Notes under the pieces: model-generated
What the model saw: only the letters and a program-made list of their open reading frames with translations
Database searches by the model: none
What the model was told of the DNA's origin: nothing
Made by a program: the position numbers and the translations under genes
NCBI RefSeq assembly: GCF_046105845.1
Contig: NZ_CP151004.1
Origin: Escherichia coli
Lineage (GTDB): Bacteria; Pseudomonadota; Gammaproteobacteria; Enterobacterales; Enterobacteriaceae
Length of the DNA stretch: 64,000 bases
Direction: 5' to 3' (one strand)
Shown here: positions 1-64,000 of the stretch, in pieces
Position numbering within the stretch: the stretch's first letter is position 1
How the letters are laid out: every line of letters begins with the position of its first letter

Positions 1-1565
1 AAAACGAGCTGGAAGAAGCGGTAATGAGCGACCGTGACACGGGTGCAGCGGCTGAACCGCGCGCGCCGGTTGTGACCATCATGGGTCACGTTGACCACGG
101 TAAAACCTCTCTACTGGACTACATTCGTTCAACGAAAGTGGCCTCTGGCGAAGCGGGCGGCATTACCCAGCACATTGGTGCATACCACGTTGAAACTGAA
201 AACGGCATGATCACCTTCCTGGACACCCCGGGGCACGCCGCGTTTACTTCAATGCGTGCTCGTGGTGCGCAGGCAACGGACATCGTAGTCCTGGTTGTTG
301 CTGCCGACGACGGCGTAATGCCGCAGACCATCGAAGCAATCCAGCACGCGAAAGCGGCGCAGGTTCCGGTGGTCGTTGCAGTGAACAAGATCGATAAACC
401 AGAAGCCGATCCGGATCGCGTTAAGAACGAACTCTCCCAGTACGGCATCCTGCCGGAAGAGTGGGGCGGTGAAAGCCAGTTCGTACATGTGTCTGCGAAA
501 GCGGGTACTGGTATCGATGAGCTGCTGGACGCTATCCTGCTGCAGGCGGAAGTTCTGGAACTGAAAGCGGTACGTAAAGGCATGGCGAGCGGTGCGGTTA
601 TCGAATCCTTCCTCGATAAAGGTCGTGGTCCGGTTGCTACCGTTCTGGTACGTGAAGGTACTCTGCACAAGGGCGATATCGTTCTGTGTGGCTTCGAATA
701 CGGTCGTGTTCGTGCGATGCGTAACGAACTGGGTCAGGAAGTGCTGGAAGCGGGTCCGTCCATTCCGGTGGAAATCCTCGGCCTGTCCGGCGTTCCGGCT
801 GCGGGTGATGAAGTTACCGTTGTACGTGACGAGAAGAAAGCGCGTGAAGTTGCACTCTATCGTCAGGGTAAATTCCGCGAAGTTAAACTGGCGCGTCAGC
901 AGAAATCTAAACTCGAGAACATGTTCGCCAACATGACCGAAGGCGAAGTTCACGAAGTGAATATCGTCCTGAAGGCAGACGTACAGGGTTCCGTGGAAGC
1001 TATCTCCGACTCCTTGCTGAAACTGTCTACTGACGAAGTTAAAGTGAAGATCATCGGTTCTGGCGTAGGTGGTATCACCGAAACCGACGCTACCCTGGCT
1101 GCGGCGTCCAACGCCATCCTGGTTGGCTTCAACGTACGTGCTGATGCCTCTGCACGTAAAGTAATTGAAGCGGAAAGCCTGGATCTGCGTTACTACTCCG
1201 TCATCTATAACCTGATCGACGAAGTGAAAGCGGCAATGAGCGGTATGCTGTCTCCGGAACTGAAACAACAGATTATCGGTCTGGCGGAAGTTCGTGACGT
1301 ATTCAAATCACCGAAATTTGGTGCCATCGCAGGTTGTATGGTTACCGAAGGTGTGGTTAAACGTCACAACCCGATCCGCGTTCTGCGCGACAACGTGGTT
1401 ATCTACGAAGGCGAGCTGGAGTCCCTGCGCCGCTTCAAAGATGACGTTAACGAAGTCCGTAACGGTATGGAATGTGGTATCGGCGTTAAGAACTACAACG
1501 ACGTCCGCACTGGTGATGTGATCGAAGTATTCGAAATCATCGAAATCCAACGTACCATCGCTTAA
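1..1565 (+). CDS. infB: Translation initiation factor IF-2, C-terminal part (5' end lies outside the window)
   Basis: Reading frame is open from the window edge; translation contains the GTP-binding motifs ([17 protein letters not shown]) and the IF-2 C-terminal domain sequence; stop at 1563-1565. Confidence 0.97.
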
Positions 1566-1578
1566 GGTTGTCTGGGTT

Positions 1579-1656
1579 GTAGGCCGGATAAGGCTTTTAC
1601 GCCGCATCCGGCAGCCGTTGCCTGATGCGACGCTCGCGCGTCTTATCAGGCCTACA
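1579..1656. repeat. Two REP (repetitive extragenic palindromic) units forming a BIME-like element in the infB-rbfA spacer
   Basis: gtaggccggataaggc...gccgcatccggca followed by gcctgatgcgacgc...gcgtcttatcaggcctaca; classic REP palindromes. Confidence 0.8.
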
Positions 1657-1683
1657 CAGCCCTTTCCACCTGAGATTAATTTT

Positions 1684-1707
1684 AAAAGGGGCTATGGCCC
1701 CTTTTTT
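1684..1707 (+). terminator. Terminator-like hairpin with T-run immediately upstream of the rbfA ribosome-binding site (possible attenuator)
   Basis: aaaaggggc-tatg-gcccctttttt; SD aggag at 1711-1715 and rbfA ATG at 1724 follow directly. Confidence 0.5.
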
Positions 1708-1723
1708 GTCAGGAGAATTTATT

Positions 1724-2125
1724 ATGGCGAAAGAATTTGGTCGCCCGCAGCGCGTAGCGCAGGAAATGCAAAAAGAGATCGCTCTCATCCTGCAGCGTGA
1801 AATTAAAGATCCTCGTCTGGGCATGATGACCACCGTTTCCGGTGTCGAAATGTCTCGCGACCTGGCGTATGCCAAAGTATATGTAACGTTCCTCAACGAC
1901 AAAGATGAAGACGCGGTTAAAGCGGGCATCAAAGCGCTGCAGGAAGCTTCTGGTTTCATCCGCAGCCTGCTGGGGAAAGCGATGCGCCTGCGTATCGTGC
2001 CGGAACTGACCTTCTTCTACGACAACTCGCTGGTTGAAGGGATGCGCATGTCAAACCTGGTGACCAGCGTGGTCAAACATGACGAAGAACGTCGTGTTAA
2101 CCCGGACGACAGCAAGGAGGACTAA
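1724..2125 (+). CDS. rbfA: Ribosome-binding factor A (30S maturation, cold-shock)
   Basis: 133-aa product [20 protein letters not shown]...; SD aggag 9 nt upstream; the larger ORF 1625..2125 starts inside the REP spacer, so the internal ATG is preferred. Confidence 0.93.
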
Positions 2126-3069
2126 TGAGTCGTCCTCGTCGTCGCGGTCGCGACATTAACGGTGTTTTGTTGCTGGATAAACCGCAGGGTATGTCCAGCA
2201 ACGATGCGCTGCAAAAAGTGAAACGTATATATAACGCCAACCGTGCCGGGCATACCGGTGCGCTGGACCCGCTGGCGACCGGCATGTTGCCGATTTGCCT
2301 CGGGGAAGCGACGAAGTTTTCCCAGTATCTGTTGGACTCCGACAAACGCTATCGGGTCATTGCGCGTCTTGGACAGCGTACCGATACTTCTGATGCCGAC
2401 GGACAAATCGTTGAAGAACGTCCGGTAACCTTTAGCGCAGAGCAACTGGCGGCGGCACTGGATACTTTCCGTGGCGATATCGAACAGATCCCATCGATGT
2501 ATTCAGCACTGAAATACCAGGGCAAAAAACTGTACGAATATGCACGTCAGGGCATTGAAGTTCCGCGTGAAGCGCGTCCGATTACCGTTTATGAACTGCT
2601 GTTTATTCGCCATGAAGGCAATGAGCTGGAGCTGGAAATTCACTGCTCAAAAGGCACTTATATCCGCACCATCATTGATGACCTGGGTGAAAAACTCGGT
2701 TGTGGCGCGCATGTTATTTACCTGCGTCGTCTGGCGGTAAGTAAATATCCGGTTGAACGGATGGTGACCCTGGAACATCTGCGTGAACTGGTTGAGCAAG
2801 CCGAACAGCAGGATATTCCGGCTGCGGAGTTACTTGATCCATTACTGATGCCAATGGACAGTCCAGCTTCGGACTACCCGGTGGTGAATCTTCCGTTAAC
2901 GTCTTCTGTTTACTTCAAAAATGGTAACCCGGTTCGTACATCCGGTGCGCCGCTGGAAGGACTGGTTCGCGTTACAGAAGGTGAGAACGGCAAGTTTATC
3001 GGTATGGGCGAAATTGACGATGAAGGCCGCGTCGCGCCTCGTCGGCTGGTGGTTGAATACCCGGCGTAA
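2125..3069 (+). CDS. truB: tRNA pseudouridine-55 synthase
   Basis: 314-aa ORF; start ATG overlaps the rbfA stop (TAATG); TruB family sequence with the HTGALD catalytic region. Confidence 0.96.
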
Positions 3070-3121
3070 TGTTAACCGTCTTGCGATAACAGGTCGCTAC
3101 GAGTAGAATACTGCCGCTTAA

Positions 3122-3487
<366 letters not shown>

Positions 3488-3499
3488 TTCTTGCGAGTT

Positions 3500-3715
3500 T
3501 CAGAAAAGGGGGCCTGAGTGGCCCCTTTTTTCAAGCTGACGGCAGCAATTCACTGGAAACTAATGTATTGTTGCTATGAATGATCTTCCGTTGCAGAGGT
3601 TCGCGCGGCTAATGAGAGGCTTTACCCACATTGGGCTGGGTTAGGGTTGTCATTAGTCGCGAGGATGCGCAGAAGATCGGGTATTAACACCAGTGCCGTA
3701 AGGTACTGTCTAAGA
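3500..3715 (-). ncRNA. sraG: Candidate antisense small RNA in the rpsO-pnp intergenic region (SraG/PsrO-like); boundaries approximate
   Basis: From memory, a small RNA is transcribed antisense to the pnp leader in this spacer. On the minus strand a TTACGA-N19-TAATAT promoter-like element lies near 3735-3765 and the rpsO hairpin could serve as terminator. Ends are not determined from sequence. Confidence 0.3.
3505..3532. terminator. rpsO intrinsic terminator (symmetrical hairpin, probably bidirectional)
   Basis: aaaagggggcc-tgagt-ggccccttttttc; A-run on one side and T-run on the other so it can terminate either strand. Confidence 0.85.
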
Positions 3716-3733
3716 AAGAGAAAGGATATTACA

Positions 3734-5869
3734 TTGCTTAATCCGATCGTTCGTAAATTCCAGTACGGCCAACACACCGTGACTCTGGAAACCGGCATGA
3801 TGGCTCGTCAGGCTACTGCCGCTGTTATGGTTAGCATGGATGACACCGCGGTATTCGTTACCGTTGTTGGCCAGAAAAAAGCCAAACCAGGTCAGGACTT
3901 CTTCCCACTGACCGTTAACTATCAGGAGCGTACCTACGCTGCTGGTCGTATCCCGGGTAGCTTCTTCCGTCGTGAAGGCCGCCCAAGCGAAGGCGAAACC
4001 CTGATCGCGCGTCTGATTGACCGCCCGATTCGCCCGCTGTTCCCGGAAGGCTTCGTCAACGAAGTTCAGGTTATCGCCACCGTGGTTTCTGTTAACCCGC
4101 AGGTTAACCCGGATATCGTCGCGATGATTGGTGCTTCCGCAGCACTGTCTCTGTCTGGTATTCCGTTCAATGGTCCGATTGGTGCTGCCCGCGTAGGTTA
4201 CATCAATGACCAGTACGTACTGAACCCGACTCAGGACGAACTGAAAGAGAGCAAACTGGATCTGGTTGTTGCGGGTACTGAAGCCGCTGTACTGATGGTT
4301 GAATCTGAAGCTGAACTGCTGAGCGAAGACCAGATGCTGGGCGCAGTAGTGTTCGGTCATGAACAACAGCAGGTTGTTATTCAGAACATCAATGAACTGG
4401 TGAAAGAAGCCGGTAAACCGCGTTGGGACTGGCAGCCGGAGCCGGTAAACGAAGCGCTGAACGCGCGCGTTGCTGCACTGGCTGAAGCTCGTCTGAGCGA
4501 TGCTTACCGTATCACCGACAAACAAGAGCGTTATGCGCAGGTTGATGTCATCAAATCTGAAACCATCGCGACGCTGCTTGCTGAAGACGAAACCCTGGAC
4601 GAAAACGAACTGGGTGAAATTCTGCACGCTATCGAGAAAAACGTTGTTCGTAGCCGCGTACTGGCAGGCGAACCGCGTATCGACGGTCGTGAAAAAGATA
4701 TGATCCGTGGTCTGGATGTGCGTACTGGCGTGCTGCCGCGTACTCACGGTTCTGCGCTGTTCACCCGTGGTGAAACGCAGGCACTGGTTACTGCAACGCT
4801 GGGTACCGCTCGTGACGCACAGGTTCTTGATGAACTGATGGGCGAACGTACCGACACCTTCCTGTTCCACTACAACTTCCCTCCGTACTCCGTAGGCGAA
4901 ACCGGCATGGTCGGTTCTCCGAAGCGTCGTGAAATTGGTCACGGTCGTCTGGCGAAGCGCGGCGTGCTGGCAGTAATGCCGGATATGGACAAATTCCCGT
5001 ATACCGTACGTGTGGTGTCTGAAATCACTGAATCCAACGGTTCTTCTTCTATGGCTTCCGTGTGCGGCGCGTCTCTGGCGCTGATGGACGCAGGTGTGCC
5101 AATCAAAGCTGCCGTTGCGGGTATCGCAATGGGTCTGGTGAAAGAAGGCGACAACTACGTTGTACTGTCTGACATTTTGGGTGACGAAGATCACCTGGGC
5201 GATATGGACTTCAAAGTTGCGGGTTCCCGCGACGGTATCTCTGCATTGCAGATGGATATCAAAATTGAAGGTATCACCAAAGAGATCATGCAGGTTGCGC
5301 TGAACCAGGCTAAAGGTGCGCGTCTGCATATCCTGGGCGTAATGGAACAGGCGATCAACGCGCCGCGTGGCGATATCTCTGAGTTCGCACCGCGTATCCA
5401 TACCATCAAGATCAACCCGGACAAGATCAAAGATGTTATCGGTAAAGGCGGTTCTGTAATCCGTGCTCTGACCGAAGAAACTGGCACCACCATCGAAATC
5501 GAAGATGACGGTACTGTGAAGATCGCAGCGACCGACGGCGAGAAAGCGAAACATGCTATTCGTCGTATCGAAGAGATCACTGCAGAAATCGAAGTGGGCC
5601 GCGTCTACAATGGTAAAGTGACCCGTATCGTTGACTTTGGCGCATTTGTTGCCATCGGTGGCGGTAAAGAAGGTTTGGTACACATCTCTCAGATCGCTGA
5701 CAAACGCGTTGAGAAAGTGACCGATTACCTGCAGATGGGTCAGGAAGTACCGGTGAAAGTTCTGGAAGTTGATCGCCAGGGCCGTATCCGTCTGAGCATT
5801 AAAGAAGCGACTGAGCAGTCTCAACCTGCTGCAGCACCGGAAGCTCCGGCTGCTGAACAGGGCGAGTAA
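3734..5869 (+). CDS. pnp: Polynucleotide phosphorylase (PNPase), with non-canonical UUG start
   Basis: 711-aa product beginning (M)[20 protein letters not shown] at a TTG codon; the 740-aa ORF 3647..5869 is a 5' over-extension into the leader; RNase PH domains, KH and S1 domains recognisable. Confidence 0.95.
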
Positions 5870-5977
5870 GGTTGCCATTTGCCCTCCGCTGCGGCGGGGG
5901 GCTTTTAACCGGGCAGGACGCCTTGTTAGCAACCGGGAACAGGACGTTCATTCAACCGTGGTCTTCGGGAGTGGGAA

Positions 5978-6862
5978 ATGAAGCCTTTTTTGCGCTGGTG
6001 TTTCGTTGCGACAGCACTTACGCTTGCAGGATGCAGTAATACTTCCTGGCGTAAAAGTGAAGTCCTCGCGGTACCATTGCAACCGACTTTACAGCAGGAA
6101 GTGATTCTGGCACGTATGGAACAAATCCTTGCCAGTCGGGCTTTAACCGATGACGAACGCGCACAGCTTTTATATGAGCGCGGAGTGTTGTATGATAGTC
6201 TCGGTCTGAGGGCATTAGCGCGTAACGATTTTTCGCAAGCGCTGGCAATCCGACCGGATATGCCTGAAGTATTCAATTACTTAGGCATATATTTAACGCA
6301 GGCAGGCAATTTTGATGCTGCCTATGAAGCGTTTGATTCTGTACTTGAGCTTGATCCAACTTACAACTACGCGCACTTGAATCGCGGGATCGCATTATAT
6401 TACGGCGGTCGTGACAAGTTAGCGCAAGATGATCTGCTGGCGTTTTATCAAGACGATCCCAATGATCCTTTCCGTAGTCTGTGGCTTTATCTCGCCGAGC
6501 AGAAGCTCGATGAGAAGCAGGCTAAAGAAGTGTTGAAACAGCACTTCGAAAAATCGGATAAGGAACAGTGGGGATGGAACATTGTCGAGTTCTACCTGGG
6601 CAACATTAGCGAACAAACGTTAATGGAAAGGCTCAAGGCGGACGCAACGGATAACACCTCGCTCGCTGAGCATCTCAGTGAAACCAACTTCTATTTAGGT
6701 AAGTACTACCTAAGTCTGGGGGATTTGGACAGCGCCACGGCACTGTTCAAACTGGCGGTTGCCAACAACGTTCATAACTTTGTTGAGCACCGATACGCAT
6801 TGTTGGAATTATCGCTCCTGGGCCAGGACCAAGATGACCTGGCAGAATCGGACCAGCAATAG
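5978..6862 (+). CDS. nlpI: Lipoprotein NlpI (TPR-repeat outer-membrane lipoprotein)
   Basis: 294-aa ORF with lipoprotein signal peptide and lipobox LAGC at residues 16-19. Confidence 0.96.
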
Positions 6863-7041
6863 CTGACGTACACATCAGCCCGTAATCTTTTTTGATTGCC
6901 ATCACCTTAACGGGTGAGGGCGTTGTTGTTCGTTAATACACCTACTTTGAGCCGGTTCACACTTTTCAATGAAAATTGCTGATCAATTTCATGATGAGTT
7001 ATGTAGACTGGCCGCCATTAATTTTGAGGCACACGTACTAC

Positions 7042-8943
7042 ATGGCTGAATTCGAAACCACTTTTGCAGATCTGGGCCTGAAGGCTCCTATCCTTGAAGC
7101 CCTTAACGATCTGGGTTACGAAAAACCATCTCCAATTCAGGCAGAGTGTATTCCACATCTGCTGAATGGCCGCGACGTCCTGGGTATGGCCCAGACGGGG
7201 AGCGGAAAAACTGCAGCATTCTCTTTACCTCTGCTGCAGAATCTTGATCCTGAGCTGAAAGCACCACAGATTCTGGTGCTGGCACCGACCCGCGAACTGG
7301 CGGTACAGGTTGCTGAGGCAATGACGGATTTCTCTAAACACATGCGCGGCGTAAACGTGGTTGCCCTGTACGGCGGCCAGCGTTATGACGTGCAATTACG
7401 CGCCCTGCGTCAGGGGCCGCAGATCGTTGTCGGTACTCCGGGCCGTCTGCTGGATCACCTGAAACGTGGCACTCTGGACCTTTCTAAACTGAGCGGTCTG
7501 GTTCTGGATGAAGCTGACGAAATGCTGCGCATGGGCTTCATCGAAGACGTTGAAACCATTATGGCGCAGATCCCGGAAGGTCATCAGACCGCTCTGTTCT
7601 CTGCAACCATGCCGGAAGCGATTCGTCGCATTACCCGCCGCTTTATGAAAGAGCCGCAGGAAGTGCGCATTCAGTCCAGCGTGACTACCCGTCCTGACAT
7701 CAGCCAGAGCTACTGGACTGTCTGGGGTATGCGTAAAAACGAAGCACTGGTACGTTTCCTGGAAGCGGAAGATTTTGATGCGGCGATTATCTTCGTTCGT
7801 ACCAAAAATGCGACTCTGGAAGTGGCTGAAGCTCTTGAGCGTAACGGCTACAACAGCGCCGCGCTAAACGGTGACATGAACCAGGCGCTGCGTGAGCAGA
7901 CACTGGAACGCCTGAAAGATGGTCGTCTGGACATCCTGATTGCGACCGACGTTGCGGCCCGTGGCCTGGACGTTGAGCGTATCAGCCTGGTAGTTAACTA
8001 CGATATCCCGATGGATTCTGAGTCTTACGTTCACCGTATCGGTCGTACTGGTCGTGCGGGCCGTGCTGGCCGTGCGCTGCTGTTCGTTGAGAACCGTGAG
8101 CGTCGTCTGCTGCGCAACATTGAACGCACCATGAAGCTGACCATTCCGGAAGTTGAACTGCCGAACGCAGAACTGCTGGGCAAACGTCGTCTGGAAAAAT
8201 TCGCCGCTAAAGTACAGCAGCAGCTGGAAAGCAGCGATCTGGATCAATACCGTGCACTGCTGAGCAAAATTCAGCCGACTGCCGAAGGCGAAGAGCTGGA
8301 TCTCGAAACTCTGGCCGCCGCACTGCTGAAAATGGCACAGGGTGAACGTACTCTGATTGTTCCGCCAGATGCGCCGATGCGTCCGAAACGTGAATTCCGT
8401 GACCGTGATGACCGTGGTCCGCGCGATCGTAACGACCGTGGCCCGCGTGGTGACCGTGAAGATCGTCCGCGTCGTGAACGTCGTGATGTTGGCGATATGC
8501 AGCTGTACCGCATTGAAGTGGGCCGCGATGATGGTGTTGAAGTTCGTCATATCGTTGGCGCGATTGCTAACGAAGGTGACATCAGCAGCCGTTACATTGG
8601 TAACATCAAGCTGTTTGCTTCTCACTCCACCATCGAACTGCCAAAAGGTATGCCGGGTGAAGTGCTGCAACACTTTACGCGTACTCGCATTCTCAACAAG
8701 CCGATGAACATGCAGTTACTGGGCGATGCACAGCCGCATACTGGCGGTGAGCGTCGTGGCGGTGGTCGTGGTTTCGGTGGCGAACGTCGTGAAGGTGGTC
8801 GTGAAGGCGGTCGTAACTTCAGCGGTGAACGCCGTGAAGGTGGTCGTGGTGATGGTCGTCGTTTTAGCGGCGAACGTCGTGAAGGCCGCGCTCCGCGTCG
8901 TGATGACTCTACCGGTCGTCGTCGTTTCGGTGGTGATGCGTAA
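7042..8943 (+). CDS. deaD: Cold-shock DEAD-box ATP-dependent RNA helicase DeaD/CsdA
   Basis: Start at [13 protein letters not shown]; motifs GSGKTAAF (Walker A), [18 protein letters not shown]; Arg/Gly-rich repetitive C-terminal tail; ORF 6976..8943 is a 5' over-extension. Confidence 0.94.
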
Positions 8944-8985
8944 TCATCGCTGAACAGCGAACACAATCTGTAAAATAATATATAC

Positions 8986-9017
8986 AGCCCCGATTTTTAC
9001 CATCGGGGCTTTTTTTC
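8986..9017 (+). terminator. deaD intrinsic terminator
   Basis: agccccgat-ttttacc-atcggggct followed by ttttttt. Confidence 0.85.
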
Positions 9018-9025
9018 TGTCTTTT

Positions 9026-9044
9026 GTACTCGTGTACTGGTACA
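9026..9044. promoter_or_regulatory. TrpR operator-like GTAC repeats in the mtr promoter
   Basis: gtactcgtgtactggtaca, about 55 nt upstream of the mtr ATG; resembles the TrpR operator core. Confidence 0.6.
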
Positions 9045-9096
9045 GTGCAATGCATAACAACGCAGTCGCACTATTTTTCACTGGAGAAAAGCCCTC

Positions 9097-10341
9097 ATGG
9101 CAACACTAACCACCACCCAAACGTCACCGTCGCTGCTTGGCGGCGTGGTGATCATCGGCGGCACCATTATTGGCGCAGGGATGTTTTCTCTGCCAGTGGT
9201 TATGTCCGGGGCGTGGTTCTTCTGGTCAATGGCGGCGCTGATCTTTACCTGGTTCTGTATGCTGCATTCCGGCTTGATGATTCTGGAAGCTAACCTGAAT
9301 TATCGAATCGGTTCTAGCTTTGACACCATCACCAAAGATTTGCTGGGCAAAGGCTGGAACGTAGTCAACGGCATTTCCATTGCCTTTGTGCTCTATATCC
9401 TGACTTACGCCTATATTTCTGCCAGCGGTTCGATTCTGCATCACACCTTCGCGGAGATGTCGCTGAACGTCCCTGCACGGGCAGCTGGATTTGGTTTTGC
9501 ACTGCTGGTAGCGTTCGTGGTGTGGTTGAGTACGAAAGCTGTCAGCCGGATGACAGCAATTGTGCTGGGGGCGAAAGTCATTACTTTCTTCCTCACCTTC
9601 GGCAGCCTGCTGGGGCATGTACAGCCAACGACCTTGTTCAACGTTGCCGAAAGCAATGCGTCTTATGCGCCGTATCTGCTGATGACACTGCCATTCTGTC
9701 TGGCATCGTTTGGTTATCACGGTAACGTGCCGAGCCTGATGAAGTATTACGGCAAAGATCCGAAAACCATCGTGAAATGCCTGGTGTACGGTACGCTGAT
9801 GGCGCTGGCGCTGTATACCATCTGGTTGCTGGCGACGATGGGCAACATCCCTCGTCCGGAGTTTATCGGCATTGCCGAGAAGGGCGGTAACATTGATGTG
9901 CTGGTACAGGCATTAAGCGGCGTGCTGAACAGCCGTAGCCTGGATCTGCTGCTGGTCGTGTTCTCAAACTTTGCGGTAGCGAGTTCGTTCCTCGGCGTTA
10001 CGCTGGGTTTGTTTGACTATCTGGCAGATCTGTTTGGTTTCGATGACTCGGCTATGGGCCGCTTGAAAACAGCATTGTTGACCTTTGCACCGCCTGTTGT
10101 GGGTGGTCTGCTGTTCCCGAATGGATTCCTGTACGCCATTGGCTATGCTGGCTTAGCAGCTACCATCTGGGCGGCAATTGTACCGGCGCTGTTGGCCCGC
10201 GCATCGCGTAAACGCTTTGGCAGCCCGAAATTCCGCGTCTGGGGCGGTAAGCCGATGATTGCGCTGATTCTGGTGTTTGGCGTCGGCAACGCACTGGTGC
10301 ATATTTTATCGAGCTTTAATTTGCTGCCGGTGTATCAGTAA
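9097..10341 (+). CDS. mtr: Tryptophan-specific permease Mtr (aromatic amino acid HAAAP family)
   Basis: 414-aa polytopic membrane protein [33 protein letters not shown]... Confidence 0.96.
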
Positions 10342-10401
10342 TTGAACGAGCCGGATGAGCAGTTTTCATCCGGCAATAATTCACAAGTACACGAGATGGT
10401 A

Positions 10402-10932
10402 TCAAATAAACCCCTGTTTATTATAAAGTTCTTCAGCGAGAGCTTCCCCGTGCTCATCGAAAAAAGCATCGGCGATAGTTAAATTTTCTGCCTTAGGATT
10501 TGCCGTTATTTTGCTACCATTGGCATCAAATTCGAGCGCGATAGCGGTCTCCGAACCCCACCAGTAATAATAAATTAGCGCAAAATTATTTTCCCCTGGC
10601 GTAATAAACTTCTCGATTCCCCGCACACAGGCCATGAGTGGCATGAAGATTTCATAGCTCTCTGAGAGAAATATGTGATCCATCGTGACTATCTGTGTTT
10701 CTTTATTAAAGTTGATATGTTCGGCATAAATATTCTTTTCACTTTCACCAGAATTACAAGCTGCAAGATTGTTAAGCATTTTTGCAGGATCGCCGTACAA
10801 CCGCTGCTTCTCGATAAACCATGGCAACCAGTCGTCATGGTCTTTGATATTTGTTGCTGGTGAATGGAAAAACTTCTCGAGGTTACTCTCGGTAATATGT
10901 GCATGAAGAAAAAAGGAAGCCGGTTCACTCAT
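10402..10932 (-). CDS. Hypothetical 176-aa acidic cytoplasmic protein; no recognisable family; accessory relative to K-12
   Basis: Intact ORF in a visibly AT-rich segment, divergent from the neighbouring YafK-like gene; no signal peptide; aromatic-rich patch IYYYWWGSE; no catalytic motif recognised. Confidence 0.6.
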   Translation of the reverse strand: MSEPASFFLHAHITESNLEKFFHSPATNIKDHDDWLPWFIEKQRLYGDPAKMLNNLAACNSGESEKNIYAEHINFNKETQIVTMDHIFLSESYEIFMPLMACVRGIEKFITPGENNFALIYYYWWGSETAIALEFDANGSKITANPKAENLTIADAFFDEHGEALAEELYNKQGFI

Positions 10933-11089
10933 AATGATTTTCTCTGGTAATAAGTCGATTTGTTCATTTCTCTGTTTGGCGATGATAAAACGATGACTAT
11001 TTTATAAAAGTACAGAACTGGACCTTTTATCTATTTCATATCATAAGAAAATATATACAAGAACTGGCTCAGAATAAGCGGAATACGAA

Positions 11090-11809
11090 ATGGGGCGTAA
11101 AGGACTACTTGCTATTGTATTGTTGAGCCTGTTTATCGCCATGATTTTTCAATTTTTCTGGCCTGCCCCACACGATGAACACGTTTTCCTGCCAGTTGAA
11201 AAACCTGTCGCACCGTCTTTAAAAATCATTCATCCTGGTGACCAGTTATTTATCCGCATTCTGAAAGCGGAAGATAAGCTGGAACTGTGGGCAAGCACCA
11301 ACAACAAGCCTTACGAACTCTATAAAACCTGGACTATATGCGCGTGGTCTGGTGGCTTAGGGCCAAAACACAAACAGGGGGATGGTAAAAGCCCGGAAGG
11401 TTTTTATGCCACCAACAAAGGGTTGCTTAACCCAAACAGCCGCTATCATCTGGCATTTAATATTGGTTACCCGAATGCTTACGATCGGGCAAACGGCTAC
11501 ACCGGTGATTTCATTATGGTTCACGGGAACTGCGTTTCAGCGGGCTGCTATGCCATGACCGATGCTGGTATTGAAGAGATTTATCAACTGGTGGCGCAGG
11601 CGCTGAATAGCGGGCAGAAGAGCGTGCCGGTGCATATCTTCCCGTTTGCGATGAACGAAGAAAATATGCGCCAGGCGCAGGTATGGCCGGAATATAATTT
11701 CTGGCGTATGTTGAAGCCCGGCTATGATTACTTTGAAAAAAATCGCCGATTGCCAACCATCACCGTTGAAAACCGGCGTTATAAAATCAGCCCAACAATT
11801 CTTCCTTAA
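11090..11809 (+). CDS. YafK/DpaA-like L,D-transpeptidase-fold protein (paralog of the Lpp-peptidoglycan amidase family); accessory relative to K-12
   Basis: 239 aa with N-terminal hydrophobic segment [19 protein letters not shown]; motifs [39 protein letters not shown] (His/Cys of the YkuD-type active site), FPF and KPGYDYFE match my recollection of YafK. Confidence 0.7.
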
Positions 11810-12794
11810 CATCCATCGCCAGTTCAAACGAATGCAGGCGCGCCTGGTGATCGAAAATCTGCCCGTTAACCATAATCTCATCGGCGTCGGTTTCGCGCAG
11901 GATCGACTGCAAGCCATGACGCACTTTCGCTTTATCACCCACCAGCGACATACTCAGCGCCTGCTGCACGCCATACTGCTCGGACGGTGACCAGAACTGA
12001 TCCATATTTTGAATCGGCGGCGGTAGTTGCCCGGTTTCGCCACGGCGCAGCTTCACAAAGGCTTGCTGCATTGAGGTAAAGAGAAATTCAGCGTCGCGGT
12101 TGCTGTCGGCGGCGATAATATTGATGCACACCATCGCATACGGTTTTTCCAGCCGTGCCGACGGTTTGAAGTTGCTGCGATAAAGATGCAGCGCCTGGAA
12201 CAACATATCCGGCGCGAAGTGTGAGGCAAACGCAAACGGCAGACCAAGCTGCGCCGCCAGTTGCGCGCTGTAAAGGCTGGAGCCTAACAACCACACGGGG
12301 ATTTTCTCGCCATAGCCCGGTACCGGGCGCACATGCGGATTGGGATCGCGGGCGTCAAACCAGTCCACCAGCTCCGCGACATCGCGGGGGAAATTATCAA
12401 TATCGCCGCTCATATGACGACGTAGAGCCATCATGGTTCGCTGGTCACTACCCGGAGCACGGCCCAGCCCCAAATCGATTCGCCCCGGATAGAGCGTATT
12501 AAGCGTGCCGAACTGTTCGGCGATCACCAATGGTGAGTGATTAGGCAACATCACGCCGCCAGACCCCAGATGCAGCGTAGTGGTATTCGCCGCCAGATAG
12601 CCAATCAAAACTGATGTTGCAGCACTGGCAATGCCGGTCATATTGTGGTGTTCTGCCAGCCAGTAGCGATGATAGCCGCGCTTTTCAGCCAGACGGGCGA
12701 GCTCGAGAGAGTGGGAGAACGCTTCCCGCGCTGAAGAGCCTTCGGGAATGGGGGCCAGATCGAGTAGCGAAAACGCAATGGTTTTATCAGTCAT
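11787..12794 (-). CDS. yhbW: Luciferase-like flavin-dependent monooxygenase family protein YhbW
   Basis: 335-aa ORF; sequence and position match YhbW; stop overlaps the 3' end of the convergent YafK-like ORF by 23 nt. Confidence 0.93.
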
Positions 12795-12874
12795 AACAGC
12801 TCACTTTGTTACCGATTAATCTTTAATACTGCATTAAAGAGTAGTTAAAGTTGTTAACAAAGTGAGCTATTTAC

Positions 12875-13753
12875 TTAGGCTTGCAGCTCCAGCCCAGCCA
12901 GCCGCCGCCAGTAGCCGTTACAGTCGCTGTTTGCCGTCAACGGCAGTGGCGCAGCGCCATTTTCATTGGCGCGGAAGGCGTCGAGCATAGCGAAAGTGTC
13001 AGTCCCCTGCGGTGACAGACGAACCACATCAACCAGTCCCTGCATGGATGCCAGCTCGTTACCGAGGTTGTAAACGTAGCCGCTCATGGTCTGAATGCCG
13101 TTGAGTACAAACACTTGTTGGTTTTCCTGCGACAGCACGTTGCGCCCGTTCGGATACTTAATGCAGCAGGTTTCGCACTCATCTTTCGGGCGGTCTTCCG
13201 AACGCGCGGTAAAGCAGCGGGCGGAGTAGGCCAGCGGCAGATGACCGTAGCTCAGGACTTCCACTTCAAACTGGTTGCGAATGCCCAGCTCATCGCACTG
13301 ATTAAGCAGATTCACCAGCCAGTCGCGGGAAAGCTCCACCGGCATACACCAGCGCATCATGCCCTGTTTGAGCAATATTTTCAGCGTCACCGCGTTGTAG
13401 CAGTTCAGCGCGTGTCCGGCGACGAACGGTAGTTTGCGCTCAGCGCACATATTCACCACGCCGAGATCGCTGGCTTCAATCAGAAACTCACCGTTCTCAA
13501 CATAGCGTTTCAGTTCGCCCAGTTCAGAGGATGCCTGCACCAGCGCCAGCGTGGAGAGCACAATCTGCTTACCACTTCCGGCGAGTGATTTTGCCATCTC
13601 CAGCCAGTCGCCAACTTTGGTTGCCCGGCGCTTGCTGCATACCGCTTCACCAAGATAAATCACGTCGGCGCTGCTGGCGGCGGCCTGCTGATAAAATTCT
13701 TCCAGCGTCTCTTTTGGCCAGTACCACAGCACTGGCCCTAAGGAATATTTCAT
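12875..13753 (-). CDS. ubiV: U32-family protein UbiV (O2-independent ubiquinone biosynthesis)
   Basis: Start chosen at MKYSLGPVLWYWPKETLEEF (292 aa); the ORF track's 298-aa version begins 6 codons earlier; conserved Cys cluster present. Confidence 0.9.
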   Translation of the reverse strand: MKYSLGPVLWYWPKETLEEFYQQAAASSADVIYLGEAVCSKRRATKVGDWLEMAKSLAGSGKQIVLSTLALVQASSELGELKRYVENGEFLIEASDLGVVNMCAERKLPFVAGHALNCYNAVTLKILLKQGMMRWCMPVELSRDWLVNLLNQCDELGIRNQFEVEVLSYGHLPLAYSARCFTARSEDRPKDECETCCIKYPNGRNVLSQENQQVFVLNGIQTMSGYVYNLGNELASMQGLVDVVRLSPQGTDTFAMLDAFRANENGAAPLPLTANSDCNGYWRRLAGLELQA

Positions 13754-13761
13754 TGCTTTTC

Positions 13762-14757
13762 TCACTGCCATTTACGGTGATACGCGCCAAGGGTGGTCTG
13801 CGTGCCTTCGGACATCGACCCGAGCGTCTCCATCCACGCGCTTTGCGGTATGAAGTTTTGCGGATCGGCCTTACAACGGTCGATAGCCTGACGCCAGACT
13901 TTCGCCACCTGGCTGACATACGCCGGGCTACGCTGGCGGCCTTCAATTTTCACCGAAGCAATATTCGCTGCCATTAACTCCGGCAGCAGTTCCAGGGTAT
14001 TGAGACTGGTGGGTTCTTCCAGCGCGTGATAGCGCTCGCCGTCCACCAGATAACGCCCTTTACACAGCGTCGGATAACCTGCGTTTTCGCCATCCTGATA
14101 ACGGTCGATCAGCACTTCGTTCAGGCGAGATTCCAGCCCCTGCGGCGTTTGCTGCCAGCGCACGAAACGGGCCGGAGAACACGCACCCACAGTGTTGGGC
14201 GACTCACCCGTCAGATACGACGACAGATAGCAACGCCCTTCCGACATAATGCACAGGCTGCCGAAAGCAAACACTTCCAGCGGGACAGGTGTGACCCGTG
14301 CCAGTTGTTTCACCTGATGAATCGACAACACGCGCGGCAGCACCACGCGGGCAACGTCAAAATGGCGATGATAAAAGTTAATCGCCTCTTCATTGGTCGC
14401 CGAAGCCTGCACTGACACATGACGCTCAATATGCGGGTAACGCTCGGCGGCGTACTCCAGCATGGCGAGGTCGGCGAGGATCAGCGCGTCGGCACCCAGC
14501 TGCGCCGCCATATCCACGGCGCGCTGCCAGCGGGCGTAACCGTCCGGGTGCGCAAAAGTGTTAATCGCGATGTGAAGTTTGCGGCGATGTTGATGGACAA
14601 AACTCACCGCTTCCTGCAATTTTTTCTCGGTAAAGTTAAGGCCGGCGAAGTGACGGGCATTGGTATCATCTTTTAGCCCGATATAAACAGCATCTGCGCC
14701 GTTTTCGATGGCCGCCTTAAGCGCCGGGAGATTTCCGGCAGGGCAGAGCAGCTCCAT
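13762..14757 (-). CDS. ubiU: U32-family protein UbiU (O2-independent ubiquinone biosynthesis)
   Basis: Start chosen at MELLCPAGNLPALKAAIENGADAVYIGLKDD (331 aa); 3' end overlaps the ubiV start by 10 nt. Confidence 0.9.
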   Translation of the reverse strand: MELLCPAGNLPALKAAIENGADAVYIGLKDDTNARHFAGLNFTEKKLQEAVSFVHQHRRKLHIAINTFAHPDGYARWQRAVDMAAQLGADALILADLAMLEYAAERYPHIERHVSVQASATNEEAINFYHRHFDVARVVLPRVLSIHQVKQLARVTPVPLEVFAFGSLCIMSEGRCYLSSYLTGESPNTVGACSPARFVRWQQTPQGLESRLNEVLIDRYQDGENAGYPTLCKGRYLVDGERYHALEEPTSLNTLELLPELMAANIASVKIEGRQRSPAYVSQVAKVWRQAIDRCKADPQNFIPQSAWMETLGSMSEGTQTTLGAYHRKWQ

Positions 14758-14965
14758 AATTTTTCCTGAAGGTTGCGCTATCAAAACGCAAAAATGTTAA
14801 CGAACTGGGATTTTAGTTAACCTTGCTGCGACAATTTTTGATTTAAGGCAGTTAAAGTTGTATTGGTGGTAGCAGCAATTTCATATGGAATTGTTGATTT
14901 ATACCGCTATGTTATTTTTCTGATATGGCAAAATAGGATGATTGTTGAAACAGGGAGTAAAACTC

Positions 14966-15490
14966 GTGTTGGATAAACTGCGTTCCCGTATTGTGCATTT
15001 GGGGCCATCTCTGTTGAGTGTACCGGTAAAACTGACGCCATTTGCGCTAAAACGTCAGGTTCTTGAGCAGGTCCTAAGCTGGCAATTCCGTCAGGCGCTG
15101 GATGATGGCGAGCTGGAGTTTCTTGAAGGCCGCTGGTTAAGTATTCATGTGCGTGATATTGACCTGCAATGGTTTACCTCGGTGGTGAATGGCAAACTGG
15201 TCGTTAGCCAGAACGCGCAAGCTGATGTGAGTTTTAGTGCCGACGCCAGCGATCTGCTGATGATTGCGGCGCGTAAACAAGATCCGGATACGCTCTTCTT
15301 CCAGCGTCGGCTGGTGATTGAAGGCGATACGGAGCTGGGGCTGTATGTGAAAAACCTGATGGACGCCATTGAACTGGAGCAAATGCCGAAAGCCTTACGC
15401 ATGATGCTGCTGCAACTGGCGGATTTTGTTGAGGCGGGAATGAAAACCGCGCCTGAAACCAAACAGACATCGGTAGGTGAACCATGCTAA
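14966..15490 (+). CDS. ubiT: SCP2-domain lipid-binding protein UbiT (YhbT)
   Basis: 174-aa product if the GTG at 14966 is used (VLDKLRSRIVHLGPSLLSVPVKL...); the ORF track's ATG at 14942 is an alternative; divergent from ubiUV. Confidence 0.85.
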   Translation: MLDKLRSRIVHLGPSLLSVPVKLTPFALKRQVLEQVLSWQFRQALDDGELEFLEGRWLSIHVRDIDLQWFTSVVNGKLVVSQNAQADVSFSADASDLLMIAARKQDPDTLFFQRRLVIEGDTELGLYVKNLMDAIELEQMPKALRMMLLQLADFVEAGMKTAPETKQTSVGEPC

Positions 15491-15987
15491 TTCGAGTAGA
15501 AATTCCCATTGATGCGCCGGGTATTGATGCCCTGCTGCGTCGTTCATTCGAAAGTGATGCGGAAGCGAAGCTGGTTCACGATCTGCGTGAAGATGGCTTT
15601 CTGACGTTGGGGCTGGTGGCGACAGATGACGAAGGTCAGGTCATTGGCTATGTGGCATTTAGTCCGGTTGATGTGCAGGGCGAAGACCTGCAATGGGTCG
15701 GCATGGCACCGCTGGCGGTAGATGAAAAATACCGTGGACAGGGGCTGGCACGCCAACTGGTCTATGAAGGACTCGATTCGCTCAATGAGTTCGGCTATGC
15801 CGCAGTGGTGACGCTGGGCGATCCGGCGCTGTACAGTCGTTTCGGCTTTGAACTGGCGGCGCATCACGATCTGCGTTGCCGCTGGCCGGGCACTGAAAGC
15901 GCCTTCCAGGTACATCGTTTAGCGGATGACGCGCTGAACGGCGTAACCGGTCTGGTTGAGTATCACGAGCATTTCAATCGCTTTTAA
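15484..15987 (+). CDS. yhbS: GNAT-family N-acetyltransferase YhbS
   Basis: 167-aa ORF; start overlaps the ubiT stop (ATGCTAA). Confidence 0.92.
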
Positions 15988-16276
15988 TCTCCGGGGGTTG
16001 CAGGCTGCTCAACAGCTCTGCAAACCCTGCGCCTTCCGCTACCAGACGCTCTTTTTGCCGTTTGGTCAGTTGCTTAACGCGATATTCCGCCCGTAGTGCC
16101 AGCGAACGATCGCCCACTGGCGCGGAAAACGCCAGCGTTAGTTCTCCTTTCCCGCGCAGTGCTTTCGCCCCTTTGCCGCTTTGGTGCTGCTGATAGCGGC
16201 GTTCGACATCTGTGGTGATCCCGGTATAAAGCTTATTGTCGGCGGTACGGATCAAGTAAAGAAACCAGGGTGTCAT
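15974..16276 (-). CDS. yhbQ: GIY-YIG domain protein YhbQ (UPF0213)
   Basis: 100-aa [34 protein letters not shown]... (GIY-YIG motif); convergent 14-nt overlap with yhbS. Confidence 0.92.
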
Positions 16277-16326
16277 CGTCTGCGTCGCATGTTAAGGTCA
16301 GGCCCACAGTATAAAAGAGAACAGCA

Positions 16327-16749
16327 ATGGAAACACTCACCGCCATCAGCCGTTGGCTGGCAAAACAACATGTTGTCACCTGGTGTGTGCAGCAGGAAGG
16401 GGAACTCTGGTGCGCTAATGCCTTTTATCTTTTTGATGCGCAGAAAGTCGCCTTCTACATTTTGACGGAAGAAAAAACGCGCCACGCGCAGATGAGTGGG
16501 CCGCAGGCGGCAGTTGCCGGAACGGTAAACGGTCAGCCGAAAACGGTAGCGTTAATTCGCGGCGTGCAATTTAAAGGCGAGATCCGCAGGCTTGAAGGTG
16601 AGGAAAGCGACCTCGCACGCAAGGCGTACAACTGTCGCTTTCCGGTTGCCAGAATGCTGTCGGCCCCGGTATGGGAAATCCGGCTCGATGAAATCAAATT
16701 CACCGACAACACGCTGGGCTTTGGTAAAAAAATGATTTGGCTACGTAAC

Positions 16750-16770
<21 letters not shown>
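16327..16770 (+). CDS. yhbP: UPF0306 protein YhbP (PNPOx-like FMN-binding fold)
   Basis: 147-aa ORF matching YhbP. Confidence 0.92.
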
Positions 16771-17280
<510 letters not shown>

Positions 17281-17281
17281 A

Positions 17282-18031
<750 letters not shown>

Positions 18032-18103
18032 TTATTCCCAAGAATTGATAGTGAGCGTAATATTCACGCGCTCAATTATCATAACTTATTCCTGGGGAAT
18101 GCT

Positions 18104-19144
18104 ATGACTGGTCAGTCTTCATCTCAGGCGGCAACGCCCATTCAGTGGTGGAAACCCGCGCTTTTCTTTCTCGTTGTCATTGCTGGTCTCTGGTATGTGA
18201 AATGGCAACCTTACTACGGCAAAGCGTTTACTGCTGCCGAAACCCACAGTATCGGTAAATCTATCCTTGCGCAGGCGGATGCTAATCCGTGGCAGGCGGC
18301 GTTGGATTACGCGATGATCTATTTCCTCGCGGTATGGAAAGCGGCGGTGCTGGGCGTACTGCTCGGGTCGTTGATTCAGGTGCTGATTCCGCGTGACTGG
18401 TTGCTGCGTACGCTTGGGCAATCGCGCTTTCGCGGCACGCTGCTGGGAACGCTGTTTTCGCTGCCGGGCATGATGTGTACCTGCTGTGCGGCTCCGGTCG
18501 CGGCGGGAATGCGTCGCCAACAGGTATCGATGGGCGGGGCGCTGGCATTCTGGATGGGGAATCCGTTGTTAAACCCGGCGACGCTGGTGTTTATGGGGTT
18601 TGTCCTCGGCTGGGGGTTTGCGGCGATTCGTCTGGTGGCGGGGCTGGTGATGGTGTTGCTGATTGCGACGCTGGTGCAAAAATGGGTACGTGAAACACCG
18701 CTAACGCAGGCACCGGTCGAAATTGACATACCGGAAGCGCAGGGCGGATTTTTTAGCCGCTGGGGCAGGGCGCTATGGACGCTTTTCTGGAGTACGATCC
18801 CGGTTTATATCCTTGCCGTACTGGTGTTGGGTGCCGCTCGCGTCTGGTTATTCCCCCATGCTGATGGTGCTGTCGATAACAGCCTGATGTGGGTGATTGC
18901 GATGGCGGTAGCGGGATGCTTGTTTGTCATTCCAACGGCAGCAGAAATTCCAATTGTACAAACGATGATGCTGGCAGGCATGGGAACCGCTCCGGCGCTG
19001 GCATTGTTGATGACGCTCCCGGCGGTGAGTTTGCCGTCACTGATTATGCTGCGCAAAGCGTTCCCGGCGAAAGCCTTATGGCTGACGGGGGCGATGGTGG
19101 CAGTGTCAGGTGTGATTGTCGGCGGGTTGGCGCTGTTGGCCTAA
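18104..19144 (+). CDS. yraQ: Inner-membrane permease YraQ (UPF0718)
   Basis: 346-aa polytopic membrane protein with CxxC motifs. Confidence 0.92.
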   Translation: MTGQSSSQAATPIQWWKPALFFLVVIAGLWYVKWQPYYGKAFTAAETHSIGKSILAQADANPWQAALDYAMIYFLAVWKAAVLGVLLGSLIQVLIPRDWLLRTLGQSRFRGTLLGTLFSLPGMMCTCCAAPVAAGMRRQQVSMGGALAFWMGNPLLNPATLVFMGFVLGWGFAAIRLVAGLVMVLLIATLVQKWVRETPLTQAPVEIDIPEAQGGFFSRWGRALWTLFWSTIPVYILAVLVLGAARVWLFPHADGAVDNSLMWVIAMAVAGCLFVIPTAAEIPIVQTMMLAGMGTAPALALLMTLPAVSLPSLIMLRKAFPAKALWLTGAMVAVSGVIVGGLALLA

Positions 19145-19178
19145 GATGTTGGATGCTCCTGAATACAGCACTGGACGG

Positions 19179-19217
19179 TCCCCTCTCCCCTTTGGGGAGA
19201 GGGTTAGGGTGAGGGGA
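19179..19217. repeat. GC-rich palindromic element between convergent yraQ and dolP (probable bidirectional terminator / dispersed intergenic repeat)
   Basis: ccctctcccc-ttt-ggggagaggg followed by ttagggtgagggg; perfect 10-bp stem. Confidence 0.5.
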
Positions 19218-19265
19218 ACAGGTCGGCTAAGGTGTGAATATTTACTTCAACGACCGATCAATGGC

Positions 19266-19841
19266 TTATTTAATAAACGTAAACGCCGTGGTTACCCGCT
19301 TCACGCCGCTTACCCGGCTGGCAATATCTGCCGCCGCTTTCGCTTCACGTTCAGTCACTAGCCCCATCAGGAACACTTCACCGTTTTCGGTGGTCACTTT
19401 CACGTTGGACGATTTCACCAGGTCGCTGGTTAAGAGCTGCGAACGCACTTTGGTGGTGATCCACGTATCGTTAGACGCTTCGCCCAGACCAATCGGCTGG
19501 CCCTGACGAATCTCGTTATACACTTCGTTGGCACCGTCTACGCCCATAGCAATCTGTTTGGCGCGAGCCGAAAGTTCAGCGTTTGGTGACTGCCCAACCA
19601 GCAGCACTTTGCCCTGATACGCCGTGACATTAATACGGGTTTCTTTCTTAATCTGTTCGTCTTTCGACAATGCGCTGTTTACGCGCACTTCCAGGGTACC
19701 ATCGTCCACCTGGGTGCCGACACTGCGTGGGTCAGTTGCGGCTTTGGTACCTACAGCAGCGGTACCCACTACGGCAGCGGCAACACAACCTTGCAACAGC
19801 AGCGCGGAAAGAAGGACTGCGATTGGCGATAATGCCTTCAT
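19266..19841 (-). CDS. dolP: Dual BON-domain outer-membrane lipoprotein DolP (YraP)
   Basis: 191-aa ORF with lipoprotein signal and lipobox LLQGC. Confidence 0.94.
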   Translation of the reverse strand: MKALSPIAVLLSALLLQGCVAAAVVGTAAVGTKAATDPRSVGTQVDDGTLEVRVNSALSKDEQIKKETRINVTAYQGKVLLVGQSPNAELSARAKQIAMGVDGANEVYNEIRQGQPIGLGEASNDTWITTKVRSQLLTSDLVKSSNVKVTTENGEVFLMGLVTEREAKAAADIASRVSGVKRVTTAFTFIK

Positions 19842-19850
19842 GTATTCTCC

Positions 19851-20441
19851 TTAAACATCCTGGTGAGGGAAAAGCGTGTTATCGATCAGATCGCACAGGC
19901 AATTTACCGTCAGCATATGCATTTCCTGAATGCGAGCACTACGATGCGAAGGAATGCGGATCTCCACATCCTGTGGCCCTAACAAACCTGCAAGTTCACC
20001 GCCGTCATAGCCGGTTAATGCCACAATGGTCATATCACGCGTAACGGCAGCTTCTACCGCTTTTACAATATCGCGGCTGTTGCCACGGGTGGAAATGGCT
20101 AACAATACATCCCCCGCATGACCCAGCGCCCGCACCTGTTTTGCATACACTTCATCATGTAAGCGATCGTTGGCAATCGCCGTTAAGACAACATTATCAG
20201 TATTTAGTGCAATGGCAGGTAAGCTGGGCCGCTCCGTTTCGAAACGGTTGATCATGCTGGCAGCAAAATGCTGTGCATTGGCAGCGGAAGTTCCATTACC
20301 ACAACAGAGGATTTTGTTGCCATTGAGCAGAGACTGAACCAGCGTCATGGCTGCACGGGAGATGGCATCCGGAAGCGCCTCTGCCGCCGCAATTTGAGTT
20401 TGAATGCTTTCAGTGAAGCAAGCTTTAATTCTTTCTTGCAC
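19851..20441 (-). CDS. diaA: DnaA initiator-associating protein DiaA (SIS domain)
   Basis: 196-aa [24 protein letters not shown]... Confidence 0.95.
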
Positions 20442-20460
20442 GCTAATCCTTAAACCTTAA

Positions 20461-20856
20461 TTATGAGTGGTCATTAAAGGCATCCTTAATCCACTCAACC
20501 TCATTCCCGGTGAAGGCTACCACATCGAACCGGCAATCCACAGTATCAAAACTCCCATTATGACGCGCGAGCCACAAGCGGGCAGTCTGTAATAATTTGT
20601 GTTGTTTGCTGCGGGTCACACTGGCTGCCGCGCCGCCATAAAGCGCAGAGCGGCGGTAACGCACCTCAACAAAAACGGTGGTCCGGCCTTCACGCATTAT
20701 CAGATCGATCTCGCCGCCACGCTCGTTCACGTTAGCGGCGATAAACCGCAGTCCTTTGCCTTCCAGCCAGCGACGCGCTTGTGCTTCCCACGCATCGCCG
20801 GTCTGTTTGGTGGTTAACTGGCGGGGACTACCTGACCTTGTTGGTACTGTAGCCAT
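20461..20856 (-). CDS. yraN: UPF0102 protein YraN
   Basis: 131-aa ORF; start region overlaps the lpoA 3' end. Confidence 0.92.
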
Positions 20857-22850
20857 GATAACTTCCTGTTAATCACGCAATCCGGGTTAGCCGTCAGACT
20901 TCCGGTATTACCGTTGATTTCAAAACCCTGAACCTGGCGCATTTGTGAGAAATGATTTGTCAACGACCAGGCATCGACGCCCATCGCATACATGCGAGCC
21001 AGCGAATAATCGTTGTTCACCGCGCTGAGCGCCTGCTGCATTAACGGCAGATTACCGCCTGCCAGCATCGGGATTTCGCTGTACTGCAAGCCTTCCATCT
21101 CCAGACGGAAATCCGGGCCTGCGGTGCCTTGTGCGCTGCGGGAACTGGCGTACAGCGTTGCACCGCTCTGGCTACCGTTACGCATGGCGATCATCGGTTT
21201 GATAAAAGCGATTTCACCCGGCGTTGCCACAATGTAGACCGCATCGACACGACCGCCATTATTGGTGAACTGGTCATCGGTTGGCGTGGTTTGCAGCGTT
21301 GGATTGTTGGTCGTCATGCCGGAGTCGGTTGTCGCTCTGGGAGTAATCGGGCTACCCGTTAAAGCAATACCAGAACCGCCGTTAACACCCGCGCGTAATT
21401 CGCTGGTGGAACCAAATTTTTGTTGCAGAACGGTGCCGCCACCCAGTTTCTGCCACTCTTGCGCAAACGCATTGGCTACGCGATCGCCCAATGAACTACG
21501 TGGGATCAGCACCAGCGGCGCTTGTTTACCCTGGTCACGAATATGACGCGCAGCATCGCGCGCTTCGTCTTCTGGTGAAAGCGCGAAGTAACAAATATTG
21601 ACGCGGTTTTCGATATTCTCCGGCTGGTTCAGTGCCAGCACGTTCAGCGGGGTGTTGCTCTTCAGCAACTCTTCAACGTTATTTTTCAGCAACGGGCCGA
21701 CCACAATACTCGCGCCATCCTGTTGAACCTGGTTGAGGATCTGGCTAAGTGGTTGTGATGATGTATCGTAGATTTTCAGCTCTGCGGATGGATTCGCAGG
21801 TGCGCTTACCGCTGCGGTGGTTGCCGCCGGGGCGTTTACAGGCACCGGCTGGGCCGCAGGTTGTTCACCGGTCAGATCGCTAACCGAGGCTTGTGCCGGG
21901 CTGGCAACGCCATCCACGGTTTGCGGCTGAGGTTGTTCTGCTACGTCTGCGGCAGGTGCGGCAGCTACCTGAGTCGCCACTGGCTGAGTGCCGATATTTT
22001 TCGCCGCTTCAAAGCCTTGCTGAATAGTGCGACCAAATACCGCTGCCTGGCCATTCAGTGGCAACAGCAGGGCGATTTTGTTGGTCGATGCGGGTTTAAA
22101 CGCTTTTACGTTAACCAACTGCGTTGGCAGCATTTTCGCGCCCGGGTTGTTCGGATAACGTTTCTGCCAGTCGGCGATCCCGGCTTTCATCATGTCGGGA
22201 TCGTTACGGTTATCAAACCAGATGCGCTGCAGATCCAGCCAGCCTTGCAGAATATTTTCGTCGGCATTGATCACCAGCGTATTCGCCTGTTCCTGAGTCA
22301 TGGAGGAGAGCGCCTGCCAGGTGGCGTCAATATTCTGCTGCTTTTCTTTCGCGCCGAGCAGCGGTTCCTGAGCAATTAACGCGCGCAGTAAATCAATGGA
22401 AGGACGCCCCTGGCTGGCATCGATTTTTGCCTGCCAGTAACGCGCTTGCTGGTTTTGTTCTAAATCTGCAGGTGTGATTTTCGCCAGCAAGTTTTGCGCG
22501 CCAGCAAAATCTTTCTGCGCCAGTTTAATCTCTGCCGCCAGCAGTGTTTTCTCGCGACGCTGAGAATCGTTCAGTTCTTGCGGTAGTTGGTTAAACAACT
22601 CCACCGCCTGTCCGGTTTTACCTTCTTTCACCAGTGCACGAATGGCGAGTAATTGCCAGTTGATCCTGGTATCATCAGAACTTTGCTGCATCTGTTGCAG
22701 GTAAAAGGCAGAATCAGCCTGCGCCGTGCCCTGCATATAGGCAGTGGACTGATCGGGAGTATGGGTGCCACAACCGGCGAAAATCAGGGCTGCCAGAACA
22801 ACAGGCAGACAACGCGCGGCTTTCAAACGAGAAAATGTTGAGGGTACCAT
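20814..22850 (-). CDS. lpoA: Outer-membrane lipoprotein LpoA, activator of PBP1A
   Basis: 678-aa product from [27 protein letters not shown] (lipobox); the ORF track's version has 10 extra N-terminal codons. Confidence 0.94.
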
Positions 22851-22914
22851 AATGTATCCAGTGATATTTTTTTTACGCAATGCTCAATATTAAATCGGCA
22901 ATACGGACGACACA

Positions 22915-23775
22915 ATGAAACAACACCAATCGGCGGATAATTCTCAGGGCCAGCTTTACATTGTACCGACGCCAATCGGCAATCTGGCGGATATCACCCA
23001 GCGTGCGTTGGAGGTATTACAGGCCGTTGATCTGATTGCCGCCGAGGATACGCGTCACACCGGTTTATTGCTGCAACATTTTGGGATTAATGCTCGGTTG
23101 TTTGCGCTGCACGACCATAACGAACAACAAAAAGCCGAAACGCTGCTGGCGAAGCTGCAAGAGGGGCAAAACATTGCGCTGGTTTCCGATGCCGGAACGC
23201 CGCTAATTAACGATCCTGGCTACCATCTGGTGCGTACCTGCCGTGAAGCGGGGATTCGCGTGGTGCCGCTACCCGGGCCGTGTGCTGCTATCACTGCGTT
23301 AAGCGCCGCGGGTTTACCATCCGATCGTTTTTGTTATGAAGGCTTTTTACCTGCCAAATCAAAAGGCCGCCGTGATGCGCTAAAAGCCATTGAAGCGGAG
23401 CCGCGCACGCTGATTTTTTATGAATCTACCCACCGTCTGTTAGATAGCCTGGAAGATATCGTTGCGGTATTAGGCGAATCCCGCTACGTGGTTCTGGCGC
23501 GTGAGCTGACCAAAACCTGGGAAACCATTCACGGCGCGCCCGTTGGCGAGCTGCTGGCGTGGGTCAAAGAAGATGAAAACCGTCGCAAAGGCGAAATGGT
23601 ACTGATTGTCGAAGGCCATAAAGCACAGGAAGAAGACTTACCCGCCGATGCCCTGCGCACGCTGGCGCTGCTACAGGCAGAACTGCCGCTGAAAAAAGCG
23701 GCGGCGCTGGCGGCAGAAATTCACGGCGTGAAGAAAAATGCGCTATATAAGTATGCGCTGGAGCAGCAGGGGTAA
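22915..23775 (+). CDS. rsmI: 16S rRNA C1402 2'-O-ribose methyltransferase RsmI
   Basis: 286-aa ORF; divergent from lpoA. Confidence 0.95.
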
Positions 23776-23790
23776 GCCTGCTGCTGGAAA

Positions 23791-24885
23791 TTACCTGACA
23801 ATAACCGTAATGGTAGCTGATGCTTTAAAAGGTCCGGTCGACAATACTCCACCGACCAGATTTACAGGATAAGCCTGAAAGTGTGTTGTTCCTGCTCCGG
23901 TTTTATCTAGCAGAATGATGCCTGGATTAAATGGAACATCTACTTGCCCTTTAGTCACATCCATAAGGCGGATACCAACATCAGGGACATCATCACTTTC
24001 ACGGCGTCTTGCGACTAAATTATATTGATTAACATAATCTGAACCTTCAATTTTCATATACAAGCTATTGTTAATTTGGGACATATCACCGCAATCATAG
24101 GTAATATCAAAGCTTACTGGAGTGTAACCTGTTGGCATCTGATTTTGTAGGGTGAAACGTTGAGCGCTAATAAATCCAAGATTTACATTAATGGTATCAC
24201 CTTGATTTATTTTGCAACTTTGAGGTACCGTAATTCGGCCTTGAATATAGATTTTAGCAATATCCTTAATGGGACGTGGTGCAGCAGAAGTACTTGTCCA
24301 CGCAGCCTGGACTGAAGCAATATGTGTTTCAGGGATATTCAGTTCACCCAAAAATGGCGTAGTGACGTATAGTGTAATCGTTGTATTTTTACCAATAGAA
24401 AAGTCTGATCCCCGAACATTGGCTGGGTCGGCCATGCACACACTATTGTTTTTGTTAGCATGGTAAGTACCAGTACCGTCTCTAAGCGGTGTATATGAAT
24501 TGCTTGGAACCATAACAGATGGATTACCAGGAATGTCGTTTATTTGGGTTTTAATATCCAGATTAGAATTCAGTCGATAGAAATCTCGTTCTTTACCTTG
24601 AGTTATTAATGCAGATGTTACTGTATAATACAGGTTAACTTTACTACCTGCCGGACAAGAGCAGTTTAAGGTGTAATTGCTCCCAATAGCTGAATTCTTT
24701 ACCACATAATCTTTGCCGGCAACATTATTATCTTGTGTCCAGTCCTCAGAAGCATCTGTCCGAAATTCACCTGTTCCTTCACAATCACCTGTTGCTGCCT
24801 TTACCGATGGGCTAAGTAACAGGGGGGAGACCACGGCAGCAATAGACAATAGTTGTTTAATCATTTTGAAACTCCCTAAAGACAC
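23791..24885 (-). CDS. yraK: Fimbrial adhesin-like protein YraK (chaperone-usher fimbriae)
   Basis: 364-aa ORF with signal peptide; last gene of the yraHIJK operon. Confidence 0.9.
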   Translation of the reverse strand: MSLGSFKMIKQLLSIAAVVSPLLLSPSVKAATGDCEGTGEFRTDASEDWTQDNNVAGKDYVVKNSAIGSNYTLNCSCPAGSKVNLYYTVTSALITQGKERDFYRLNSNLDIKTQINDIPGNPSVMVPSNSYTPLRDGTGTYHANKNNSVCMADPANVRGSDFSIGKNTTITLYVTTPFLGELNIPETHIASVQAAWTSTSAAPRPIKDIAKIYIQGRITVPQSCKINQGDTINVNLGFISAQRFTLQNQMPTGYTPVSFDITYDCGDMSQINNSLYMKIEGSDYVNQYNLVARRRESDDVPDVGIRLMDVTKGQVDVPFNPGIILLDKTGAGTTHFQAYPVNLVGGVLSTGPFKASATITVIVR

Positions 24886-27398
24886 TTTGCCGAATCACGA
24901 ATAATGGGGGTAGTGATGTTCGCGCTATCGTTCAGACTAAACGTAAACTGGCATTGTTGGTTTATTCCACTTCCCCAGCGAACCTTCCAGGTTTGTGGTT
25001 TTTTATTAATGCCGGAGAGATAAATAACTCCAGCTTCATCGACAATACTTTGTTGGAATTGGCCTTCATTACTGGCAACAGCACCAAAAGGAATGGGCTT
25101 ACCTTGGACGTCAGTTAGTGCTAATAGCACTCTGTGACCGGTTTGGGCATTAAAATTTGCAACGACAGCGGCGCCCTGTCCTGGCACGACAATCTTTGCA
25201 GTCTCCTGGACATCTACATTATCCGGCATTGTAGTAGTGTCTAAGGCAATACGATTTTCCTGATAAGCCGTTAAATAAGGGATGACGGCGTAACCAAAGT
25301 AATCGGTGGCAATACCAGGGTAATTTTTAACCCGAATATTAGATGCACCCTGGGTATCAATTACGGCAAATGTATTACCCAGCGGTTGTGAGAGAGTCAC
25401 CCCATGGGGGTGTGCGACAATTCCACCTGAAAGACCATAGCTGAACTGGCGACTGTTTGACGTGTAATCATAGTTGGCGTTAACAGTGCCATAAGCAGAG
25501 CGGTAACTACCAGAAAGCGTACTGCCGTTATTATTATTTTCCTGGTCCATTCGTTGTTTAAAGCTGTAACTTAATCGGTTGTCATCAAGGAAAGAACCGG
25601 TAATGCCAGTCTCATATTGAGTTGAACGGTATTTTTCATCAGTGACACGAAACGTAGCTTGTGCATTAGGTAACCAACGATCCAGAGGCAGACTAATACT
25701 AAAAAAGATTGCCCTATCACTATCGCGATCGGAATAATCTGTGAATTGTCCACTCACGCTGTAGCTGATGCCGGCAAGATAGCCGTTCAGTCCGGCAGAA
25801 TAATTGCGATCATTTTGTTCTGCTCCCCAGTATTCTCGTTGTGCACCTGAAATATAAAAACTGAGATTATCAGTCAGCGTTTGGTTAACGTTGAAAATCG
25901 CTTCGCTGCGTTGGCGATTGTTTACATTAATATCACGTTGGTTTGCGTCGGCAAAGGTAAAAAAAACTGAGTTGGAATAGCGCGAGTAACTAAGAGAAAG
26001 GCTTGTTCCTGTTTCGGGTATATCTTTAATATATTGAAAACGTAAACCTTCCCCGGTAAATTTTTCTTTATTTTCTAACTTCGTTTTGGCATAAGTTAAA
26101 TCAACGGAAAGTGCGCCCAAAATACTCAATGTGCTACCGATGCCTAATGCTGCTGCTTGATAATCCTTGGATCCAGTTACCCCACCATAAAGAGTGAAAA
26201 TATTAGTAAGGCCGTAAAATGCTGTGCCTTCGATGAACTCTGGTTCTTTACTATTAGATGACGGGTCTGCACGAAATCGCCCTGCTGTCATGCTATATAA
26301 AAGATGGCCTGGCCGTTGCATAACAGGAAGTGCTGAAAACGGCTGAGTAAATTGGCGAACGGTACCATCGGCTTCTTCAATTGTAACGTCTAAATCACCG
26401 CTAAATGAGGATGGATAGAGATCGTTGATTTCGAATGCTCCCGCCGGGACATTGCTTTGATAAATTGTATAGCCATTCTGGCGGATGGTGACTATTGCGC
26501 TGGTATTGGCAATCCCACGGATAATCGGTGCAAAACCTCGTAAGCTATTCGGTAACATGTTCTCGTCAGAATAAATTCTGGCACCCGTAAACTGAACGCT
26601 GGAAAAAATTGTGCCATCAGTGGCGCTTTCACCAAGCACTAATTGCGACTTTAAACTCTTAATATCACGCTGCAACCAACTATTAATACTATCCCAGCGA
26701 GTCTCATTACTGCTATGTGTCCACGTGGAGTAATTACGCAACCGCCATGGGCCGATATTGACTCCATTTTGCATATTGAGATAAAACCTTTCATTCTTTT
26801 CGCTGTTACTATAATAACTGTTCGAGCCACTAAAACTGTAATTGGTAAACAATACTGGAATACCATGATCCCACCTGGCGGGATCAACATAACCAGAAGG
26901 GTCACGCCGCAGGGCAATTTGTGGAATGTCCAGGATGAGAGTGCTATGGTTGAGGTCTATCTTTGTTTTGCTTCCAGGTACGGTTTTGGATAAATCTGTT
27001 ATCAGGGCGTTGTCATCAAGAGTATTTAGTGAATTTATTTCGTCAACTTTAAAACCCAATTCGCGTAAAAGACCAACGGTAAGCTGTGGGCGAATTTCTC
27101 CATTATCATCTATAGCAAAAGTGATTTTTCTCTGAGTCACCTTTTTTTTATTGATAACGATCTCAACATCATAATCACCGGGACTATGAGTATTTTTACC
27201 GGAGAAAGCAGATAAATCGCTTGCCTTTTGACCACTCTTTGTTGTTTCCAGCAATGAGGGATCAAAATAGTAATTGTCAGCAATGGCATGAAGAGGGGAC
27301 AGAACTCCACCAGTAATAAGAACAGGTAATACTGTTTTTAACCAGCAGGAAAGTGGTTTCATAACAGGTAAAGAGATGCATTTTATTTTGGTTTTCAT
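24876..27398 (-). CDS. yraJ: Fimbrial outer-membrane usher YraJ
   Basis: 840-aa usher-family protein. Confidence 0.93.
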   Translation of the reverse strand: MKTKIKCISLPVMKPLSCWLKTVLPVLITGGVLSPLHAIADNYYFDPSLLETTKSGQKASDLSAFSGKNTHSPGDYDVEIVINKKKVTQRKITFAIDDNGEIRPQLTVGLLRELGFKVDEINSLNTLDDNALITDLSKTVPGSKTKIDLNHSTLILDIPQIALRRDPSGYVDPARWDHGIPVLFTNYSFSGSNSYYSNSEKNERFYLNMQNGVNIGPWRLRNYSTWTHSSNETRWDSINSWLQRDIKSLKSQLVLGESATDGTIFSSVQFTGARIYSDENMLPNSLRGFAPIIRGIANTSAIVTIRQNGYTIYQSNVPAGAFEINDLYPSSFSGDLDVTIEEADGTVRQFTQPFSALPVMQRPGHLLYSMTAGRFRADPSSNSKEPEFIEGTAFYGLTNIFTLYGGVTGSKDYQAAALGIGSTLSILGALSVDLTYAKTKLENKEKFTGEGLRFQYIKDIPETGTSLSLSYSRYSNSVFFTFADANQRDINVNNRQRSEAIFNVNQTLTDNLSFYISGAQREYWGAEQNDRNYSAGLNGYLAGISYSVSGQFTDYSDRDSDRAIFFSISLPLDRWLPNAQATFRVTDEKYRSTQYETGITGSFLDDNRLSYSFKQRMDQENNNNGSTLSGSYRSAYGTVNANYDYTSNSRQFSYGLSGGIVAHPHGVTLSQPLGNTFAVIDTQGASNIRVKNYPGIATDYFGYAVIPYLTAYQENRIALDTTTMPDNVDVQETAKIVVPGQGAAVVANFNAQTGHRVLLALTDVQGKPIPFGAVASNEGQFQQSIVDEAGVIYLSGINKKPQTWKVRWGSGINQQCQFTFSLNDSANITTPIIRDSAKCL

Positions 27399-27450
27399 TA
27401 TTCCCTTATTTCCTTATTCCCTGTCATATGTATAAGTTTTGTATAAATAA

Positions 27451-28143
27451 TTATGGCAAAGTAGATGTATATGTATCCGTATTACCGCCATAGTCATTAA
27501 TGGCTGCCCATTTCACGATGTTTTCTGAAACTAATGGCAATGGTAATTGCTTATGTTCACCCGGTGCAATAAATTCTATTTTATCGGTAAAGTCGGTTTT
27601 TCCTACAGCCAGTCCTGAAAAAACAACGTAATATGCCGAAGGATTATATATCTCCAGTTGGTTGTTCTTCCTTGAGAATTTTAGGCCTTTATAGGCATCT
27701 GAAGGTCTACCGTCCATTTCTGATGGTCTGTAAAAGAGTTTAATGCGTGTTTTAAATACTAAAGTAAGTAGGTTCTTATCTTGCGTTTCTTTTTTATCGA
27801 CAGCAGGAATTGCACGGACGTTAATATAAAAAAGTGATTCTTTATCTCTCGGTAGATTGCCATCGGTTTTAATGATACGCAATGAAGAGTTGTCTCCGGC
27901 ATCAAGACGAAATAGCGGAGGGGTAATAATAAAAGGGCCGCGAGAAGAGTCATAGATATTTTCAACCCACGATTGTAATAAATATGGTGGTTTATCACTT
28001 CGATTAGTGACCGGCAATGCAGCTTCTTTTTTACTACCATCATAAACTACACGCGTTCTTTCCAGAAGGATTCCACCAGCCAGACTCTGGTTCACCCAGC
28101 CAGCTAATAGAAAAAGTATTGCAAACGATTTTTTAATCTTCAT
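27451..28143 (-). CDS. yraI: Periplasmic fimbrial chaperone YraI (PapD-like)
   Basis: 230-aa ORF with signal peptide. Confidence 0.92.
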
Positions 28144-28232
28144 CTTCTGTTACCGCTACGAAATAAAATTGTCTCTTTAACAGCAGACCGCTAAAGAGAC
28201 AAAATAAAGGATTATGAACTAATGACTAGTTA

Positions 28233-28805
28233 TCAACGATAATCAAGAGTTACATCCACAGTAGCATTAGCTTCACCGGGTTTGATTTTATCGGCTGTTG
28301 TGGTTGACACATAGTAAGCCGCTAAATCTAAATTCATCGTGGAACCAGTAATTGGGAAAGATATCTTTGGAACACTAAGTTTGTTAATTGCCATAGGTGT
28401 TTGAGCATCTTTTTCAATCCGAATACCAACACCTGTAGCCGCGGTATCTGGGTCCATACTTGTAACAGCAACTAACTCATTGTTATCACCGGTAGTTGCT
28501 CCGTTACGCGTTTCCAGCCATAACTGGAAAGACGCATCTTTAGTACCATCAATGTGATCCCAGGCTACCGTTGGGCAGTTTTTCAACGGAATAGTGAAAG
28601 GGATCGTAGGGGATTTATCCCCTTTAAACTTAAACTGATTAGCGGCATAGTGACCTAATTCAACATAAACTGTATCACCATTCGCAAATTCACAGACAGT
28701 GCCAAGAATTTCACCCGTGAATTCAATTTTTCCATCGGTTGCGGAGGCGCTACCGGCAAAAAGCGCCAGCAGGCCAGCGGCAACTGTCTTAGCTACTTTA
28801 CTCAT
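28233..28805 (-). CDS. yraH: Major fimbrial subunit YraH
   Basis: 190-aa fimbrial subunit with signal peptide; preceded by about 1 kb of AT-rich DNA. Confidence 0.9.
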   Translation of the reverse strand: MSKVAKTVAAGLLALFAGSASATDGKIEFTGEILGTVCEFANGDTVYVELGHYAANQFKFKGDKSPTIPFTIPLKNCPTVAWDHIDGTKDASFQLWLETRNGATTGDNNELVAVTSMDPDTAATGVGIRIEKDAQTPMAINKLSVPKISFPITGSTMNLDLAAYYVSTTTADKIKPGEANATVDVTLDYR

Positions 28806-29286
28806 AAGATAACCTTAGTCCTTGTAACTAGTACTTCGAATAAATATGAAATGTAAGATTCTTTTCAACAACAGAAACGATTATACCTACTGAAGCATGG
28901 AGTGGATAAAAAATAGTCATTTTTAAGAATATATTTATATTTCCTGAAGCTATTTAAAAACCATATATATTAGTATTGATTATGTTATGATGTGAATGTA
29001 GTAAGACTAAAAGGGTAATTATAAGTATAATTCAATGGGTTGATAGCAGTTATTGTAATGATAATCACTAATATTGACTTTTGTAGTTATGAGTTGTGAA
29101 CTGTAAGAATAAAATGTAATATGTTATGACGTTTAATAGTTGATGTTGTTAAATATAAGCTTAATTAAACTATATGATATTGAAAAAGTGGGGATGGATA
29201 ACTAAAACTATTTTGCCTGTATATACGAGCAGTGGAAGGGGTTTGCACAGGAAGCCCTTTCTTCTGTTGAACAGGCCTCCCCTACG

Positions 29287-29401
29287 ATGGTTGCAGAACG
29301 GGCGTTCTTCTGCGAGTGCTCTGACACGTTATCGATAGCCTTCACTGGCCGTGAATCAGACGATTATCAATACGAGTTAAGAGAATATTTGACAATGTCA
29401 T
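29287..29401 (-). pseudogene. Relic of a paralogous mannose-family PTS operon: 19-codon IIB-like start followed by a stop and an IID-like internal fragment
   Basis: Minus strand reads ATG ACA TTG TCA AAT ATT CTC TTA ACT CGT ATT GAT AAT CGT CTG ATT CAC GGC CAG TGA (MTLSNILLTRIDNRLIHGQ*), close to the agaB N-terminus; the next ~55 nt resemble agaD sequence near 30867-30945. Confidence 0.6.
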
Positions 29402-29454
29402 GTTTTTATTTCCTATCATCCATTTCACCTTTATTTGGTTTATCAGAGGGCAAT

Positions 29455-29482
29455 AAAAAAGGCAGATAATTAATTATCTGCC
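29455..29482 (-). terminator. Perfect-palindrome hairpin with flanking A/T runs (probable terminator for minus-strand transcripts)
   Basis: aaaaaa-ggcagataatt/aattatctgcc. Confidence 0.45.
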
Positions 29483-29852
29483 TGATGTGTCATGCTTTTT
29501 TTGCATCCGTTCTCATGTTTTTACCAGAAAATATCTTTGTGTGCCGAAGTTAAAACGTAAGTAATTTCACCGTTTTGCACATAGTGGCAGCAACCTTCAA
29601 TAATGATTCTGGCATTGCAAGCAAAATGATTGACCCATTCGGTCGCTGTGTGTCCGCTTTTTTCGTTGGCGGGTTTTGTTCTGATTACTGAACAACGTAA
29701 CGTGTTTATCTATAAATTAAACAGTGAACATAATTTCATTTTTAAGTGAAATTATGTTCAAGTTGATTACAGATTACTTAACTTAAAATATAGTTAATGA
29801 AGTTAAAGTATTGGTTTTGGCGTATTAGTCGTATTTCTGATAAAGAAAGTGG

Positions 29853-30617
29853 TTATGCTTTGCTTCTCTCTATTAAACAAATAAAGTTACTGTGCAGCCA
29901 TAAAAACGAAGCCGGGATAGCGGTGGAGACTTTAGCCGTGAGAAAACGTTCTGTCGCATCCTGCTTTCCTTCGCCAGTCACCAGTAACAAAACTTCGCGG
30001 GCACTGAGAATATCCTTCAGGCCTAAGGTGATCCCACGAATCACGGGACGGCCCGCGGTTTTTAACATCTCATGTTGCTGTGTTCTGGCATCAAGTTGAC
30101 TGATATGGCAGGCCGGTTGCAGGCTTTCTCCCGGTTCGTTCAGCCCAAGATGACCGTTTTTCCCCAACCCGAGAACGCATAAATCCAGACCGCCTTTGCG
30201 CGCAATCAGGTTCGTTACCCGTTCGCACTCTGTCTCATTTATCTCTTCGGAGCGAAAGCTGATGAGCTGGTCTTCACGCAGCCCCAGCGGCTGCACGATA
30301 TGCTGTTGTAGGAAAGTTTCGCAGGTGCCAGGCATCGTTAATGGCAGATCCACCCATTCGTCGAGCTTCACGAAGGTGAGCTGGCTGACATCAACCTGCT
30401 GCTGGTGGATTTTTTCTACCAGATAATGATACGTCAGTAATGGCGTGGCTCCGGTCGCCAGGCAAATCACGGCATCCGGTTTGCTACGGATCACGGCCAA
30501 TAAATATTCGCTGGCACGTTCACTTAACGCCGTATAGTTTTCAACTTGTTGAAGGGTTTGCACAGGATGAAATTCCTTAAGTAAAGAGGCACCGCCAGAC
30601 GCGGTGCCTCGTTCCAT
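29853..30617 (-). CDS. agaI: Galactosamine-6-phosphate deaminase/isomerase AgaI
   Basis: 254-aa ORF of the NagB/AgaI family; last gene of agaS-kbaY-agaBCDI. Confidence 0.92.
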   Translation of the reverse strand: MERGTASGGASLLKEFHPVQTLQQVENYTALSERASEYLLAVIRSKPDAVICLATGATPLLTYHYLVEKIHQQQVDVSQLTFVKLDEWVDLPLTMPGTCETFLQQHIVQPLGLREDQLISFRSEEINETECERVTNLIARKGGLDLCVLGLGKNGHLGLNEPGESLQPACHISQLDARTQQHEMLKTAGRPVIRGITLGLKDILSAREVLLLVTGEGKQDATERFLTAKVSTAIPASFLWLHSNFICLIERSKA

Positions 30618-31409
30618 TTACAAAATGCCGAATGCGGAACAAACAATAGAGAGCACAAAAGTCACGCCGATTAACAGCACCGGATGCGCTTTTTTCACCC
30701 GCAGGAAGTAATACATCAGCAGGGTGTAGGCCATCGGTAAAATGTTCGGGAAGACTTTATCGAAGAAATCCTGTTGCAGCGCGACGCTGTGGGTACTGTC
30801 GATGGCAAACGATGTCACCACGTTAATATGCACATACGAAGCGATCAGCCCGCCGATTACCGTGATCCCGAGGATGGTTGCCGAACGAGCAATCATCTGC
30901 GAGTTCTCTCGCACTTTATCGATCGCCTTCACGCCGACTGAATAACCGACGTGGGTCCAGCCGACGCGCAGGAAGAAGATAAGCAGGTAAACGGCGAAAA
31001 ATAGAATCGGCCCCAGCAAGTTTCCCTGGCTGGCAAATGATGAGCAAATTCCCGCCATAATCGGCAATAAGGTAAACCAGAAAATCGCATCGCCAATCCC
31101 GGCGATTGGGCCAAACAGTGCCACTTTGAGGCCTTTAATGGTGTCGCGGTTTTCTCCTTTTTCTTCCATCGAAATTAATAACCCCATCAGGAATCCGACC
31201 AGATTCGGGTGGGTATTAATAAATTCGAGGTTATCTTTCATCGCCGCGCTTAGGCCCGGTTTGTCGTCCTTATAAATCTTTTTCAGGATCGGCAACATCG
31301 CCCAGGTAAAACCGCCCGCCTGCATCCTTTCGTAGTTAAAGCTTGCTTGTAGCAGTGACGAACGAAAGCCCAGACGGGTGATATCTTTTTTACTGATTTC
31401 AGATCCCAT
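30618..31409 (-). CDS. agaD: PTS galactosamine-specific EIID component AgaD
   Basis: 263-aa product from MGSEISKKDITRLGFRSSLL; the 317-aa ORF in the track over-extends into agaC. Confidence 0.93.
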   Translation of the reverse strand: MGSEISKKDITRLGFRSSLLQASFNYERMQAGGFTWAMLPILKKIYKDDKPGLSAAMKDNLEFINTHPNLVGFLMGLLISMEEKGENRDTIKGLKVALFGPIAGIGDAIFWFTLLPIMAGICSSFASQGNLLGPILFFAVYLLIFFLRVGWTHVGYSVGVKAIDKVRENSQMIARSATILGITVIGGLIASYVHINVVTSFAIDSTHSVALQQDFFDKVFPNILPMAYTLLMYYFLRVKKAHPVLLIGVTFVLSIVCSAFGIL

Positions 31410-32202
31410 TGCTGTAGTCCTCTTCTTCATTTTTACTGGCAACGGGCTGCGGTTGCGCTTGCTGCCGGGATTTCGCATTGAAAAACTCATACACCGCAAA
31501 GCCTGCGCCCAGTACGGCAACCGGCAACAGGTTGCTGACCTGGATGTAGCAAACAAACAGGAAGCCGGCAATCAGGTAAGGGATATATTGCGCTTTGAAC
31601 ATCACGCGCAGCAGCAAGCCAAAACCAACGGCAGGCAGAATACCGCCAGCCACTTCAAAGCCGTGGGTCAGCCAGGCGGGCATCGCTTTCACCAGCGCCT
31701 GCATCGCCCCTTGTGCCAGGTAAGTACAGAGGAAAGCAATCACCGCATACGCTGAAGCAACGATGAGCATCGTTGTCCAGTTAAGTCGGGAAAACGCTGC
31801 CGTATCCGCTTCTTTCGCGCATTTATCGGCTTTGGTCATAAATAATGAGAAAGCAGAATAGAAGAACAGAATGACATACTGCATTAACAAACTAAACGGC
31901 AGGCCAAGACCAATTGCTGTTTTGGCATCAACGCCCGTAGACCATGCAATGACGGTGGTCATCAGACCCGCCATAATCGGGTTGGGCGGCTGAACACCAC
32001 CTGCAGGGGTTAATCCGGCGAAAGCCAACTCTGTCAGACCACCGGTAATTAAGCCAGTCTGAATATCACCGAGAATAGCGCCAGTTAGGGTACAAACGAT
32101 TATCGGGCGGAATAAAAATAAGGCTTCCAGCCAAAAATCAATCCCCAGAACGAAAACTAACGCCGCCAGGGATAATCCCTGAAGTAGGGTTATTTCATGC
32201 AT
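31399..32202 (-). CDS. agaC: PTS galactosamine-specific EIIC component AgaC
   Basis: 267-aa membrane protein. Confidence 0.93.
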   Translation of the reverse strand: MHEITLLQGLSLAALVFVLGIDFWLEALFLFRPIIVCTLTGAILGDIQTGLITGGLTELAFAGLTPAGGVQPPNPIMAGLMTTVIAWSTGVDAKTAIGLGLPFSLLMQYVILFFYSAFSLFMTKADKCAKEADTAAFSRLNWTTMLIVASAYAVIAFLCTYLAQGAMQALVKAMPAWLTHGFEVAGGILPAVGFGLLLRVMFKAQYIPYLIAGFLFVCYIQVSNLLPVAVLGAGFAVYEFFNAKSRQQAQPQPVASKNEEEDYSNGI

Positions 32203-32240
32203 TTTTATTACCTCAAACCAATATTAAGGCGATTTTAGAT

Positions 32241-32717
32241 TTAGTCAGGGATTTGTTCTTTTTGATCGCCAGGGACGTCCTGAATGAAAACATTCACGCC
32301 ACGTTGTTTAATAAAACGTAAGTCCGTGAGATCCTGGTCATCGACATAAACTTTACTGCTGATTTGCTTTTTCCCTTCCGAGAAATGCATATTGCCGACG
32401 TTGACATCTTTCAGGTCAATACCACCTTCTACCAATTTACGTACCGTTTGTGGCGTACGGCAAATCAGGAAGATCTTTTGATGCGGTGCAGCTTTGCCGA
32501 TGACGTTAATGGTTTTTTCGATAGTAAAGAAACGAATGCCAAAGCCGTAGGTTTCCGCGGTAATACCCATTAATTTCTGTTGAATATCATCGTTAGCGAC
32601 AACATCATCCACGACTACCAGCAGATTTGCACCGATGGTGGATGTCCAGGTCACGCCAACCTGACCGTGAACCAGACGGTTATCAATACGGGTTAAGAGA
32701 ATATTTGGACTGCTCAT
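32241..32717 (-). CDS. agaB: PTS galactosamine-specific EIIB component AgaB
   Basis: 158-aa ORF MSSPNILLTRIDNRLVHGQVGVTW (phospho-His region). Confidence 0.94.
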   Translation of the reverse strand: MSSPNILLTRIDNRLVHGQVGVTWTSTIGANLLVVVDDVVANDDIQQKLMGITAETYGFGIRFFTIEKTINVIGKAAPHQKIFLICRTPQTVRKLVEGGIDLKDVNVGNMHFSEGKKQISSKVYVDDQDLTDLRFIKQRGVNVFIQDVPGDQKEQIPD

Positions 32718-32883
32718 TGTGTAATCCTCACCATAAAGTTGAATAATATAATTTTTTTAAATATATTATTATTGCGATATTTTACTGATGTATTTATTAA
32801 GGTTTAGTTATCTCCTTTACCATTAAGGCACTCCCCGATATTAATCGGGAAGTACATTGGGATAAATCATAAAAAAATAATGA

Positions 32884-33756
<873 letters not shown>

Positions 33757-34911
33757 TTATGCCTGCCACGGATGAATGATTACGCCTTGCACCACGCGGT
33801 TAACGGTGCCACTGGCTGATGGGGTATCCGGCGTATTGCCCATGTGCAGCGACTGCATCAGTGCAAACGTCTGGGCGTACATCAGGAAGCAAAATGCCTG
33901 CTCAACGTCGATAAAGTGACGTGACGGCGGCAGGATAATATGTGGACCGGCAGCAACGATGTCTGTGCTTTCCGCGGCGATGGCGATTACGCGCATTGCC
34001 TGGTTGTCACGACGAAGTTCAGCCAGCAGATCAAGATCATACTGACGGGTGTAAGGGTGGCTGGAGACAAATACCACCACCAGCGTTTCGTTATCGACCA
34101 GCGATTTCGGGCCATGACGGAATCCGGTCGGGGAATCATAAAAGGCCGCCAGTTTACCCGCCGTCAGTTCCAGTACTTTCAGCGCCGACTCGCGTGCTGC
34201 GCCCTGTAAGCCACCGCTGCCGAGATAAACGATCCGTTTCCACGGTGCGTAACCAAACACACCTTCGCTGAAATCGCCCAGTGAGGTCAGGATCGCCTGG
34301 CAACGATCCGCCACGTCGCGGAAGCTCTGGCTATTGATCGTCTCAGGTGCGAAAACCGCGAGGCAGCTGGCCATCATGGTGGTAATGCTGCTGGTCATCG
34401 CAAAGCCGCGATCGTGCGTTTCTGCGGGCATCAGCAGGGCAAACGCGTTATCGCTGTTGATCGCGTTTTGGTAAAGAGCGCCCGCTTCGTTGCAAGTGAT
34501 CGGCAGGTGATAGCATTCTGGTACAAATTGATTTGCCAGTTCCACGGCAGCGACGCTTTCTGGGCTGTTGCCGGATCGACCGAAGGAGATCAACAGCAGC
34601 GGATGAGCTGGATTCAGGTAGTCCATCGGATTAGTGACCAGATCGGTGGTCGGTACGGCGCTGAAGTTTTTACCGGTATGGCTGGCGAGCCACGGCGCGA
34701 TGATGTCACCGATAAATGCCGAGGTTCCGGCTCCGGTCAGGATTACCCGCAGATTCTCTTTGCGCAGTAACGGTTCAAGGAAGTTATTGAGCGCGGAACG
34801 TAGCGCGTCGATGTTGGTGAGTGAACGGATCCATGCGCGAGGCTGATGGCGGATCTCTTCTTCAGTCCATGTACCGGTTGCGGCAGCAGCAGGGGTGTAA
34901 TTTTCTGGCAT
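33757..34911 (-). CDS. agaS: SIS-domain sugar-phosphate isomerase/deaminase AgaS
   Basis: 384-aa ORF with two SIS domains. Confidence 0.94.
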   Translation of the reverse strand: MPENYTPAAAATGTWTEEEIRHQPRAWIRSLTNIDALRSALNNFLEPLLRKENLRVILTGAGTSAFIGDIIAPWLASHTGKNFSAVPTTDLVTNPMDYLNPAHPLLLISFGRSGNSPESVAAVELANQFVPECYHLPITCNEAGALYQNAINSDNAFALLMPAETHDRGFAMTSSITTMMASCLAVFAPETINSQSFRDVADRCQAILTSLGDFSEGVFGYAPWKRIVYLGSGGLQGAARESALKVLELTAGKLAAFYDSPTGFRHGPKSLVDNETLVVVFVSSHPYTRQYDLDLLAELRRDNQAMRVIAIAAESTDIVAAGPHIILPPSRHFIDVEQAFCFLMYAQTFALMQSLHMGNTPDTPSASGTVNRVVQGVIIHPWQA

Positions 34912-35130
34912 AACTCAATCCTTAGTCTGATGAACTTGACGTCGGGCGTTGTCGCTTTCGCTTACCTTTCGTTTCATTTCACTTGGTGATGTCTTTCGTT
35001 GATTAAAATCTATAGAAAAGAAACTGAAAGTTCAATGGAGAAAAAAGAAATAAAACGAAATTTGTGATCGTTGAAAGAAAAGACAAGGGAAGATTAAAGG
35101 ATTGCGTGATAACGTCGCTATGTTCACCGA
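34912..35130. promoter_or_regulatory. agaS promoter region with repeated CTTTC/GAAAG AgaR-operator-like motifs
   Basis: cgctttcgcttacctttcgtttcatttcac, tctttcgttg, aaagaaactgaaagttc, aaaacgaaatttg, gttgaaagaaaag. Confidence 0.6.
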
Positions 35131-35132
35131 TT

Positions 35133-35186
35133 GCCGGATGCGGCGTACCGTAGGTCGAAGAAGACGCGTCAGCGTCGCATCCGACA
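35133..35186. repeat. Pair of REP-like palindromes in the agaS-agaA spacer
   Basis: gccggatgcggcgtaccgtaggtcg and gacgcgtcagcgtcgcatccgaca resemble REP units. Confidence 0.6.
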
Positions 35187-35211
35187 CCCTGCACAGAGCA
35201 CAACGAAAGAA

Positions 35212-35246
35212 AAAGAAAGGCCTTACGGGGGAAGTGAAGGCCCAAT
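35212..35246 (-). terminator. Candidate intrinsic terminator downstream of agaA (end of the kbaZ-agaVWEFA operon)
   Basis: Minus strand: ggcctt-cacttcccccgt-aaggcc followed by tttcttttt. Confidence 0.4.
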
Positions 35247-35260
35247 AAAGGAGCAAACCA

Positions 35261-36394
35261 TCAAAACGAAGCTAATTGACCCTGAATCCAGATTTGTTGC
35301 ACATGCAGCCCGCTATCCAGCGCAACGACGCTGGCGCGTTTGCCCGGTTTAAGCGATCCCAGAACATCATCAACACCCAGCATACGCGCCGGATGCAGCG
35401 ACGCCATATGGATGGCTTCCGCAGGCGTTACGTCCGTCAACTCGACCATGTTGCGCACTGCCGCATCGACAGACAGCGTACTGCCCGCCAGCCCACCGGA
35501 CGCGGTACGGACAACGCCACCGTGCATCTGCACTTCTTCACCACATAACGTATAGCGACCATCCGGCATCCCTGCTGCCTGCATCGCGTCGGTGATGAGC
35601 ACGATTCTCTCTTTCGCACAGCAACAACACAGCGACATCGCCGCCGGATGCACATGATTACCATCGGCTATCAGTTCCAGCCAGGCGCGCTTGTCCGTTA
35701 ATCCCGCGCCAACCATTCCCGGTTCGCGGTGATGTAAACCTGTCATCCCGTTATAGCAATGCACCAAGCCGTCGGCACCAGCGTCAAACGCGGCACGGGT
35801 TTGTTGCCAGGTCGCCGCGCTATGCCCCAGCATCACCCGTACGTTTTGCTGTTTAAGATGGCGGATGGCCTGCAATGCCCCTTCTTTTTCCGGTGCCAGC
35901 GCTACCACGCGCAAGGTGTGCTGAGAAACGGCAATCAACTGATCCAGCTCGGCAATTTCCAGCTCGCGAAACAGCTCCGGCGGATGCGCGCCTTTATTCT
36001 GCGGCGTGAAGTATGGTCCTTCGAGATAACTCCCCAGCACTTGCGCACCAGGTCCGCCGCGTTGGCAACGTTGAGCAATACGTTTCAGCGCCGCATGAAT
36101 GGTATTAAGCGGAGCGGTTACGGTGGTCGGTAACCAACTGCCGACACCTTCGCGTGCTTTGTGCATTGCCAGCTTGTCGAGCACATCCGGCGCGTCATCC
36201 ATTACATCAACGCCCGCACCACCGTGTACATGGGTGTCGATGTAAGCGGGGCAGAGCAGTTCCGCATCGCGTTCAGTCACGCCCACTGGAATCGGTTCGA
36301 TTGCTGCGATGACACCGTCAGCAATACGCAACTGATGGTCATCGAGCCATCCCTCTTCAGTCAGCAGCCTTCTGGCGCGCAGAACGTGTGTCAT
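35261..36394 (-). CDS. agaA: N-acetylgalactosamine-6-phosphate deacetylase AgaA, full length
   Basis: 377-aa product from MTHVLRARRLL; start ATG overlaps the agaF stop (ATGA); metal-binding HxH motif (DTHVHGG) present; intact, unlike the truncated K-12 allele. Confidence 0.92.
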   Translation of the reverse strand: MTHVLRARRLLTEEGWLDDHQLRIADGVIAAIEPIPVGVTERDAELLCPAYIDTHVHGGAGVDVMDDAPDVLDKLAMHKAREGVGSWLPTTVTAPLNTIHAALKRIAQRCQRGGPGAQVLGSYLEGPYFTPQNKGAHPPELFRELEIAELDQLIAVSQHTLRVVALAPEKEGALQAIRHLKQQNVRVMLGHSAATWQQTRAAFDAGADGLVHCYNGMTGLHHREPGMVGAGLTDKRAWLELIADGNHVHPAAMSLCCCCAKERIVLITDAMQAAGMPDGRYTLCGEEVQMHGGVVRTASGGLAGSTLSVDAAVRNMVELTDVTPAEAIHMASLHPARMLGVDDVLGSLKPGKRASVVALDSGLHVQQIWIQGQLASF

Positions 36395-36825
36395 ATTCCT
36401 TCCTCGACCGGACATTCTTCATGGCAGCGGCCTAACTCGTCCACCAAACTGGTCAGCCCACGGTGTCCACACTCCAGCGCCTGCACACGGAACTCTTCAC
36501 CGCTTAACCCTTCGCGCTCCAGCACCATCTCCAGTAGCAGTTGCAAATTGGTGCCGGTGATCACTTCACAGCCCGGTTTTTGTATCGCCAGCGTTGAAGC
36601 TACGCGAAACGGCGTGCCGCCCAGCAAATCCGTCAGAAAAACAATGCCGTCTTCACAATCCAGTTGGGCGAAGGCCTCTTCAAGCTGCGATGTAAGCAGC
36701 GCGGTGCTTGAGGTTTCCGGAAAATCGATGGCGATAAACTGCGATTGCTCGCCGAGGATTTGCTTCATTGCTTTTTCCATGCCGCTGGCAAATCCGCCAT
36801 GCCCTGTCAAAATAATACTTAACAT
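36391..36825 (-). CDS. agaF: PTS N-acetylgalactosamine-specific EIIA component AgaF
   Basis: 144-aa ORF MLSIILTGHGGFASGM...; absent from K-12. Confidence 0.93.
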   Translation of the reverse strand: MLSIILTGHGGFASGMEKAMKQILGEQSQFIAIDFPETSSTALLTSQLEEAFAQLDCEDGIVFLTDLLGGTPFRVASTLAIQKPGCEVITGTNLQLLLEMVLEREGLSGEEFRVQALECGHRGLTSLVDELGRCHEECPVEEGI

Positions 36826-36842
36826 CTAATACCTCATTGTAT

Positions 36843-37727
36843 TTAAAGGAAATGACAGAATTTACCGACGATGCCGAGAACCACGGTCACTGCAATCAGG
36901 CGCAGCGGACTCCAGCCGCGGCGTACCAGCCAGAACATGGTCAGGGTGTAGACCAGCGGTAAGAAGGCAGGCATCAGTTTGTCGATAACATCAGCCTGTA
37001 ACTTAACCACTGCGTCGCCCGCTGTGATTTCCAGCGTGGTGCTTAAACGAACATAGGTTGCCACCAGCGCGCCGATTACCGTCATCCCAACGATAGACGC
37101 AGCATGGCCGACTTTTTTGGTATTCGCTTTAATGAGTGGAATCGCCGCCACGCCCATGCGGTAAGCATAATGCGCCAGACCAAAACGCAGCCCCAGGTGT
37201 ACCACGTTGAACAGCACAATAAAGACGACTGCGCCAAGAATGGAGCCTTGCAATGCCAGACTGGCTCCAATCCCGCCACAAATCGGCAGTAGCGTTAGCC
37301 AGAACATTGCATCGCCAATCCCGCCAAGCGGCGCACCGACGGCAATTTTGGTGCTCTGAATACTGTTAACGTCCTGCTTAGAACGCTCCATCGCAAGGAT
37401 AATGCCGATAACAAACGTCACCAGAAACGGATGGGTATTGAAGAAACCCATATGCCCCTTCATGGCGCGCGCCAGGTCGCGTTTATTAGTGTGGATCTTT
37501 TTCAGAGCAGGCAGCAGACCGTACAACCAGCCAGAAGCCTGCATACGTTCGTAGTTAAAAGACGCTTGTAACAGCATGGAACGCCAGGCGACGCGGTTGA
37601 TATCTTTTTTCGTCAGCTCCGCGCCAATGCTCTGATCTTCATACACGTTTTCATTGACGCCAGTCAGCAATGTTTCTTCGTTTTCACTGACGTTCGGCAG
37701 GGTGGTTTGATTAGATGCCATCTTCAA
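36843..37727 (-). CDS. agaE: PTS N-acetylgalactosamine-specific EIID component AgaE
   Basis: 294-aa ORF paralogous to AgaD; absent from K-12. Confidence 0.92.
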   Translation of the reverse strand: MKMASNQTTLPNVSENEETLLTGVNENVYEDQSIGAELTKKDINRVAWRSMLLQASFNYERMQASGWLYGLLPALKKIHTNKRDLARAMKGHMGFFNTHPFLVTFVIGIILAMERSKQDVNSIQSTKIAVGAPLGGIGDAMFWLTLLPICGGIGASLALQGSILGAVVFIVLFNVVHLGLRFGLAHYAYRMGVAAIPLIKANTKKVGHAASIVGMTVIGALVATYVRLSTTLEITAGDAVVKLQADVIDKLMPAFLPLVYTLTMFWLVRRGWSPLRLIAVTVVLGIVGKFCHFL

Positions 37728-38490
37728 ATTCCTCTTTCTGTGCCGCAGGTTGAGTCGGTTCAGGAGATTTACGCAGCAGATCGATCAGCGCCATCGCCAG
37801 CGCGGCGGCAGCAATAGCCAGCACCGGTAACTTGAGCCAGGCGGCGGCAACAAAGCCCAGGATGAAGTAGGGGATGTAGACGTTTTTCATCATGATTTTC
37901 AGCAGCACGGCAAAACCGATTGCTGGCATGATGCCGCCCGCGACGCCGAGGCCGTCGATTAATCGTTGCGGCAGGACATCAATGATGGTTTTGGCATGTT
38001 CTGCGCCGAAGTAGATAGGCAGGAAAGCGCAGAGAAAATAGAAAGTGCCGAGTGCCAGCAATGCCAGATAGTTCACGCGTTCAATGCCGCGTGTATCGGC
38101 GTTCTCCGCCATCCGGTCGCAGCGAGACATCACGCCAGACATCACCGAGAACAGGAAGGTAATCCCCATCTGTACTGCAACAGCGAAAGGTACGGCGACA
38201 CCGACCGCGACATCGGGTTTCACGCCAGTAGTAATGGCAAACGCCGTGCCGACGATAGTACCGATAATCACGTTAGGCGGTTGTGCGCCTGCCAGCGGGG
38301 CCAGCCCCATCCACACCAGTTCCAGCGTACCGCCGGTTAAAATACCGGTATGCAGATCGCCAAGTACCAGCCCGACCAACGGGCCGAGGACCACCGGGCG
38401 GTGCATATGGGTTAGGCCGTTAAACATATCCAGGCCAGCGATAAAGGCGATAATGCCCAACGCGAATGCCTGCAACAGACTGATTTCCAT
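37711..38490 (-). CDS. agaW: PTS N-acetylgalactosamine-specific EIIC component AgaW, full length
   Basis: 259-aa ORF paralogous to AgaC; intact here, truncated in K-12. Confidence 0.92.
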   Translation of the reverse strand: MEISLLQAFALGIIAFIAGLDMFNGLTHMHRPVVLGPLVGLVLGDLHTGILTGGTLELVWMGLAPLAGAQPPNVIIGTIVGTAFAITTGVKPDVAVGVAVPFAVAVQMGITFLFSVMSGVMSRCDRMAENADTRGIERVNYLALLALGTFYFLCAFLPIYFGAEHAKTIIDVLPQRLIDGLGVAGGIMPAIGFAVLLKIMMKNVYIPYFILGFVAAAWLKLPVLAIAAAALAMALIDLLRKSPEPTQPAAQKEEFEDGI

Positions 38491-38500
38491 GATGAATCCC

Positions 38501-38974
38501 TCAAAGTAATTTAAAGAGGTCCACAGCAGGCTCTGTCGGGACGCCCTGAACGAAGCATTCCACCCCAGCGGCTTTCAGGTCGTTAAATGCTGCGATATCG
38601 CCCGCATCTACAGAAACCGTTTTGGCGATTTGTTGCTTGCCATTGGCGTAGTGCATATTGCCAACGTTAATGCGATTCACCGGAACGCCACCTTTCACCA
38701 GCGTCAGGAAATCGGCAGGTGTTTTACAAACCAGCAGGATTTTCTGTCGATCGGCGGCGCGATGAATGTTGTCGATGACTTTTTGCAGCGTCCAGAAACG
38801 TACGGCGATCCCTTCTGCCAGTACCATTTCCATCAGGTTTTGTTGTACCGGATCTTCGGCAACCTCATCGTTGGCTACCAGCACCAGATTTGCCCCCGCA
38901 AATCCGACCCACTGAACGCCGACCTGACCGTGAATCAAGCGTTCATCAATCCGGCTTAAAACAATATTTGGCAT
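38501..38974 (-). CDS. agaV: PTS N-acetylgalactosamine-specific EIIB component AgaV
   Basis: 157-aa product from MPNIVLSRIDERLIHGQVGV; the track's ORF has 12 extra N-terminal codons overlapping kbaZ. Confidence 0.93.
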   Translation of the reverse strand: MPNIVLSRIDERLIHGQVGVQWVGFAGANLVLVANDEVAEDPVQQNLMEMVLAEGIAVRFWTLQKVIDNIHRAADRQKILLVCKTPADFLTLVKGGVPVNRINVGNMHYANGKQQIAKTVSVDAGDIAAFNDLKAAGVECFVQGVPTEPAVDLFKLL

Positions 38975-38996
38975 AGCGTGTTCCTCTTTGTTTTGC

Positions 38997-40277
38997 TTAT
39001 TGGCCTTCACAGGCTGTGTGGTACTGCGCCAGGATGTCCTGAATATGGTTGATAATGAGTTCCCGTGGCGTTGGCTGCAGCTCGCCGGAGCGAACTTTCA
39101 CGTATTGCAGCGGCAGATACTGGCTGATGAGCGGTAGCGGAATTGGTGAATCCGCCAGATTACGAACCAGATGAGCGAAAGCGTCATCAATCTGGCTGTC
39201 CGGCCAGTAATAGCGCACGCGATCCGAGTAGCTATAACCACGCGCCAGGCGACGTGCGTTGCCGTCACCGTGGTAGTGGCTTTGCCAGTATTCCGGGCGG
39301 TCGAGCATCACGTTTTCCAGCACCTGACGCAGACCAGAACAGGCTTTTGCTGGTACCAGTTCTTCTTCAATCGCCGCCAGAGAGAACAGAGCTTCACGCA
39401 GGGCGAAGGTCAGCGCCGGGCCAACTTTCAGAATGGCAAAGTGGTCAATCACCAGCTGGCGCAGCGATTGCGGCGTTTGATAATCGGTAGAGTGCGCTTC
39501 GAAAATCAGCGTTTCGTAGTTTTCGACCATCTGGCTTAAGGCGGTCGCTTTAGCTGGCTGATAATCAATAACGTTGGTGTGATCGAATTCGACGCCGGGT
39601 TGTACCACCAGAGCAATGATGCGTGGCCAGATGGCACTCAGACCCTGCTTTTCAAAGGCGTGACGATGGGCTTCCAGCGTGGCGCGGGCGGCATCCGGCG
39701 TGGTGACCGCCAGCTCGCTTAAGGTTTCATGCGCGCCGCCAGGTACCGGTACTTCGGTACCAATGACATACTCCAGATCGGCTTCGCCAAAGTGTTCAAG
39801 ACAGGTTTCTTCCGCCACTTTCGCCAGACGGGCGGCGCGTTCAGCCACGATGTCATCAGTTAAGGGAATTGGATCGTCCTGACAGGACATACTGCAATCA
39901 AGGTGAATTTTTTTGAATCCTGCCGCCACGTAGCTTTTAATCAAATCATCGGCATTGGCCATTGCCTGAGCGGCTGGCAGGTTTTGCCAGCGGTTTGGCC
40001 CCAGATGGTCGCCTCCCAAAATCAACGCATCCTGTGGGAAATTCAACGAGTCGGCGAGCTGACAAACAAAGCCGCGAAAATCGGCGGGCGTCATTCCGGT
40101 ATAACCGCCGAACTGGTCCACCTGATTGGAGGTTGCTTCAATCAGTAACGGCGTTTGGTTTGCACTGGCGTAGCGGATTGCAGCTTCCAGCACCAGCGGA
40201 TGTGCGGAACAAACGGCATAAATCCCATTTGTTTTACCCTCTTTGTGCTGTCTCACCATTTCTGTCAGATGTTTCAC
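38997..40277 (-). CDS. kbaZ: Tagatose-bisphosphate aldolase non-catalytic subunit KbaZ (AgaZ)
   Basis: 426-aa [36 protein letters not shown]... Confidence 0.94.
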
Positions 40278-40525
40278 TTTCCTCTCCAGTTCAGATTACT
40301 GCGATATTAATCTTTCGTTTTGTTTCAGTTGATACTGCGCCATGGTGAGATAAAAATAAAACGAAAGATAATAGTTTTCTGATCTGATTCACAAAAGAAA
40401 CATAATGAAAGCCACTGAAACGAGAGTAGCTTGCGCCAATGGGTAAGGTGGGCTTGCATTTGCTTAATAGAAAGGCGTTAATAGGCAAAACGAAATGAAA
40501 CGAAAGTTTTACGAAAGGACTTACT
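40278..40525. promoter_or_regulatory. Divergent kbaZ/agaR promoter region with multiple AACGAAAG/GAAAC AgaR-operator-like repeats
   Basis: atctttcgttttgtttcag, aaacgaaagata, aagaaacataatgaaagcc, gaaacgagag, aaacgaaatgaaacgaaagttttacgaaagg. Confidence 0.65.
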
Positions 40526-41335
40526 ATGAGTAATACCGACGCTTCAGGTGAGAAGCGAATGACAGGCACCAGCGAGCGACGAGAACAGATCATTCAGCGT
40601 CTGCGACAGCAAGGGAGTGTGCAGGTTAACGATCTGTCGGCATTGTATGGCGTATCTACTGTGACGATCCGCAACGATCTGGCGTTTCTGGAAAAGCAGG
40701 GGATCGCTGTGCGTGCCTATGGCGGCGCGTTGATCTGCGATAGCACGACGCCGTCAGTCGAGCCATCAGTGGAAGATAAAAGCGCGCTGAACACCGCAAT
40801 GAAACGCAGCGTTGCGAAAGCTGCCGTTGAGTTGATTCAGCCAGGTCATCGGGTGATTCTCGATTCCGGGACCACCACTTTTGAGATTGCTCGTCTGATG
40901 CGCAAGCACACTGACGTAATTGCGATGACCAACGGTATGAACGTGGCTAATGCGTTGCTGGAAGCTGAAGGCGTTGAGCTGCTGATGACCGGGGGGCATT
41001 TGCGCCGTCAGTCGCAATCTTTTTACGGCGATCAGGCTGAGCAATCGCTGCAAAATTACCACTTCGATATGCTGTTTCTTGGTGTAGATGCGATCGATCT
41101 GGAGCGCGGCGTCAGTACGCATAATGAAGATGAAGCCCGTTTAAACCGCCGGATGTGCGAAGTTGCGGAACGGATCATCGTGGTCACCGATTCCAGTAAA
41201 TTCAATCGTTCCAGTTTACATAAGATCATTGATACTCAACGTATCGACATGATCATTGTTGATGAAGGCATTCCTGCGGATAGCCTGGAAGGGCTGCGAA
41301 AGGCTGGGGTTGAAGTGATTCTGGTCGGGGAGTGA
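40526..41335 (+). CDS. agaR: DeoR-family transcriptional repressor AgaR
   Basis: 269-aa ORF with N-terminal HTH ([23 protein letters not shown]) and DeoR C-terminal domain. Confidence 0.95.
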
Positions 41336-41389
41336 GAAAGTGTGCCCGCTGGTCAACACGAATGCGTTCGGCGGGCATTGTGAACACCA

Positions 41390-41854
41390 TCAATGGGGTT
41401 CTTCTGTCTCTCGGGTGAGGGTTTCCCAGTCGGCAGGAGGATGTCCTCTTTTTAACATTTTGCTGAATACGGTATAGGCATCTGTTTTTTTACCGTAGGT
41501 GCGCAGAGTGTTTTCATCGTTCATCCATCCCAGAATGATGACTTTCTCTTTTTCACTATAACGAAAGAAGAGACGATAACGACCAGCACCAAATTTTACC
41601 CGTGACCAGTCTTTATTTTTCCCAGAGCCTAACGACTTGCCATGACGGAATGCCGGTGATGATGGATTGACCGTGATATGCTCCTCAATCACTTTATGGA
41701 CTACCGCCAATAACTTTGTGGCGGCTTTTCTCTGATAATTTTCAGGATCTTTTCCCTTTAATGTCTCGACTTCGGCAACTAAAGCGTCGTAGGTTTCCTG
41801 AAAACAGGGATGAGCATATAGCGCCCAACCATTAACCCTTTGTGGAAAATCCAT
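41390..41854 (-). CDS. yhaV: Type II toxin YhaV (ribosome-dependent mRNA endoribonuclease, RelE/ParE superfamily)
   Basis: 154-aa ORF; gene order antitoxin then toxin; stop of prlF overlaps the yhaV start. Confidence 0.93.
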   Translation of the reverse strand: MDFPQRVNGWALYAHPCFQETYDALVAEVETLKGKDPENYQRKAATKLLAVVHKVIEEHITVNPSSPAFRHGKSLGSGKNKDWSRVKFGAGRYRLFFRYSEKEKVIILGWMNDENTLRTYGKKTDAYTVFSKMLKRGHPPADWETLTRETEEPH

Positions 41855-42189
41855 TATTCGTCGTCGCCAATCTCATCATCAATGTTGACGTCCATGCCAG
41901 CGACAAGTTTCTTTCCTTGTTGAATGTTGAATGGACGAGTTTTTTGCGGGTTGTTCTGGATATCTGCATCCAGAAAACGCAAAAATGCATTCATAGTATG
42001 ATCCTCCTGTTCATCTCCCAGTCGGCACATAAATACTTGCCCACCAGGCAGAATTTCGTAATGAATGCTGTCCTGGCCTGGCTTCAGTTTTAAGGCCTCA
42101 CGCACTGGCGCGGGGATAGTTGTTTGTCCGCGTATCGTGACCTTTGATTCAGTGGTCAGTACAGCGTGAGAGCGAGCATTAGCGGGCAT
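41854..42189 (-). CDS. prlF: Type II antitoxin PrlF/SohA (AbrB/SpoVT-type DNA-binding domain)
   Basis: 111-aa ORF MPANARSHAVLTTESKVTIRGQTTIPAPVREALKLKPGQD... with acidic C-terminus. Confidence 0.93.
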   Translation of the reverse strand: MPANARSHAVLTTESKVTIRGQTTIPAPVREALKLKPGQDSIHYEILPGGQVFMCRLGDEQEDHTMNAFLRFLDADIQNNPQKTRPFNIQQGKKLVAGMDVNIDDEIGDDE

Positions 42190-42245
42190 GATTCACTGTC
42201 CTTTTACAGCCTGTTTTCTGCTCAAATTATAAGCTTGAACTAAGG

Positions 42246-42270
42246 TAATGCAAATGCATTATTAATGTAC
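42246..42270. promoter_or_regulatory. Palindromic element upstream of prlF (candidate PrlF-YhaV autoregulatory operator)
   Basis: gtaatgcaaatgcattattaatgtac contains the self-complementary core aatgcatt, 57-81 nt upstream of the prlF ATG. Confidence 0.4.
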
Positions 42271-42283
42271 GTGGGGGCTTTAA

Positions 42284-42313
42284 ACAATAAAAACATGGCA
42301 CTAAGGCCATGTT
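42284..42313 (-). terminator. garD intrinsic terminator
   Basis: Minus strand: aacatggcc-ttagt-gccatgtt followed by tttttatt, 25 nt after the garD stop. Confidence 0.7.
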
Positions 42314-42337
42314 TTGCGAGGGACGTTCCAAAAGAAA

Positions 42338-43909
42338 TCAGGTCACCGGTGCCGGGTTAAACACCGCCAGCTGGTTATGCAGTCCCCATTGATCTGAGAA
42401 GGTTTTCTTCTTCCCGCTGGCGACGTCGAGAATAAAGTGGAACAACTTCCAGCCCACCTCTTCAATAGTTTCTTCGCCGGTAGCGATGGTGCCCGCATTA
42501 ATATCCATTAAATCAAACCAGCGGTTCGCCAGCTCGGTGCGGGTCGCCATTTTAATGACGGGTACCGCCATCAGGCCGTACGGCGTACCGCGACCGGTCG
42601 TAAACACTTGCACGGTAATCCCTGAAGCCACCTGTTGTGTGCCACAGACAAAATCACTGGCTGGCGTCGCGGCGTAAATTAATCCGCGTTTAGTCGGGCG
42701 TTGGCCGGGCGACAGCACTTCAACAATTGCACTTTTACCCGATTTAGCAATGGAGCCGAGCGCTTTCTCCACCACGTTTGCCAGACCGCCTTTCTTGTTG
42801 CCCGGCGAAGGGTTGGCGCTGCGGTCGGTTTTTCCCATATTGAGATAGTTATCGTACCACTCCATCTCCTCCAGCAGCCGTTTGCCGACCTCTTCGTTCA
42901 CTGCGCGTGGTGTCAGCAGATGGATCGCGTCACGCACTTCCGTGACTTCTGAAAACATCACCGTTGCGCCGCAGCGCACCAGTAGATCAGACGCATACCC
43001 AACCGCCGGGTTTGCCGTTACGCCAGAAAACGCATCGCTACCGCCGCACTGCATGCCGACAACCAGTTCTGAAGCCGGACAGGTTTCTCGCTGCCGTTGA
43101 TTCAGTTTGTGCAAATGGCGTTCGGCGACCTGCAAAATATCCTCGACCATGGACTGAAAACCGACATGCTTTTCATCCTGCAAACTGACAATGCTGGCGC
43201 TTTCTACTGGAATAGCTTGCACATCATCCGTTCCAGTCAGCAGGCGTTCAGGCTGCAACTTTTCACAACCCAGACCAATCACCATTACTTCGCCGCCAAA
43301 GTTAGGGTTCAGCGAAATATTGTGAATGGTACGAATAGGCACAACTGCCGCCGGTGCGTTAATCGCCACGCCACAACCGTACAAATGATTCAGCCCCACC
43401 ACGCCATCGACGTTCGGGTATTTCGGTAGCAGATCGCGTTCAATGATTTTTACTACATAGTCCACCACGCCTGCCACACAGTGGACGCTGGTGGTGATGC
43501 CGAGCAGGTTTTTGGTGCCCACGCTGCCATCGGCATTGCGATAGCCCTCAAAGGTGTATCCTTCCAGTGGCGGTAAGGGTGCCGGGACTTTGGTTGCCAG
43601 TGGCAGCGTGTGTAACGGTGGCGCTTCCGGTAGTACAACCATTGATTCGTCGATCCAGCTTCCGCGTGGGATTGCGCGCACGGCGTAACCAATCACTTCG
43701 CCATAACGAATAATTTCACCATTAGCCGGAATGTCCAGCAATGCGACTTTATGCCCCTGGGGAATATGTTCAATTAATTCCAGCCCATCCGGAAAACGCG
43801 TTCCTGCTTTCAGGCCATTATCATTAACAATAATTGCCACATTATCTGTGTCGTGAACTTTTATATAAAACGCAGTTGGCGTTTCTTGTCTGATTTCGAT
43901 GTTGGCCAT
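42338..43909 (-). CDS. garD: Galactarate dehydratase (L-threo-forming)
   Basis: 523-aa [30 protein letters not shown]... Confidence 0.95.
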
Positions 43910-44283
43910 TGTGCAATATTCTCCAGCCAGGGGCTATTAAAATGAGGACCTGGTCTCATTTAAAAATAAATGACTTCATTGGGTGAAATAAGAATGTCAG
44001 GAGTTTAAACGCAGAAATGTGATCAATGTCAATCATTTCAGGGATTGCAGTGCCGCCCGGTAAGGTAAAGCGCAAATCTGTGCTTTAGCGCGCAACCTTA
44101 TGTGCATATGCTCAAAATAATATTTAAATAGTACTGATTAAATTAGCATTTGCACAATGATTATTATTCTCCCGCTGCTTATACTAATTCCCGAGTTCAT
44201 TGTCGTAACGGCATAAATAAAACTCATAAATAACACCTTCCCCATAATAATAAAAATCAGCATAAGTACCCGAGGTAAATAAA

Positions 44284-45618
44284 ATGATTCTGGACACCGT
44301 TGACGTAAAAAAGAAAGGCGTGCATACCCGCTATTTAATATTACTGATTATTTTTATTGTTACCGCCGTTAACTACGCCGATCGTGCAACGCTGTCTATT
44401 GCTGGTACCGAAGTGGCAAAAGAGTTGCAGTTAAGTGCGGTTTCGATGGGTTACATCTTCTCTGCTTTTGGCTGGGCCTACTTGCTGATGCAAATCCCCG
44501 GCGGCTGGCTGCTTGATAAGTTTGGTTCGAAAAAAGTTTACACCTACAGCCTCTTTTTCTGGTCGCTATTCACCTTCCTGCAAGGCTTTGTTGATATGTT
44601 CCCGCTGGCCTGGGCAGGGATCTCCATGTTCTTTATGCGCTTTATGCTGGGGTTCTCGGAAGCGCCATCATTCCCGGCGAACGCCCGTATTGTCGCCGCC
44701 TGGTTCCCAACGAAAGAACGTGGTACTGCCTCCGCCATCTTTAACTCGGCGCAATATTTCTCGCTGGCGCTCTTTTCGCCGCTGCTTGGCTGGCTGACTT
44801 TCGCCTGGGGCTGGGAGCACGTCTTTACCGTTATGGGGGTAATTGGTTTTGTGCTGACGGCGCTGTGGATCAAGTTGATTCATAACCCGACAGATCACCC
44901 ACGTATGTCTGCGGAAGAGCTGAAGTTTATCTCAGAAAATGGCGCGGTGGTCGATATGGACCACAAAAAGCCGGGCAGTGTGGCAGCAAGCGGTCCCAAA
45001 CTGCATTACATCAAGCAATTGCTCTCTAACCGCATGATGCTGGGCGTATTTTTCGGACAATATTTTATCAACACCATCACCTGGTTCTTCCTCACCTGGT
45101 TCCCAATTTATCTGGTGCAGGAAAAAGGCATGTCGATTCTGAAAGTGGGTCTGGTCGCCTCGATTCCGGCACTGTGTGGCTTTGCTGGCGGCGTGCTGGG
45201 AGGTGTCTTCTCGGATTATCTGATCAAACGCGGTTTGTCCCTGACCCTGGCACGTAAGCTACCGATTGTGCTGGGAATGTTGCTGGCTTCCACCATCATC
45301 TTATGTAACTACACCAACAACACCACGCTGGTGGTCATGCTGATGGCGCTGGCTTTCTTTGGCAAAGGATTTGGTGCGCTGGGCTGGCCAGTGATTTCTG
45401 ACATCGCGCCGAAAGAGATTGTTGGTCTCTGCGGCGGCGTCTTTAACGTCTTTGGCAATGTTGCCTCCATTGTCACTCCACTGGTGATTGGCTACCTGGT
45501 AAGTGAATTGCACTCCTTCAATGCAGCACTGGTTTTCGTGGGATGTTCAGCGCTGATGGCGATGGTCTGCTACCTCTTCGTAGTTGGCGACATTAAACGT
45601 ATGGAATTGCAGAAATAA
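44284..45618 (+). CDS. garP: Galactarate/glucarate/glycerate MFS transporter GarP
   Basis: 444-aa 12-TM MFS protein; divergent from garD. Confidence 0.94.
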   Translation: MILDTVDVKKKGVHTRYLILLIIFIVTAVNYADRATLSIAGTEVAKELQLSAVSMGYIFSAFGWAYLLMQIPGGWLLDKFGSKKVYTYSLFFWSLFTFLQGFVDMFPLAWAGISMFFMRFMLGFSEAPSFPANARIVAAWFPTKERGTASAIFNSAQYFSLALFSPLLGWLTFAWGWEHVFTVMGVIGFVLTALWIKLIHNPTDHPRMSAEELKFISENGAVVDMDHKKPGSVAASGPKLHYIKQLLSNRMMLGVFFGQYFINTITWFFLTWFPIYLVQEKGMSILKVGLVASIPALCGFAGGVLGGVFSDYLIKRGLSLTLARKLPIVLGMLLASTIILCNYTNNTTLVVMLMALAFFGKGFGALGWPVISDIAPKEIVGLCGGVFNVFGNVASIVTPLVIGYLVSELHSFNAALVFVGCSALMAMVCYLFVVGDIKRMELQK

Positions 45619-45633
45619 GCAAAGGTATAAGCG

Positions 45634-46404
45634 ATGAATAACGATGTTTTCCCGAATAAATTCAAAGCCGCACTGGCTGCGAAACAGGTACAAATTGGTT
45701 GCTGGTCAGCACTCTCTAACCCGATTAGCACTGAAGTTCTTGGTTTGGCTGGGTTTGACTGGCTGGTGCTGGATGGCGAACATGCGCCAAACGATATCTC
45801 CACGTTTATTCCGCAGTTAATGGCCCTGAAAGGCAGCGCCAGCGCGCCAGTAGTGCGAGTGCCGACCAACGAGCCGGTAATTATTAAGCGTCTTCTGGAT
45901 ATCGGTTTCTATAACTTCCTGATTCCTTTTGTAGAAACAAAAGAGGAAGCAGAGCAGGCGGTGGCATCAACTCGTTACCCGCCGGAAGGCATTCGCGGCG
46001 TCTCCGTTTCTCACCGCGCCAATATGTTTGGCACCGTGGCGGATTATTTCGCTCAGTCGAACAAGAACATCACTATTCTGGTCCAGATAGAAAGTCAGCA
46101 GGGCGTAGATAACGTCGATGCCATTGCCGCTACCGAAGGTGTAGACGGCATCTTCGTCGGCCCCAGCGATCTGGCTGCGGCATTAGGCCATCTCGGCAAT
46201 GCCTCGCACCCGGATGTACAAAAAGCAATCCAGCATATTTTTAACCGTGCCAGTGCGCACGGCAAACCCAGCGGTATCCTCGCACCGGTCGAAGCCGATG
46301 CGCGTCGTTATCTGGAATGGGGGGCGACGTTTGTGGCTGTCGGCAGCGATCTCGGCGTCTTCCGCTCTGCCACTCAGAAACTGGCTGATACCTTTAAAAA
46401 ATAA
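45634..46404 (+). CDS. garL: 5-keto-4-deoxy-D-glucarate (2-dehydro-3-deoxyglucarate) aldolase
   Basis: 256-aa HpcH/HpaI-family aldolase. Confidence 0.95.

Positions 46405-64000: not shown

Follow-up and report, generated by a model that had tools for sequence, protein, structure and literature searches.

The hairpin that immediately precedes rbfA in the window (the whole 64-kb stretch of Escherichia coli DNA analysed here) is very probably a leaky Rho-independent terminator, the element published as t3 at the end of the metY-rimP-nusA-infB transcription unit. This reading follows from the canonical anatomy of the element, its excess over chance expectation and its conservation in related species, while the transcript ends at this site are taken from published papers. 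The hairpin is already known as a terminator named in the literature, and no discovery is added by recognising it here. What the comparative analysis contributes is a modest, useful annotation, namely a 45-nt module, consisting of the terminator and the rbfA Shine-Dalgarno (SD) sequence, that is fixed across Enterobacteriaceae and Erwiniaceae. As a terminator, the t3 site would set the output of RbfA (ribosome assembly) and TruB (tRNA pseudouridine synthase) relative to IF2 and NusA, and it is central to the dispute on whether cold-shock proteins induce rbfA through antitermination.

Anatomy and folding of the infB-rbfA spacer

The infB and rbfA genes are annotated in RefSeq under the 99.8% match that positions 1400-1900 find in several complete E. 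coli genomes. The spacer between them is 158 nt long and contains a single terminator-like hairpin (Table 1). The element proper (1684-1707, AAAAGGGGCUAUGGCCCCUUUUUU), which is followed by GUC, the AGGAG motif and the rbfA ATG, lies on the + strand, is co-directional with infB and starts 119 nt past the infB stop codon. The original prediction described a GC stem with a T6 run ending 4 nt before the rbfA SD, just downstream of two REP units and inside a nusA-infB-rbfA-truB-rpsO-pnp transcription unit. This description is borne out. Stem and U6 occupy 1688-1701 and 1702-1707, respectively; three bases separate position 1707 from the SD at 1711; a REP-derived Rfam model matches the sequence just upstream; and infB, rbfA, truB, rpsO and pnp are found in that order.

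Table 1 Features of the infB-rbfA region and of the downstream genes in the window
Feature	Position	Strand	Evidence or remark
infB (IF2), 3' part	1-1565	+	ORF; TAA stop codon at 1563-1565
Post-stop flank GGUUGUCUGGGUUGU	1566-1580	+	5' strand of a long stem around the REP pair; predicted to pair with 1656-1670 in minimum free energy folds
Two inverted REP units (BIME)	1582-1652	+	Rfam RF02564 naRNA4, a REP-derived model; 78.7 bits, E 2.5e-13
Spacer segment ACAGCCCUUUCCACC	1656-1670	+	3' strand of the REP-enclosing stem; 1658-1665 alternatively pairs with 1686-1693
A-tract AAAA	1684-1687	+	Located 5' of the stem; complementary to the initial UUUU of the U-tract
G+C core stem-loop GGGGC-UAUG-GCCCC of the probable intrinsic terminator (published name t3)	1688-1701	+	Sequence, folds, alignment
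U-tract, U6 (1702-1707) then GUC	1702-1710	+	Sequence
rbfA Shine-Dalgarno AGGAG	1711-1715	+	GGAGA invariant in 81 sequences
rbfA	1724-2125	+	ATG at 1724; 133 codons plus stop; 100% identity to E. coli RbfA; Pfam PF02033
truB	2125-3069	+	ORF and annotation context
rpsO	3218-3487	+	ORF and annotation context; pnp follows
rpsO terminator GGGGCC-UGAGU-GGCCCC-U6	3505-3531		Also reads on the minus strand, as the terminator of SraG

The predicted hairpin comprises nine pairs (five G-C and four A-U) and a 4-nt loop, with a folding energy of -13.1 to -13.5 kcal/mol; the G+C core by itself is worth -8.7 kcal/mol. The three features expected of an intrinsic terminator, i.e., a G+C stem-loop, a U-tract directly 3' of it and a co-directional location downstream of a gene, are all present. 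The core is also predicted to form within its natural context, as its pairing probability in the full intergenic RNA is at least 0.78 in 80 of 80 sequences, with a median of 0.98. Compared with shuffled sequences, short segments containing the hairpin show folding z-scores of -1.65 to -2.8. These values are modest because shuffles of a composition so biased towards runs of G, C, A and U also fold fairly well.

The window was also searched with a strict terminator pattern, consisting of a perfect 5-bp all-G/C stem and a loop of 3-8 nt, followed by T residues in at least 5 of 6 and at least 6 of 8 positions. Two sites were found in the 64 kb, both strands included; the average over 100 dinucleotide shuffles is 0.11. 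One is the infB-rbfA hairpin, and the other is the rpsO terminator, where the pattern spans 3509-3525. A consensus terminator scan of the window did not list the 1684-1707 hairpin, probably because the stem is extended through the A-U pairs, leaving too few U residues in the tail. That scan may systematically overlook terminators featuring an A-tract 5' of the stem.

Conservation of the terminator-plus-SD module

A 71-nt module is located directly upstream of rbfA in 5,422 of 5,426 complete E. coli genomes. The four remaining genomes have no match to the module at all, and insertion of an IS is a possible cause of its absence; in a published heat-evolved strain, an IS10 element sits between infB and rbfA. 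The allele found in the window, with the loop UAUG, is a minority form shared at 99% identity or more by 473 of the 5,422 genomes. The K-12-type allele, present in approximately 4,940 genomes, is about 92% identical to it and differs in the loop (GGGGCU-AAC-AGCCCC).

The comparison was extended to the RbfA loci of 80 other Enterobacteriaceae species, for a total of 82 sequences with E. coli, 81 of which were aligned. The comparison covers Enterobacteriaceae and Erwiniaceae, as Yersinia, Vibrio, Pasteurellaceae and Pseudomonas were not reached among the best 120 RbfA protein matches. Each of the 82 E. coli and Enterobacteriaceae sequences has a perfect hairpin immediately preceding the rbfA SD. 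Stems feature 6-11 pairs, at least five of which are G-C, and enclose 33 distinct loops. The distance from the end of the stem to the rbfA ATG ranges from 17 to 26 nt throughout the set. In the 81-sequence alignment, the two central G residues of the 5' arm, the C-run of the 3' arm and the GGAGA of the SD are invariant. An AAAA or AAAAA tract precedes the stem in most genera, and the 9 bases that follow the stem include at least six T in 74 of the 81 sequences and seven T in 55.

Seven more loci, mostly from Erwiniaceae (Erwinia, Tatumella, Pantoea, Izhakiella, Duffyella, Mangrovibacter and Tenebrionibacter), carry a strong G+C hairpin at the same place, bringing the total to 89 sequences. The G+C stem is longer in six of the seven, and four of them exhibit an internal double change from G-C to A-U, as in GGGAGGC(C)...(G)GCCUCC(C). 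Double changes from A-U to G-C are also seen in the stem. Thirteen double-change cells, a number reached by no shuffle, were counted in a structure-fitted alignment in which the homopolymer arms also pair in slid registers. Since the arms are homopolymers, the count hardly separates the true register from a slid one: 88.9% of the cells are paired in register and 84.7% when the arms are slid by +1. Perfect stems, freely varying loops and double changes suggest, at the level of sequence, that the structure of the stem has been maintained in evolution.

The strength of the stem and the quality of the U-tract vary in opposite directions. Genera that have only five G-C pairs carry a U6-U7 tail. In genera with seven G-C pairs (approximately -15 kcal/mol), tails are eroded to GAUUUGU, GUUUUGU or UUAUUUG, and Erwiniaceae forms combine the tail GAAUUAUUUG with a G+C stem of 7-8 bp. 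U-tracts are interrupted because A-U pairs at the base of the stem have turned into G-C pairs. Six to eight G-C pairs coexist with an interrupted U-tract in 25 of the loci. Termination may be much more efficient in some genera than in others, or the hairpin might serve a second function; its retention in several lineages despite a poor U-tract suggests that it is perhaps selected for more than termination.

In Salmonella, Klebsiella, Citrobacter, Raoultella and other genera (26 loci in all), the U-tract is separated from the rbfA SD by a U-rich insert of 6-9 nt, e.g., UCUUUAUUC, so that the spacing of hairpin and SD is not under strict constraint.

Owing to the insertion of zero to three REP units, the length of the infB-rbfA spacer varies between 62 and 284 nt in Enterobacteriaceae, while the 45-nt terminator-plus-SD module is constant. 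Species with a spacer of 62-69 nt and no REP retain the hairpin. Since the module is fixed while REP units vary, the hairpin is neither derived from REP sequences nor dependent on them. Membership of the hairpin in the REP/BIME family was accordingly rejected, as the REP model covers 1582-1652 only and the hairpin persists in the absence of REP. The REP pair of the window is closer to the REP consensus than that of K-12 (78.7 and 68.1 bits, respectively). REP hairpins are known mRNA stabilisers; together with the 3' hairpin, they should shield terminated infB mRNA from 3' exonucleases. Naville & Gautheret 2010 reported a candidate attenuator, based on the BIME and located 5' of gatY, rbfA and cvpA, which shares with the present element the intergenic region and the claim of premature termination. 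Their element, however, is the REP/BIME repeat, whereas the hairpin described here is separate from it and, being present where REP units are absent, is older than the BIME.

Probable termination, read-through and possible alternative roles of the hairpin

The text of Brandi et al. 2019 (NAR 47:4638, PMC6511841), citing Plumbridge & Springer 1983, places a terminator called t3 just upstream of rbfA. The hairpin is this t3, an identification made by position, as the relevant text carries no coordinates. Species, position and predicted RNAs are the same as for the t3 of the metY-rimP-nusA-infB operon, and there is no difference of substance between the two; relative to the t3 of K-12, which has the loop U-AAC-A, the window allele carries the loop UAUG. 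Northern analyses described in the same text revealed a rimP-nusA-infB RNA of approximately 4.8 kb, which is not recognised by an rbfA probe, and a read-through RNA of approximately 6.7 kb, which is recognised by rimP, nusA, infB and rbfA probes. Steady-state mRNA levels are reported there in the order nusA > infB > rimP > rbfA, the level of rbfA being about half that of infB. The first option of the original proposal, a partial terminator setting the dosage of rbfA-truB relative to infB, is supported by these data.

The check by Term-seq suggested along with that proposal gave no clean confirmation. For MG1655, the curated Term-seq list of Adams et al. 2021 (PMC7815308), which covers three conditions, places no 3' end on the minus strand between 3311708 and 3318213, and the 3' end of t3 expected in K-12 (3313195-3313200, minus strand) falls inside this empty interval. 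As the list is confined to dominant ends, about 900-1,200 for each condition, its silence at the site is weak counter-evidence. The TERMITe and SMRT-Cappable-seq data sets contain no entry under rbfA or infB and are uninformative for the site.

According to the terminator reading, the GGGGC/GCCCC hairpin would form in the nascent RNA when the polymerase reaches positions 1706-1710 or thereabouts. The hairpin and the weak rU:dA hybrid of U6 would then release a fraction of the transcripts before the rbfA ribosome-binding site is synthesised, and the remaining transcripts would run on into rbfA-truB and, in part, into rpsO-pnp. The expected outcome is a level of rbfA-truB mRNA lower than that of infB mRNA, about half of it by the published figures. 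We infer both the efficiency of termination at t3 and the point of release, which should lie at about 1706-1710 given the general behaviour of intrinsic terminators.

Termination at t3 might be regulated, read-through being set by a factor such as RNA chaperones of the CspA family, which would melt the hairpin at low temperature, or NusA, which would enhance termination within the feedback that it exerts on the operon encoding it. We regard such a regulated attenuator as rather unlikely. It would fit a hairpin that has a short 5-bp G+C core (-8.7 kcal/mol) and is therefore marginal enough to be tipped by factors, in front of a gene that is described as a cold-shock gene in the text of PMC6511841. 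According to papers citing Bae et al. 2000, the metY-rpsO operon has internal terminators upstream of rbfA, and overproduced CspA, CspC and CspE reduce termination inside this operon, with more nusA and rbfA being expressed. However, Brandi et al. dispute (PMC6511841) that antitermination is the cause of cold induction, and rbfA is not raised by CspD overproduction according to a citing paper. A role mainly in RNA stability, with the hairpin blocking 3' exonucleases on infB mRNA or stabilising a processed rbfA-truB mRNA from its 5' side, and with termination being a side effect, appears improbable. REP hairpins adjoin t3, and the hairpin is kept more strictly than the U-tract, as evidenced by the tails of Erwiniaceae and several Enterobacteriaceae (GAAUUAUUUG, GAUUUGU, UUAUUUG). 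E. coli and most genera nonetheless have a canonical U6-U7 tail, seven of nine bases being T in 55 of 81 sequences, and erosion of the U-tract tracks the replacement of A-U by G-C pairs at the base of the stem, a trade of tail for strength that is typical of terminators. Moreover, a transcript that ends upstream of rbfA is documented in the text of PMC6511841.

It is also quite improbable that the hairpin, located 3 nt upstream of the SD, is a translational element that tunes binding of the 30S subunit to rbfA as a standby site or by occlusion. The tight spacing seen in 82 of 82 sequences, with 17-26 nt from the end of the stem to the ATG, is what such a role would predict, but several genera tolerate an insert of 6-9 nt between the U-tract and the SD. 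In folds of the read-through RNA, neither the hairpin nor downstream sequence sequesters the SD; the SD and the AUG are predicted to be unpaired, which makes translational occlusion unlikely, and the fold of 1675-1800 is unremarkable, with a z-score of -0.8. The probability that the hairpin is a palindrome arisen by chance, or a piece of the adjacent REP elements devoid of a function of its own, is close to negligible. Although the z-scores of short segments are modest, the strict pattern occurs twice where 0.11 occurrences are expected, and the hairpin is conserved in 89 sequences, including those that feature no REP; the REP model, in turn, stops at 1652.

A competing pairing specific to the allele was found in the spacer. 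In the window, AGCCCUUU (1658-1665) can pair with AAGGGGCU (1686-1693), the 5' arm of the terminator. The predicted duplex has an energy of -12.5 kcal/mol, compared with -7.2 +/- 2.2 kcal/mol in shuffles, 1.7% of which are as good. In an RNA ending at 1701, masking the 10-18 nt immediately downstream of the infB stop codon lowers the probability of the terminator from 0.98 to 0.01-0.27, in a calculation that was made post hoc and considers folding at equilibrium only. Masking has little effect in the K-12 allele, where the terminator keeps a probability of 0.75-0.98, and the spacer segment involved in the competing pairing is conserved only within Escherichia and Pseudocitrobacter. A conserved antiterminator was not found among 80 sequences, as the competitor lowers the probability of the terminator below 0.5 in only 11 of them, and solely under masking of the post-stop flank. 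On these grounds, the hairpin was rejected as an attenuator of the classical type, in which the antiterminator is conserved.

These folds would be compatible with a switch made of three helices and responsive to the ribosome terminating on infB, in the Escherichia lineage and clearest in the window allele, an arrangement that we consider very unlikely. Pairing of 1566-1580 with 1656-1670 would keep the spacer segment off the terminator. A ribosome located on the infB stop codon would free 1658-1665, which could then pair with 1686-1693 and favour read-through into rbfA-truB. If this were true, the logic would be trp-like, and expression of a 30S-assembly factor would be coupled to ongoing translation of IF2.

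Other terminators of the operon complex

The rimP leader of the same operon (Rfam RF01770), which carries the tandem terminators t1 and t2, likewise features a GGGC...GCCC hairpin and a U7 tract before a 30S-assembly gene. In the K-12 comparison locus (L082, positions 625-700), which covers the rimP leader outside the window, the end of rimP t2 (GGGCU-UUA-GGCCC-U7) lies 17 nt upstream of the start codon of rimP; for t3 and rbfA, the corresponding distance is 16 nt. Both 30S-assembly genes of the operon are thus preceded by a terminator that abuts the ribosome-binding site. The rimP leader is a plausible target of the same NusA feedback as t3. No significant sequence similarity was detected between rimP t2 and t3, as a model of the rbfA module scores 5.6 bits on rimP t2. 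Kinship with the rimP leader was rejected, since RF01770 scores 102 bits on the true rimP leader and yields no match at the rbfA site (E<=10) or in the window (E<=1). The likeness of t3 to rimP t2 is generic to terminators with a G+C stem.

The rpsO terminator belongs to the same operon complex as t3 and shares its design (GGGGCC...GGCCCC-U6). It is stronger than t3 (-17.1 vs -13.1 kcal/mol), and, in contrast to t3, is placed at the end of a gene pair and used from both strands. The leader of S15, the rpsO product (RF00114), and, on the minus strand, SraG (RF00082) are also present in the window, at 3160-3274 and 3504-3675, respectively.

Follow-up and report, generated by a model that had tools for sequence, protein, structure and literature searches.

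The minus strand of the rpsO-pnp intergenic spacer of Escherichia coli almost certainly encodes the known cis-antisense RNA SraG (PsrO), which is transcribed from a weak promoter, ends at a terminator that it shares with rpsO and represses pnp, the gene for PNPase. The spacer was analysed within a window of 64,000 nucleotides, by which we mean the whole stretch of DNA under study. The identity, ends, promoter, terminator and mechanism of SraG are all already known and were published in 2016 (Fontaine et al., 2016; PMC5029454). In this study, identity, coordinates, structures and conservation were established by sequence analysis, the literature supplies the start site, the promoter mutagenesis, the regulatory effect and the mapped 3′ ends, and the exact -35 element and the P2 start position are deduced. 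Expression and function of SraG in the present strain are presumed by transfer from K-12 strains, on the strength of sequence identity.

Many complete E. coli chromosomes share 100% identity with the region from 3400 to 3850, as do 5408 of the 5425 matching records at a level of at least 99%. Alignment of the window to MG1655 3310900-3312100 allowed an exact coordinate conversion, anchored at the pnp start (MG1655 3311168 = window 3734) and at the end of the rpsO stop codon (MG1655 3311415 = window 3487); the features are collected in Table 1. The spacer differs from that of K-12 MG1655 at two positions only, 3632 (T for A) and 3634 (G for A), which are located within the apical loop of the hairpin formed by the pnp leader and, on the other strand, by SraG; the predicted stem is unaltered. 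The remaining eleven differences in the aligned stretch all lie upstream of 3046, in truB. Elsewhere in the window, Rfam matches were obtained upstream of truB for naRNA4 (RF02564; 1582-1652, plus strand; 78.7 bits, gathering score 59.5) and at 48599-48975 for bacterial RNase P RNA class A (RF00010; plus strand, 318.6 bits). All of pnp is overlapped on the opposite strand by an open reading frame of 740 codons (3710..5932, minus strand); nothing marks it as a gene, and its length equals that of the extended plus-strand frame 3647..5869 by coincidence.

Table 1. Features of the rpsO-pnp region, in window coordinates and, where converted, in those of K-12 MG1655.
Feature	Window	Strand	MG1655	Description and basis
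S15 autoregulatory leader	3160..3274	+		RF00114, 117.6 bits against a gathering score of 39.5; upstream context
rpsO CDS (ribosomal protein S15)	3218..3487	+	3311415..3311684	stop TAA 3485-3487; ORF list
rpsO-pnp intergenic spacer	3488-3733			Escherichia coli window
Bidirectional intrinsic terminator (rpsO T1 = sraG T)	3504..3531	both		sequence, folds, minus-strand scan call, PMC5029454
SraG (PsrO) primary transcript	3504..3719	-	3311183..3311398	216 nt, antisense to pnp leader; RefSeq ncRNA sraG (b4449)
RF00082-covered part of SraG	3504..3675	-		cmscan; near the older 174-nt annotation
pnp P2 transcription start	3575..3579	+		approximate, deduced
pnp leader stem-loop R (RNase III processing hairpin)	3599..3666	+		complement is the SraG core hairpin; folds
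pnp Shine-Dalgarno GAAAGGA	3720..3726	+		sequence
sraG -10 box TAATAT	3726..3731	-		between pnp Shine-Dalgarno and UUG; identical to K-12
Candidate sraG -35 TTACGA	3751..3756	-		within pnp codons 6-8; 3/6 match to TTGACA, 19-nt spacer
pnp CDS (PNPase, 711 aa)	3734..5869	+	3309033..3311168	UUG start; ORF and translation

A covariance-model search of positions 2500-6500 returned two matches, SraG (RF00082) and the S15 leader (RF00114). The SraG match reached 162.2 bits (gathering score 50; E = 9e-31) and covered the full model (1-177). It occupies 3504-3675 of the minus strand, in the gap separating rpsO from pnp and opposite in strand to both; an Rfam search of the whole window agrees on SraG. 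The RefSeq sraG gene extends 44 nt beyond the Rfam match at its 5′ end (3676-3719), and 214 of the 216 bases of MG1655 b4449 are identical in the window, with mismatches at 3632 and 3634 only. An earlier note on this DNA, made from the letters alone, had proposed an RNA antisense to the pnp leader that ends at the rpsO hairpin, had matched it to SraG/PsrO and had named an Rfam search as a check. The above-threshold minus-strand match and the RefSeq coordinates (3719..3504) bear out both the RNA and its name, and the synonym is confirmed by the label psrO that Gordon et al. (2017) give to the locus. K-12 SraG has the same locus, strand, ends, -10 box, terminator and flanking genes, and differs by the two substitutions in the central hairpin's apical loop. 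Small RNAs likewise lie opposite the rpsO-pnp junction, or opposite or beside pnpA, in Listeria (RliD) and Enterococcus (ref41); unlike SraG, they have no pnp-directed function shown, and no sequence similarity is reported for them (PMC5029454).

The 3′ end of SraG coincides with the rpsO terminator. A stem of six GC pairs, GGGGCC (3509-3514) with GGCCCC (3520-3525), closes a TGAGT loop (3515-3519) and is flanked by AAAA at 3504-3507 and TTTTTT at 3526-3531, so the hairpin with A and T runs on both sides is present as had been described. It folds on both strands, at -22.8 kcal/mol (plus) and -16.3 kcal/mol (minus) in contexts of about 50 nt and at -19.9 and -15.7 kcal/mol, respectively, for the 36-nt core, and each strand carries a U-tract downstream of it (TTTTTT on the plus strand, CTTTTCT on the minus strand). 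That such a hairpin can terminate transcripts from either strand, as was suggested from the sequence, agrees with the report that the "same bidirectional terminator" serves rpsO (as T1) and sraG (as T) (Fontaine et al., 2016; PMC5029454). Most SraG 3′ ends map to this terminator and monocistronic rpsO mRNA ends at T1, with some read-through of SraG reported (PMC5029454). A consensus terminator scan called the minus-strand site (3525..3509, tail CTTTTCTGAA), and the plus-strand rpsO terminator was absent from the calls of the same scan. On our reading, the plus-strand site was missed because the T run, being paired with the A run, is counted as stem and leaves no tail; we regard the missing call as a limit of the tool that does not argue against termination. 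Bidirectional intrinsic (Rho-independent) terminators between convergent transcripts likewise place one GC-rich hairpin between an A run and a T run, but the two directions are unequal here: on the plus strand the stem is extended and six U follow, and on the minus strand the stem has a mismatch at its base and is followed by a C and four U. Across the Enterobacterales loci listed, the GGGGCC/GGCCCC stem and the A-rich 5′ and T-rich 3′ flanks are kept and the loop varies; the comparison covered 90 nt after the rpsO stop, which is too short for most Erwinia and Pantoea loci and makes those rows uninformative.

On the plus strand, rpsO and pnp are transcribed from P1, with transcripts stopping at T1 or reading through, and pnp has its own promoter, P2, downstream of T1 (PMC5029454). 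A consensus promoter (TTGCGA-17-TAGAAT, 3081-3109, plus strand) lies upstream of the S15 leader and fits rpsO P1; it was the sole call in a consensus promoter scan of 3050-3950. RNase III cleavage of hairpin R at two sites opens a decay pathway dependent on PNPase and RNase E, and translation of pnp is further controlled by CsrA and by the competition of PNPase with S1 (PMC5029454). The two cuts, RIII1 and RIII2, are placed 39 and 77 nt from the P2 start (PMC5029454), and the resulting distance of 38 nt fits the hairpin pairing table. RNA-seq puts an RNase III site at MG1655 3311286, equivalent to window 3616 (Gordon et al., 2017). Taking RIII1 as P2 + 39 together with the peak at 3616 and the pairing table, we infer a P2 start near 3577. 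The hairpin at 3599-3666, the peak at 3616 and the UUG codon all match the described leader control of the rpsO-pnp operon by an RNase III hairpin, PNPase autoregulation and CsrA, and the two loop substitutions are the sole sequence difference from it. The pnp reading frame opens at TTG (3734-3736) with LNPIVRKF and maps to the RefSeq start at MG1655 3311168, in agreement with the UUG start assigned in the earlier note. The note had also taken this codon as consistent with autoregulation of PNPase. The start is real, but UUG itself is no evidence for autoregulation; the latter runs, by the account in PMC5029454, which cites the primary work, through RNase III leader cleavage, PNPase, CsrA and S1 competition.

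The case for the sraG promoter owes little to its sequence. TAATAT (3731-3726) ends 7 nt upstream of the annotated SraG 5′ end at 3719, which is the spacing expected of a -10 box. Matches to consensus number three of six in the -35 and four of six in the -10, and the spacer of 19 nt is non-standard. The consensus scan of 3050-3950 called neither the sraG promoter nor pnp P2, and 1877 sites equal to or better than the sraG motif are found on the two strands of the 64-kb window. The motif alone is no better than chance, and the sequence by itself would not justify a promoter call; its credibility derives from external evidence, and mapped ends were preferred to the motif. Mutation of the -10 box eliminates the 216-nt SraG and cuts the shorter forms ninefold (PMC5029454). 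The published mutation lies near the pnp Shine-Dalgarno but does not overlap it (PMC5029454), a description that is fitted by 3726-3731, beside GAAAGGA at 3720-3726. An older mutation that reduces PNPase autoregulation also sits in the sraG -10 box (PMC5029454). Thus the minus-strand TTACGA-N19-TAATAT singled out from the letters is present, and its two halves fare differently: the -10 box, placed accurately to the base, is upheld by the mapped 5′ end that it adjoins and by the published mutagenesis, and the -35 is a weak candidate. A longer transcript predicted to start 339 nt upstream of the sraG promoter could give residual SraG signal (PMC5029454); in a consensus scan of 3950-4250, no promoter was called near the corresponding site (~4058, minus strand).

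The regulatory effect is documented for K-12. SraG is fully complementary to the pnp leader and represses pnp by antisense pairing, which stops beside the Shine-Dalgarno without overlapping it (PMC5029454). Full-length SraG removes the 30S toe-print on pnp and lowers pnp expression, whereas a form without the first 42 nt does neither, and the SraG-pnp duplex gains new RNase III cuts (PMC5029454). In the sraG promoter mutant, pnp mRNA and PNPase rise about 1.3-fold, so that the reported physiological effect is small; SraG is poorly expressed, and no phenotype was found when it was overexpressed (PMC5029454). Applied to the window, SraG would begin at 3719 from its weak promoter, with the -10 between the pnp ribosome-binding site and the UUG, span the pnp leader for 216 nt and stop at 3504, past the rpsO terminator hairpin, whose U-tract on each strand would allow termination both ways. 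The 5′ end of the RNA would pair right beside the Shine-Dalgarno and block 30S binding, and the duplex with the leader would create new RNase III sites, with PNPase synthesis modestly lowered as the outcome. SraG would then form an extra layer over the main controls of pnp, namely decay by PNPase and RNase E after RNase III cleavage of the leader, CsrA-mediated repression and the competition of PNPase with S1.

A scan of species-representative genomes with a 19-nt core pattern gave at least 120 loci, nearly all in Enterobacterales, and the genera among the loci listed range from Escherichia to Photorhabdus, Serratia, Pantoea, Yersinia, Edwardsiella and Budvicia. Of the at least 120 pattern matches, we discarded two as chance, one in a Hyphomonadaceae MAG and one in a Burkholderia contig, since neither rpsO nor pnp lay close to them. 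In each of the nine species sampled (eight genera), RF00082 scored above threshold on the strand opposite to rpsO-pnp. Among the matches listed, the TTG start occurs at every one of the 116 loci with a pnp N-terminus, and the complement of the pnp Shine-Dalgarno is highly conserved (90-99% at 3722-3725). In Symbiopectobacterium, Serratia marcescens, one unlisted species and Budvicia (loci L053, L069, L088 and L034), the pnp start lies 30-100 nt further from the core than it does in E. coli; these species therefore have extra leader sequence.

The E. coli hexamer TAATAT is present in 35 of 107 distinct sequences among the matches listed, with Escherichia, Citrobacter, Salmonella, Photorhabdus and Serratia marcescens among its carriers; in its place, Klebsiella oxytoca has TTCTAT, Enterobacter cloacae TTCTGT and Pantoea ananatis TCAAAG. 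Within the candidate -35, the most variable positions in the matches listed, 3754 and 3751, are third-codon positions of pnp. Because -35 conservation follows the coding constraint of pnp, it has no independent weight. Just upstream of the -10, a minus-strand TG (3732-3733) is found in E. coli and a few relatives, and about 88% of the distinct sequences listed have AA. Together with the complement of the UUG, this AA yields CAAAAT, which resembles a -10 hexamer and lies 5 nt further upstream than the E. coli box; E. coli has CAATGT at that place.

The central hairpin bears on whether SraG itself is under selection. The R stem is nearly perfect and folds at -36.0 kcal/mol in the pnp sense against -21.2 kcal/mol in the SraG sense in the window, and the means across the sequences listed are -35.9 and -20.2 kcal/mol. 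The pnp-sense fold is the more stable in 107 of 108 distinct sequences among the matches listed, by about 15 kcal/mol; G-U pairs on the plus strand turn into C-A mismatches on the minus strand. This bias over 3599-3666 points to selection on the plus-strand structure and suggests that much of the conservation of the SraG family may mirror constraints on the pnp leader. Carried to its end, the argument would make the minus-strand RNA a by-product with little or no selected function, conserved for the sake of the rpsO terminator and of the leader hairpin and translation start region of pnp. We think this unlikely, although the stability bias, the unconserved -10 hexamer of Klebsiella, Enterobacter and Pantoea, the chiefly synonymous variation of the -35 and, from PMC5029454, the low expression, slight PNPase change and silent overexpression of SraG all lean towards it. 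A mere by-product would not be expected to show the specific block of 30S binding and lowering of pnp expression by the full-length but not the truncated RNA, nor would a mutation weakening PNPase autoregulation be expected in its -10 box (PMC5029454). The A-rich flank needed for minus-strand termination is also conserved, though the same flank extends the plus-strand stem.

The preferred reading is, then, that SraG is a functional antisense regulator of pnp in E. coli. It is conceivable, and we put it forward tentatively, that E. coli-type SraG is narrower than the Rfam family, with the core kept mainly by the pnp leader hairpin and the rpsO terminator, and with Klebsiella, Enterobacter and Pantoea either lacking SraG or using another element, such as CAAAAT. 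A mainly trans-acting SraG, with other mRNAs as its targets, as reported for Yersinia pseudotuberculosis, and the effect on pnp secondary, is very improbable: several strategies gave no other targets in E. coli (Fontaine et al., 2016; PMC5029454), and the Yersinia targets are described there as without homologues outside that genus.

Hardly any credence attaches to a real SraG that begins at about 3675-3677, as in the 174-nt annotation, with the promoter some 45 nt upstream a chance motif: the Rfam model does stop at 3675, the motif is statistically unremarkable and SraG was first reported as a 174-nt RNA (Argaman et al., 2001, as cited in PMC5029454), but RefSeq now gives 216 nt with the 5′ end at window 3719, the -10 mutation abolishes the long form as well as depleting the shorter ones, and polyphosphatase treatment places the primary 5′ end 42 nt upstream of the older annotation, for a transcript of 216 nt (PMC5029454). 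Northern blots show bands of about 215 and 190 nt, and cRT-PCR gave no clones at the old 5′ end, the Northern and cRT-PCR data coming from strains N3433 and MG1655 (Fontaine et al., 2016; PMC5029454). For K-12, the published cRT-PCR data led us to reject the 174-nt start as the true start of SraG. The point has a practical side, as the Rfam model and older annotations omit the 5′ 44 nt (3676-3719). This is the part that matters for regulation, because the control RNA without the first 42 nt fails to regulate pnp (PMC5029454).

As a discovery, SraG in this window carries little weight. The cross-species comparison raises a small question, namely how widely a functional sraG promoter is conserved beyond the Escherichia-like group. 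For E. coli, the locus is a textbook case of layered post-transcriptional control of a major exoribonuclease.

Follow-up and report, generated by a model that had tools for sequence, protein, structure and literature searches.

For the disordered and basic tails of helicases of the RhlE, Mss116 and CYT-19 type, tethering of RNA, and annealing or condensation, have been proposed (PMC3590231, PMC11260450), and the functional specificity of the related RhlE helicases is set by their disordered tails (PMC11260450). For E. coli K-12 DeaD, or CsdA, RNA-dependent ATPase and unwinding activities and a role in growth in the cold are known (PMC1616957, PMC3590231), and the basic C-terminal extension is considered the likely seat of the ATP-independent annealing by CsdA (PMC3590231; PMC1616957). 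PMC12758526 and PMC7414142, the latter citing Hondele 2019, describe DeaD foci that form in E. coli, and in them the purified protein is described as phase-separating in a salt-dependent manner. DeaD condensates have also been linked to persistence (PMC12758526). The literature cited here on DeaD/CsdA gives no RNA-binding or condensate role specifically to residues 568–633, the tail considered below, and contains nothing on a 4-residue change in it; in PMC9312465 and PMC11840561 the DeaD tail is absent.

How does the deaD of a further E. coli strain compare? The window, by which is meant the whole 64,000-nucleotide stretch of DNA that was analysed (E. coli contig NZ_CP151004.1 of assembly GCF_046105845.1, one strand), contains the gene (Table 1) in the order nlpI-yrbN-deaD-mtr, which is also that of K-12. 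The helicase core of its product is present (PF00270 DEAD, residues 30–196, E=3e-52, and PF00271 Helicase_C, residues 232–340, E=2.5e-32) and is followed by DeaD_dimer (PF25399, 374–443), the RNA-binding DbpA domain (PF03880, 489–558) and DeaD_C (568–633). These core domains, the combination of DeaD_dimer with DbpA, and orthology with K-12 b3162 place the protein in the DeaD/CsdA subfamily, and the gene is deaD. The PDB chains 5gju and 5gi4 match its residues 6–210 and 218–445, respectively, and 5b88, the DeaD RBD, is identical to it over residues 483–564; no solved DeaD structure in the PDB extends past residue 564. The first-pass annotation had counted 633 residues from the ATG at 7042 and had given 629 for the K-12 protein. 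Both numbers stand: the ORF was confirmed, with the start codon that RefSeq gives in strain 118UI, and MG1655 deaD (b3162, UniProt DEAD_ECOLI) has 1890 nt and so 629 codons for amino acids.

Three observations on the surroundings of the tail may be added. A 26-codon ORF at window positions 6969–7049 (+ strand), with its TGA at 7047–7049, overlaps the deaD start codon within ATGGCTGA; it corresponds to the small protein YrbN annotated in K-12 (b4685; WP_010723222.1 in other genomes), and the overlap suggests that translation of deaD may be coupled to that of yrbN. At the other end of the gene the hairpin listed in Table 1, with a 9-bp stem that includes 6 G-C pairs, a 7-nt loop and then a T-run, looks like a terminator and is a putative one for deaD. 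Within the gene a second low-complexity stretch, rich in Arg, Asp and Pro and also made of short DNA repeats, sits between the dimerisation and RNA-binding domains (residues ~450–482, window 8389–8487, + strand); its length was the same in all the E. coli and Salmonella sequences that were compared, unlike that of the C-terminal tail.

Table 1. Positions in the window of deaD, of its tail with the repeats in it, and of neighbouring or overlapping features
Feature	Position	Strand	Basis or remark
deaD	7042..8943	+	ORF from ATG 7042 to TAA 8941–8943, 633 aa
Arg/Gly/Glu-rich C-terminal tail, coding region	8743..8940	+	residues 568–633, 66 aa; Pfam PF12343
Imperfect tandem array, period 45 nt (15 aa)	8779..8885	+	Tandem Repeats Finder, 2.4 copies, 80% matches, score 144
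Extra 12-nt unit GTCGTGAAGGTG	8786..8797	+	encodes the added EGGR/REGG; missing in K-12, E. albertii and Salmonella
Resident 12-nt unit GTCGTGAAGGCG	8798..8809	+	GGC codon as in K-12, E. albertii and Salmonella
114-aa antisense ORF, Pro/Ser/Arg-rich translation	8622..8966	−	ORF list; judged non-gene
75-aa out-of-frame ORF, Val-rich translation	8726..8953	+	ORF list; judged non-gene
Intrinsic-terminator-like hairpin and T-run	8986..9016	+	consensus scan; 43 nt past the deaD stop codon

The stretch flagged for study, 8740–8943, comprises codons T567 to A633 and the stop codon, and because the Pfam hit is at residues 568–633 it is in effect the coding region of the PF12343 tail with its stop. The match to that family, 'DeaD helicase C-terminal disordered region', has E=1.1e-13 and 51.9 bits, the curated cut-off being 23.3, and all of the model (1–62 of 62) is covered at the extreme C-terminus of the protein. 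Of the tail residues 30% are Arg, 33% Gly and 12% Glu, R, G, E and D together making up 81%, and the net charge is +8. The coding is as monotonous as the protein, with CGT for 18 of the 20 Arg and GGT for 16 of the 22 Gly. Is this, then, an RGG box? By motif definitions it is not, and it is RG-rich by composition only: pattern searches of the tail gave a single RGG, a single di-RG (RGGGRG) and four GGR, and no di-RGG, tri-RGG or tri-RG. What is reiterated is rather the Arg/Gly-rich unit of GERREGGR type that had been described at first reading, and the description is borne out by GERR beginning at residues 569, 580, 595 and 610 (in a repeat search the GERR-coding DNA units begin at 8744, 8777, 8822 and 8867) and by the 45-nt periodicity, beside which Tandem Repeats Finder detects a 12-nt period at 8786–8814 (2.4 copies, 94% matches). 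The self-match of the tail at a lag of 45 nt is 0.627 as against 0.439 ± 0.038 for codon shuffles, and since none of 5000 shuffles reached the observed value, the periodicity goes beyond what the biased codon composition brings with it.

Could one of the two long ORFs that lie over the tail be a real overlapping gene? Random ORFs are seldom as long as the antisense one of 114 aa or the one of 75 aa in another frame. However, their translations (PPSRRS... and VVVVSV...) are of low complexity, as expected from runs of CGT, GGT and GAA read in other frames, and the 114-aa ORF is opposite deaD, a gene with no variation in its protein sequence other than the tail indel. Neither has a Pfam match, and neither is annotated in K-12 or the RefSeq genomes inspected. 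On the strength of the missing Pfam matches, the low complexity and the lack of annotation, overlapping genes at the tail, which we regard as scarcely credible, were rejected. The two ORFs look like by-products of the codon run, in keeping with the early opinion that they are spurious, and they should stay unannotated as genes. There is also a 269-aa antisense ORF at window positions 7864–8673 (− strand), opposite the helicase core and the RBD and likewise devoid of a Pfam match, from which it appears that shadow ORFs are general to deaD and not specific to its tail.

Alignment of the window DeaD with the K-12 protein gives 100% identity save for one gap of 4 residues (EGGR), which falls in the first 11-residue unit of the tail. 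The first-pass annotation had surmised that a difference of this size might lie in the tail; it does, the only gap being a 12-nt tandem unit, and the two proteins are not identical in length. At the DNA level the window has GAAC GTCGTGAAGGTG GTCGTGAAGGCG GTCGTAAC and K-12 has GAAC GTCGTGAAGGCG GTCGTAAC; since GTCGT stands on either side of both copies, the register of the extra unit is uncertain by 5 nt. Indel aside, the two deaD genes have 35 nucleotide differences, every one of them synonymous, which argues for very strong purifying selection on the folded protein and leaves tail length as the only difference between the proteins.

The two 12-nt copies are themselves distinguishable by one base, GGT versus GGC, the copy adjoining AAC having the ancestral GGC and the other one GGT. 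This mismatch implies that the duplication is old, or else of another origin, and not the product of very recent simple slippage. What might that other origin be? The inserted GAAGGTGGTCGT consists of the same words as the next 45-nt unit of the window haplotype (GAA GGT GGT CGT, 8834–8845), the adjacent resident copy being GAA GGC GGT CGT, and so, as regards mechanism only, the extra unit might have come from that neighbouring unit by intragenic gene conversion or template switching. The GGT/GGC pattern is fitted both by such copying and by slippage with a later synonymous change, and the same data are explained by simple duplication and a single synonymous C>T change. The GTCGT microhomology that flanks the extra unit is, moreover, what slippage predicts, and the sister alleles with two or three copies of a 15-nt unit, described below, are exact tandem copies. 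Copying from the next unit is a possible but rather doubtful route to the insertion, duplication by slippage being the more probable one.

How common is the longer form? The survey set consisted of 5426 complete E. coli genomes, the strain of the window not being among them. A 321-nt tail query had matches in 5425 of these, at 99% identity or more in 159 (the full 321-nt form), and nearly all the others span 309 nt. The 48-nt duplication junction (8774–8821) is present in 157 of the 5426 (2.9%), always at 100% identity. Among the matches listed, the junction carriers include 118UI, PCN033 and 'O7:H15 strain ST70', and 'O15:H18 strain ST69' belongs to the best matches for the region, a set that has most of its members in common with the list of carriers; ST69 and ST70 we take to be in phylogroup D. 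The exact 633-aa protein is already in RefSeq as WP_001306022.1 (UniRef A0A234XRZ5_ECOLX), on at least 1000 contigs, and this protein, as encoded by 118UI, PCN033 and O7:H15 ST70, has a sequence identical to that of the window DeaD.

Some assemblies are error-prone at short repeats, and so it may be asked whether the 12-nt difference is merely an artefact of sequencing or assembly in a repetitive stretch. The chance of that is vanishingly small: it is refuted by the 48-nt junction, which recurs unchanged in 157 complete genomes that are independent of one another and come from numerous laboratories and hosts, and by a RefSeq WP entry for the exact protein on so many contigs. The 633-aa product is a genuine allele, and is neither a frameshift nor a start-site error. 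It is also shared by divergent genes, the window deaD having 13–17 synonymous site differences from other 633-aa genes, i.e., it is a distinct haplotype with the same allele, and from this it follows that the insertion is common to several haplotypes and not very recent.

With junction-specific 48-nt queries and identity bands, by which indels of 3–9 nt are not separable from SNPs, the shares of the tail lengths in E. coli come to ~96% for 629 aa, 2.9% for 633 aa, 0.9% for 634 aa and ~0.2% for others. The K-12 tail query placed 163 genomes at 90–95% identity (the 157 junction carriers and 6 others) and 6 more at less than 80% coverage, and the ~12 genomes made up of those two sets of 6 carry other or larger changes, taken here as a group. 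On a larger scale, window positions 1–25000 have no match of 99% or more in any complete RefSeq genome of E. coli. The best match to this region is GF60, from chicken meat, with 98.9% over 24 kb, the ST69-like set being at 98.6%. The top matches all end at window position 23771, which indicates that collinearity breaks there, and the median of 9 hit sites per genome for the region query points to some repeated element within it.

Which of the two forms is the older? The short 11-residue unit, with the GGC codon, is found in E. albertii and in Salmonella enterica subsp. arizonae, and two S. enterica proteins also have the short unit; the 12-nt insertion is therefore derived, a polarity that is based on these E. 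albertii and S. arizonae loci and the two S. enterica proteins, with E. fergusonii and the cryptic Escherichia clades outside the sample. The converse would be that the 633-aa form is ancestral, one 12-nt unit having dropped out by slippage in K-12 and in the majority of E. coli. In favour of this, the first repeat with its extra unit has 15 aa, the same period (45 nt) as the two that follow it; a longer first unit also occurs in some Citrobacter species (locus L078 is an example), and the one-base difference between the 12-nt copies fits an old duplication. Nevertheless, the outgroups just named have the short unit, the long form is limited to the 157 genomes, the short one is what all strains of B2, E and K-12 type have, and the short deaD allele is also that of GF60, which over this region is overall the nearest relative of the window. 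An ancestral long form is accordingly very improbable, and the insertion is taken in what follows as a gain.

It is not the only change of its kind. A length polymorphism of the tail had been raised as a possibility at first reading, and the survey of isolates has turned it into a finding, with six lengths between 585 and 639 aa in addition to the 633 aa of the 157 genomes. Targeted searches in E. coli gave seven in-frame lengths in all, 585, 607, 618, 629, 633, 634 and 639 aa. The 634-aa allele, in 50 genomes including EC20, has the 15-nt unit TGGCGGTGAGCGTCG (GGERR) twice in exact tandem, and the 639-aa allele of strain A1.S1.160 has three copies of it, both alleles being bounded by TGGCGGTG homology. 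Seen as a series, with one GGERR unit in K-12, two in the 50 genomes to which EC20 belongs, and three in A1.S1.160, this is a stepwise expansion within the species. Among the shorter forms, that of 618 aa, which is known as a protein only (P0014, on 4 contigs), has lost one 11-aa unit; that of 607 aa, in the O145:H28 strain RM13516, results from a 66-nt deletion between two copies of GGTGGTCGTGGT; and that of 585 aa, in strain FXCREC035, has lost 132 nt, as compared with K-12, between two copies of GCGTCGTG. Each of the tail indels with known DNA sequence is bounded by short direct repeats, which is what slippage during replication should leave behind. RM13516 with its 66-nt in-frame deletion is one of an outbreak-type O145:H28 pair, and the other member, RM13514, has a full-length tail region with 9 mismatches to K-12 over 216 nt.

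Given slippage at repeats, is this a switch? The length differences among the seven alleles are multiples of 3 nt throughout, and the C-terminal GRRRFGGDA is kept in every one, so that there is no frame-shifting on/off switch. The idea of a phase-variable contingency locus was considered and rejected, as the length changes leave the reading frame intact in all seven alleles.

The wider pattern in Enterobacterales is similar in kind. A 20-residue motif conserved across the order, sought as a degenerate DNA pattern in genome contigs, was found at no fewer than 120 loci. Among the 117 Enterobacterales species listed with complete tails, tail length ranges from 27 to 86 aa, with 34 different lengths, and over the same listed species composition is conserved (R 28%, G 27%, E 10%) and 11-residue-like units are kept. 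The 62 residues from the motif onward, made up of the end of the DbpA domain and a short linker, have a median identity to E. coli of 92% in these 117 species. Variable length with constant composition is the usual behaviour of a disordered region that is constrained in composition and tolerant in length, and to judge by these sequences the DeaD tail would be such a region.

Might selection nonetheless have favoured particular lengths in particular lineages, EGGR tuning RNA tethering or condensates to the benefit of, e.g., growth in the cold or persistence? The 633-aa allele is fixed over at least three distinct deaD haplotypes (the window, PCN033 and 118UI/ST70), the 634-aa allele, in 50 genomes, has given rise to a still longer one of 639 aa, and there is the tie of DeaD condensates to persistence (PMC12758526). 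However, the allele frequencies are such as clonal inheritance in well-sampled clinical lineages would yield, the freedom of tail length with conserved composition over the listed Enterobacterales is that of a length-tolerant disordered region, and there exist clinical isolates with tails short by 22 or 44 residues. Lineage-specific positive selection on tail length is therefore improbable. A more ambitious version holds that tail length is quantitatively tuned, the slippage alleles from 585 to 639 aa shifting the saturation concentration or the material state of DeaD-RNA condensates and with it cold adaptation or antibiotic persistence; the 633-aa form of an ST69/ST70-like lineage and the 634/639-aa forms of a clinical lineage would then owe their presence to selection and not to clonal hitch-hiking. 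We consider such tuning decidedly improbable. Most likely the gain of the 4 residues EGGR is functionally neutral.

The explanation that we favour instead, and hold to be highly probable, covers these features as one: slippage or recombination makes the variation in tail length, the case in the window is a derived 12-nt duplication, and the tail tolerates the change. The tail is encoded by imperfect tandem repeats made almost wholly of CGT, GGT and GAA codons, and this codon monotony would make its DNA rich in short direct repeats (GTCGT, TGGCGGTG, GCGTCGTG and GGTGGTCGTGGT), at which replication slippage or unequal recombination could bring about gain or loss of blocks of whole codons. While selection would strictly purify the folded portion of DeaD, the tail would accept changes of length, and in the window the presumed event is the derived 12-nt tandem duplication GTCGTGAAGGTG/GTCGTGAAGGCG that would have given 633 residues in place of 629. 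As to what the tail does, we infer that it may, being basic, tether RNA non-specifically or offer a surface for annealing, and may add to the formation of DeaD condensates.

Beyond correct annotation the significance is small. The feature is a tail of a Pfam family described as disordered, in an allele that is likewise known and has its RefSeq protein entry, and it is ordinary and already catalogued; the length series illustrates, unsurprisingly, probable slippage in a codon-monotonous and presumably disordered region. Still, the alleles of 585, 607, 618, 629, 633, 634 and 639 aa constitute a natural deletion and expansion series for the effects of tail length on RNA tethering and condensates, and the 12-nt and 15-nt indels are usable as simple lineage markers.

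Set beside the known systems, the nearest is K-12 DeaD itself, with the same domain order and genomic context and with residues that, outside the indel, are identical to those of the window protein, from which it is set apart only by the 4 residues EGGR in the first tail unit and, in the gene, by the 35 synonymous differences. With Pfam PF12343 DeaD_C there is no substantive difference, as the window tail matches the full model and the 4-residue insertion lies inside the match. The C-terminal IDRs of RhlE, the basic tails of Mss116 and CYT-19 and the RGG tails of Dbp2 and DDX5 are likewise positive, Gly/Arg-rich and fast-evolving extensions on a conserved helicase. Unlike these, the DeaD tail is an E/R/G mix of GERREGGR units with a single RGG, and the likeness is one of composition, with no homology claimed. 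To bacterial coding VNTRs and contingency loci it is similar in that its length changes by slippage at short direct repeats within the gene; it differs from them in having only 1–3 imperfect copies, with alleles that stay in frame and no on/off switch.

Follow-up and report, generated by a model that had tools for sequence, protein, structure and literature searches.

A Salmonella-type two-gene allele at the mtr–yhbW junction of Escherichia coli, with a DpaA-like protein and a member of an uncharacterised protein family

Introduction

The mtr–yhbW junction of the Escherichia coli genome studied here (contig NZ_CP151004.1, assembly GCF_046105845.1; the window is the whole 64,000-nucleotide stretch that was analysed) is occupied by two divergent open reading frames (ORFs), one of 176 aa on the minus strand and one of 239 aa on the plus strand. 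This segment is the Salmonella-type form of the locus and a minority allele in E. coli. By its sequence, the 239-aa protein is a paralogue of the DpaA/YafK family that comes in addition to dpaA itself. The 176-aa protein is one of a group of related ~180-aa proteins that is widespread and lacks a Pfam model. Overall, the best explanation is probably that of a variable junction allele made up of two independently transcribed genes, a second DpaA-type enzyme and a functionally independent neighbour.

Organization and composition of the locus

The features of the junction are as follows.

10350–10374: perfect 9-bp inverted repeat GCCGGATGA-N7-TCATCCGGC, read from the sequence, in the 60-bp gap that separates the 3′ ends of mtr and the convergent 176-aa gene
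10402–10932, minus strand: 176-aa gene, encoding an acidic cytoplasmic protein of an uncharacterised family of ~180 aa (ORF and homologues)
10933–11089, no strand: divergent spacer of 157 bp with 30.6% GC, presumably with both promoters inside
11010–11023: palindrome-like motif GTACAGAACTGGAC within the spacer, a candidate operator (alignment A4)
11090–11809, plus strand: 239-aa gene, encoding a predicted paralogue of the DpaA/YafK-family (YkuD-fold) cysteine amidases (NCBIfam, Pfam and PDB matches)
11787–11809: convergent 3′-end overlap of 23 nt between the 239-aa gene and yhbW

A preliminary description of this DNA had placed two ORFs, diverging from a 157-bp spacer, in AT-rich DNA between mtr and yhbW, and both the positions and the composition were confirmed. 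The GC content is 0.432 over 10342–11786 and 0.306 in the spacer versus 0.53–0.56 in the flanking genes, and the GC3 values of the two ORFs are 0.42 and 0.51 versus 0.63–0.67 in mtr, yhbW and ubiV. Both are genuine genes and not chance ORFs, since homologues occur in several genera and pairwise dN/dS values lie between 0.07 and 0.19 (0.07–0.12 for the 176-aa gene and 0.07–0.19 for the 239-aa gene), indicating purifying selection. RefSeq labels the products ‘hypothetical protein’ (176 aa) and ‘L,D-transpeptidase family protein’ (239 aa). The suggestion of an uncharacterised system holds for the 176-aa family, which is undescribed, and fails as regards annotation, RefSeq having a name for each gene. 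In every genus compared, the pair is flanked by deaD, mtr, yhbW and ubiV/U; these are core metabolic genes, with no secretion-system genes among them, and a plasmid location was found for neither gene.

The 239-aa ORF runs 23 nt into the 3′ end of yhbW, its stop codon being at 11807–11809 and that of yhbW at 11787–11789. This overlap had been measured correctly and read as if it marked a tight insertion. A convergent overlap with yhbW is also present in Salmonella (23 nt) and in loci L005–L008 of a gut enterobacterium, hereafter Ent5 (8 nt); it therefore belongs to the normal layout of the locus and does not point to tight insertion.

At the other end, the inverted repeat is probably a hairpin or terminator common to mtr and the 176-aa gene, though no T-run follows it; a terminator scan did not pick it up. 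The 60-bp gap in which it lies shows 91.7% identity to Salmonella. A sigma-70 consensus scan found no site inside the 157-bp spacer, and the sites that it returned across the region were not above chance. A search of 10200–11900 against Rfam gave no match. In an alignment of the spacer from five lineages (A4), invariant and near-invariant columns cluster at the palindrome-like motif, and the Ent5 and Superficieibacter spacers contain GTCCAGAAATGGAC at its position. The motif may serve as an operator.

Distribution and transfer

In K-12 (DH1), mtr and yhbW are adjacent, as the preliminary description had said, with a 117-bp REP-like spacer between them and no segment; homology between the window and K-12 ends exactly at both stop codons. 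Among 5426 complete E. coli genomes, 183 (3.4%) carry the segment, always at mtr–yhbW, and 96.6% are without it. The two genes are jointly present or jointly absent in these genomes. The gene dpaA itself was found in 5423 of the 5426 (99.9%).

The junction is occupied by this pair of genes also in Salmonella, Ent5, Superficieibacter and a Klebsiella oxytoca-like organism. The proteins of the window are 93% and 95% identical to their Salmonella counterparts, and the Salmonella pair differs from that of the window in that the latter is a minority allele in its species. Between the window and Salmonella, the two genes have dS values of 0.19 and 0.23, versus 0.73 for mtr and 1.02 for yhbW. Non-coding DNA behaves in the same way, with 92% identity in the spacer versus 75% in the deaD–mtr intergenic region, so that the high identity is limited to the segment. 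Low silent-site divergence inside the segment, set against high divergence in the flanks, points to transfer by recombination. Between the five enterobacterial lineages that keep the divergent adjacency, silent sites are saturated. A scan of the genome collection with the closer alignment A2 returned only two loci, in Superficieibacter and Leminorella, and provides no broad co-occurrence statistic.

The junction would then be a presence/absence allele whose two-gene form extends across several genera of Enterobacteriaceae. Most E. coli would hold the REP-like spacer, and a minority would hold the Salmonella-like genes, moved by homologous recombination.

The 239-aa protein

The features of the 239-aa gene that are discussed below are as follows.

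11105–11161, plus strand: hydrophobic segment of 19 residues, codons 6–24 (sequence and hydropathy)
11522–11548, plus strand: catalytic motif H145-G-N-C-V-S-A-G-C153, aligned to DpaA

The 239-aa product had been described as YafK/DpaA-like with a His/Cys pair, and the database matches bear this out. Two findings had been named that would have spoken against the preliminary description, namely the pair being present with a functional annotation in K-12 and most E. coli, or a 239-aa protein that does not align over the catalytic His/Cys; neither was observed. The NCBIfam model LdtF_DpaA_YafK (NF040599) gave 252.5 bits, which is under its equivalog cut-off of 365 and makes the protein a member of the family without being the DpaA equivalog. 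The Pfam YkuD model (PF03734) matched residues 89–169 (E 2.8e-6), and a phmmer search matched residues 39–235 to the E. coli DpaA structure 8ikr (E 8.9e-65), at 45% identity to DpaA. The closest relatives outside the Enterobacteriaceae include proteins of Snodgrassella, Sulfurovum and Fusobacteria with 50–60% identity.

DpaA is the peptidoglycan meso-diaminopimelic acid protein amidase A, for which the roles of individual residues have been reported (PMC10653827, PMC8263019). H145 (11522–11524) and C153 (11546–11548) align with DpaA H135 and C143, and of the two cysteines in the motif it is the second, C153, that is catalytic. The residues that follow it are Y-A-M, matching the G-C-Y-A-M of DpaA, and the Arg typical of L,D-transpeptidases is thus missing. 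The active-site Arg is also missing from DpaA, although it is conserved in L,D-transpeptidases (PMC8263019). In the alignment, DpaA residues K83, Q86, S107, R108, Y109, H135 and C143 are all kept, the first five as K93, Q96, S117, R118 and Y119. Among the DpaA positions that have been mutated, only K130 and Y131 of loop L3 differ, being D140 and F141 in the 239-aa protein. The K83A mutant of DpaA is inactive, and the activity left is 0.7% in Y109A, 4% in Y131A and 64% in K130A (PMC10653827). A Phe at the equivalent of Y131 may preserve the packing role of the Tyr. The two L3 substitutions and the distinct N-terminus could also mean a different substrate or activity.

The N-terminus had been called hydrophobic, and it does contain a 19-residue segment of this kind. 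There are no small residues suitably placed at −3/−1, the only Ala past the segment precedes Pro, and relatives in the same clade have similar long hydrophobic N-terminal segments. According to simple sequence and hydropathy rules, the segment is predicted to act as a signal anchor that is not cleaved, which would probably keep the enzyme at the inner membrane on its periplasmic side. The signal peptide of DpaA, also of 19 residues, is cleaved in contrast (PMC10653827). The two proteins share the YkuD-type fold family, the motif HG.CVS.GCYAMT, the absence of the transpeptidase Arg and a similar core length; the 239-aa protein differs in that it lacks the last ~17 residues of DpaA’s C-terminal tail, and its gene in being accessory (3.4% versus 99.9% of genomes), at another locus and coexisting with dpaA.

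As proposed here, the enzyme would be exported via its hydrophobic segment, which would probably be retained as an inner-membrane anchor so that the enzyme faces the periplasm. With Cys153 and His145 it would hydrolyse the amide bond that joins a protein or amino acid to the meso-diaminopimelate of a peptidoglycan stem. The likeliest substrate would be the Lys of Braun’s lipoprotein, in which case the enzyme would supplement core DpaA.

In Salmonella Typhimurium, Q8ZLT7 has been included in an alignment as one representative of the YafK family, together with canonical Q7CR54, the protein used in the assays (PMC13400389). Q8ZLT7 is probably the Salmonella orthologue of the 239-aa protein. No functional study turned up in the literature under STM3277, the RefSeq accessions or Q8ZLT7. 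The ‘putative cytoplasmic protein’ encoded next to the Salmonella YafK-family gene is presumably STM3278. For STM3278, the presumed counterpart of the 176-aa gene, the literature search found only its inclusion among type III effectors predicted by computation, to which no weight is given here.

The 176-aa protein

The 176-aa protein starts MSEPASFFLHAHITES and, as first described, is acidic (pI 4.7), rich in aromatic residues (14%) and free of a signal peptide, having no hydrophobic N-terminus or other hydrophobic segment. Its relatives are called ‘cytoplasmic protein’ in the sources. That it could not be assigned to a family was likewise upheld, as there was no match in Pfam, NCBIfam, PDB sequences, a PDB profile search, PADLOC or PHROGs. 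Fifty-nine cluster representatives matched it at E<=1e-3. A profile search of 5.8 billion proteins returned only single-domain ‘hypothetical’ relatives of ~180 aa and no informative fusions, and 47 relatives searched against Pfam gave no match, including none to Imm or SUKH models. The family is scattered over Proteobacteria, Bacteroidota and Actinobacteria. In alignment A1, the N-terminal MSEPxSL, W35, W38, E91 (in FSENY) and W125 are conserved. Some relatives in the AlphaFold database bear automatic ‘SMI1/KNR4’ labels, and SUKH/LRR-type or DUF-only genes occur in some neighbourhoods of the family. Tandem paralogues were absent from the fetched loci, save for one fused protein of 399 aa.

The AlphaFold2 model has a pLDDT of 95.4 and a pTM of 0.90. 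A Foldseek search of this model against the PDB gave just meaningless antibody matches (TM <0.25). That the ferredoxin-like core of the model has a ligand- or protein-binding role is only a guess. An N-terminal-nucleophile or tautomerase-like role of the invariant N-terminus was considered and dropped, as it agrees with neither the predicted fold nor where the proline lies.

In at least eight contexts, members of the family have no YkuD gene beside them (Chania, Leminorella and loci P0023, P0027, P0035, P0044, P0057 and P0063). In Leminorella both families are present and unlinked, roughly 770 locus tags apart. We infer that the two genes are functionally independent: the 176-aa product would be a soluble cytoplasmic alpha+beta protein, a neighbour of the enzyme by descent and not its obligate partner.

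Alternative explanations

The 239-aa enzyme may have another activity of the YafK scaffold in place of Lpp detachment, such as that of an L,D-carboxypeptidase, the release of other peptidoglycan-linked proteins or a slow serine-dependent turnover of beta-lactams. DpaA homologues exist in numerous bacteria having no Lpp, for which other substrates or an L,D-carboxypeptidase role have been proposed (PMC8263019), and S117 corresponds to the serine that is required for nitrocefin hydrolysis in YafK proteins. The changed L3 cleft residues and the existence of relatives in Snodgrassella, Sulfurovum and Fusobacteria that are closer than DpaA argue in the same direction. The L,D-carboxypeptidases Csd6 of Helicobacter pylori and Pgp2 of Campylobacter jejuni share with it a YkuD-type active site that has a single entrance, and in them, too, the transpeptidase Arg is absent (PMC10653827). 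Similarity to these two enzymes is marginal, however (E 3.6e-6 and 8.7e-4, as against the match to DpaA), and the 239-aa protein has the equivalents of DpaA K83 and Y109, two positions reported to be kept across DpaA-like sequences. With every residue shown to be essential for DpaA’s amidase activity retained, and with the Lpp-type envelope biology of the host, another activity is rather unlikely. The two genes could also form a functional module in which the cytoplasmic 176-aa protein controls, chaperones or senses for the enzyme, for example through regulation at the divergent spacer. Divergent adjacency kept in five lineages despite saturated silent sites, joint presence or absence in E. 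coli and the conserved palindrome-like motif, which is compatible with co-regulation, are in favour of this. Yet adjacency inside one bacterial family may reflect simple inheritance, just ~5 residues of the enzyme (MGRKG) would be cytoplasmic, members of the 176-aa family occur with no YkuD gene next to them in at least eight other contexts, and in Leminorella the two families are unlinked. An AlphaFold model of the two proteins fused as 176-linker-239 had a pTM of 0.56 with each domain above pLDDT 90, a weak argument that is based on six paired sequences only. A functional module is thus judged unlikely. There is also a combined proposal, which we regard as quite unlikely, in which the anchored paralogue is a distinct peptidoglycan–protein amidase (acting on a substrate other than bulk Lpp, or near the inner membrane under particular conditions) and is coupled in expression, via the spacer palindrome, to a 176-aa protein that founds a new widespread cytoplasmic fold family with an important processed N-terminus (Met-Ser-Glu-Pro).

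An antibacterial role has two forms. The pair had been suggested, speculatively, to be effector and immunity protein, that is, a toxin of the L,D-transpeptidase fold with its cognate immunity protein. The Tae5/Tai5 pair of the Salmonella SPI-6 type VI secretion system (T6SS) is a case of this kind, with a DUF2778 effector that has no signal peptide and a periplasmic or membrane-bound immunity protein, encoded bicistronically beside T6SS genes. Tae5 resembles the 239-aa enzyme in a distant kinship of fold and in His/Cys catalysis on peptidoglycan. At the junction, by contrast, the enzyme has an export segment and a YkuD/DpaA match that puts it close to housekeeping DpaA and not to DUF2778; its partner has neither signal peptide nor transmembrane segment, so that the compartments are mismatched; and the genes are divergent and flanked by core metabolic genes. 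There is also no PADLOC match, neither gene is plasmid-borne, the fused model shows no confident docking, the partner family (dN/dS ~0.1, invariant N-terminus) is more conserved than is usual for immunity proteins, and it does not travel with the YkuD family. The suggestion is contradicted by compartment, gene arrangement and co-occurrence and is hardly credible. The 176-aa protein could otherwise be an orphan immunity-type protein against a toxin from other bacteria, without relation to its neighbour. Its small, acidic, single-domain nature, the scattered distribution of its family, the automatic ‘SMI1/KNR4’ labels and the SUKH/LRR-type or DUF-only genes in some neighbourhoods fit such a role. 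No toxin gene was adjacent in any context examined, none of the 47 family members matched an Imm or SUKH model, the fetched loci held no tandem paralogue arrays, and conservation is strong in the N-terminal motif and at the Trp/Glu residues, all of which makes an orphan immunity protein very unlikely. The explanation of a variable allele with a second DpaA-type enzyme and a functionally independent neighbour remains the preferred one.

Significance

The enzyme family is a known one and its neighbour is uncharacterised, and neither changes current understanding. The locus would be a clean case in which a small accessory cassette has passed between Salmonella and Escherichia through flank-guided recombination. 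The 176-aa family, which is well folded and widespread and lacks both a Pfam model and a solved relative, is a reasonable target for structural and functional work. It was not until 2021 that DpaA was recognised as the enzyme through which the attachment of Lpp to peptidoglycan can be reversed. A further member of its family, with a different targeting, would be the rule in Salmonella and in some other Enterobacteriaceae, and would occur sporadically in E. coli. Work on dpaA deletions in backgrounds that carry the segment should allow for this second member, and a second DpaA-type enzyme could explain differences between strains in outer-membrane tethering, vesiculation and tolerance of envelope stress.

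Layout and distribution of the locus

Between mtr and yhbW the window carries two divergent genes, one for a paralogue of DpaA (YafK/LdtF) and one for a cytoplasmic neighbour, arranged as follows.

10402-10932, minus strand, ORF of the 176-aa protein (ORF list)
11010-11023, divergent spacer, palindrome-like motif GTACAGAACTGGAC (spacer alignment)
11090-11809, plus strand, ORF of the 239-aa protein (ORF list)
11787-11789, convergent with the 239-aa ORF, yhbW stop codon (sequence)

The ORF list reproduced the ORF coordinates of the preliminary description and the 157 bp between the two start codons. The AT-richness described there was also borne out. In the GC profile the segment falls to 0.37-0.43 against flanks of ~0.55, and direct computation gave 0.432 over 10342-11786 and 0.306 in the 157-bp spacer. 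GC3 is 0.42 in the 176-aa ORF and 0.51 in the 239-aa ORF, lower than the 0.63-0.67 of mtr, yhbW, and ubiV. The end of the 239-aa ORF (11809) lies 23 nt within the convergent yhbW. This overlap, which had been taken as a mark of tight insertion, is present, but because Salmonella (23 nt) and Ent5, a gut enterobacterium (8 nt), share it, it belongs to a locus layout common to genera and is no insertion scar. Low GC (0.36-0.44) is also seen at 24000-30000 in a fimbrial usher/chaperone/subunit operon adjoining agaI. Among 5426 complete genomes of E. coli, only that of strain MEW, from an ivory gull, covers this allele to at least 80% (99.7% identity), and the operon is thus a rare variant. Another low-GC stretch (48800-53600, 0.32-0.43) is the yhaB/yhaC/tdcR/tdcA/tdcB region, which most E. 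coli share and which seems unremarkable.

Of 5426 complete E. coli genomes, 183 carry the 1469-bp segment, as one copy each and chromosomal in every case, and a query across both flanks was fully covered in exactly the same 183. In the remaining genomes the flanks alone match, separated by ~140 bp. As had been stated for K-12, mtr adjoins yhbW in DH1, and homology between K-12 and the window stops exactly at the mtr and yhbW stops. What separates mtr from yhbW in K-12 is 117 bp of REP-like sequence (3499-3615 of the DH1 locus, L001), and its alignment to the window revealed no remnant of either gene. Genomes lacking the gene pair have this 117-bp REP-like element at the junction, and some strains, E. 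coli E7476 and 08_3449, have an IS621 (IS110-family) insertion there. Neither gene was found on a plasmid in PLSDB; the sole match, NZ_CP141089.1, is filed as a non-mobilisable plasmid, yet it is 4.94 Mb in length, carries the chromosomal segment, and is evidently a mis-filed chromosome. RefSeq names the two products 'L,D-transpeptidase family protein' and 'hypothetical protein'.

The 239-aa protein

The 239-aa protein scores 252.5 bits against NCBIfam LdtF_DpaA_YafK, below the equivalog cut-off of 365, and its Pfam YkuD match is weak. Residues 39-235 match PDB 8ikr (E 8.9e-65), which is E. coli DpaA (PMC13400389). Residues were mapped on K-12 DpaA from NC_000913, to which the protein is 45-47% identical. 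The likeness to YafK/DpaA with a catalytic His/Cys was upheld, as H145 and C153 align with DpaA H135 and C143; this Cys is the second in the 14-residue motif originally singled out. Also kept are K83 (K93), Q86 (Q96), R108 (R118), and Y109 (Y119), and DpaA S107 aligns with S117. K130 and Y131 are replaced by D140 and F141. Wang et al. (2023) have reported that DpaA K83A is inactive, that Y109A and Y131A have 0.7% and 4% activity, and that Q86A, R108A, and K130A have 41-64% left (PMC10653827). With the equivalents of K83 and Y109 kept, the residues most important to DpaA activity are, judging by the alignment, retained. The catalytic Cys is followed by Y-A-M, and the Arg of true L,D-transpeptidases is absent, as it is in DpaA (PMC8263019).

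Since dpaA itself occurs in 5423/5426 complete E. coli genomes, at least 180 of the 183 segment carriers also possess it, which makes the 239-aa protein an additional paralogue. In complete E. coli genomes, dpaA-like DNA (at least 95% identity across the whole gene) was also seen at 15 plasmid places. By identity, the nearest relatives of the 239-aa protein occur in Salmonella (93%), other enterobacteria (76-81%), K. oxytoca (67%), Leminorella and Budvicia (64-66%), and Snodgrassella, Fusobacteria, and Sulfurovum (~55-60%). All of these are nearer to it than DpaA is, and by these identities it is therefore placed in a distinct YafK subfamily and is no recent dpaA duplicate.

The DpaA signal peptide has 19 residues and is cleaved, ending SFA|G (PMC10653827). 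The 239-aa protein begins with MGRKG, followed by 19 hydrophobic residues and WPAPHDE. Under the -3/-1 rule no position outside the hydrophobic core fits, and the sole candidate Ala precedes Pro. Clade relatives have similarly long hydrophobic N-termini. We infer an uncleaved signal anchor, with the catalytic domain in the periplasm.

The 176-aa protein

The 176-aa protein was confirmed as acidic (pI 4.7), rich in aromatic residues (14%), and without a hydrophobic N-terminus or signal peptide. It had not been assignable to a family, and zero matches were obtained in Pfam, NCBIfam, PDB sequences, PADLOC, and PHROGs. Searched exhaustively, 1.84 billion cluster representatives yielded 59 relatives at E<=1e-3, nearly all of 176-192 aa; none of 47 relatives had a Pfam match. 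The N-terminus is unusually conserved (M1, S2, E3, and usually P4), together with F21, W35, W38, E91 (in FSENY), and W125. AlphaFold2 modelled it with very high confidence (pLDDT 95.4, pTM 0.90) as an alpha+beta sandwich that has a long helix at the C-terminus; its ferredoxin-like core might, as a guess, bind a ligand or protein. Foldseek returned no meaningful match in the PDB, and in AFDB50 the same uncharacterised ~180-aa family in Proteobacteria, Bacteroidota, and Actinobacteria. Profile searching across 5.8 billion proteins added no named member and no domain fusion. The sole fusion seen in the family is a metagenomic 399-aa relative with two tandem domains (L013, 114-1313).

Origin and transfer of the segment

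Both genes are under purifying selection (dN/dS 0.07-0.19). Compared with Salmonella, the window has a dS of 0.19 in the 176-aa gene and 0.23 in the 239-aa gene, whereas mtr stands at 0.73 and yhbW at 1.02. At the nucleotide level the two genes are 93-95% identical to Salmonella and the non-coding spacer 92%, against 84-86% for mtr/yhbW/ubiV and 75% for the intergenic region between deaD and mtr. The elevation is limited to the segment, and the flanks follow K-12. In other genera the segment (65-80%) is less conserved than the flanks (~82%), which makes the likeness between E. coli and Salmonella conspicuous. Strain 2017-02-2CC has another E. coli allele, at dS 0.13-0.17 from that of the window, yet its YhbW protein next to the segment is identical to the K-12 one. 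Taken together, these patterns indicate that the locus is old among enterobacteria, that its E. coli and Salmonella versions were swapped long after the two species diverged, and that recombination in the flanks has since carried it between E. coli backgrounds. Beside the segment, the 3' half of mtr (9391-10290) is only 90-95% identical to K-12, where neighbouring sequence is 97-100%, and does not resemble Salmonella either (80-86%); recombination with a divergent Escherichia lineage is its probable origin.

Relationship between the two genes

Four further lineages share the arrangement in which yhbW is followed by a convergent YkuD gene, then by the divergent 176-aa gene and mtr, namely Salmonella enterica (L002/L003), Ent5 (L005-L008, with proteins 69% and 79% identical), Superficieibacter electus (L014), and a K. 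oxytoca-like organism (L022/L023). In the spacer alignment, GTACAGAACTGGAC of the window is matched by GTCCAGAAATGGAC in two other enterobacterial lineages, and this palindrome-like motif may be a regulator-binding site. Such recurrence makes co-regulation of the two genes possible. However, members of the 176-aa family have no YkuD neighbour in Chania (where an Smr gene is adjacent), in Leminorella, or in six contexts further afield whose neighbouring genes are unrelated; in Leminorella grimontii the two families lie ~770 genes apart by locus tags. The 176-aa homologue of Chania multitudinisentens (Yersiniaceae; L004, 6001-6537) is 72-73% identical to the E. coli/Salmonella protein, other Enterobacteriaceae homologues being 60-69%, and this closeness in an unrelated context suggests that the 176-aa gene has also moved horizontally on its own. 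Only ~5 residues of the enzyme are predicted to face the cytoplasm. When AlphaFold modelled both proteins as one chain with a 30-residue linker, each domain was confident (pLDDT >90) but their mutual placement was not (pTM 0.56); as the paired alignment was shallow, this speaks only weakly against a complex. No tandem paralogues or toxin genes were seen beside the 176-aa family in the loci examined. On balance, the arrangement is better read as neighbours inherited together than as a functional pair.

An effector/immunity-like pair had also been proposed. The L,D-fold T6SS effector of Salmonella (DUF2778) lacks a signal peptide, its immunity protein is periplasmic or membrane-bound and works in the toxin's own compartment, and the genes are bicistronic in T6SS loci (bioRxiv 10.1101/2020.02.18.954545). 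Here, in contrast, the export segment is on the enzyme, the partner is cytoplasmic, the genes are divergent, and the flanks are core genes. None of the four features (signal peptide, partner location, bicistronic/T6SS setting, shared compartment) agrees, and this reading is essentially excluded.

Predicted activity

Most likely, the 239-aa protein would be tethered in the inner membrane, facing the periplasm, as a cysteine amidase. Its predicted target is the amide joining mDAP to an attached protein, most plausibly Lpp, the lipoprotein that DpaA detaches from peptidoglycan. Alternatively, the YafK scaffold may serve here as an L,D-carboxypeptidase, in release of another peptidoglycan-linked protein, or in slow serine-dependent beta-lactam turnover; the cleft loop L3 differs from that of DpaA at both replaced positions, and the literature on DpaA homologues leaves room for other activities. 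No experimental study of the paralogue was found in the literature, where its probable Salmonella orthologue Q8ZLT7 appears aligned only, without an assay. The suggestion of a new uncharacterised system found no support; what is new here is an uncharacterised member of the known YafK enzyme family and a neighbour from an uncharacterised family. If the enzyme acts on the Lpp link, its activity would add to that of DpaA.

Follow-up and report, generated by a model that had tools for sequence, protein, structure and literature searches.

Overlaps in the yhbW–yhbO block

The window analysed here is a stretch of 64,000 nucleotides of the Escherichia coli chromosome (contig NZ_CP151004.1, assembly GCF_046105845.1) that extends from infB to yhaK. 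It contains the yhbW–yhbO block, in which neighbouring genes overlap in convergent and in same-strand orientation (Table 1). Gene coordinates were transferred from the RefSeq annotation and each gene was verified as an intact open reading frame (ORF) in the window. For comparison, we used loci from 80 Enterobacteriaceae species; the counts for some features cover 73, 76 or 77 loci.

Most of the overlaps that a sequence-only reading of this DNA had noted in the block are genuine, yet ordinary and previously annotated. The overlaps are present in the reference annotation, and earlier publications cover both the overlapping transcripts and the region under FNR control. In particular, the three convergent 3'-end overlaps of 23, 14 and 21 nt given by that reading were confirmed, with stops and frames verified. 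Each of the three pairs consists of two real ORFs on opposite strands that share their 3' ends, and each of the six proteins is supported by its family or by orthologues.

Table 1. Positions in the window of genes, overlaps and regulatory features discussed in the text.
Feature	Position	Strand	Basis
rbfA/truB overlap, 1 nt, TAATG	2125..2125	+	sequence check
Accessory two-gene insert (hyp176 and YafK-like ldt)	10342..11790		K-12 homology stops at 10342, restarts at 11791
hyp176, hypothetical protein, 176 aa	10402..10932	-	annotation
ldt, YafK/DpaA-like L,D-transpeptidase-family gene, 239 aa	11090..11809	+	Pfam YkuD, E=1.8e-6
Candidate intrinsic terminator of yhbW, located within ldt	11736..11778	-	hairpin 11744-11778, then U7 run 11736-11742; MFE fold
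ldt/yhbW convergent coding overlap, 23 nt, TCAGCCCAACAATTCTTCCTTAA	11787..11809		stops, frames verified
yhbW, luciferase-like monooxygenase, 335 aa	11787..12794	-	annotation, domain search
ubiV, 292 aa	12875..13753	-	RefSeq and K-12 (NP_417628.2) start at 13753
Spacer between ubiU stop and ubiV start, 8 nt	13754..13761	-	7-10 nt in 73 species
ubiU, 331 aa, ATG start at 14757	13762..14757	-	annotation, ORF check
FNR site F1 (TTGATTTAAGGCAG), activates ubiUVp	14838..14851	+	identical to published validated site; 73/73 species
FNR site F2 (TTGATTTATACCGC), activates ubiTp2	14894..14907	+	identical to published validated site; 72/73 species
ubiT, GTG start, 174 aa	14966..15490	+	annotation, ORF check
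ubiT/yhbS same-strand overlap, 7 nt, ATGCTAA	15484..15490	+	sequence check; ATG-YTR-A in 76/76 species
yhbS (hqbA), GNAT acetyltransferase, 167 aa	15484..15987	+	annotation, domain search
yhbS/yhbQ convergent coding overlap, 14 nt, TCAATCGCTTTTAA	15974..15987		stops, frames verified
yhbQ, GIY-YIG nuclease, 100 aa	15974..16276	-	domain at residues 4-76
Palindromic hairpin directly 3' of yhbS stop, in the part encoding the variable YhbQ tail, without U tract	15993..16028		fold
yhbP, YhbP family, 147 aa	16327..16770	+	annotation, NCBIfam
yhbP/yhbO convergent coding overlap, 21 nt (7 codons, both codon sets in register)	16750..16770		stops, frames verified
yhbO, DJ-1/PfpI deglycase, 172 aa	16750..17268	-	domain at residues 3-168
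Published Rho termination region, yhbP-sense read-through, antisense to yhbO	17100..17180 (approximate)	+	MG1655 3299102(-) mapped to ~17140; coarse method resolution
agaF/agaA (annotated nagA) overlap, 4 nt, ATGA	36391..36394	-	sequence check

Convergent pairs combine a fixed and a variable C-terminus

When comparing the loci of the 80 species, we found that each convergent pair contains one protein with a fixed C-terminus (YhbS, YhbO or YhbW), whose partner (YhbQ, YhbP or Ldt, respectively) ends in a variable, weakly conserved tail that reads on to the first antisense stop. YhbS has the same length in 68/76 species, with a conservation of 0.79 over its last eight residues; the length of YhbQ ranges from 92 to 106 aa, and its last eight alignment columns have a conservation of 0.14. 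The two genes overlap in 77 of the 80 species and by exactly 14 nt in 65, and the variants of -4, -17 and -25 match the three antisense frames.

The yhbP/yhbO pair follows the same pattern. YhbO has 172 aa in 49/51 species (conservation of the last eight residues 0.96), and YhbP varies between 140 and 148 aa (last eight columns 0.23). yhbO occurs in 53 species, with an overlap of -21 in 32 of them and of -15 in a further 13 (together 45/53). The remaining 27 of the 80 species have no yhbO; in these, YhbP is shorter and does not have the tail encoded opposite yhbO. Most of the shorter YhbP proteins end at most two residues from the WLR motif and others carry short tails, e.g. in Buttiauxella; yraR is found 3–42 nt downstream of yhbP in nearly all of these species.

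At the third junction, YhbW has 335 aa in 55/61 species (last eight residues 0.87), and the Ldt tail ...ISPTILP is encoded by the antisense strand of the yhbW 3' end. The closest Ldt homologues terminate in ...RRYK[FI]N, so that Ldt is here 5 aa longer. The gene ldt is part of an accessory insert that, together with hyp176, takes the place of the 117-nt stop-to-stop spacer between mtr and yhbW in K-12. Among 5426 complete E. coli genomes, 183 carry the insert; K-12 does not have it, and it was found in none of the loci of the 80 species. It is not unique to E. coli, as the same module occurs at this site in genomes of the K. oxytoca type and in another genus. At other carriers of the module, the spacing between ldt and yhbW is +131, +42 or -8, compared to -23 here. 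We read the ldt/yhbW overlap as specific to the strain, formed where the accessory insert joins the end of yhbW. We rejected the assignment of Ldt as a DpaA/YafK (LdtF) equivalog: its score against the NCBIfam model LdtF_DpaA_YafK (NF040599) is 252.5 bits, under the cutoff of 365, and together with the YkuD domain this indicates a YafK-like paralogue rather than YafK itself. For Hyp176, we found no match in Pfam, NCBIfam or PDB sequences; a homologue that is 59–88% identical accompanies ldt in loci L088–L091.

The ubiT–ubiUV region

The sequence-only reading had placed a 10-nt overlap between ubiU and ubiV, which needs a ubiV start at the ATG at 13771. In 20/73 species, that ATG lies in another frame or a stop blocks it, whereas the start at 13753 (ATGAAATA) is found in 73/73. 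With the corrected start, the overlap is replaced by a gap of 8 nt, which is the kind of refutation that the same reading had named. Similarly, its ubiU start at a TTG at 14784 is too long. ubiT does diverge from ubiUV, as had been stated, but with ubiU starting at 14757 (ATG), the divergent spacer is 14758–14965 (208 nt) and not 14785–14965.

A search for FNR sites in this spacer, as had been suggested, yielded two sites that are exact matches to F1 and F2, which have been validated by mutation in the ubiT–ubiUV region (Arias-Cartin et al. 2023, PMC10470549). Both were located through the published sequences and not by a consensus scan. Scanning 14758–14965 for the FNR consensus (TTGATNNNNATCAA, at most two mismatches) gave no match because the right half of each site departs from the consensus at three positions; over 72–73 species, the TTGAT half-site does not vary. 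By their identity to mutationally validated sites, the two boxes, which are related to TTGAT-N4-ATCAA, mark FNR-activated promoters of the class II type. F1 acts on ubiUV and F2 on ubiTp2, each independently of the other, and ubiT has an additional constitutive promoter (PMC10470549). The suggestion of a shared anaerobic regulatory region is thus correct for the location of FNR control in the intergenic region; beyond location, 'shared' does not apply, as F1 and F2 act independently. The region is the same locus as the published FNR-activated divergent promoter region in another E. coli strain, with the same F1 and F2 sequences, the same gene order and the same ubiT-yhbS operon, and we observed no difference from it.

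Same-strand junctions

The 7-nt ubiT/yhbS overlap was also as described before and is kept in 76/76 species. The two genes lie on the same strand, the start of yhbS overlaps the stop of ubiT, and their co-transcription has been observed by RT-PCR (PMC10470549). The ATGA overlap noted for agaF/agaA is present as well. For rbfA/truB, however, an ATGA overlap had been claimed, and only 1 nt is common to both genes; the rbfA stop is TAA and not TGA. ubiT/yhbS and agaF/agaA are standard operon junctions, at which translational coupling would be possible. Compared to the co-directional -1/-4 class (PMC10666635), agaF/agaA (-4) and rbfA/truB (-1) are textbook examples; the -7 of ubiT/yhbS is less common, but conserved. 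A further -1 same-strand overlap, equally typical of this class, is found at yhaV/prlF.

Transcript ends at the convergent junctions

That convergent coding overlaps imply transcripts overlapping at their 3' ends, as had been proposed, is logically forced whenever both mRNAs are made, and it is in line with the listing of two of the pairs in K-12. In MG1655, yhbQ-yhbS and yhbO-yhbP have been catalogued as convergent excludons with ExcludonFinder, where the criterion is that the transcripts overlap in 50% or more of 58 RNA-seq data sets (PMC12288877). The pair ldt/yhbW is not listed because it does not exist in K-12. Furthermore, a Rho termination region has been reported antisense inside yhbO (MG1655 3299102(-), score 4.79, p=2.7e-9; PMC7815308 supplementary file 2). 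Mapped from the MG1655 coordinate, it is located ~370 nt beyond the yhbP stop.

At none of the three convergent junctions did a simple terminator scan detect a convincing intrinsic terminator. A hairpin followed by a U run inside ldt (11736–11778) may terminate yhbW transcripts according to its predicted fold, and its 121-nt context is no more stable than shuffled sequences (z=-0.5). An Rfam search of 10000–18500 returned two sub-threshold chance matches only. Two further structures were rejected: Citrobacter and Klebsiella do not retain a hairpin (GGCG-TAA-CGCC) found at the stop of yhbP, and a palindrome at 16808–16824 that encodes QLVTS is inseparable from protein constraint.

Origin of the overlaps

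We consider it probable (about 80%) that the coding overlaps of the block, though genuine, are ordinary, and that they lie in a densely packed set of small, mostly single-gene transcription units. The sequence comparison argues that the convergent overlaps look like by-products, i.e. harmless run-on tails, rather than regulatory designs, because the tails are variable and dispensable and because the spacing of ldt ranges from +131 to -23. We thus infer a neutral origin with no dedicated regulatory role. In the mechanism that we propose, ldt, yhbQ and yhbP have no stop of their own before the neighbouring gene and read into its antisense strand, where the conserved codons of the neighbour supply the first in-frame stop by chance: TCA in the Phe-Asn codons of yhbS, TTA/CTA in Leu codons of yhbO and GTT-AAG in yhbW. 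The dispensable run-on tail would thereby meet a conserved C-terminus, and the length of the overlap would be held constant by selection that acts on the conserved C-terminus of the partner and not by selection for overlap. The ldt/yhbW overlap would be the youngest, as a junction by-product of the hyp176 and ldt insert in a minority of E. coli. Since no spacer exists between the convergent genes, each mRNA would have to end within the partner gene, and transcript overlap would far exceed coding overlap; Rho ends at least the yhbP-sense read-through.

Convergent overlapping pairs that arose from stop-codon loss and 3' extension have been surveyed in prokaryotes (PMC4161906; PairWise Neighbours database, PMC2716372). 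These are likewise short 3'-3' overlaps in which the ORF of one gene continues to the next in-frame stop within its neighbour, and overlapping pairs are conserved to a greater degree than the distances in pairs that do not overlap. Nothing substantive differs here, where three consecutive convergent junctions are involved. As overlaps are hard to reverse by mutation, their persistence does not separate neutrality from function. The importance of the overlaps is small beyond housekeeping; what is useful are the corrections (no overlap at ubiU/ubiV, 1 nt at rbfA/truB and the ubiU start at 14757) and the mechanistic reading in which the codons of the partner fix the overlap length.

An alternative is that the 3' overlaps are selected and form functional convergent excludons, where transcribing one gene lowers its partner via collision of RNA polymerases or cleavage of the duplex by RNase III. 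Under this reading, yhbS and yhbQ would be expressed in a mutually exclusive manner, and so would yhbP and yhbO. We consider it unlikely. Both pairs belong to the published MG1655 excludome, with convergent genes and overlapping transcripts, but mutual exclusion is a candidate property there, as the listing reflects RNA-seq coverage and not a demonstrated effect (PMC12288877). We found no pair-specific data on reciprocal expression or RNase III processing of the two pairs in the literature. The arrangement is kept across the Enterobacteriaceae, and a functional excludon, too, would show adjacency and overlap conserved to this depth. However, yhbO is missing in 27/80 species with a shorter YhbP as the sole accompanying change, the length of the yhbS/yhbQ overlap varies freely (-4, -14, -17, -25), and the ldt–yhbW spacing ranges between +131 and -23. 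Two observations are compatible with conditional antisense transcription: yhbP-sense RNA extends ~370 nt antisense into yhbO (PMC7815308), and the FNR-inducible ubiT-yhbS promoter could drive transcription through yhbQ (PMC10470549). Combining these, the zero-spacer arrangement of yhbS facing yhbQ and, 50 nt further, yhbP facing yhbO, which is deeply conserved, might be a pair of conditional excludons, in which FNR-induced ubiT-yhbS transcription would shut down the yhbQ nuclease under anaerobiosis, read-through from yhbP, ended by Rho, would dampen the stress deglycase yhbO, and the palindrome at 15993–16028 would position polymerase collisions. We regard this scenario as quite improbable. 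If true, it would tie oxygen sensing to the expression of a DNA-damage nuclease; nothing in our analysis requires an excludon.

Collision-driven overlapping bidirectional terminators were reportedly described by Ju et al. in 2019. Terminators of this kind, as at ynaJ-uspE (Wang et al., bioRxiv 10.1101/2022.10.23.513370), would have hairpins near the overlapped stops that pause converging polymerases and yield sharp, Rho-independent 3' ends on both strands. The yhbS/yhbQ junction resembles these in that its genes converge and a hairpin lacking a U tract lies close to the overlapped ends. This palindrome (15993–16028) is unusually stable in E. coli (z=-2.8 on the + strand, -4.4 on the - strand), 68% of its cells are paired over 47 species versus 30–52% in slid controls, and one pair (23-54) shows a compensatory change, being G-C in 22 sequences and C-G in 13. 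The covariation is partial: a slid control equals its score, and RNAalifold gave no consensus structure over 48 aligned junctions. In a sliding 40-nt stability profile (77 and 53 loci), the sense strand has a local minimum just beyond the yhbP stop, whereas the yhbS/yhbQ junction is a local minimum only and not the most stable position on average; in genera with a short YhbQ, the hairpin sequence is deleted. Unlike the ynaJ-uspE type, the junctions have no mapped coincident 3' ends, with no sharp, Rho-independent ends on both strands in the published tables and no Term-seq 3' end within ~150 nt of the yhbS/yhbQ or the yhbP/yhbO junction in these tables, and termination downstream of yhbP is Rho-dependent (PMC7815308). 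The hairpin is weakly conserved. We consider bidirectional terminators an unlikely explanation.

Very improbable, finally, is an annotation artefact, i.e. overlaps due to miscalled gene ends or spurious ORFs: it holds for ubiU/ubiV, where the conserved start removes the overlap, and for the overlong ubiU, but it is refuted for the three convergent pairs, which depend on unambiguous stop codons alone and involve genes with family support and conserved orthologues.

Clustering of the convergent overlaps

The window contains nine convergent junctions, of which three overlap, each of them in the yhbW–yhbO block (Fisher p=0.012). In K-12, ~75 overlapping convergent pairs have been counted genome-wide (Huvet & Stumpf 2014, PMC4161906). 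With ~630 convergent junctions per genome, a number estimated from the window's 15% share, ~nine runs of two and ~one run of three overlapping convergent junctions are expected per genome by chance. Thus, the clustering of three overlaps in this block is not remarkable.

Convergent overlaps in the yhbW-yhbO block

The best-supported mechanism for the convergent overlaps in the yhbW-yhbO block is neutral run-on, in which an open reading frame would extend into the conserved 3' end of its neighbour; this would create a coding overlap and, as an unavoidable side effect, overlapping transcripts. We used coding sequences carried over from the RefSeq annotation of strains 135 and NRZ14408, each checked as an intact open reading frame, and the three convergent overlaps described by the sequence-only reading match these verified frames exactly.

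Features of the window discussed in the text
Feature	Position	Strand	Overlap or length
ldt / yhbW	11090-11809 / 11787-12794	+ / -	convergent, 23 nt
yhbS / yhbQ	15484-15987 / 15974-16276	+ / -	convergent, 14 nt
yhbP / yhbO	16327-16770 / 16750-17268	+ / -	convergent, 21 nt
ubiT / yhbS ATGCTAA	15484-15490		7 nt
agaF / agaA ATGA	36391-36394
yraN / lpoA	20814-20856	same strand	43 nt
FNR site F1	14838-14851
FNR site F2	14894-14907
yhbQ-yhbP divergent spacer	16277-16326		50 nt
Hairpin and U7 run	11736-11778	-
Palindrome past yhbS	15993-16028		36 nt
deaD	7042-8943
Fimbrial operon	23791-28805
yhaB	50412-50952		541 nt

Among the nine convergent junctions of the window three overlap, all within the block (Fisher p=0.012). 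About 75 convergent overlapping pairs are known in K-12 (PMC4161906), which, with ~630 convergent junctions per genome as estimated from the window's 15% share, gives a rate of ~0.12 per junction. At this rate, ~1 run of three and ~9 runs of two overlapping consecutive junctions are expected per genome. The cluster of three is thus unremarkable, especially because its third member, ldt/yhbW, is strain-specific.

Conservation of yhbS/yhbQ and yhbP/yhbO across species

A YhbQ scan with one genome per species yielded 80 Enterobacteriaceae loci, in each of which the block genes and their stops were located. The yhbS/yhbQ overlap is present in 77 of the 80 species. Its length is most often 14 nt (65 species); overlaps of 4, 17 and 25 nt occur in 7, 4 and 1 species, respectively. 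Read in antisense, the conserved last codons of YhbS (…CAC TTC AAT CGN TTT TAA) provide a stop at most 25 nt away in every frame, and the overlap length therefore reports the frame in which yhbQ arrives. The yhbP/yhbO overlap measures 21 nt in 32 and 15 nt in 13 of the 53 species that carry yhbO.

Protein length and C-terminal conservation
Protein	Length	Conservation of last 8 positions
YhbS	167 aa in 68/76 species	0.79
YhbO	172 aa in 49/51 species	0.96
YhbW	335 aa in 55/61 species	0.87
YhbQ	92-106 aa across species	0.14
YhbP	140-148 aa across species	0.23

Within each pair the partners differ sharply, as one has a conserved C-terminus whereas the other has a run-on tail. The ends of the Pfam domains agree with this contrast: DJ-1/PfpI extends to residue 168 of 172 in YhbO, GIY-YIG to residue 76 of 100 in YhbQ. 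The clearest test is offered by the 27 of the 80 species, E. albertii and E. whittamii among them, that lack yhbO. In most of these, YhbP stops at most two residues past its conserved WLR motif (WLRDL*, WLRQE*, WQR*), a few have other short, unrelated tails (WLREQAGVL*; Buttiauxella WLRDDTKLGE*), and in nearly all yraR lies 3-42 nt downstream of the shortened yhbP. Where yhbO is present, YhbP carries an additional SGTEQA tail, encoded on the antisense strand of the YhbO ...RLLGA codons. That the tail is missing where yhbO is missing argues for a dispensable run-on.

Two comparison loci, L004 (E. coli SCPM-O-B-8794) and L006, show an apparent frame-shifting 7-nt deletion in yhbO (GTACGGC within CCGGCGTACGGCTGG). 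The spacings across yhbS-yhbQ-yhbP-yhbO are -14, +50 and -21; as no more than 50 nt separate the divergent yhbQ and yhbP, their promoters and 5' UTRs must overlap or sit inside neighbouring genes.

Transcript ends at the conserved junctions

A regulatory excludon, in which overlapping transcripts might lower expression of the partner gene, is a possible reading of the overlaps, and the 165 convergent excludons that ExcludonFinder lists for MG1655 include yhbQ-yhbS and yhbO-yhbP, together with the nearby yhaL-cyuA, yhaV-agaR and argG-yhbX (PMC12288877); none of the evidence here requires this reading. A region of Rho termination described by Adams et al. lies within yhbO on the antisense strand, at 3299102(-) (PMC7815308); this maps to ~17140 in the window, ~370 nt past the yhbP stop. 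Their Term-seq tables contain no 3' end within ~150 nt of either junction (PMC7815308). Taken together, these data indicate long, diffuse and partly Rho-terminated read-through at yhbS/yhbQ and yhbP/yhbO rather than precise bidirectional termination; a collision terminator is likewise possible and likewise required by none of the evidence.

An Rfam search of the block gave no family match, and a simple terminator scan at the junctions found nothing convincing. Directly past the yhbS stop, E. coli has a U-less palindrome (z=-2.8 and -4.4). Across 47 distinct sequences of this hairpin, 68% of cells are paired vs 30-52% in slid controls, and one pair alternates between G-C (22 sequences) and C-G (13). 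However, RNAalifold returned no consensus structure for the yhbS/yhbQ junction, and the covariation score of the hairpin was equalled by a slid control. Averaged across loci, the site is no more than a local stability minimum, and its sequence is deleted in genera with a short YhbQ. The palindrome is a possible pause or termination element.

The ldt insert and the ldt/yhbW overlap

Of 5426 complete E. coli genomes, only 183 carry the 1.45 kb segment (10342-11790) with ldt (a YafK-like L,D-transpeptidase-family gene) and hyp176 (a 176-aa hypothetical), and none of 80 species representatives has it. K-12 has a 117-nt spacer in its place, which by our own reading holds a REP-like palindrome; homology to K-12 ends 1 nt past the mtr stop and restarts 2 nt inside yhbW. 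Ldt has a YkuD domain, scores 252.5 bits against NF040599 (below the cutoff of 365) and is a YafK/DpaA-like paralogue. Hyp176 has no sequence match in Pfam, NCBIfam or PDB.

The module is found in a minority of E. coli, and in other taxa it sits at the same mtr-yhbW site, with differing junctions. The ldt-yhbW spacing is -23 nt in the window and -8 nt in another genus (L085 and L087). K. oxytoca-type genomes (L089-L091) have a spacing of +42 nt, and an Escherichia-like contig (L088) has a REP-like spacer there, for a spacing of +131 nt. The closest Ldt homologues terminate in ...RRYK[FI]N, and Ldt of the window extends to ...KISPTILP: the E. coli yhbW sequence TTG-GGC-TGA offers no stop in the ldt frame, and ldt continues to a TAA from the antisense of yhbW GTT-AAG. 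The ldt/yhbW overlap is thus recent and incidental.

In the other taxa (L085-L091), hyp176 is present or missing, and L088 seems to have a second, degenerate yhbW 3' end adjoining ldt. Within the ldt coding sequence, 9 nt past the yhbW stop, a hairpin leads into a U7 run and could be an intrinsic terminator of yhbW in insert-carrying strains. Its arms derive from two Asn-Arg-Arg codon triplets of ldt and are not retained in more distant ldt homologues.

Same-strand junctions and the ubiT-ubiUV control region

The start-stop overlaps proposed for ubiT/yhbS and agaF/agaA are present. The 7-nt ubiT/yhbS overlap, ATG-YTR-A, is kept in 76/76 species, which is consistent with translational coupling, and co-transcription of the two genes has been reported by Arias-Cartin et al. 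(PMC10470549). An ATGA overlap had also been proposed for rbfA/truB; these letters occur at the junction, but the TGA is not the rbfA stop, which is a TAA whose last base is also the first of the truB ATG (TAATG at 2125). The proposed 10-nt ubiU/ubiV overlap needs a ubiV ATG at 13771, whereas RefSeq and K-12 (NP_417628.2) start at 13753, leaving an 8-nt gap. This start, ATGAAATA, is found in 73/73 other species, where it follows the end of ubiU by 7-10 nt. The ATG further upstream simply belongs to the conserved Lys-Trp-Gln codons of UbiU; among the 73 species, it is out of frame in 12 and followed by an in-frame stop in 8. The earlier observation on overlaps was mostly correct, its interpretation partly correct and already published.

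The left limit of the ubiU-ubiT spacer had been placed at 14785 from the longest reading frame (TTG start); the annotated ubiU ATG lies at 14757, and the spacer therefore spans 14758-14965. The validated FNR sites F1 and F2, taken as published, have exact matches in this spacer (PMC10470549). F1 is conserved in 73/73 species and F2 in 72/73, with an invariant TTGAT half-site. Arias-Cartin et al. found that F1 activates ubiUV and F2 activates ubiTp2, each independently, and that ubiT also has a constitutive promoter (PMC10470549). The suggested shared anaerobic region thus holds in that both sites lie in the spacer; however, they act independently and ubiT is also expressed constitutively.

Gene order and annotation of the window

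The window is E. coli chromosomal DNA: its positions 11000-17500 are matched at 95-99% identity by 5424/5426 complete E. coli genomes (best 98.7%), with equally good genome matches for the remaining window. The gene order is infB-rbfA-truB-rpsO-pnp-nlpI-yrbN-deaD-mtr, followed by hyp176-ldt-yhbW-ubiV-ubiU / ubiT-yhbS / yhbQ / yhbP / yhbO / yraR-yraQ and, to the right, aga, gar and tdc genes, ending at yhaK. A chaperone-usher operon (fimbrial protein, 840-aa usher, PapD-like chaperone, fimbrial protein), which we take to be yraHIJK-like, is missing between rsmI and agaI in E. coli strain 135; two genes of this operon, those for the 364-aa and 840-aa proteins, share 10 nt. yhaB is 1 nt longer than in the reference strain (540 nt), has five in-frame stops and is probably a frameshifted pseudogene. 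Compared with the strain 135 copy, deaD has 12 additional nt (4 codons), and it shares 8 nt with yrbN, a small gene upstream. The longest coding overlap of the window is yraN/lpoA, and further same-strand overlaps occur at agaD/agaC (11 nt), agaE/agaW (11 nt) and yhaV/prlF (1 nt).

Follow-up and report, generated by a model that had tools for sequence, protein, structure and literature searches.

A BoxC repeat between the convergent yraQ and dolP genes of Escherichia coli as a candidate 3′-end hairpin on Rho-terminated mRNAs

The gap between the convergent genes yraQ and dolP in the window (the whole 64,000-nt stretch of Escherichia coli DNA analyzed here) holds what is, judging by its sequence, almost certainly one copy of BoxC, the repeat also termed PIT and TMECO (here type A without mismatch). 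The best explanation for this copy, which we regard as probable, is that its hairpin, devoid of a U-tract, would block exonucleases on Rho-terminated dolP and yraQ mRNAs. The family is already known and characterized, having been described in the 1990s and restudied in 2000–2002 and 2015, and a single copy is of little importance in itself, being one more member of a described family. To our knowledge, BoxC has no accepted function. Only two angles are fresh: public data tie BoxC hairpins to RNA 3′ ends, and terminator, REP and BoxC are found to replace one another at one conserved position.

Layout and family identity of the element

Both genes derive from the open reading frame list, with names taken from the annotation of homologous regions. 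The permease gene yraQ (18104–19144, + strand) terminates in a TAA stop codon (19142–19144), and dolP (yraP; 19266–19841, − strand) runs toward it, with a TAA stop read on the − strand (19268–19266), such that the gap from stop to stop spans 121 nt (19145–19265). The core of the element lies 37 nt past the yraQ stop and 50 nt past that of dolP, and is built on the + strand from three blocks. Block 1 (CCCTCTCCCC, 19181–19190) is a pyrimidine arm that provides the 5′ arm of a hairpin; loop 1 (TTT, 19191–19193) connects it to block 2 (GGGGAGAGGG, 19194–19203), the 3′ arm, and loop 2 (TTA, 19204–19206) leads on to block 3 (GGGTGAGGGG, 19207–19216), which is the mirror of block 2.

A sequence-only reading of this DNA had drawn attention to a palindrome between convergent yraQ and dolP, and the exact sequence is present at that position, as an inverted repeat (19181–19190/19194–19203) of 10 nt, 100% complementary (10/10 Watson–Crick pairs between blocks 1 and 2) around the 3-nt loop TTT. 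The “very stable stem” of the same reading is borne out by the hairpin alone, which has 10 bp (8 of them G:C pairs) and a predicted energy of −20.1 kcal/mol on either strand. Folding of the entire 121-nt gap gives a stability that is not unusual on the + strand (z = −0.29) and moderate on the − strand (z = −2.29). Several sub-threshold matches to Rfam (whalefall-1 at 15.1 bits vs 37, mir-3059, Pab91 and others) were rejected as chance similarities driven by the GC hairpin.

TMECO is a G/C-rich intrastrand-triplex motif of E. coli, for which a consensus and a table of K-12 copies have been published (Holder et al. 2015, PMC4666352, Table 1), and which its authors equate with the earlier BoxC (1990s) and PIT (Hoyne & Maher 2000) elements (PMC4666352). 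The published consensus, CCCTCNCCC-N3-6-GGGNGAGGG-N3-GGGNGAGGG, has one exact match in the window, at 19181–19215 on the + strand, and none in 100 shuffles; the 35-nt three-block pattern is likewise found at a single place in the 64-kb window and in 0/100 shuffles, as does the 20-mer when up to three mismatches are permitted (one occurrence, 0/100 shuffles). Absence from the shuffles, together with recurrence across E. coli genomes, indicates that the element did not arise by chance. TMECO types A and B are distinguished by loop 2, which is TTA or CCG, respectively (PMC4666352); the TTA at 19204–19206 marks the window copy as type A, with a stem free of mismatch. A sequence-level check of this copy finds purine-motif triads (G.G:C, A.A:T, T.A:T) allowed at 10/10 positions.

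The window copy resembles other BoxC/PIT/TMECO elements in being intergenic and in belonging to a dispersed, multi-copy family, and departs from the K-12 set in three respects. Its stem is perfect, with T at position 6 of block 1, a position at which G is found in 13 of the 23 K-12 copies (“A mm”); it has no inverted type-B copy as a partner; and it occupies a locus at which K-12 has no BoxC copy, hence the absence of the yraQ–dolP site from the published K-12 table.

Repetition extends beyond the core. Ten K-12 copies, taken at their published coordinates, were aligned in register with the window copy (the yijF–gldA copy of E. coli 042 was also compared), which reveals common flanks of ~8–14 nt on the left (..GGACGGTC) and ~6 nt on the right (GAACAG). 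Among these 11 copies, conservation is 70–90% over the left 8 nt and 50–90% over the right GAACAG. The repeat unit, comprising core and conserved flanks, can accordingly be placed at 19167–19221 (+ strand), bounds that are approximate, with ~6 extra bases on the right common to a subset of copies. This sharing of sequence beyond the 35-nt core agrees with the BoxC unit of 50–56 bp in the literature (56 bp according to Bachellier, 50 bp by HMM; 32 copies listed in E. coli).

In a search of 5,426 complete E. coli genomes, a 61-nt query around the element matched 5,425, with a median of 18 places in each, and no annotated feature lies under any of the 20 matches listed for the BoxC query. The guess at a dispersed intergenic repeat family made in the sequence-only reading, for which a count of copies had been proposed as the check, has thus found its answer in BoxC/PIT/TMECO; the element is multi-copy in E. 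coli genomes, and single-copy occurrence is excluded.

An identical 36-mer is already on record as TMECO no. 514 of E. coli 042 (Holder Table S8, PMC4666352), at a different locus, between yijF and gldA. Comparison of that copy (fetched locus 301–380) with window positions 19216–19250 reveals that the two also share GAACAGG.C.GCT...GAATATTTAC on the right. This common right-hand sequence suggests that some BoxC copies may belong to a sub-family in which the right arm is ~30 nt longer.

RNA 3′ ends at BoxC hairpins of K-12

We searched the Term-seq tables of Adams et al. 2021 (PMC7815308), in which only the strongest ends are listed, by sequence, and verified the coordinates of the ends on the K-12 genome sequence (NC_000913.3). 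Four K-12 BoxC or BoxC-like hairpins have a Term-seq 3′ end 3–11 nt downstream, three of them at 3–4 nt and one at 11 nt. The end at lldD (3781065, + strand) falls 4 nt after the hairpin of TMECO #17 and is classed as a “primary” 3′ end with the Rho flag “Yes”; that at yjbD (4231270, − strand; score 42,363) falls 3 nt after its hairpin. Between glnH and glnP, an end (847200, − strand; score 30,332) follows a sense-oriented BoxC-like hairpin at a distance of 4 nt, and at cstA (632098, + strand) the distance is 11 nt. Two of these sites are followed by Rho-termination regions further downstream (lldD, 3781497 on the + strand, 430 nt away; yjbD, 4231091 on the − strand, 180 nt away), while the glnH and cstA sites have a 3′ end only. 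The yjbD gene forms a convergent pair with rluF, with Rho regions on both strands, and rluF>|<yjbD is on these grounds a close analogue of yraQ>|<dolP.

Rho-dependent transcripts are known to terminate diffusely, and to be shortened by PNPase and RNase II as far as stable stem-loops without a U-tract, a 3′-end role that has been ascribed to REPs (Dar & Sorek 2018, PMC6061677). The combination of a 3′ end at the BoxC hairpin and a Rho region downstream, as at lldD and yjbD, matches this pattern, and the 3′ ends at K-12 BoxC hairpins most likely arise by exonuclease trimming and not by termination. BoxC is not mentioned in either of the Term-seq papers (PMC7815308, PMC6061677).

Only 1 of the 23 published TMECO copies (#17, at lldD) has a listed 3′ end, the other three positive sites being degenerate, BoxC-like copies, and by coordinate no Term-seq 3′ end is listed at ten canonical type-A solo copies of K-12; given that the table holds the strongest ends only, such absence is weak evidence. 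The degenerate hairpin between glnH and glnP sits inside the glnHPQ operon, an arrangement that resembles the REP-stabilized malE segment of malEFG.

Replacement of the yraQ–dolP gap among alleles and genera

Of 5,426 complete E. coli genomes, 428 (8%) have the BoxC allele of the window at yraQ–dolP, FDAARGOS_497 (NZ_CP033850) being one of the carriers. The element is flanked within the gap by two allele-specific spacers. A 46-nt query covering the left spacer (19145–19166) matches one place in each of the 428 genomes and nothing elsewhere; the right spacer (19222–19265) is single copy by BLAST, with one place in each of the same 428 genomes, and weakly resembles the right flank of a single further BoxC copy. 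The possibility that the spacers are themselves repeats was ruled out by this single-copy status and by their confinement to the 428 carriers. Among the 5,426 genomes we found no “empty site” allele, in which the spacers would be present without BoxC.

Five alleles lacking BoxC were fetched, and all contain REP, four of them as a 112–113-nt inverted REP pair (BIME). The fifth, that of E. coli JML285 (fetched locus 251–454), has four REP units as opposed to two in a 204-nt intergenic region, such that the copy number of the BIME is itself variable. Between the two stop codons, the BoxC and BIME alleles cannot be aligned, and the K-12 allele sequence has at least 40 matching places per genome; a REP/BIME identity for the window element was therefore ruled out, from the lack of alignment and from the lower count for the BoxC query (median 18 places). 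The genes on either side of the gap are 97–98% identical between BoxC and BIME alleles, and the replaced segment takes in the two final codons of yraQ together with the stop codon of each gene (19136–19144 and 19266–19268). The YraQ C-terminus reads ..LLA (TAA) in the window, ..LLF (TGA) in K-12 and ..LLV (TGA) in ATCC 11775; dolP ends in TAA in the window and in TAG in the REP alleles.

The synteny of yraQ and dolP is kept across Enterobacteriaceae, with gap content that differs. In Yokenella regensburgei the gap (fetched locus 2239–2275) holds a classic A-tract/GC-hairpin terminator, and in Enterobacter ludwigii (fetched locus 2239–2289) a bidirectional terminator of A-tract, GC-hairpin and T-tract. 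The gap of Citrobacter amalonaticus and Salmonella bongori we take to be REP-like, from the REP consensus and from similarity to the K-12 allele.

For positions 14000–24000 of the window, no complete RefSeq E. coli genome exceeds 98.9% identity, the best full-length match being 98.6% (strain MEW), and most of the top matches end at query position 9772 (~23771 of the window). This suggests that the region represents an unsampled lineage with a variable junction near 23.77 kb.

The three-block design also occurs, with other loops and flanks, in distant organisms, which among the matches listed include Mitsuaria chitosanitabida, a Methylomirabilota MAG and Ca. Contendobacter. Its presence in three such organisms fits the wide distribution of the motif reported previously (PMC4666352). 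M. chitosanitabida has at least 150 copies, a family far denser than that of E. coli. In strain NBRC 102408, loop 1 is GCTTGC in 128 of 150 copies among the matches listed, the copies have a conserved right flank (TCTTCGGG), and many are arranged as inverted pairs ~80–150 nt apart.

A candidate 3′-end role weighed against alternatives

We propose the following sequence of events for the window copy. Upon transcription of either gene, blocks 1 and 2 would fold into the 10-bp hairpin (~−20 kcal/mol) without a U-tract; RNA polymerase would stay on at this point and continue through the opposing gene in antisense; there Rho would terminate transcription, as happens to dolP transcripts in K-12. Trimming by PNPase and RNase II would next proceed as far as the BoxC hairpin, which would thereby become the stable 3′ end of dolP and yraQ mRNAs. 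In doing so, the hairpin would stand in for the REP/BIME of the commoner E. coli allele and for the bidirectional intrinsic terminator of Yokenella and Enterobacter. Such a model has no need of a DNA triplex. Whether this mechanism serves dolP and yraQ at this particular locus we judge, by analogy with the K-12 sites, to be roughly an even call.

The K-12 data give a precedent for the Rho step: transcription reading on from dolP is ended by Rho within antisense yraQ, at 3297309 (Rho score 8.5, p ~2e-17; PMC7815308, supplementary file 2). By homology, the approximate equivalent of this region in the window would be 18900–18970 on the − strand (3297309 mapping to ~18933), inside antisense yraQ, where the C/G ratio on the − strand is 1.5–2.75. 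Downstream of the hairpin, the ratio is 2.4–2.75 on the − strand and, from 19245, 1.5–2.1 on the + strand; the window copy thus presents a stable stem-loop without a U-tract that is followed by sequence with C in excess of G. Transcript 3′ ends at the yraQ–dolP hairpin are hence plausible by analogy. The predicted steady-state 3′ end of yraQ mRNA would lie 3–4 nt past the hairpin at 19204–19207 (+ strand), as at glnH 847200 in K-12, and that of dolP mRNA 3–4 nt past it at 19177–19180 (− strand; ..GGGGAGAGGGGACC|), as at lldD and yjbD. The lldD 3781065 and yjbD 4231270 sites have the same orientation as the dolP case, and near-identical downstream sequence (GGGGACCGT/GGGGACTGT).

The nearest parallel to such a role is provided by REP/BIME elements, which are likewise dispersed intergenic palindromes past stop codons, with a stable hairpin lacking a U-tract and C>G sequence downstream. 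These elements are reportedly mRNA 3′ stabilizers and landmarks of Rho-dependent termination (Newbury 1987; Peters 2012; Dar & Sorek 2018, PMC6061677). The parallel extends to the locus itself, in that yraQ–dolP is occupied by a BIME in the remaining E. coli examined and, in K-12, dolP is Rho-terminated downstream of that BIME. The two repeat types differ in having no sequence similarity, in the third, mirror-repeat block of BoxC, and in abundance (~20–30 BoxC copies per genome vs hundreds of REP), and we know of no RAYT-type partner for BoxC. That BoxC at large has a REP-like cellular role, as an exonuclease-resistant 3′ cap, with the yraQ>|<dolP gap displaying three interchangeable solutions, is a tentative extension by analogy that we rate somewhat below an even chance. 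Were it true, the three solutions would be a bidirectional terminator (Yokenella, Enterobacter), REP/BIME (Citrobacter, S. bongori, other E. coli examined) and BoxC, and the BoxC/BIME polymorphism would amount to a natural allele swap with which to gauge the effect of repeat type on dolP/yraQ mRNA stability and on convergent read-through. A single locus offers BoxC in comparison with BIME within E. coli, and with a true terminator in related genera, and this natural comparison at one position makes the idea of 3′-end protection directly testable.

The sequence-only reading had taken the element for a likely bidirectional terminator. A bidirectional intrinsic (Rho-independent) terminator, ending transcription of both yraQ and dolP by release of RNA polymerase, would account for a GC hairpin of high stability lying right between the 3′ ends of two convergent genes, midway between the stops as in known examples; a genuine one exists at the same position in Yokenella and Enterobacter, and the 3′ ends 3–4 nt past some K-12 BoxC hairpins could be read in the same manner. 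The flanking A-tract and T-tract of such terminators are, however, absent: the bases 3′ of the stem (TTAGGGTG on the + strand, GACCGTCC on the − strand) contain no T-run on either strand, neither strand has an A-tract before the stem, and a terminator scan of both strands returned 0 terminator-like sites. Reporter tests revealed neither terminator nor promoter activity of PIT/BoxC elements (Hoyne & Maher 2002, as summarized in PMC4666352), and K-12 copies are read through. Transcripts of adk pass BoxC #6 (497843–497878) and end 61 nt later at 497939 (Term-seq, Adams et al. 2021, PMC7815308), which in the K-12 sequence directly follows a GGCCG..CGGCC hairpin and TTTT; Rho-termination regions lie beyond BoxC copies at frlR (3504972, + strand) and tusA (3607955, − strand) (PMC7815308), as well as at the yjbD and lldD loci. 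An intrinsic terminator is not supported for the BoxC hairpin, and the reading of the yraQ–dolP copy as one is, on this evidence, quite improbable.

The main rival to a 3′-end role, which we consider unlikely, is that the element is a neutral or selfish dispersed repeat without any function in RNA, relevant only as unstable DNA in the manner put forward by Holder et al. (PMC4666352); a triplex or hairpin at the DNA level would promote rearrangement, and the exchange of BoxC for BIME would be a symptom of this. Such a copy would sit well with the stable triplex formed in vitro and with sequence variability that is higher around TMECO loci than at control intergenic sites (both Holder et al., PMC4666352), with a locus that is polymorphic (BoxC in the minority, REP/BIME of variable copy number in the other genomes examined), and with the recurrence of the three-block design in distant phyla despite differing loops and flanks. 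Counting against a 3′-hairpin role, BoxC is reported to have no effect on gene expression and to follow no positional rule relative to genes (Holder et al.; Hoyne & Maher; PMC4666352), and the stem mismatch shared by 13 of 23 K-12 copies (PMC4666352) looks like descent from a master copy and not selection for pairing. Against a DNA-level effect, a stable triplex was not detected by DMS footprinting in vivo (PMC4666352), the full element is present in all 428 carriers, with no partly deleted form seen, and the stop-to-stop replacement between near-identical flanks is explained equally well by allele exchange through homologous recombination in the flanking genes. Neutrality also leaves the RNA 3′ ends at K-12 BoxC hairpins unexplained. 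The extreme conservation of the block sequences across copies and phyla could alternatively be explained by a sequence-specific binder, in which case the element would be the target of a nucleoid-associated or a transposase-like protein (the latter as in REP/RAYT); as a further variant, it would be a small RNA gene. We regard this as very improbable: no promoter-like site was found in 18800–19600, no Rfam family reached threshold (the best matches scoring ~15 bits vs gathering scores of 37–88), and the BoxC literature consulted describes no partner protein.

In K-12, Term-seq also records an end at 3298255 (+ strand of NC_000913.3; ~17987 on the − strand of the window), antisense to the 3′ end of yraR (Adams et al., PMC7815308) and just past a small hairpin (AGCTCTT..AAGAGCT). 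This could be the far end of dolP antisense read-through, or could belong to a separate antisense RNA.

Follow-up and report, generated by a model that had tools for sequence, protein, structure and literature searches.

An intact, rare and deeply divergent chaperone-usher fimbrial operon at the yra locus of Escherichia coli

Is the fimbrial operon found between agaI and rsmI in this Escherichia coli genome the yraHIJK operon known from K-12, and is it likely to be silent? A first-pass annotation of the stretch of 64,000 nucleotides (hereafter the window; GCF_046105845.1, NZ_CP151004.1) had labelled it yraHIJK without giving its strand, described it as complete, with intact ORFs, and considered it probably silenced by H-NS in view of an extremely AT-rich upstream kilobase. 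The operon and its flanks comprise the following features.

22915 to 23775, plus strand: rsmI, conserved flanking gene on the right, convergent with the adhesin gene (Pfam TP_methylase and RsmI_C)
23776 to 29871, no strand assigned: divergent cassette of 6,096 bp, delimited by alignments to K-12
23791 to 24864, minus strand: two-domain tip adhesin gene, 357 aa when read from its ATG (24864) (Pfam and AlphaFold2/Foldseek)
24876 to 27398, minus strand: outer-membrane usher gene, YraJ-like, 840 aa (PapC_N, Usher and PapC_C, all full length)
27451 to 28143, minus strand: periplasmic PapD-like chaperone gene, YraI-like, 230 aa (PapD_N, E 9e-39; PapD_C, E 5e-11)
28169 to 28202, minus strand: hairpin of 15 pairs with a U run, a terminator-like site between the subunit and chaperone genes
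28233 to 28805, minus strand: major fimbrial subunit gene, YraH-like, 190 aa (ORF; Pfam Fimbrial, E 8e-26)
29853 to 30617, minus strand: agaI, the conserved left flank (Pfam Glucosamine_iso; 97.6% aa identity to K-12)

Four consecutive ORFs fill the minus-strand span 28805..23791 exactly, in the order major subunit, PapD-like chaperone, usher and two-domain tip adhesin, and the translation check found no internal stop in any of them. With their Pfam domains, they bear out the description of a complete operon with intact ORFs. Classical chaperone-usher fimbrial systems, of the FimD/PapC type, are marked by a three-domain usher, a PapD-like chaperone, a two-domain tip adhesin and secreted pilins with the Fimbrial fold; judged by its sequence, the operon at the yra locus belongs to this type, with all four genes intact.

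The first and last gene products both have signal-peptide-like N-termini and a PF00419 domain. In the subunit, the signal peptide ends in ASA, followed by TDG, and the penultimate residue is a Tyr (LDYR). The protein is 52% identical to K-12 YraH and 72% to its counterpart in Escherichia sp. MOD1-EC7003, which harbours the closest related operon that we found. The best solved relative of the chaperone is FimC (E 3e-41); the equivalent of the cleft residue Arg8 of FimC is kept and that of Lys112 is an Arg, as it is in K-12 YraI. Its identities to YraI and to the MOD1-EC7003 protein reach 65 and 86%, respectively. Between these two genes, the hairpin at 28169..28202 has a predicted free energy of -19.7 kcal/mol (z -7.5). 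Each of the six Yra-like operons compared has its own hairpin and U run after the subunit gene, those of K-12 and Klebsiella oxytoca being unrelated in sequence. The pap and fim operons provide precedents for the role of a hairpin at this place, and that of the window probably acts as a partial terminator or stabilises the mRNA, thereby setting how much subunit is made relative to the assembly machinery.

The usher is covered by PapC_N (PF13954, 1.5e-37), Usher (PF00577, positions 1-549 of 549, 5e-194) and PapC_C (PF13953, 3.5e-17). It shares 84% of its residues with the MOD1-EC7003 usher, 65-66% with the K. oxytoca and Citrobacter types, 58% with K-12 YraJ and 36% with UshC. Its sequence cluster contains 23 members, and every named one is labelled E. 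coli. For the adhesin, a GTG at 24885 upstream of the ATG would give a 364-aa form, but RefSeq uses the ATG in strain MEW (357 aa). Its lectin-like domain spans residues ~24-204 and is followed by a pilin domain (205-357), the only one detected by Pfam Fimbrial (residues 212-363 of the 364-aa form). The AlphaFold2 model of the adhesin has a pLDDT of 88, and Foldseek aligned it over its full length with LpfD (PDB 5afo, E 2e-19), then with CupB6, FimH and PapG. The match to LpfD covers the whole two-domain architecture, but identity is 21%, the TM-score only 0.50, and the gene content of the lpf operon is different. The adhesin is 50% identical to K-12 YraK and 67% to the MOD1-EC7003 protein, with values of 38 and 62% for the N-terminal domain and 62 and 71% for the C-terminal domain. 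As the receptor-binding domain is merely 38% identical to that of YraK, the two adhesins probably bind different receptors.

LpfD-like adhesins have been reported in the Ush/Yra clade (PMC5717340). Besides Yra, the Gamma* group has one more described member in E. coli, UshABCD, found in EPEC E2348/69 and ST131, with UshC (ECSF_0165) as its usher (PMC5717340). The same study places the ushers of the two operons in one subfamily, and both operons have a subunit-chaperone-usher-adhesin layout. In contrast, the Ush locus lies between mrcB and fhuA, the 36% identity of the ushers is modest, and we detected no sequence similarity between the two adhesins.

The operon occupies the slot of yraHIJK (b3142-b3145) in K-12, between agaI and rsmI-lpoA-yraN-diaA, with the same H-I-J-K order and similar protein sizes (190/230/840/357 aa, compared with 194/231/838/363 aa in K-12). 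The post-subunit hairpin, the promoter-proximal 150 bp with the same TATAAT and the lack of a dedicated regulator gene are further common traits. However, the sequences of the genes are far apart. At the protein level, identities to YraH, YraI, YraJ and YraK are about 52, 65, 58 and 50% (range 48-65%), and at the nucleotide level they are 53-64% (~59% for the usher gene). Synonymous sites are saturated (pS 0.69-0.84), whereas the flanking genes have dS values of 0.02-0.10; RsmI is 100% identical to that of K-12 in aa and its gene 98.0% in nt. Homology to K-12 breaks off sharply, in the last codons of agaI (29872/29871) and right after the rsmI stop codon (23775/23776). GC3 is 0.29-0.37 in the window operon and 0.39-0.48 in K-12 yraHIJK, and the spacer upstream of the operon is 1,047 bp long and contains gene relics, as opposed to 400 bp in K-12.

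Among 5,426 complete E. coli genomes, K-12-type yraJ, defined by at least 95% nt identity, was found in 3,509 and is thus absent from about 35%, whereas the window-type operon was found in one, that of strain MEW. In 5,424 genomes, megablast covered the flanks alone. The cassette is 99.8% identical between the window and MEW, while the flanks diverge by 2-3% in some bins. NRZ14408, the one strain examined for an empty locus, has no operon there, so three states occur in E. coli: K-12 type, window type and no operon. In a single NJ tree of ushers, built without bootstrap support, the window protein clusters with those of MOD1-EC7003 and an unknown Logan contig; the Klebsiella, Citrobacter, Kluyvera and S. 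salamae types join next, and YraJ is on a separate branch with C. murliniae. The label yraHIJK therefore holds for position and gene order but not for sequence: identity to K-12 is below the within-species range, and YraJ is not the nearest neighbour of the usher in the tree. As judged from these comparisons, the window operon is distinct from the yraHIJK that K-12 shares with most E. coli.

The spacer between the subunit gene and agaI is a composite of a terminator-like hairpin of agaI, ~470 bp of gene relics and a promoter region, as follows.

28806 to 29200, minus strand: promoter and 5'UTR region, 25.6% GC (GC statistics and homology to K-12)
29280 to 29401, minus strand: relic in which the start of an agaB-like PTS EIIB gene (19 codons, 29401..29345) is fused to agaD-like codons 160-181 (29345..29280) (tblastn)
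29460 to 29483, minus strand: perfect 12+12 palindrome followed by a T run, a terminator-like hairpin after the relic aminotransferase gene (-13.7 kcal/mol, z -3.9)
29498 to 29661, minus strand: relic of a PF00155-type aminotransferase gene, covering its final ~55 codons and interrupted by a frameshift and an in-frame stop (tblastn)
29725 to 29760, minus strand: inverted repeat TGAACATAATTTCA..TGAAATTATGTTCA downstream of agaI (-16 kcal/mol, z -4.9)

The whole spacer (28806-29852) has a GC content of 32.8%, in the lowest 0.9% of the 1047-bp segments of the window, which has 50.0% GC overall. The proximal 395 bp (28806-29200), at 25.6% GC, are at the 0.09th percentile, essentially the minimum of the 64 kb. 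The relic-made segment 29201-29665 has 40.9% GC. Hence, the upstream kilobase is indeed extremely AT-rich, but neither uniformly so nor regulatory throughout, since part of it consists of gene remains. The operon body has 41.2% GC, and its GC3 contrasts with the 0.46-0.62 of the flanking genes. In the promoter region, the last ~150 bp (28940..28795) are 71% identical over 149 bp to the promoter-proximal region of K-12 yraH (E 4e-13), including GTATAAT, also present in MOD1-EC7003, and the Shine-Dalgarno region. The candidate -10 box TATAAT (28885..28880) is preceded by a weak -35 box, TATCCA (3/6 matches). At the other end of the spacer, the inverted repeat at 29725..29760 is conserved in the K-12 and MOD1-EC7003 spacers, with TTGAACATAA..TTATGTTCA invariant, and is probably the aga operon terminator.

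The agaB/agaD relic was detected by tblastn (E 1e-7 and 5e-6), and blastn gave 82-91% identity to agaB and agaD. That of the aminotransferase gene is 74-75% identical (tblastn) to the MOD1-EC7003 aminotransferase and, among complete E. coli genomes, was matched in MEW alone. By blastn, the relic region is 78% identical over 318 bp to L003 (226-541). At the MOD1-EC7003 locus, the aminotransferase-agaB junction that survives as a relic in the window is intact, and the spacer, unlike that of the window, is only 360 bp long and devoid of relics.

The best explanation, which we regard as likely, is that of an intact Yra (Gamma*) fimbrial operon at the E. coli yra locus, present as a rare, deeply divergent haplotype, the whole cassette having been introgressed, and probably subject to H-NS-type silencing.

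The weakest step of this explanation is regulation. K-12 yra is reportedly described in general as cryptic (Korea et al. 2010, as cited in PMC5717340). In the window, transcription would start from the conserved TATAAT, with its poor -35 box, inside DNA of 74% AT, and H-NS-type silencing would probably, as with the K-12 operon, hold expression low until lifted by a specific signal. TpA steps are frequent in the promoter region (0.15 vs 0.048), and spacer, promoter and operon body are all AT-rich relative to the window. The K-12 agaI/yraH spacer is a 'promoter island' that ChIP studies found occupied by H-NS (PMC3661553), and genomic SELEX lists an H-NS site there (PMC3946193), although its sequence differs from that of the window. 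The ChIP binding in K-12 makes silencing of the window operon plausible. Possibly, though we doubt it, H-NS plays no such role: the AT-rich leader would reflect donor composition and relic DNA, and the operon would respond to BolA, temperature or c-di-GMP, or be moderately constitutive from its perfect -10 box. That box is kept in the three alleles compared (window, K-12 and MOD1-EC7003). In addition, the high-affinity H-NS motif TCGATAAATT, allowing up to 2 mismatches, has no occurrence in 28806-29200, where shuffled sequences predict 1.6, but the motif is not required for binding. One single-mismatch match falls near agaI (29709) and another within the usher gene (26457), and the motif density of the operon body is 3.0 per kb vs 1.8 per kb for the window. 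Furthermore, BolA overexpression raises K-12 yraH (PMC4337573), and yra mRNA levels vary among STEC strains (PMC6033998). Against these observations stand the base composition of promoter and operon body, the H-NS binding of the homologous K-12 spacer and the cryptic status ascribed to K-12 yra.

We also considered a phase-variable switch, by fimS-type inversion or pap-type Dam/Lrp control, and rejected it. The ORF scan revealed no regulator or recombinase ORF in the upstream spacer, 28806-29852 contains no GATC site, and no inverted repeats bracket the -10 box, those of the spacer being weak and AT-rich.

With respect to origin, the whole 6.1-kb cassette, promoter included, would have replaced or filled the locus by recombination; its donor would have resembled MOD1-EC7003 or another non-coli Escherichia, and relics of the donor aminotransferase, agaB and agaD genes would have stayed behind in the upstream spacer. 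Replacement of the cassette from such a donor is the most likely scenario. MOD1-EC7003 shares the locus and the architecture, and a few records under the names E. coli or Shigella flexneri contain its type as well, but none of the 5,426 complete E. coli genomes does. Nevertheless, at 83-85% nt identity for the cassette and 78% for the relic, MOD1-EC7003 is at best a relative of the donor. Moreover, the relic block sits between two parts of the spacer that are homologous to K-12, so a simple double crossover does not explain the arrangement.

An ancient, vertically inherited haplotype appears unlikely. Several deep yra allele classes would then predate the split of the Escherichia species and persist because selection on a surface antigen is diversifying or frequency-dependent, the window class surviving in a few E. 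coli lineages. Consistent with this, the Yra-like operon of K. oxytoca also adjoins rsmI-lpoA, so the locus is old, and the MOD1-EC7003 type is found there too. The dS values of the cassette against MOD1-EC7003 (0.82-0.86) equal those of the flanking rsmI and agaB (0.79-0.81), dN is highest for the subunit and adhesin, and the three states of the locus coexist in E. coli. However, the near-identity of the cassette in two strains with more divergent flanks suggests recent spread. The restriction of the aminotransferase relic to MEW among complete E. coli genomes and the sharp breakpoints next to flanks at within-species identity also speak against long vertical inheritance.

It is quite improbable that the operon is a decaying, non-functional remnant whose ORFs are open by chance, at a locus heading for loss. 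The usher is split into 529 + 293 aa in TA255 and about 14 contigs, and thus the operon is not maintained everywhere; the relic-filled spacer, the empty locus of NRZ14408 and the lack of K-12-type yraJ in about a third of the complete genomes point the same way. Yet all four ORFs are intact not only here but also in MEW, GCA_946407305.1 and the MOD1-EC7003 type. The domains are fully covered, the Arg8 equivalent of the chaperone is kept, and the adhesin model is confident. Relative to the MOD1-EC7003 type, dN/dS is 0.09-0.27 for all four genes over a dS of ~0.85, which argues that they are functional and under purifying selection.

Lastly, almost no credence can be given to the operon being plain yraHIJK, the cryptic operon of K-12 with ordinary strain variation, a reading that agrees with position, gene order, gene sizes and promoter-proximal homology but is already refuted by the sequence identities, given saturated synonymous sites and 48-65% identical proteins next to flanking genes at 97-100%, a usher gene missed by megablast when all 3,509 K-12-type yraJ are at least 95% identical to each other, and usher variants of other genera that fall between the two types in the tree.

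For the intact, introgressed operon that we favour, its family suggests how the products would work together. The 190-aa subunit and the 357-aa adhesin would be exported by Sec and capped in the periplasm by the PapD-like chaperone, and the usher would polymerise the subunits via donor-strand exchange into a fibre tipped by the LpfD-like two-domain adhesin. Owing to the hairpin past the subunit gene, subunit mRNA would probably be in excess over that of the chaperone and usher. Apart from its rarity and divergence, the operon is an ordinary member of a well-known fimbrial class.

The interval 23791-28805 is taken up exactly by four successive minus-strand ORFs (ORF finding). The first-pass annotation had read a complete, intact subunit-chaperone-usher-adhesin operon here, and these consecutive ORFs, with their unambiguous Pfam matches, bear it out:

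28805..28233, minus strand: major subunit, 190 aa (Pfam Fimbrial, E 8e-26)
28202..28169, minus strand: hairpin of 15 pairs and a U run between the subunit and chaperone genes (-19.7 kcal/mol, z -7.5)
28143..27451, minus strand: chaperone, 230 aa (Pfam PapD_N and PapD_C)
27398..24876, minus strand: usher, 840 aa (Pfam PapC_N, Usher and PapC_C; Usher domain full length, E 5e-194)
24864..23791, minus strand: last protein, the adhesin, 357 aa (Pfam Fimbrial, C-terminal 150 residues only)

Signal-peptide-like N-termini were found in the subunit, chaperone and usher, and also in the last protein if it is started at the ATG at 24864, which is the RefSeq choice in strain MEW; the GTG at 24885 proposed by the ORF finder is a less likely candidate. 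The chaperone aligns with FimC (E 3e-41), with the equivalent of Arg8 kept and Lys112 replaced by Arg, a substitution common to it and K-12 YraI. In the PDB, the AlphaFold2 model of the last protein (mean pLDDT 88, 35 homologues as input) best matches two-domain tip adhesins over their full length, first LpfD (5afo, E 2e-19) and then CupB6, FimH and PapG. The N-terminal domain is the most divergent part of the adhesin, as expected if receptor specificity differs: it is 62% identical to that of the nearest relative found, the Yra-like operon of Escherichia sp. MOD1-EC7003 (hereafter MOD1), and 38% to that of K-12 YraK, the values for the pilin domain being 71% and 62%, respectively.

A strong hairpin with a U run is present at the subunit/chaperone junction in all six Yra-like operons compared, those of K-12 and Klebsiella oxytoca being of unrelated sequence. 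In pap and fim, intercistronic hairpins lower read-through and/or stabilise the subunit mRNA. By analogy, the 28202..28169 hairpin probably acts in one or both of these ways, which would provide the subunit in excess over the assembly machinery.

All four genes are under purifying selection relative to the MOD1 type across a dS of ~0.85, with dN/dS values of 0.09 for the chaperone, 0.10 for the usher, 0.26 for the subunit and 0.27 for the adhesin, and the ORFs are intact in each full copy examined. The window-type usher is broken into 529 and 293 aa in E. coli TA255 and ~14 contigs (proteins P0034 and P0121), which indicates that some carriers are losing the usher and points to pseudogenisation in a sublineage.

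The name yraHIJK given by the first-pass annotation fits the locus but not the proteins. As at the K-12 yra locus, the operon lies between agaBCDI and rsmI-lpoA-yraN-diaA, and these flanking genes are 97.6-100% identical to their K-12 counterparts at the amino acid level (dS 0.02-0.10). The four fimbrial proteins, in contrast, are only 52, 65, 58 and 50% identical to K-12 YraH, YraI, YraJ and YraK, with synonymous sites saturated (pS 0.69-0.84). Homology to K-12 breaks sharply within the last agaI codons (29872/29871) and right after the rsmI stop codon (23775/23776), delimiting a cassette of 6,096 bp with the promoter inside.

K-12-type yraJ (at least 95% nt identity) was found in 3,509 of 5,426 complete E. 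coli genomes, and the window-type operon in a single one, that of strain MEW from an ivory gull (99.4% identity). The locus thus exists in three discrete states in complete E. coli genomes, the common type (~65%), K-12-type yraJ missing (~35%) and the window type (~0.02%); an empty slot was shown in one strain of the ~35%, NRZ14408, in which 49 bp separate rsmI and agaI (positions 3801-3851 of the NRZ14408 locus, equivalent to 23776-29871 of the window). The 3' end of agaI in NRZ14408 differs along ~60 bp. In a large protein collection, the window usher falls in a 23-member cluster at 90% identity, every named member of which is labelled E. coli. Assembly GCA_946407305.1 encodes an identical usher, with DNA 99.44% identical over 8.5 kb. 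Wurpel et al. 2013 do not discuss Yra variants in their main text. Outside the cassette, the 30000-50000 segment of the window is collinear, at 98.7-98.9% identity, with genomes having a full agaVWEF-nagA cluster, prlF-yhaV, gar genes and rnpB. As the closest complete E. coli genome is ~98.9% identical over this segment, the lineage of the window is one that complete genomes cover poorly.

The cluster next closest to the window usher (84% identity) contains Escherichia sp. MOD1-EC7003 together with a small number of records annotated as E. coli or Shigella, with the operon in the same agaI-rsmI slot; a 72% identical usher lies on a separate contig in another gene context. The window usher shares 62-66% identity with ushers of the K. 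oxytoca, Citrobacter, Kluyvera and Salmonella salamae types. The K. oxytoca operon also adjoins rsmI-lpoA, and such operons have therefore long been associated with this slot. In a single neighbour-joining tree of ushers rooted with UshC and built without support values, the clade formed by the window, MOD1 and 72% contig ushers joins the types from other genera, and K-12 YraJ sits on a separate branch with the Citrobacter murliniae type. UshC also belongs to the Gamma* group and is its other member described from E. coli (PMC5717340). Identity of the window operon with UshABCD was ruled out, as the latter is found at the mrcB-fhuA locus rather than between agaI and rsmI, with 36% identity in the usher and an unrelated adhesin.

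The spacer between agaI and the operon is composite, with the following elements:

30617..29853, minus strand: agaI, next gene upstream of the operon
29760..29725, minus strand: conserved inverted repeat TTGAACATAA..TTATGTTCA and T-rich tail (-16 kcal/mol, z -4.9)
29661-29498, minus strand: relic of an aminotransferase gene, last ~55 codons, with a frameshift and a stop
29483..29460, minus strand: perfect 12+12 hairpin and T run after the aminotransferase relic
29401-29280, minus strand: agaB-like/agaD-like fusion relic, first 19 agaB codons (29401-29345) and agaD codons 160-181 (29345-29280)
28940..28795, minus strand: last ~150 bp of the AT-rich promoter region, 71% identical to the K-12 yraH promoter-proximal region (E 4e-13)

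The first-pass annotation had described the upstream kilobase as extremely AT-rich. This holds statistically, since the 1,047 bp have a GC content of 32.8%, in the lowest 0.9% of same-size windows (the entire window is at 50.0%), and the proximal 395 bp (28806-29200), at 25.6%, are essentially the 64-kb minimum. It does not hold as one uniform regulatory region, part of the spacer being a probable terminator and gene relics. The 29852-29666 segment is homologous to the beginning of the K-12 and MOD1-EC7003 spacers, and the TTGAACATAA..TTATGTTCA repeat after agaI is kept in these three otherwise diverged spacers (~4070-4110 of the K-12 locus), with a longer arm of 14 pairs in the window. It is most simply read as the terminator of the aga operon, but it may be a protein-binding palindrome. 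The 29190-29280 segment (90 bp) matched no gene. The presence of a gene in the spacer, for a small regulator or otherwise, was rejected, as its ORFs do not exceed 60 aa and those with similarity are the agaB, agaD and aminotransferase fragments. An Rfam search of the region gave no family match (best E 0.9, to a snoRNA model).

The aminotransferase relic is 78% identical at the nucleotide level to the gene that directly precedes agaB in MOD1-EC7003 (gene order kbaY - PTS EIICB - aminotransferase - agaB), and no counterpart was found in any other complete E. coli genome. In this non-coli Escherichia, the PTS EIICB and aminotransferase genes are inserted between kbaY and agaB (L003 1-2583 and L004 319-5260, sequences of the MOD1-EC7003 type), and 865 bp without a called gene separate agaD from agaI. 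The window keeps a relic of the MOD1-type aminotransferase-agaB junction. The cassettes of the window and MEW are 99.8% identical, and certain flanking 500-bp bins differ by 2-3%. Along 20000-34000, there is ~1 mismatch per 500 bp in the cassette and 14-17 in the bins at 21500 (lpoA) and 30500 (agaI/agaD boundary), and the flanks are thus mosaic relative to the cassette.

Based on the relic, the sharp breakpoints, the low GC3 of the cassette and its near identity to that of MEW between more different flanks, we favour the cassette having been brought in from a non-coli, Escherichia-like donor. That it is instead an old haplotype passed down vertically would agree with the cassette dS between the window and MOD1 (0.82-0.86), which equals that of the flanking rsmI and agaB (0.79-0.81); set against the evidence for import, we consider this unlikely. 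The relic block is flanked on both sides by K-12-homologous spacer, a position for which a simple double crossover does not account. We tentatively propose that, across the genus, the agaI-rsmI slot might serve as an 'adhesin cassette' site, at which entire fimbrial operons would be exchanged together with their promoter through homologous recombination in the flanks. Selection on receptor specificity or antigenicity would maintain several deep allele classes and the empty state in Escherichia, and the window class, with a new receptor-binding domain, might have introgressed recently and be spreading among E. coli backgrounds.

The 71% nucleotide identity to K-12 in the promoter-proximal region exceeds that of the adjoining coding sequence (58%). 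The blocks shared with K-12 include GTATAAT (TATAAT at 28885..28880), also found in MOD1, and the Shine-Dalgarno region. This candidate promoter has a poor -35 element (3/6 matches), because of which a generic sigma-70 scan overlooked the conserved TATAAT; the scan returned fewer promoter-like sites than shuffled sequences (14 versus 18.5). The core promoter and 5'UTR, kept among alleles that are otherwise saturated, are thus marked as the place where shared control should be sought.

H-NS silencing of the operon, considered probable by the first-pass annotation, is plausible on compositional grounds: AT makes up 74% of the promoter region, where TpA occurs at a frequency of 0.15 (0.048 in the window), and the body of the operon is AT-rich. 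The K-12 agaI/yraH spacer, homologous to that of the window but different in sequence, belongs to a set of 78 'promoter islands', and the ChIP datasets of Kahramanoglou et al. and Oshima et al. (compiled in PMC3661553) show H-NS bound to it; a SELEX compilation (PMC3946193) also lists an H-NS site in this K-12 spacer. BolA overexpression raises K-12 yraH (PMC4337573), which fits the need for a specific signal. The H-NS motif TCGATAAATT has no match with up to two mismatches in the proximal 395 bp and is not enriched in the promoter region. Pap-like Dam/Lrp phase variation was ruled out by a spacer without GATC, and a fim-like invertible promoter is unsupported, as there is no recombinase gene and the only inverted repeats are weak and AT-rich, none of them enclosing the -10. 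Two more AT-rich patches (49100-49800 and 51200-51350, 28-30% GC) map to yhaC/yhaB and tdcR by collinearity with NRZ14408, regions that count among the H-NS-bound promoter islands of K-12 (PMC3661553).

The window operon adds a rare new member to the Yra group of chaperone-usher fimbriae but does not represent a new type of system, and the understanding of these fimbriae is unchanged by any of these findings. Their relevance, which is modest, is to E. coli population genomics and annotation. Naming by position ('yraHIJK') would mislead annotation here, and knowledge of K-12 Yra should not be passed on to the window proteins, least of all as regards adhesin specificity, the receptor domains being 38% identical. 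With its sharp breakpoints and the scar of putative donor genes, the locus would represent a clear-cut case of a fimbrial cassette having been replaced.

Follow-up and report, generated by a model that had tools for sequence, protein, structure and literature searches.

What occupies the 1,047-bp spacer (28806-29852) between agaI and a yraH-like fimbrial operon in this E. coli chromosome, and to what the traces of PTS genes inside it once belonged, is the question raised by this locus; the K-12 counterpart of the spacer is 400 bp long and mostly unrelated in sequence. The DNA analyzed, here called the window, is a 64,000-nt chromosomal segment in which the aga/gam cluster lies on the minus strand. 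A first-pass annotation of the window had noticed the start of a IIB gene joined to an internal piece of a IID gene, and had read the pair as what remains of a once-complete, separate paralogous mannose-family PTS operon. Our analysis leads to a different parent: 29280-29661 is non-coding pseudogene debris, about 380 bases in all, probably from an additional copy of the galactosamine-uptake (Gam PTS) operon in its malY'-linked form.

The agaI-yraH spacer and its setting

Every gene of the aga/gam cluster is intact in the window, unlike in K-12. The members kbaZ, agaV, agaW, agaE, agaF, agaA and agaS are accompanied on the minus strand by kbaY (32884-33744) and by the resident copies of agaB (32241-32717), agaC (31399-32202) and agaD (about 30618-31409), the last three of which reportedly encode a mannose-family PTS with specificity for galactosamine (Brinkkötter et al. 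2000). The final intact gene of the cluster is agaI (29853-30617, minus strand), an ORF of 254 aa, and downstream of the cluster the fimbrial operon begins at 28805 with a yraH-like gene encoding 190 aa (28233-28805, minus strand). K-12-like identity in agaI (97.6%) breaks off at 29872, 20 nt short of the stop codon. This point is one limit of a 6.1-kb block (23772-29872) that contains the fimbrial operon and the spacer, relic included; the other limit, at 23772, is the end of rsmI. Both flanks are 97.6-97.9% identical to K-12 and O145, and inside the block identity drops to 65-71% with K-12 and to 80.7% with Escherichia sp. MOD1-EC7003. The chromosome outside the block is K-12-like, and the block, yraH-like gene included, is a divergent allele.

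The spacer had been described as very AT-rich; its two ends have 24-27% GC, and an island of 35-46% GC at 29200-29700 coincides with the relic. Directly downstream of agaI lies AT-rich spacer proper (29662-29852, minus strand), inside which 17+17 nt form a strong AT-rich hairpin at 29725-29760 (fold z=-5.5). In this part, 29683-29733 is 86% identical over 51 nt to the agaI-yraH spacer of MOD1-EC7003, and 29690-29761, the stretch that contains the hairpin, is 73% identical over 73 nt to that of K-12. At the opposite end, 28806-28940 (minus strand) is the presumed yraH promoter region; the 215 nt at 28726-28940, which include the first 80 nt of the yraH-like gene, are 71% identical to K-12 yraH and its upstream region, and promoter-like matches in the spacer occur at chance level (5 found against 5.2 expected). 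Because 29683-29733 and 28806-28940 match the MOD1-EC7003 and K-12 agaI-yraH spacers, the relic and a further 339 bp of AT-rich DNA (28941-29279; 24-36% GC, not assigned to a strand) are embedded in an otherwise normal spacer. Those 339 bp have no detectable homology to any sequence fetched, and blastx and BLASTN returned no gene fragments within them.

Identity and decay of the gene fragments

Read along the minus strand, the relic consists of the 3' end of malY', a predicted terminator within an intergenic region, the start of agaB and an internal piece of agaD. The malY' fragment (29498-29661) was identified by blastx (E=4e-16), alignment and translation as residues 334-388 of a 390-residue MalY/PatB-family (C-S lyase-like) protein; in alignment it represents the final 55 codons of the gene, collinear with the O145 locus, and it carries a 1-nt deletion frameshift near 29566 plus an in-frame stop. 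This upstream half of the relic, to about 29661, is absent from the first-pass annotation. The malY'-agaB intergenic region (29402-29497, minus strand) holds a hairpin at 29460-29483 and a T run at 29454-29459. Next come codons 1-19 of agaB, encoding PTS EIIB-Gam (29345-29401, minus strand; translation and BLASTN). Translation of 29401-29342 on the minus strand yields MTLSNILLTRIDNRLIHGQ and then a stop, in agreement with the ATG-started 19-codon frame reported earlier, and the TGA stop itself (29344-29342) is made by the junction of the IIB and IID sequences. The last piece (29280-29345, minus strand) is an internal segment of agaD, encoding residues 160-181 of PTS EIID-Gam in a frame that differs from that of the agaB piece.

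Comparison with the resident genes bears out the resemblances first noted. The window's own agaB start (32661-32707) is matched by 29345-29391 at 91.5% over 47 nt (BLASTN, E=2e-13), and a hand count over all 57 nt of the agaB piece gives 82.5%, which makes the original estimate of about 85 percent a fair one. The adjacent segment, 29280-29345, is 81.8% identical over 66 nt to an internal part of agaD (30867-30932; BLASTN, E=8e-13), and its protein reading, VKAIDNVSEHSQKNARSATIVG, shares 16 of 22 residues with VKAIDKVRENSQMIARSATILG at AgaD 160-181. Matches to these two pieces occur in the agaB and agaD genes of about 5,300 E. coli genomes. Nucleotide identity is 77-92% across the set of agaB alleles compared, and for agaD it is 80-85%. 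When the alignment is extended to the paralogues of the cluster, agaB and agaD remain the best matches: agaV reaches 78% over 50 nt, and agaE gives no BLASTN match, AgaE having ~6 of 22 residues in common by eye. The relic begins with MTL-, as does the malY'-linked agaB allele of O145 (MTLPN), and not with the MSSPN of resident agaB.

Little coding capacity is left in these fragments. There remain 19 of 158 codons of AgaB, 22 of 263 of AgaD and 55 of 390 of MalY'; for the PTS this amounts to 41 of about 690 codons, with agaC absent and the frames broken. Of a functional mannose-family EIIB (Pfam PTSIIB_sorb, ~150 residues) the relic has residues 1-19 and then a stop; of a functional EIID (Pfam EIID-AGA, a membrane domain of ~260 residues) it has residues 160-181, in the wrong frame and with no start codon; and of the full Aminotran_1_2 domain of a functional MalY/PatB PLP-dependent C-S lyase it has residues 334-388, interrupted by the frameshift and stop. 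No transporter can be encoded here, and no present-day function is expected of the coding fragments. What is found instead is what defines a pseudogene, namely homology to functional genes, disrupted frames, relaxed substitutions and an uninterrupted counterpart in a related genome. The conserved His of ..RLIHGQ is kept in the AgaB piece, and nothing after it.

In the 317 nt common to all three, the relic agrees with O145 at 79.5% and with MOD1-EC7003 at 78.1% of positions, those two being 89.3% identical to each other, and the changes unique to each sequence number 47 in the relic, 12 in O145 and 16 in MOD1-EC7003. The counts that enter the tests of relaxed selection by codon position and substitution type are small: in the malY' part, relic and O145 differ 11/8/15 times at codon positions 1/2/3, against 2/1/7 for the functional orthologues of O145 and MOD1-EC7003, and the changes in the relic are AT-biased, with GC-to-AT at 26 of 114 sites and AT-to-GC at 15 of 167. 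This malY' pattern is consistent with neutral decay. The MalY' residues of the relic are nearest to Escherichia proteins (39-41 of 55 identical), rather than to those of Kluyvera, Salmonella or Citrobacter. Together with the long relic branch and the evenly spread substitutions, this argues for an old, decaying Escherichia sequence and not for a recent import from another genus.

Counterparts elsewhere and the probable scars of deletion

In O145:H28, the malY' 3' end, the intergenic region and the agaB start are 79.8% identical to 29345-29660 over 321 nt (E=1e-76), well beyond the short low-complexity stretch to which the similarity might have been confined. The same interval matches 31 E. coli genomes (O145:H28 and others) at about 80-81% over ~320 nt, and the matched loci are annotated there as 'MalY/PatB family protein' followed by 'PTS sugar transporter subunit IIB'. 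Loci of this type run from kbaY through a malX-like PTS IIBC gene, a MalY/PatB-like gene, a truncated agaB pseudogene, a LysR gene and an MBL hydrolase gene to rsmI, with agaCDI and yraHIJK absent. The truncated IIB, which RefSeq lists as 'PTS sugar transporter subunit IIB, incomplete', is agaB itself (MTLPNILLTRIDNRLVHGQVGVTWTSTIGANLLVVVDDVVASDNIQQ...). The O145:H28-type locus, present in 31 complete genomes, thus shares with the relic the malY' 3' end, the terminator hairpin, an agaB start in MTL- and a truncated agaB. The two differ in what else has survived: malX' and malY' are intact in O145:H28 and agaB' retains 47 codons, whereas the window retains only 55 codons of malY'; conversely, the window has intact agaBCDI and fimbriae, of which agaCDI and the yra fimbriae are absent from the O145:H28 type. 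Since the relic and the O145:H28 agaB' relic are only 80% identical, neither is recently derived from the other.

An intact counterpart of the relic gene order, the object of a search proposed with the first-pass annotation, exists in MOD1-EC7003 (NZ_PTRE01000040.1; locus L006), where kbaY-malX'-malY'-agaB-agaC-agaD-agaI-yraH..rsmI is full length throughout and the stretch equivalent to 29345-29660 is 78.3% identical to the relic. It is a single copy: the sole agaBCD of this genome lies upstream of agaI, with an array of seven 115-bp REP-like units (BIME array) between agaD and agaI, and no counterpart was found downstream of agaI. The position of this counterpart relative to agaI therefore differs from that of the relic. 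Homology of the relic to both O145 and MOD1-EC7003 stops exactly at 29345, the IIB/IID junction, and at its other edge at about 29660. A MalY' scan of a genome collection with one genome per species gave 19 loci, mapped by tblastn. Kluyvera, Enterobacter, Citrobacter sp. R56, RIT691 and Aeromonas have agaS-kbaY-malX'-malY' without a following agaBCDI, and malY'-agaB adjacency was seen in Escherichia only. The kbaY-malX'-malY' arrangement is widespread in Enterobacteriaceae, and malX'-malY' has been lost from most E. coli. A simple malX'-malY' deletion as the origin of the K-12 order was considered and rejected, because the two types have unrelated sequences at the 3' end of kbaY, in the kbaY-agaB spacer and in the opening codons of agaB.

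Projected onto the MOD1-EC7003 locus, the relic edges at the IIB/IID junction map to positions 11316 (agaB codon 19) and 13044 (agaD codon 160) of L006, so that 1,727 bp (~1.73 kb) are absent from the relic relative to this genome. That the IIB start joined to mid-IID is a deletion scar, as first proposed, agrees with this comparison. The parental agaB reads ...CACGGTCAGGTTGGCGTGACC and the parental agaD ...TATTCAGTCGGCGTGAAGGCG at the breakpoint, where the relic has ...CACGGCCAGTGAAGGCT; TCAG and GGCGTGA adjoin the breakpoint in both agaB and agaD. The junction would fit a microhomology-mediated internal deletion, accompanied or followed by the loss of 6-7 nt. Around the relic, no transposon or IS ends and no target-site duplications were seen.

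The 11-bp palindrome reported at 29455-29482 is real and perfect, and its coordinates need a small correction: it lies at 29460-29483 and comprises 12+12 nt of 100% complementarity. On the minus strand it is followed by TTTTTT (29454-29459), it scores as an intrinsic terminator, and its predicted fold has a minimum free energy of -14.7 kcal/mol (z=-3.0). The palindrome is the predicted terminator of malY' and no independent feature. A run of 34 nt that takes in hairpin and T run is identical to O145:H28, against 73% identity in the rest of the region; by simulation an identical run of this length has P about 0.02, a statistic computed post hoc. This conservation hints that the predicted terminator may still stop read-through from the aga genes before the fimbrial operon, and the hairpin is the only part of the relic likely to retain activity.

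When the spacer was run in near and in distant mode against the 5,426 complete E. coli genomes, the whole spacer and divergent block came back from one genome, that of strain MEW (spacer 98.9% identical). An identical YraH-like protein marks further carriers, and all 10 of the 10 contigs listed with it carry the 1,047-bp spacer, as does strain MEW; draft E. coli genomes were sampled through such exact-protein look-ups only. Twelve spacer copies compared with one another have 19 variable sites, evenly spread. The relic is fixed in the lineage that carries this YraH-like protein, a rare lineage of E. coli. A contiguous malY'-agaB-agaC probe matched none of the 5,426 complete genomes, and neither the complete E. 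coli genomes nor the genome collection (probed through MalY' only) nor metagenomes yielded a second copy, intact or larger than the relic, downstream of agaI. A metagenome scan with a 22-mer from the conserved terminator returned one contig only, of the O145 type. Relatives of the fimbrial allele at 63-76% identity have no homology to the relic, and MalY' homologues at 85-97% identity lie either in an O145-type context or next to an unrelated downstream gene. A literature search found no description of a malY'-agaB-agaD relic.

Origin of the relic and competing explanations

We propose that the source segment was an Escherichia-type malX'-malY'-agaB-agaC-agaD, in which genes for a MalX-like PTS IIBC and a MalY/PatB-like protein lie between kbaY and agaB, and that a second such copy would formerly have stood downstream of agaI, within the agaI-yraH spacer. 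The most likely source of that copy would be a tandem duplication in which the early agaI-yraH spacer became joined to the 3' part of malY', with the junction at about 29661-29683; an illegitimate insertion of foreign DNA would be less likely. The relic is in direct orientation and follows agaBCDI, and the flanking AT-rich spacers are too diverged to place the junction within 29661-29683. At least three deletions would then have shrunk the copy, one removing everything upstream of MalY' codon 334, one taking out the 1,727 bp that span agaB codon 20 through agaD codon 159, with TCAG...GGCGTGA microhomology at the site, and one removing everything past agaD codon 181. The remnant would afterwards have drifted neutrally and with an AT bias over a long time. 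The block as a whole probably entered the lineage, or persists in it, through homologous recombination, with one crossover beside rsmI and another in the 3' end of agaI. That a complete copy once stood at exactly this position is what such a series of events would imply.

How much of this history is needed depends on how the fragments came together. A single illegitimate recombination or break-repair event, perhaps the one that brought the divergent fimbrial allele, could have placed 316 nt of a malY'-agaB junction and 66 nt of agaD in the spacer as filler, without a full second operon ever having existed. In favour of this, the relic draws on only these two source segments, the locus, which exists in at least three structural alleles, is a recombination hot spot, and the searches turned up neither an intermediate nor an intact second copy; the decay of the relic is heavy, however, which speaks for an old event, and for an event of such age the missing intermediates are uninformative. 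The pieces also keep operon order and orientation, collinear with the upstream aga genes, as stepwise deletion predicts and random capture does not require, and the microhomology where agaB meets agaD is in keeping with an internal deletion, so we regard filler capture as unlikely. The reading that started this work, a distinct once-complete mannose-family PTS operon with its own IIB, IIC and IID and another sugar specificity that was deleted down between agaI and yraH, is improbable and largely refuted. It would account for a IIB start joined to a IID fragment with an IIC-sized interval gone, and for fragments only about 80-90% identical to resident agaB and agaD; yet that divergence is explained by neutral decay, given the even codon positions and the long relic branch, and the fragments are nearer to agaB and agaD than to agaV and agaE, the only paralogues in the cluster. 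They are agaB and agaD themselves, and the agaB piece is joined without a gap to the tail of malY', its predicted terminator and the intergenic region, sequences that lie ahead of the genuine agaB in O145:H28 and MOD1-EC7003.

A present-day role for the segment, as a peptide made from the 19-codon ORF or as a small RNA or regulatory element for the fimbrial operon, seems very improbable. The ORF has an ATG with an AGGA Shine-Dalgarno-like motif 9 nt upstream, its 60 nt hold no SNPs among the 12 spacer copies, and the terminator hairpin is perfectly conserved. About one SNP would be expected in 60 nt, however, and zero is hence not significant; the ORF is the AgaB N-terminus ended by a stop that the junction created, it sits just downstream of a predicted terminator, promoter-like sites are no more frequent than chance, the relic region has no match in Rfam, and the substitution pattern is neutral. 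Chance resemblance deserves mention since the surrounding spacer has 24-27% GC and AT-rich sequence yields spurious short matches, but it has practically no probability left: the E-values of 1e-76 (malY'-agaB), 2e-13 (agaB) and 8e-13 (agaD), together with an island of 35-46% GC that is not of low complexity, refute it.

A decayed additional copy of the malY'-linked Gam PTS operon therefore remains the preferred reading, and the relic is as such an unannotated, ordinary pseudogene remnant that implies no new mechanism or function. It is proof that the malY'-linked form was once present in this lineage or in the donor of the fimbrial allele. The 3' end of the aga/gam region, from kbaY to rsmI, is a hot spot of recombination and deletion, for which E. 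coli has at least three structural alleles. A bolder version, which we think unlikely, would make the relic a survivor from an ancestral Escherichia that carried two Gam-PTS operons in tandem, agaBCDI-malX'-malY'-agaBCD, from which the K-12, O145 and MOD1 alleles arose by alternative deletions; the malY' terminator would have been recruited to insulate the aga operon from an H-NS-type AT-rich fimbrial promoter region. If this were true, the relic would offer a datable landmark in the history by which the aga/gam regulon was assembled.

Two known systems help to place the relic. The agaBCD operon of the E. coli aga/gam regulon encodes a mannose-family PTS specific for galactosamine (Hu et al. 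2013, PMC3668189). The PTS pieces of the relic have the same order and orientation as in this operon, at 80-92% nucleotide identity, and differ in lying downstream of agaI, beside an intact resident agaBCD. The 2.3-kb agaW'-agaA' deletion of K-12 is well known (PMC3668189) and is likewise an internal scar in the aga/gam regulon, one in which truncated PTS and catabolic genes are joined and function is lost. That deletion is recent, annotated and located in the primary copy, whereas the scar in the window is old, heavily decayed, unannotated and in a redundant copy. The relic is useful mainly as a record of rearrangement at this locus and as a caution for annotation. RefSeq places no feature in the spacer of strain MEW; the 19-codon ORF should not be called a gene, and a pseudogene-fragment label would be possible.

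The malX'-malY' pair and the kbaY-agaB region

In Kluyvera, Enterobacter, Citrobacter sp. R56, strain RIT691, and Aeromonas, kbaY is followed on its 3' side by a MalX-like PTS IIBC gene (malX') and then by a MalY/PatB-like C-S lyase gene (malY'), the kbaY-malX'-malY' region lying at ~7400-11170 in each of L007-L021, the loci of other genera from the MalY' scan. These two genes seem to be a conserved addition to the 3' end of the aga cluster, one lost by most E. coli.

The K-12-type arrangement (window 32718-32906) was compared with the O145-type locus L001 and the Escherichia sp. MOD1-EC7003 locus L006. From ~22 nt before the end of kbaY, through the spacer that separates this gene from agaB, to about codon 9 of agaB, it showed no similarity to the kbaY-malX' or malY'-agaB regions of either type. 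This lack of similarity rules out a simple deletion as the origin of the arrangement common in E. coli.

The O145-type allele carries a LysR regulator and an MBL-fold hydrolase (L001 9884-11866; L042 11462-13438) in place of agaCDI and the yra fimbriae. Anti-Pycsar_Apyc1 is among the precomputed Pfam matches of this hydrolase.

The fimbrial block and the flanks of agaI

The yraHIJK-like fimbrial operon (window 23772-29872) is a hyperdivergent allele, with nucleotide identity of 65-68% to K-12 and 80.7% to MOD1-EC7003, set in a K-12-like background (97.6%). Identity breaks off sharply on both sides, where rsmI ends and 20 nt into agaI. In other genera, Citrobacter among them, related fimbrial operons adjoin rsmI and have different upstream neighbours.

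Directly 3' of agaI lies an AT-rich 17+17-nt hairpin (window 29725-29760; fold z=-5.5), kept in part in the K-12 and MOD1 spacers, which probably serves as agaI's own terminator or as a regulatory site. In the agaD-agaI interval of MOD1-EC7003, a tandem array repeats a 115-bp REP/BIME-like unit seven times, with 96% matches (L006 13412-14218).

Intactness of the aga cluster

Unlike K-12, which carries a 2.3-kb agaW'-agaA' deletion, the window strain retains agaW, agaE, agaF, and agaA intact (window 35261-38490), so an Aga+ phenotype is predicted for it, and possibly a Gam+ one. In E. coli GCA_013899545.1, the kbaZ-agaVWE position is taken by Mu-like transposase and MuB genes (L043 1-3866), which looks like a Mu-type prophage inserted into the aga cluster.
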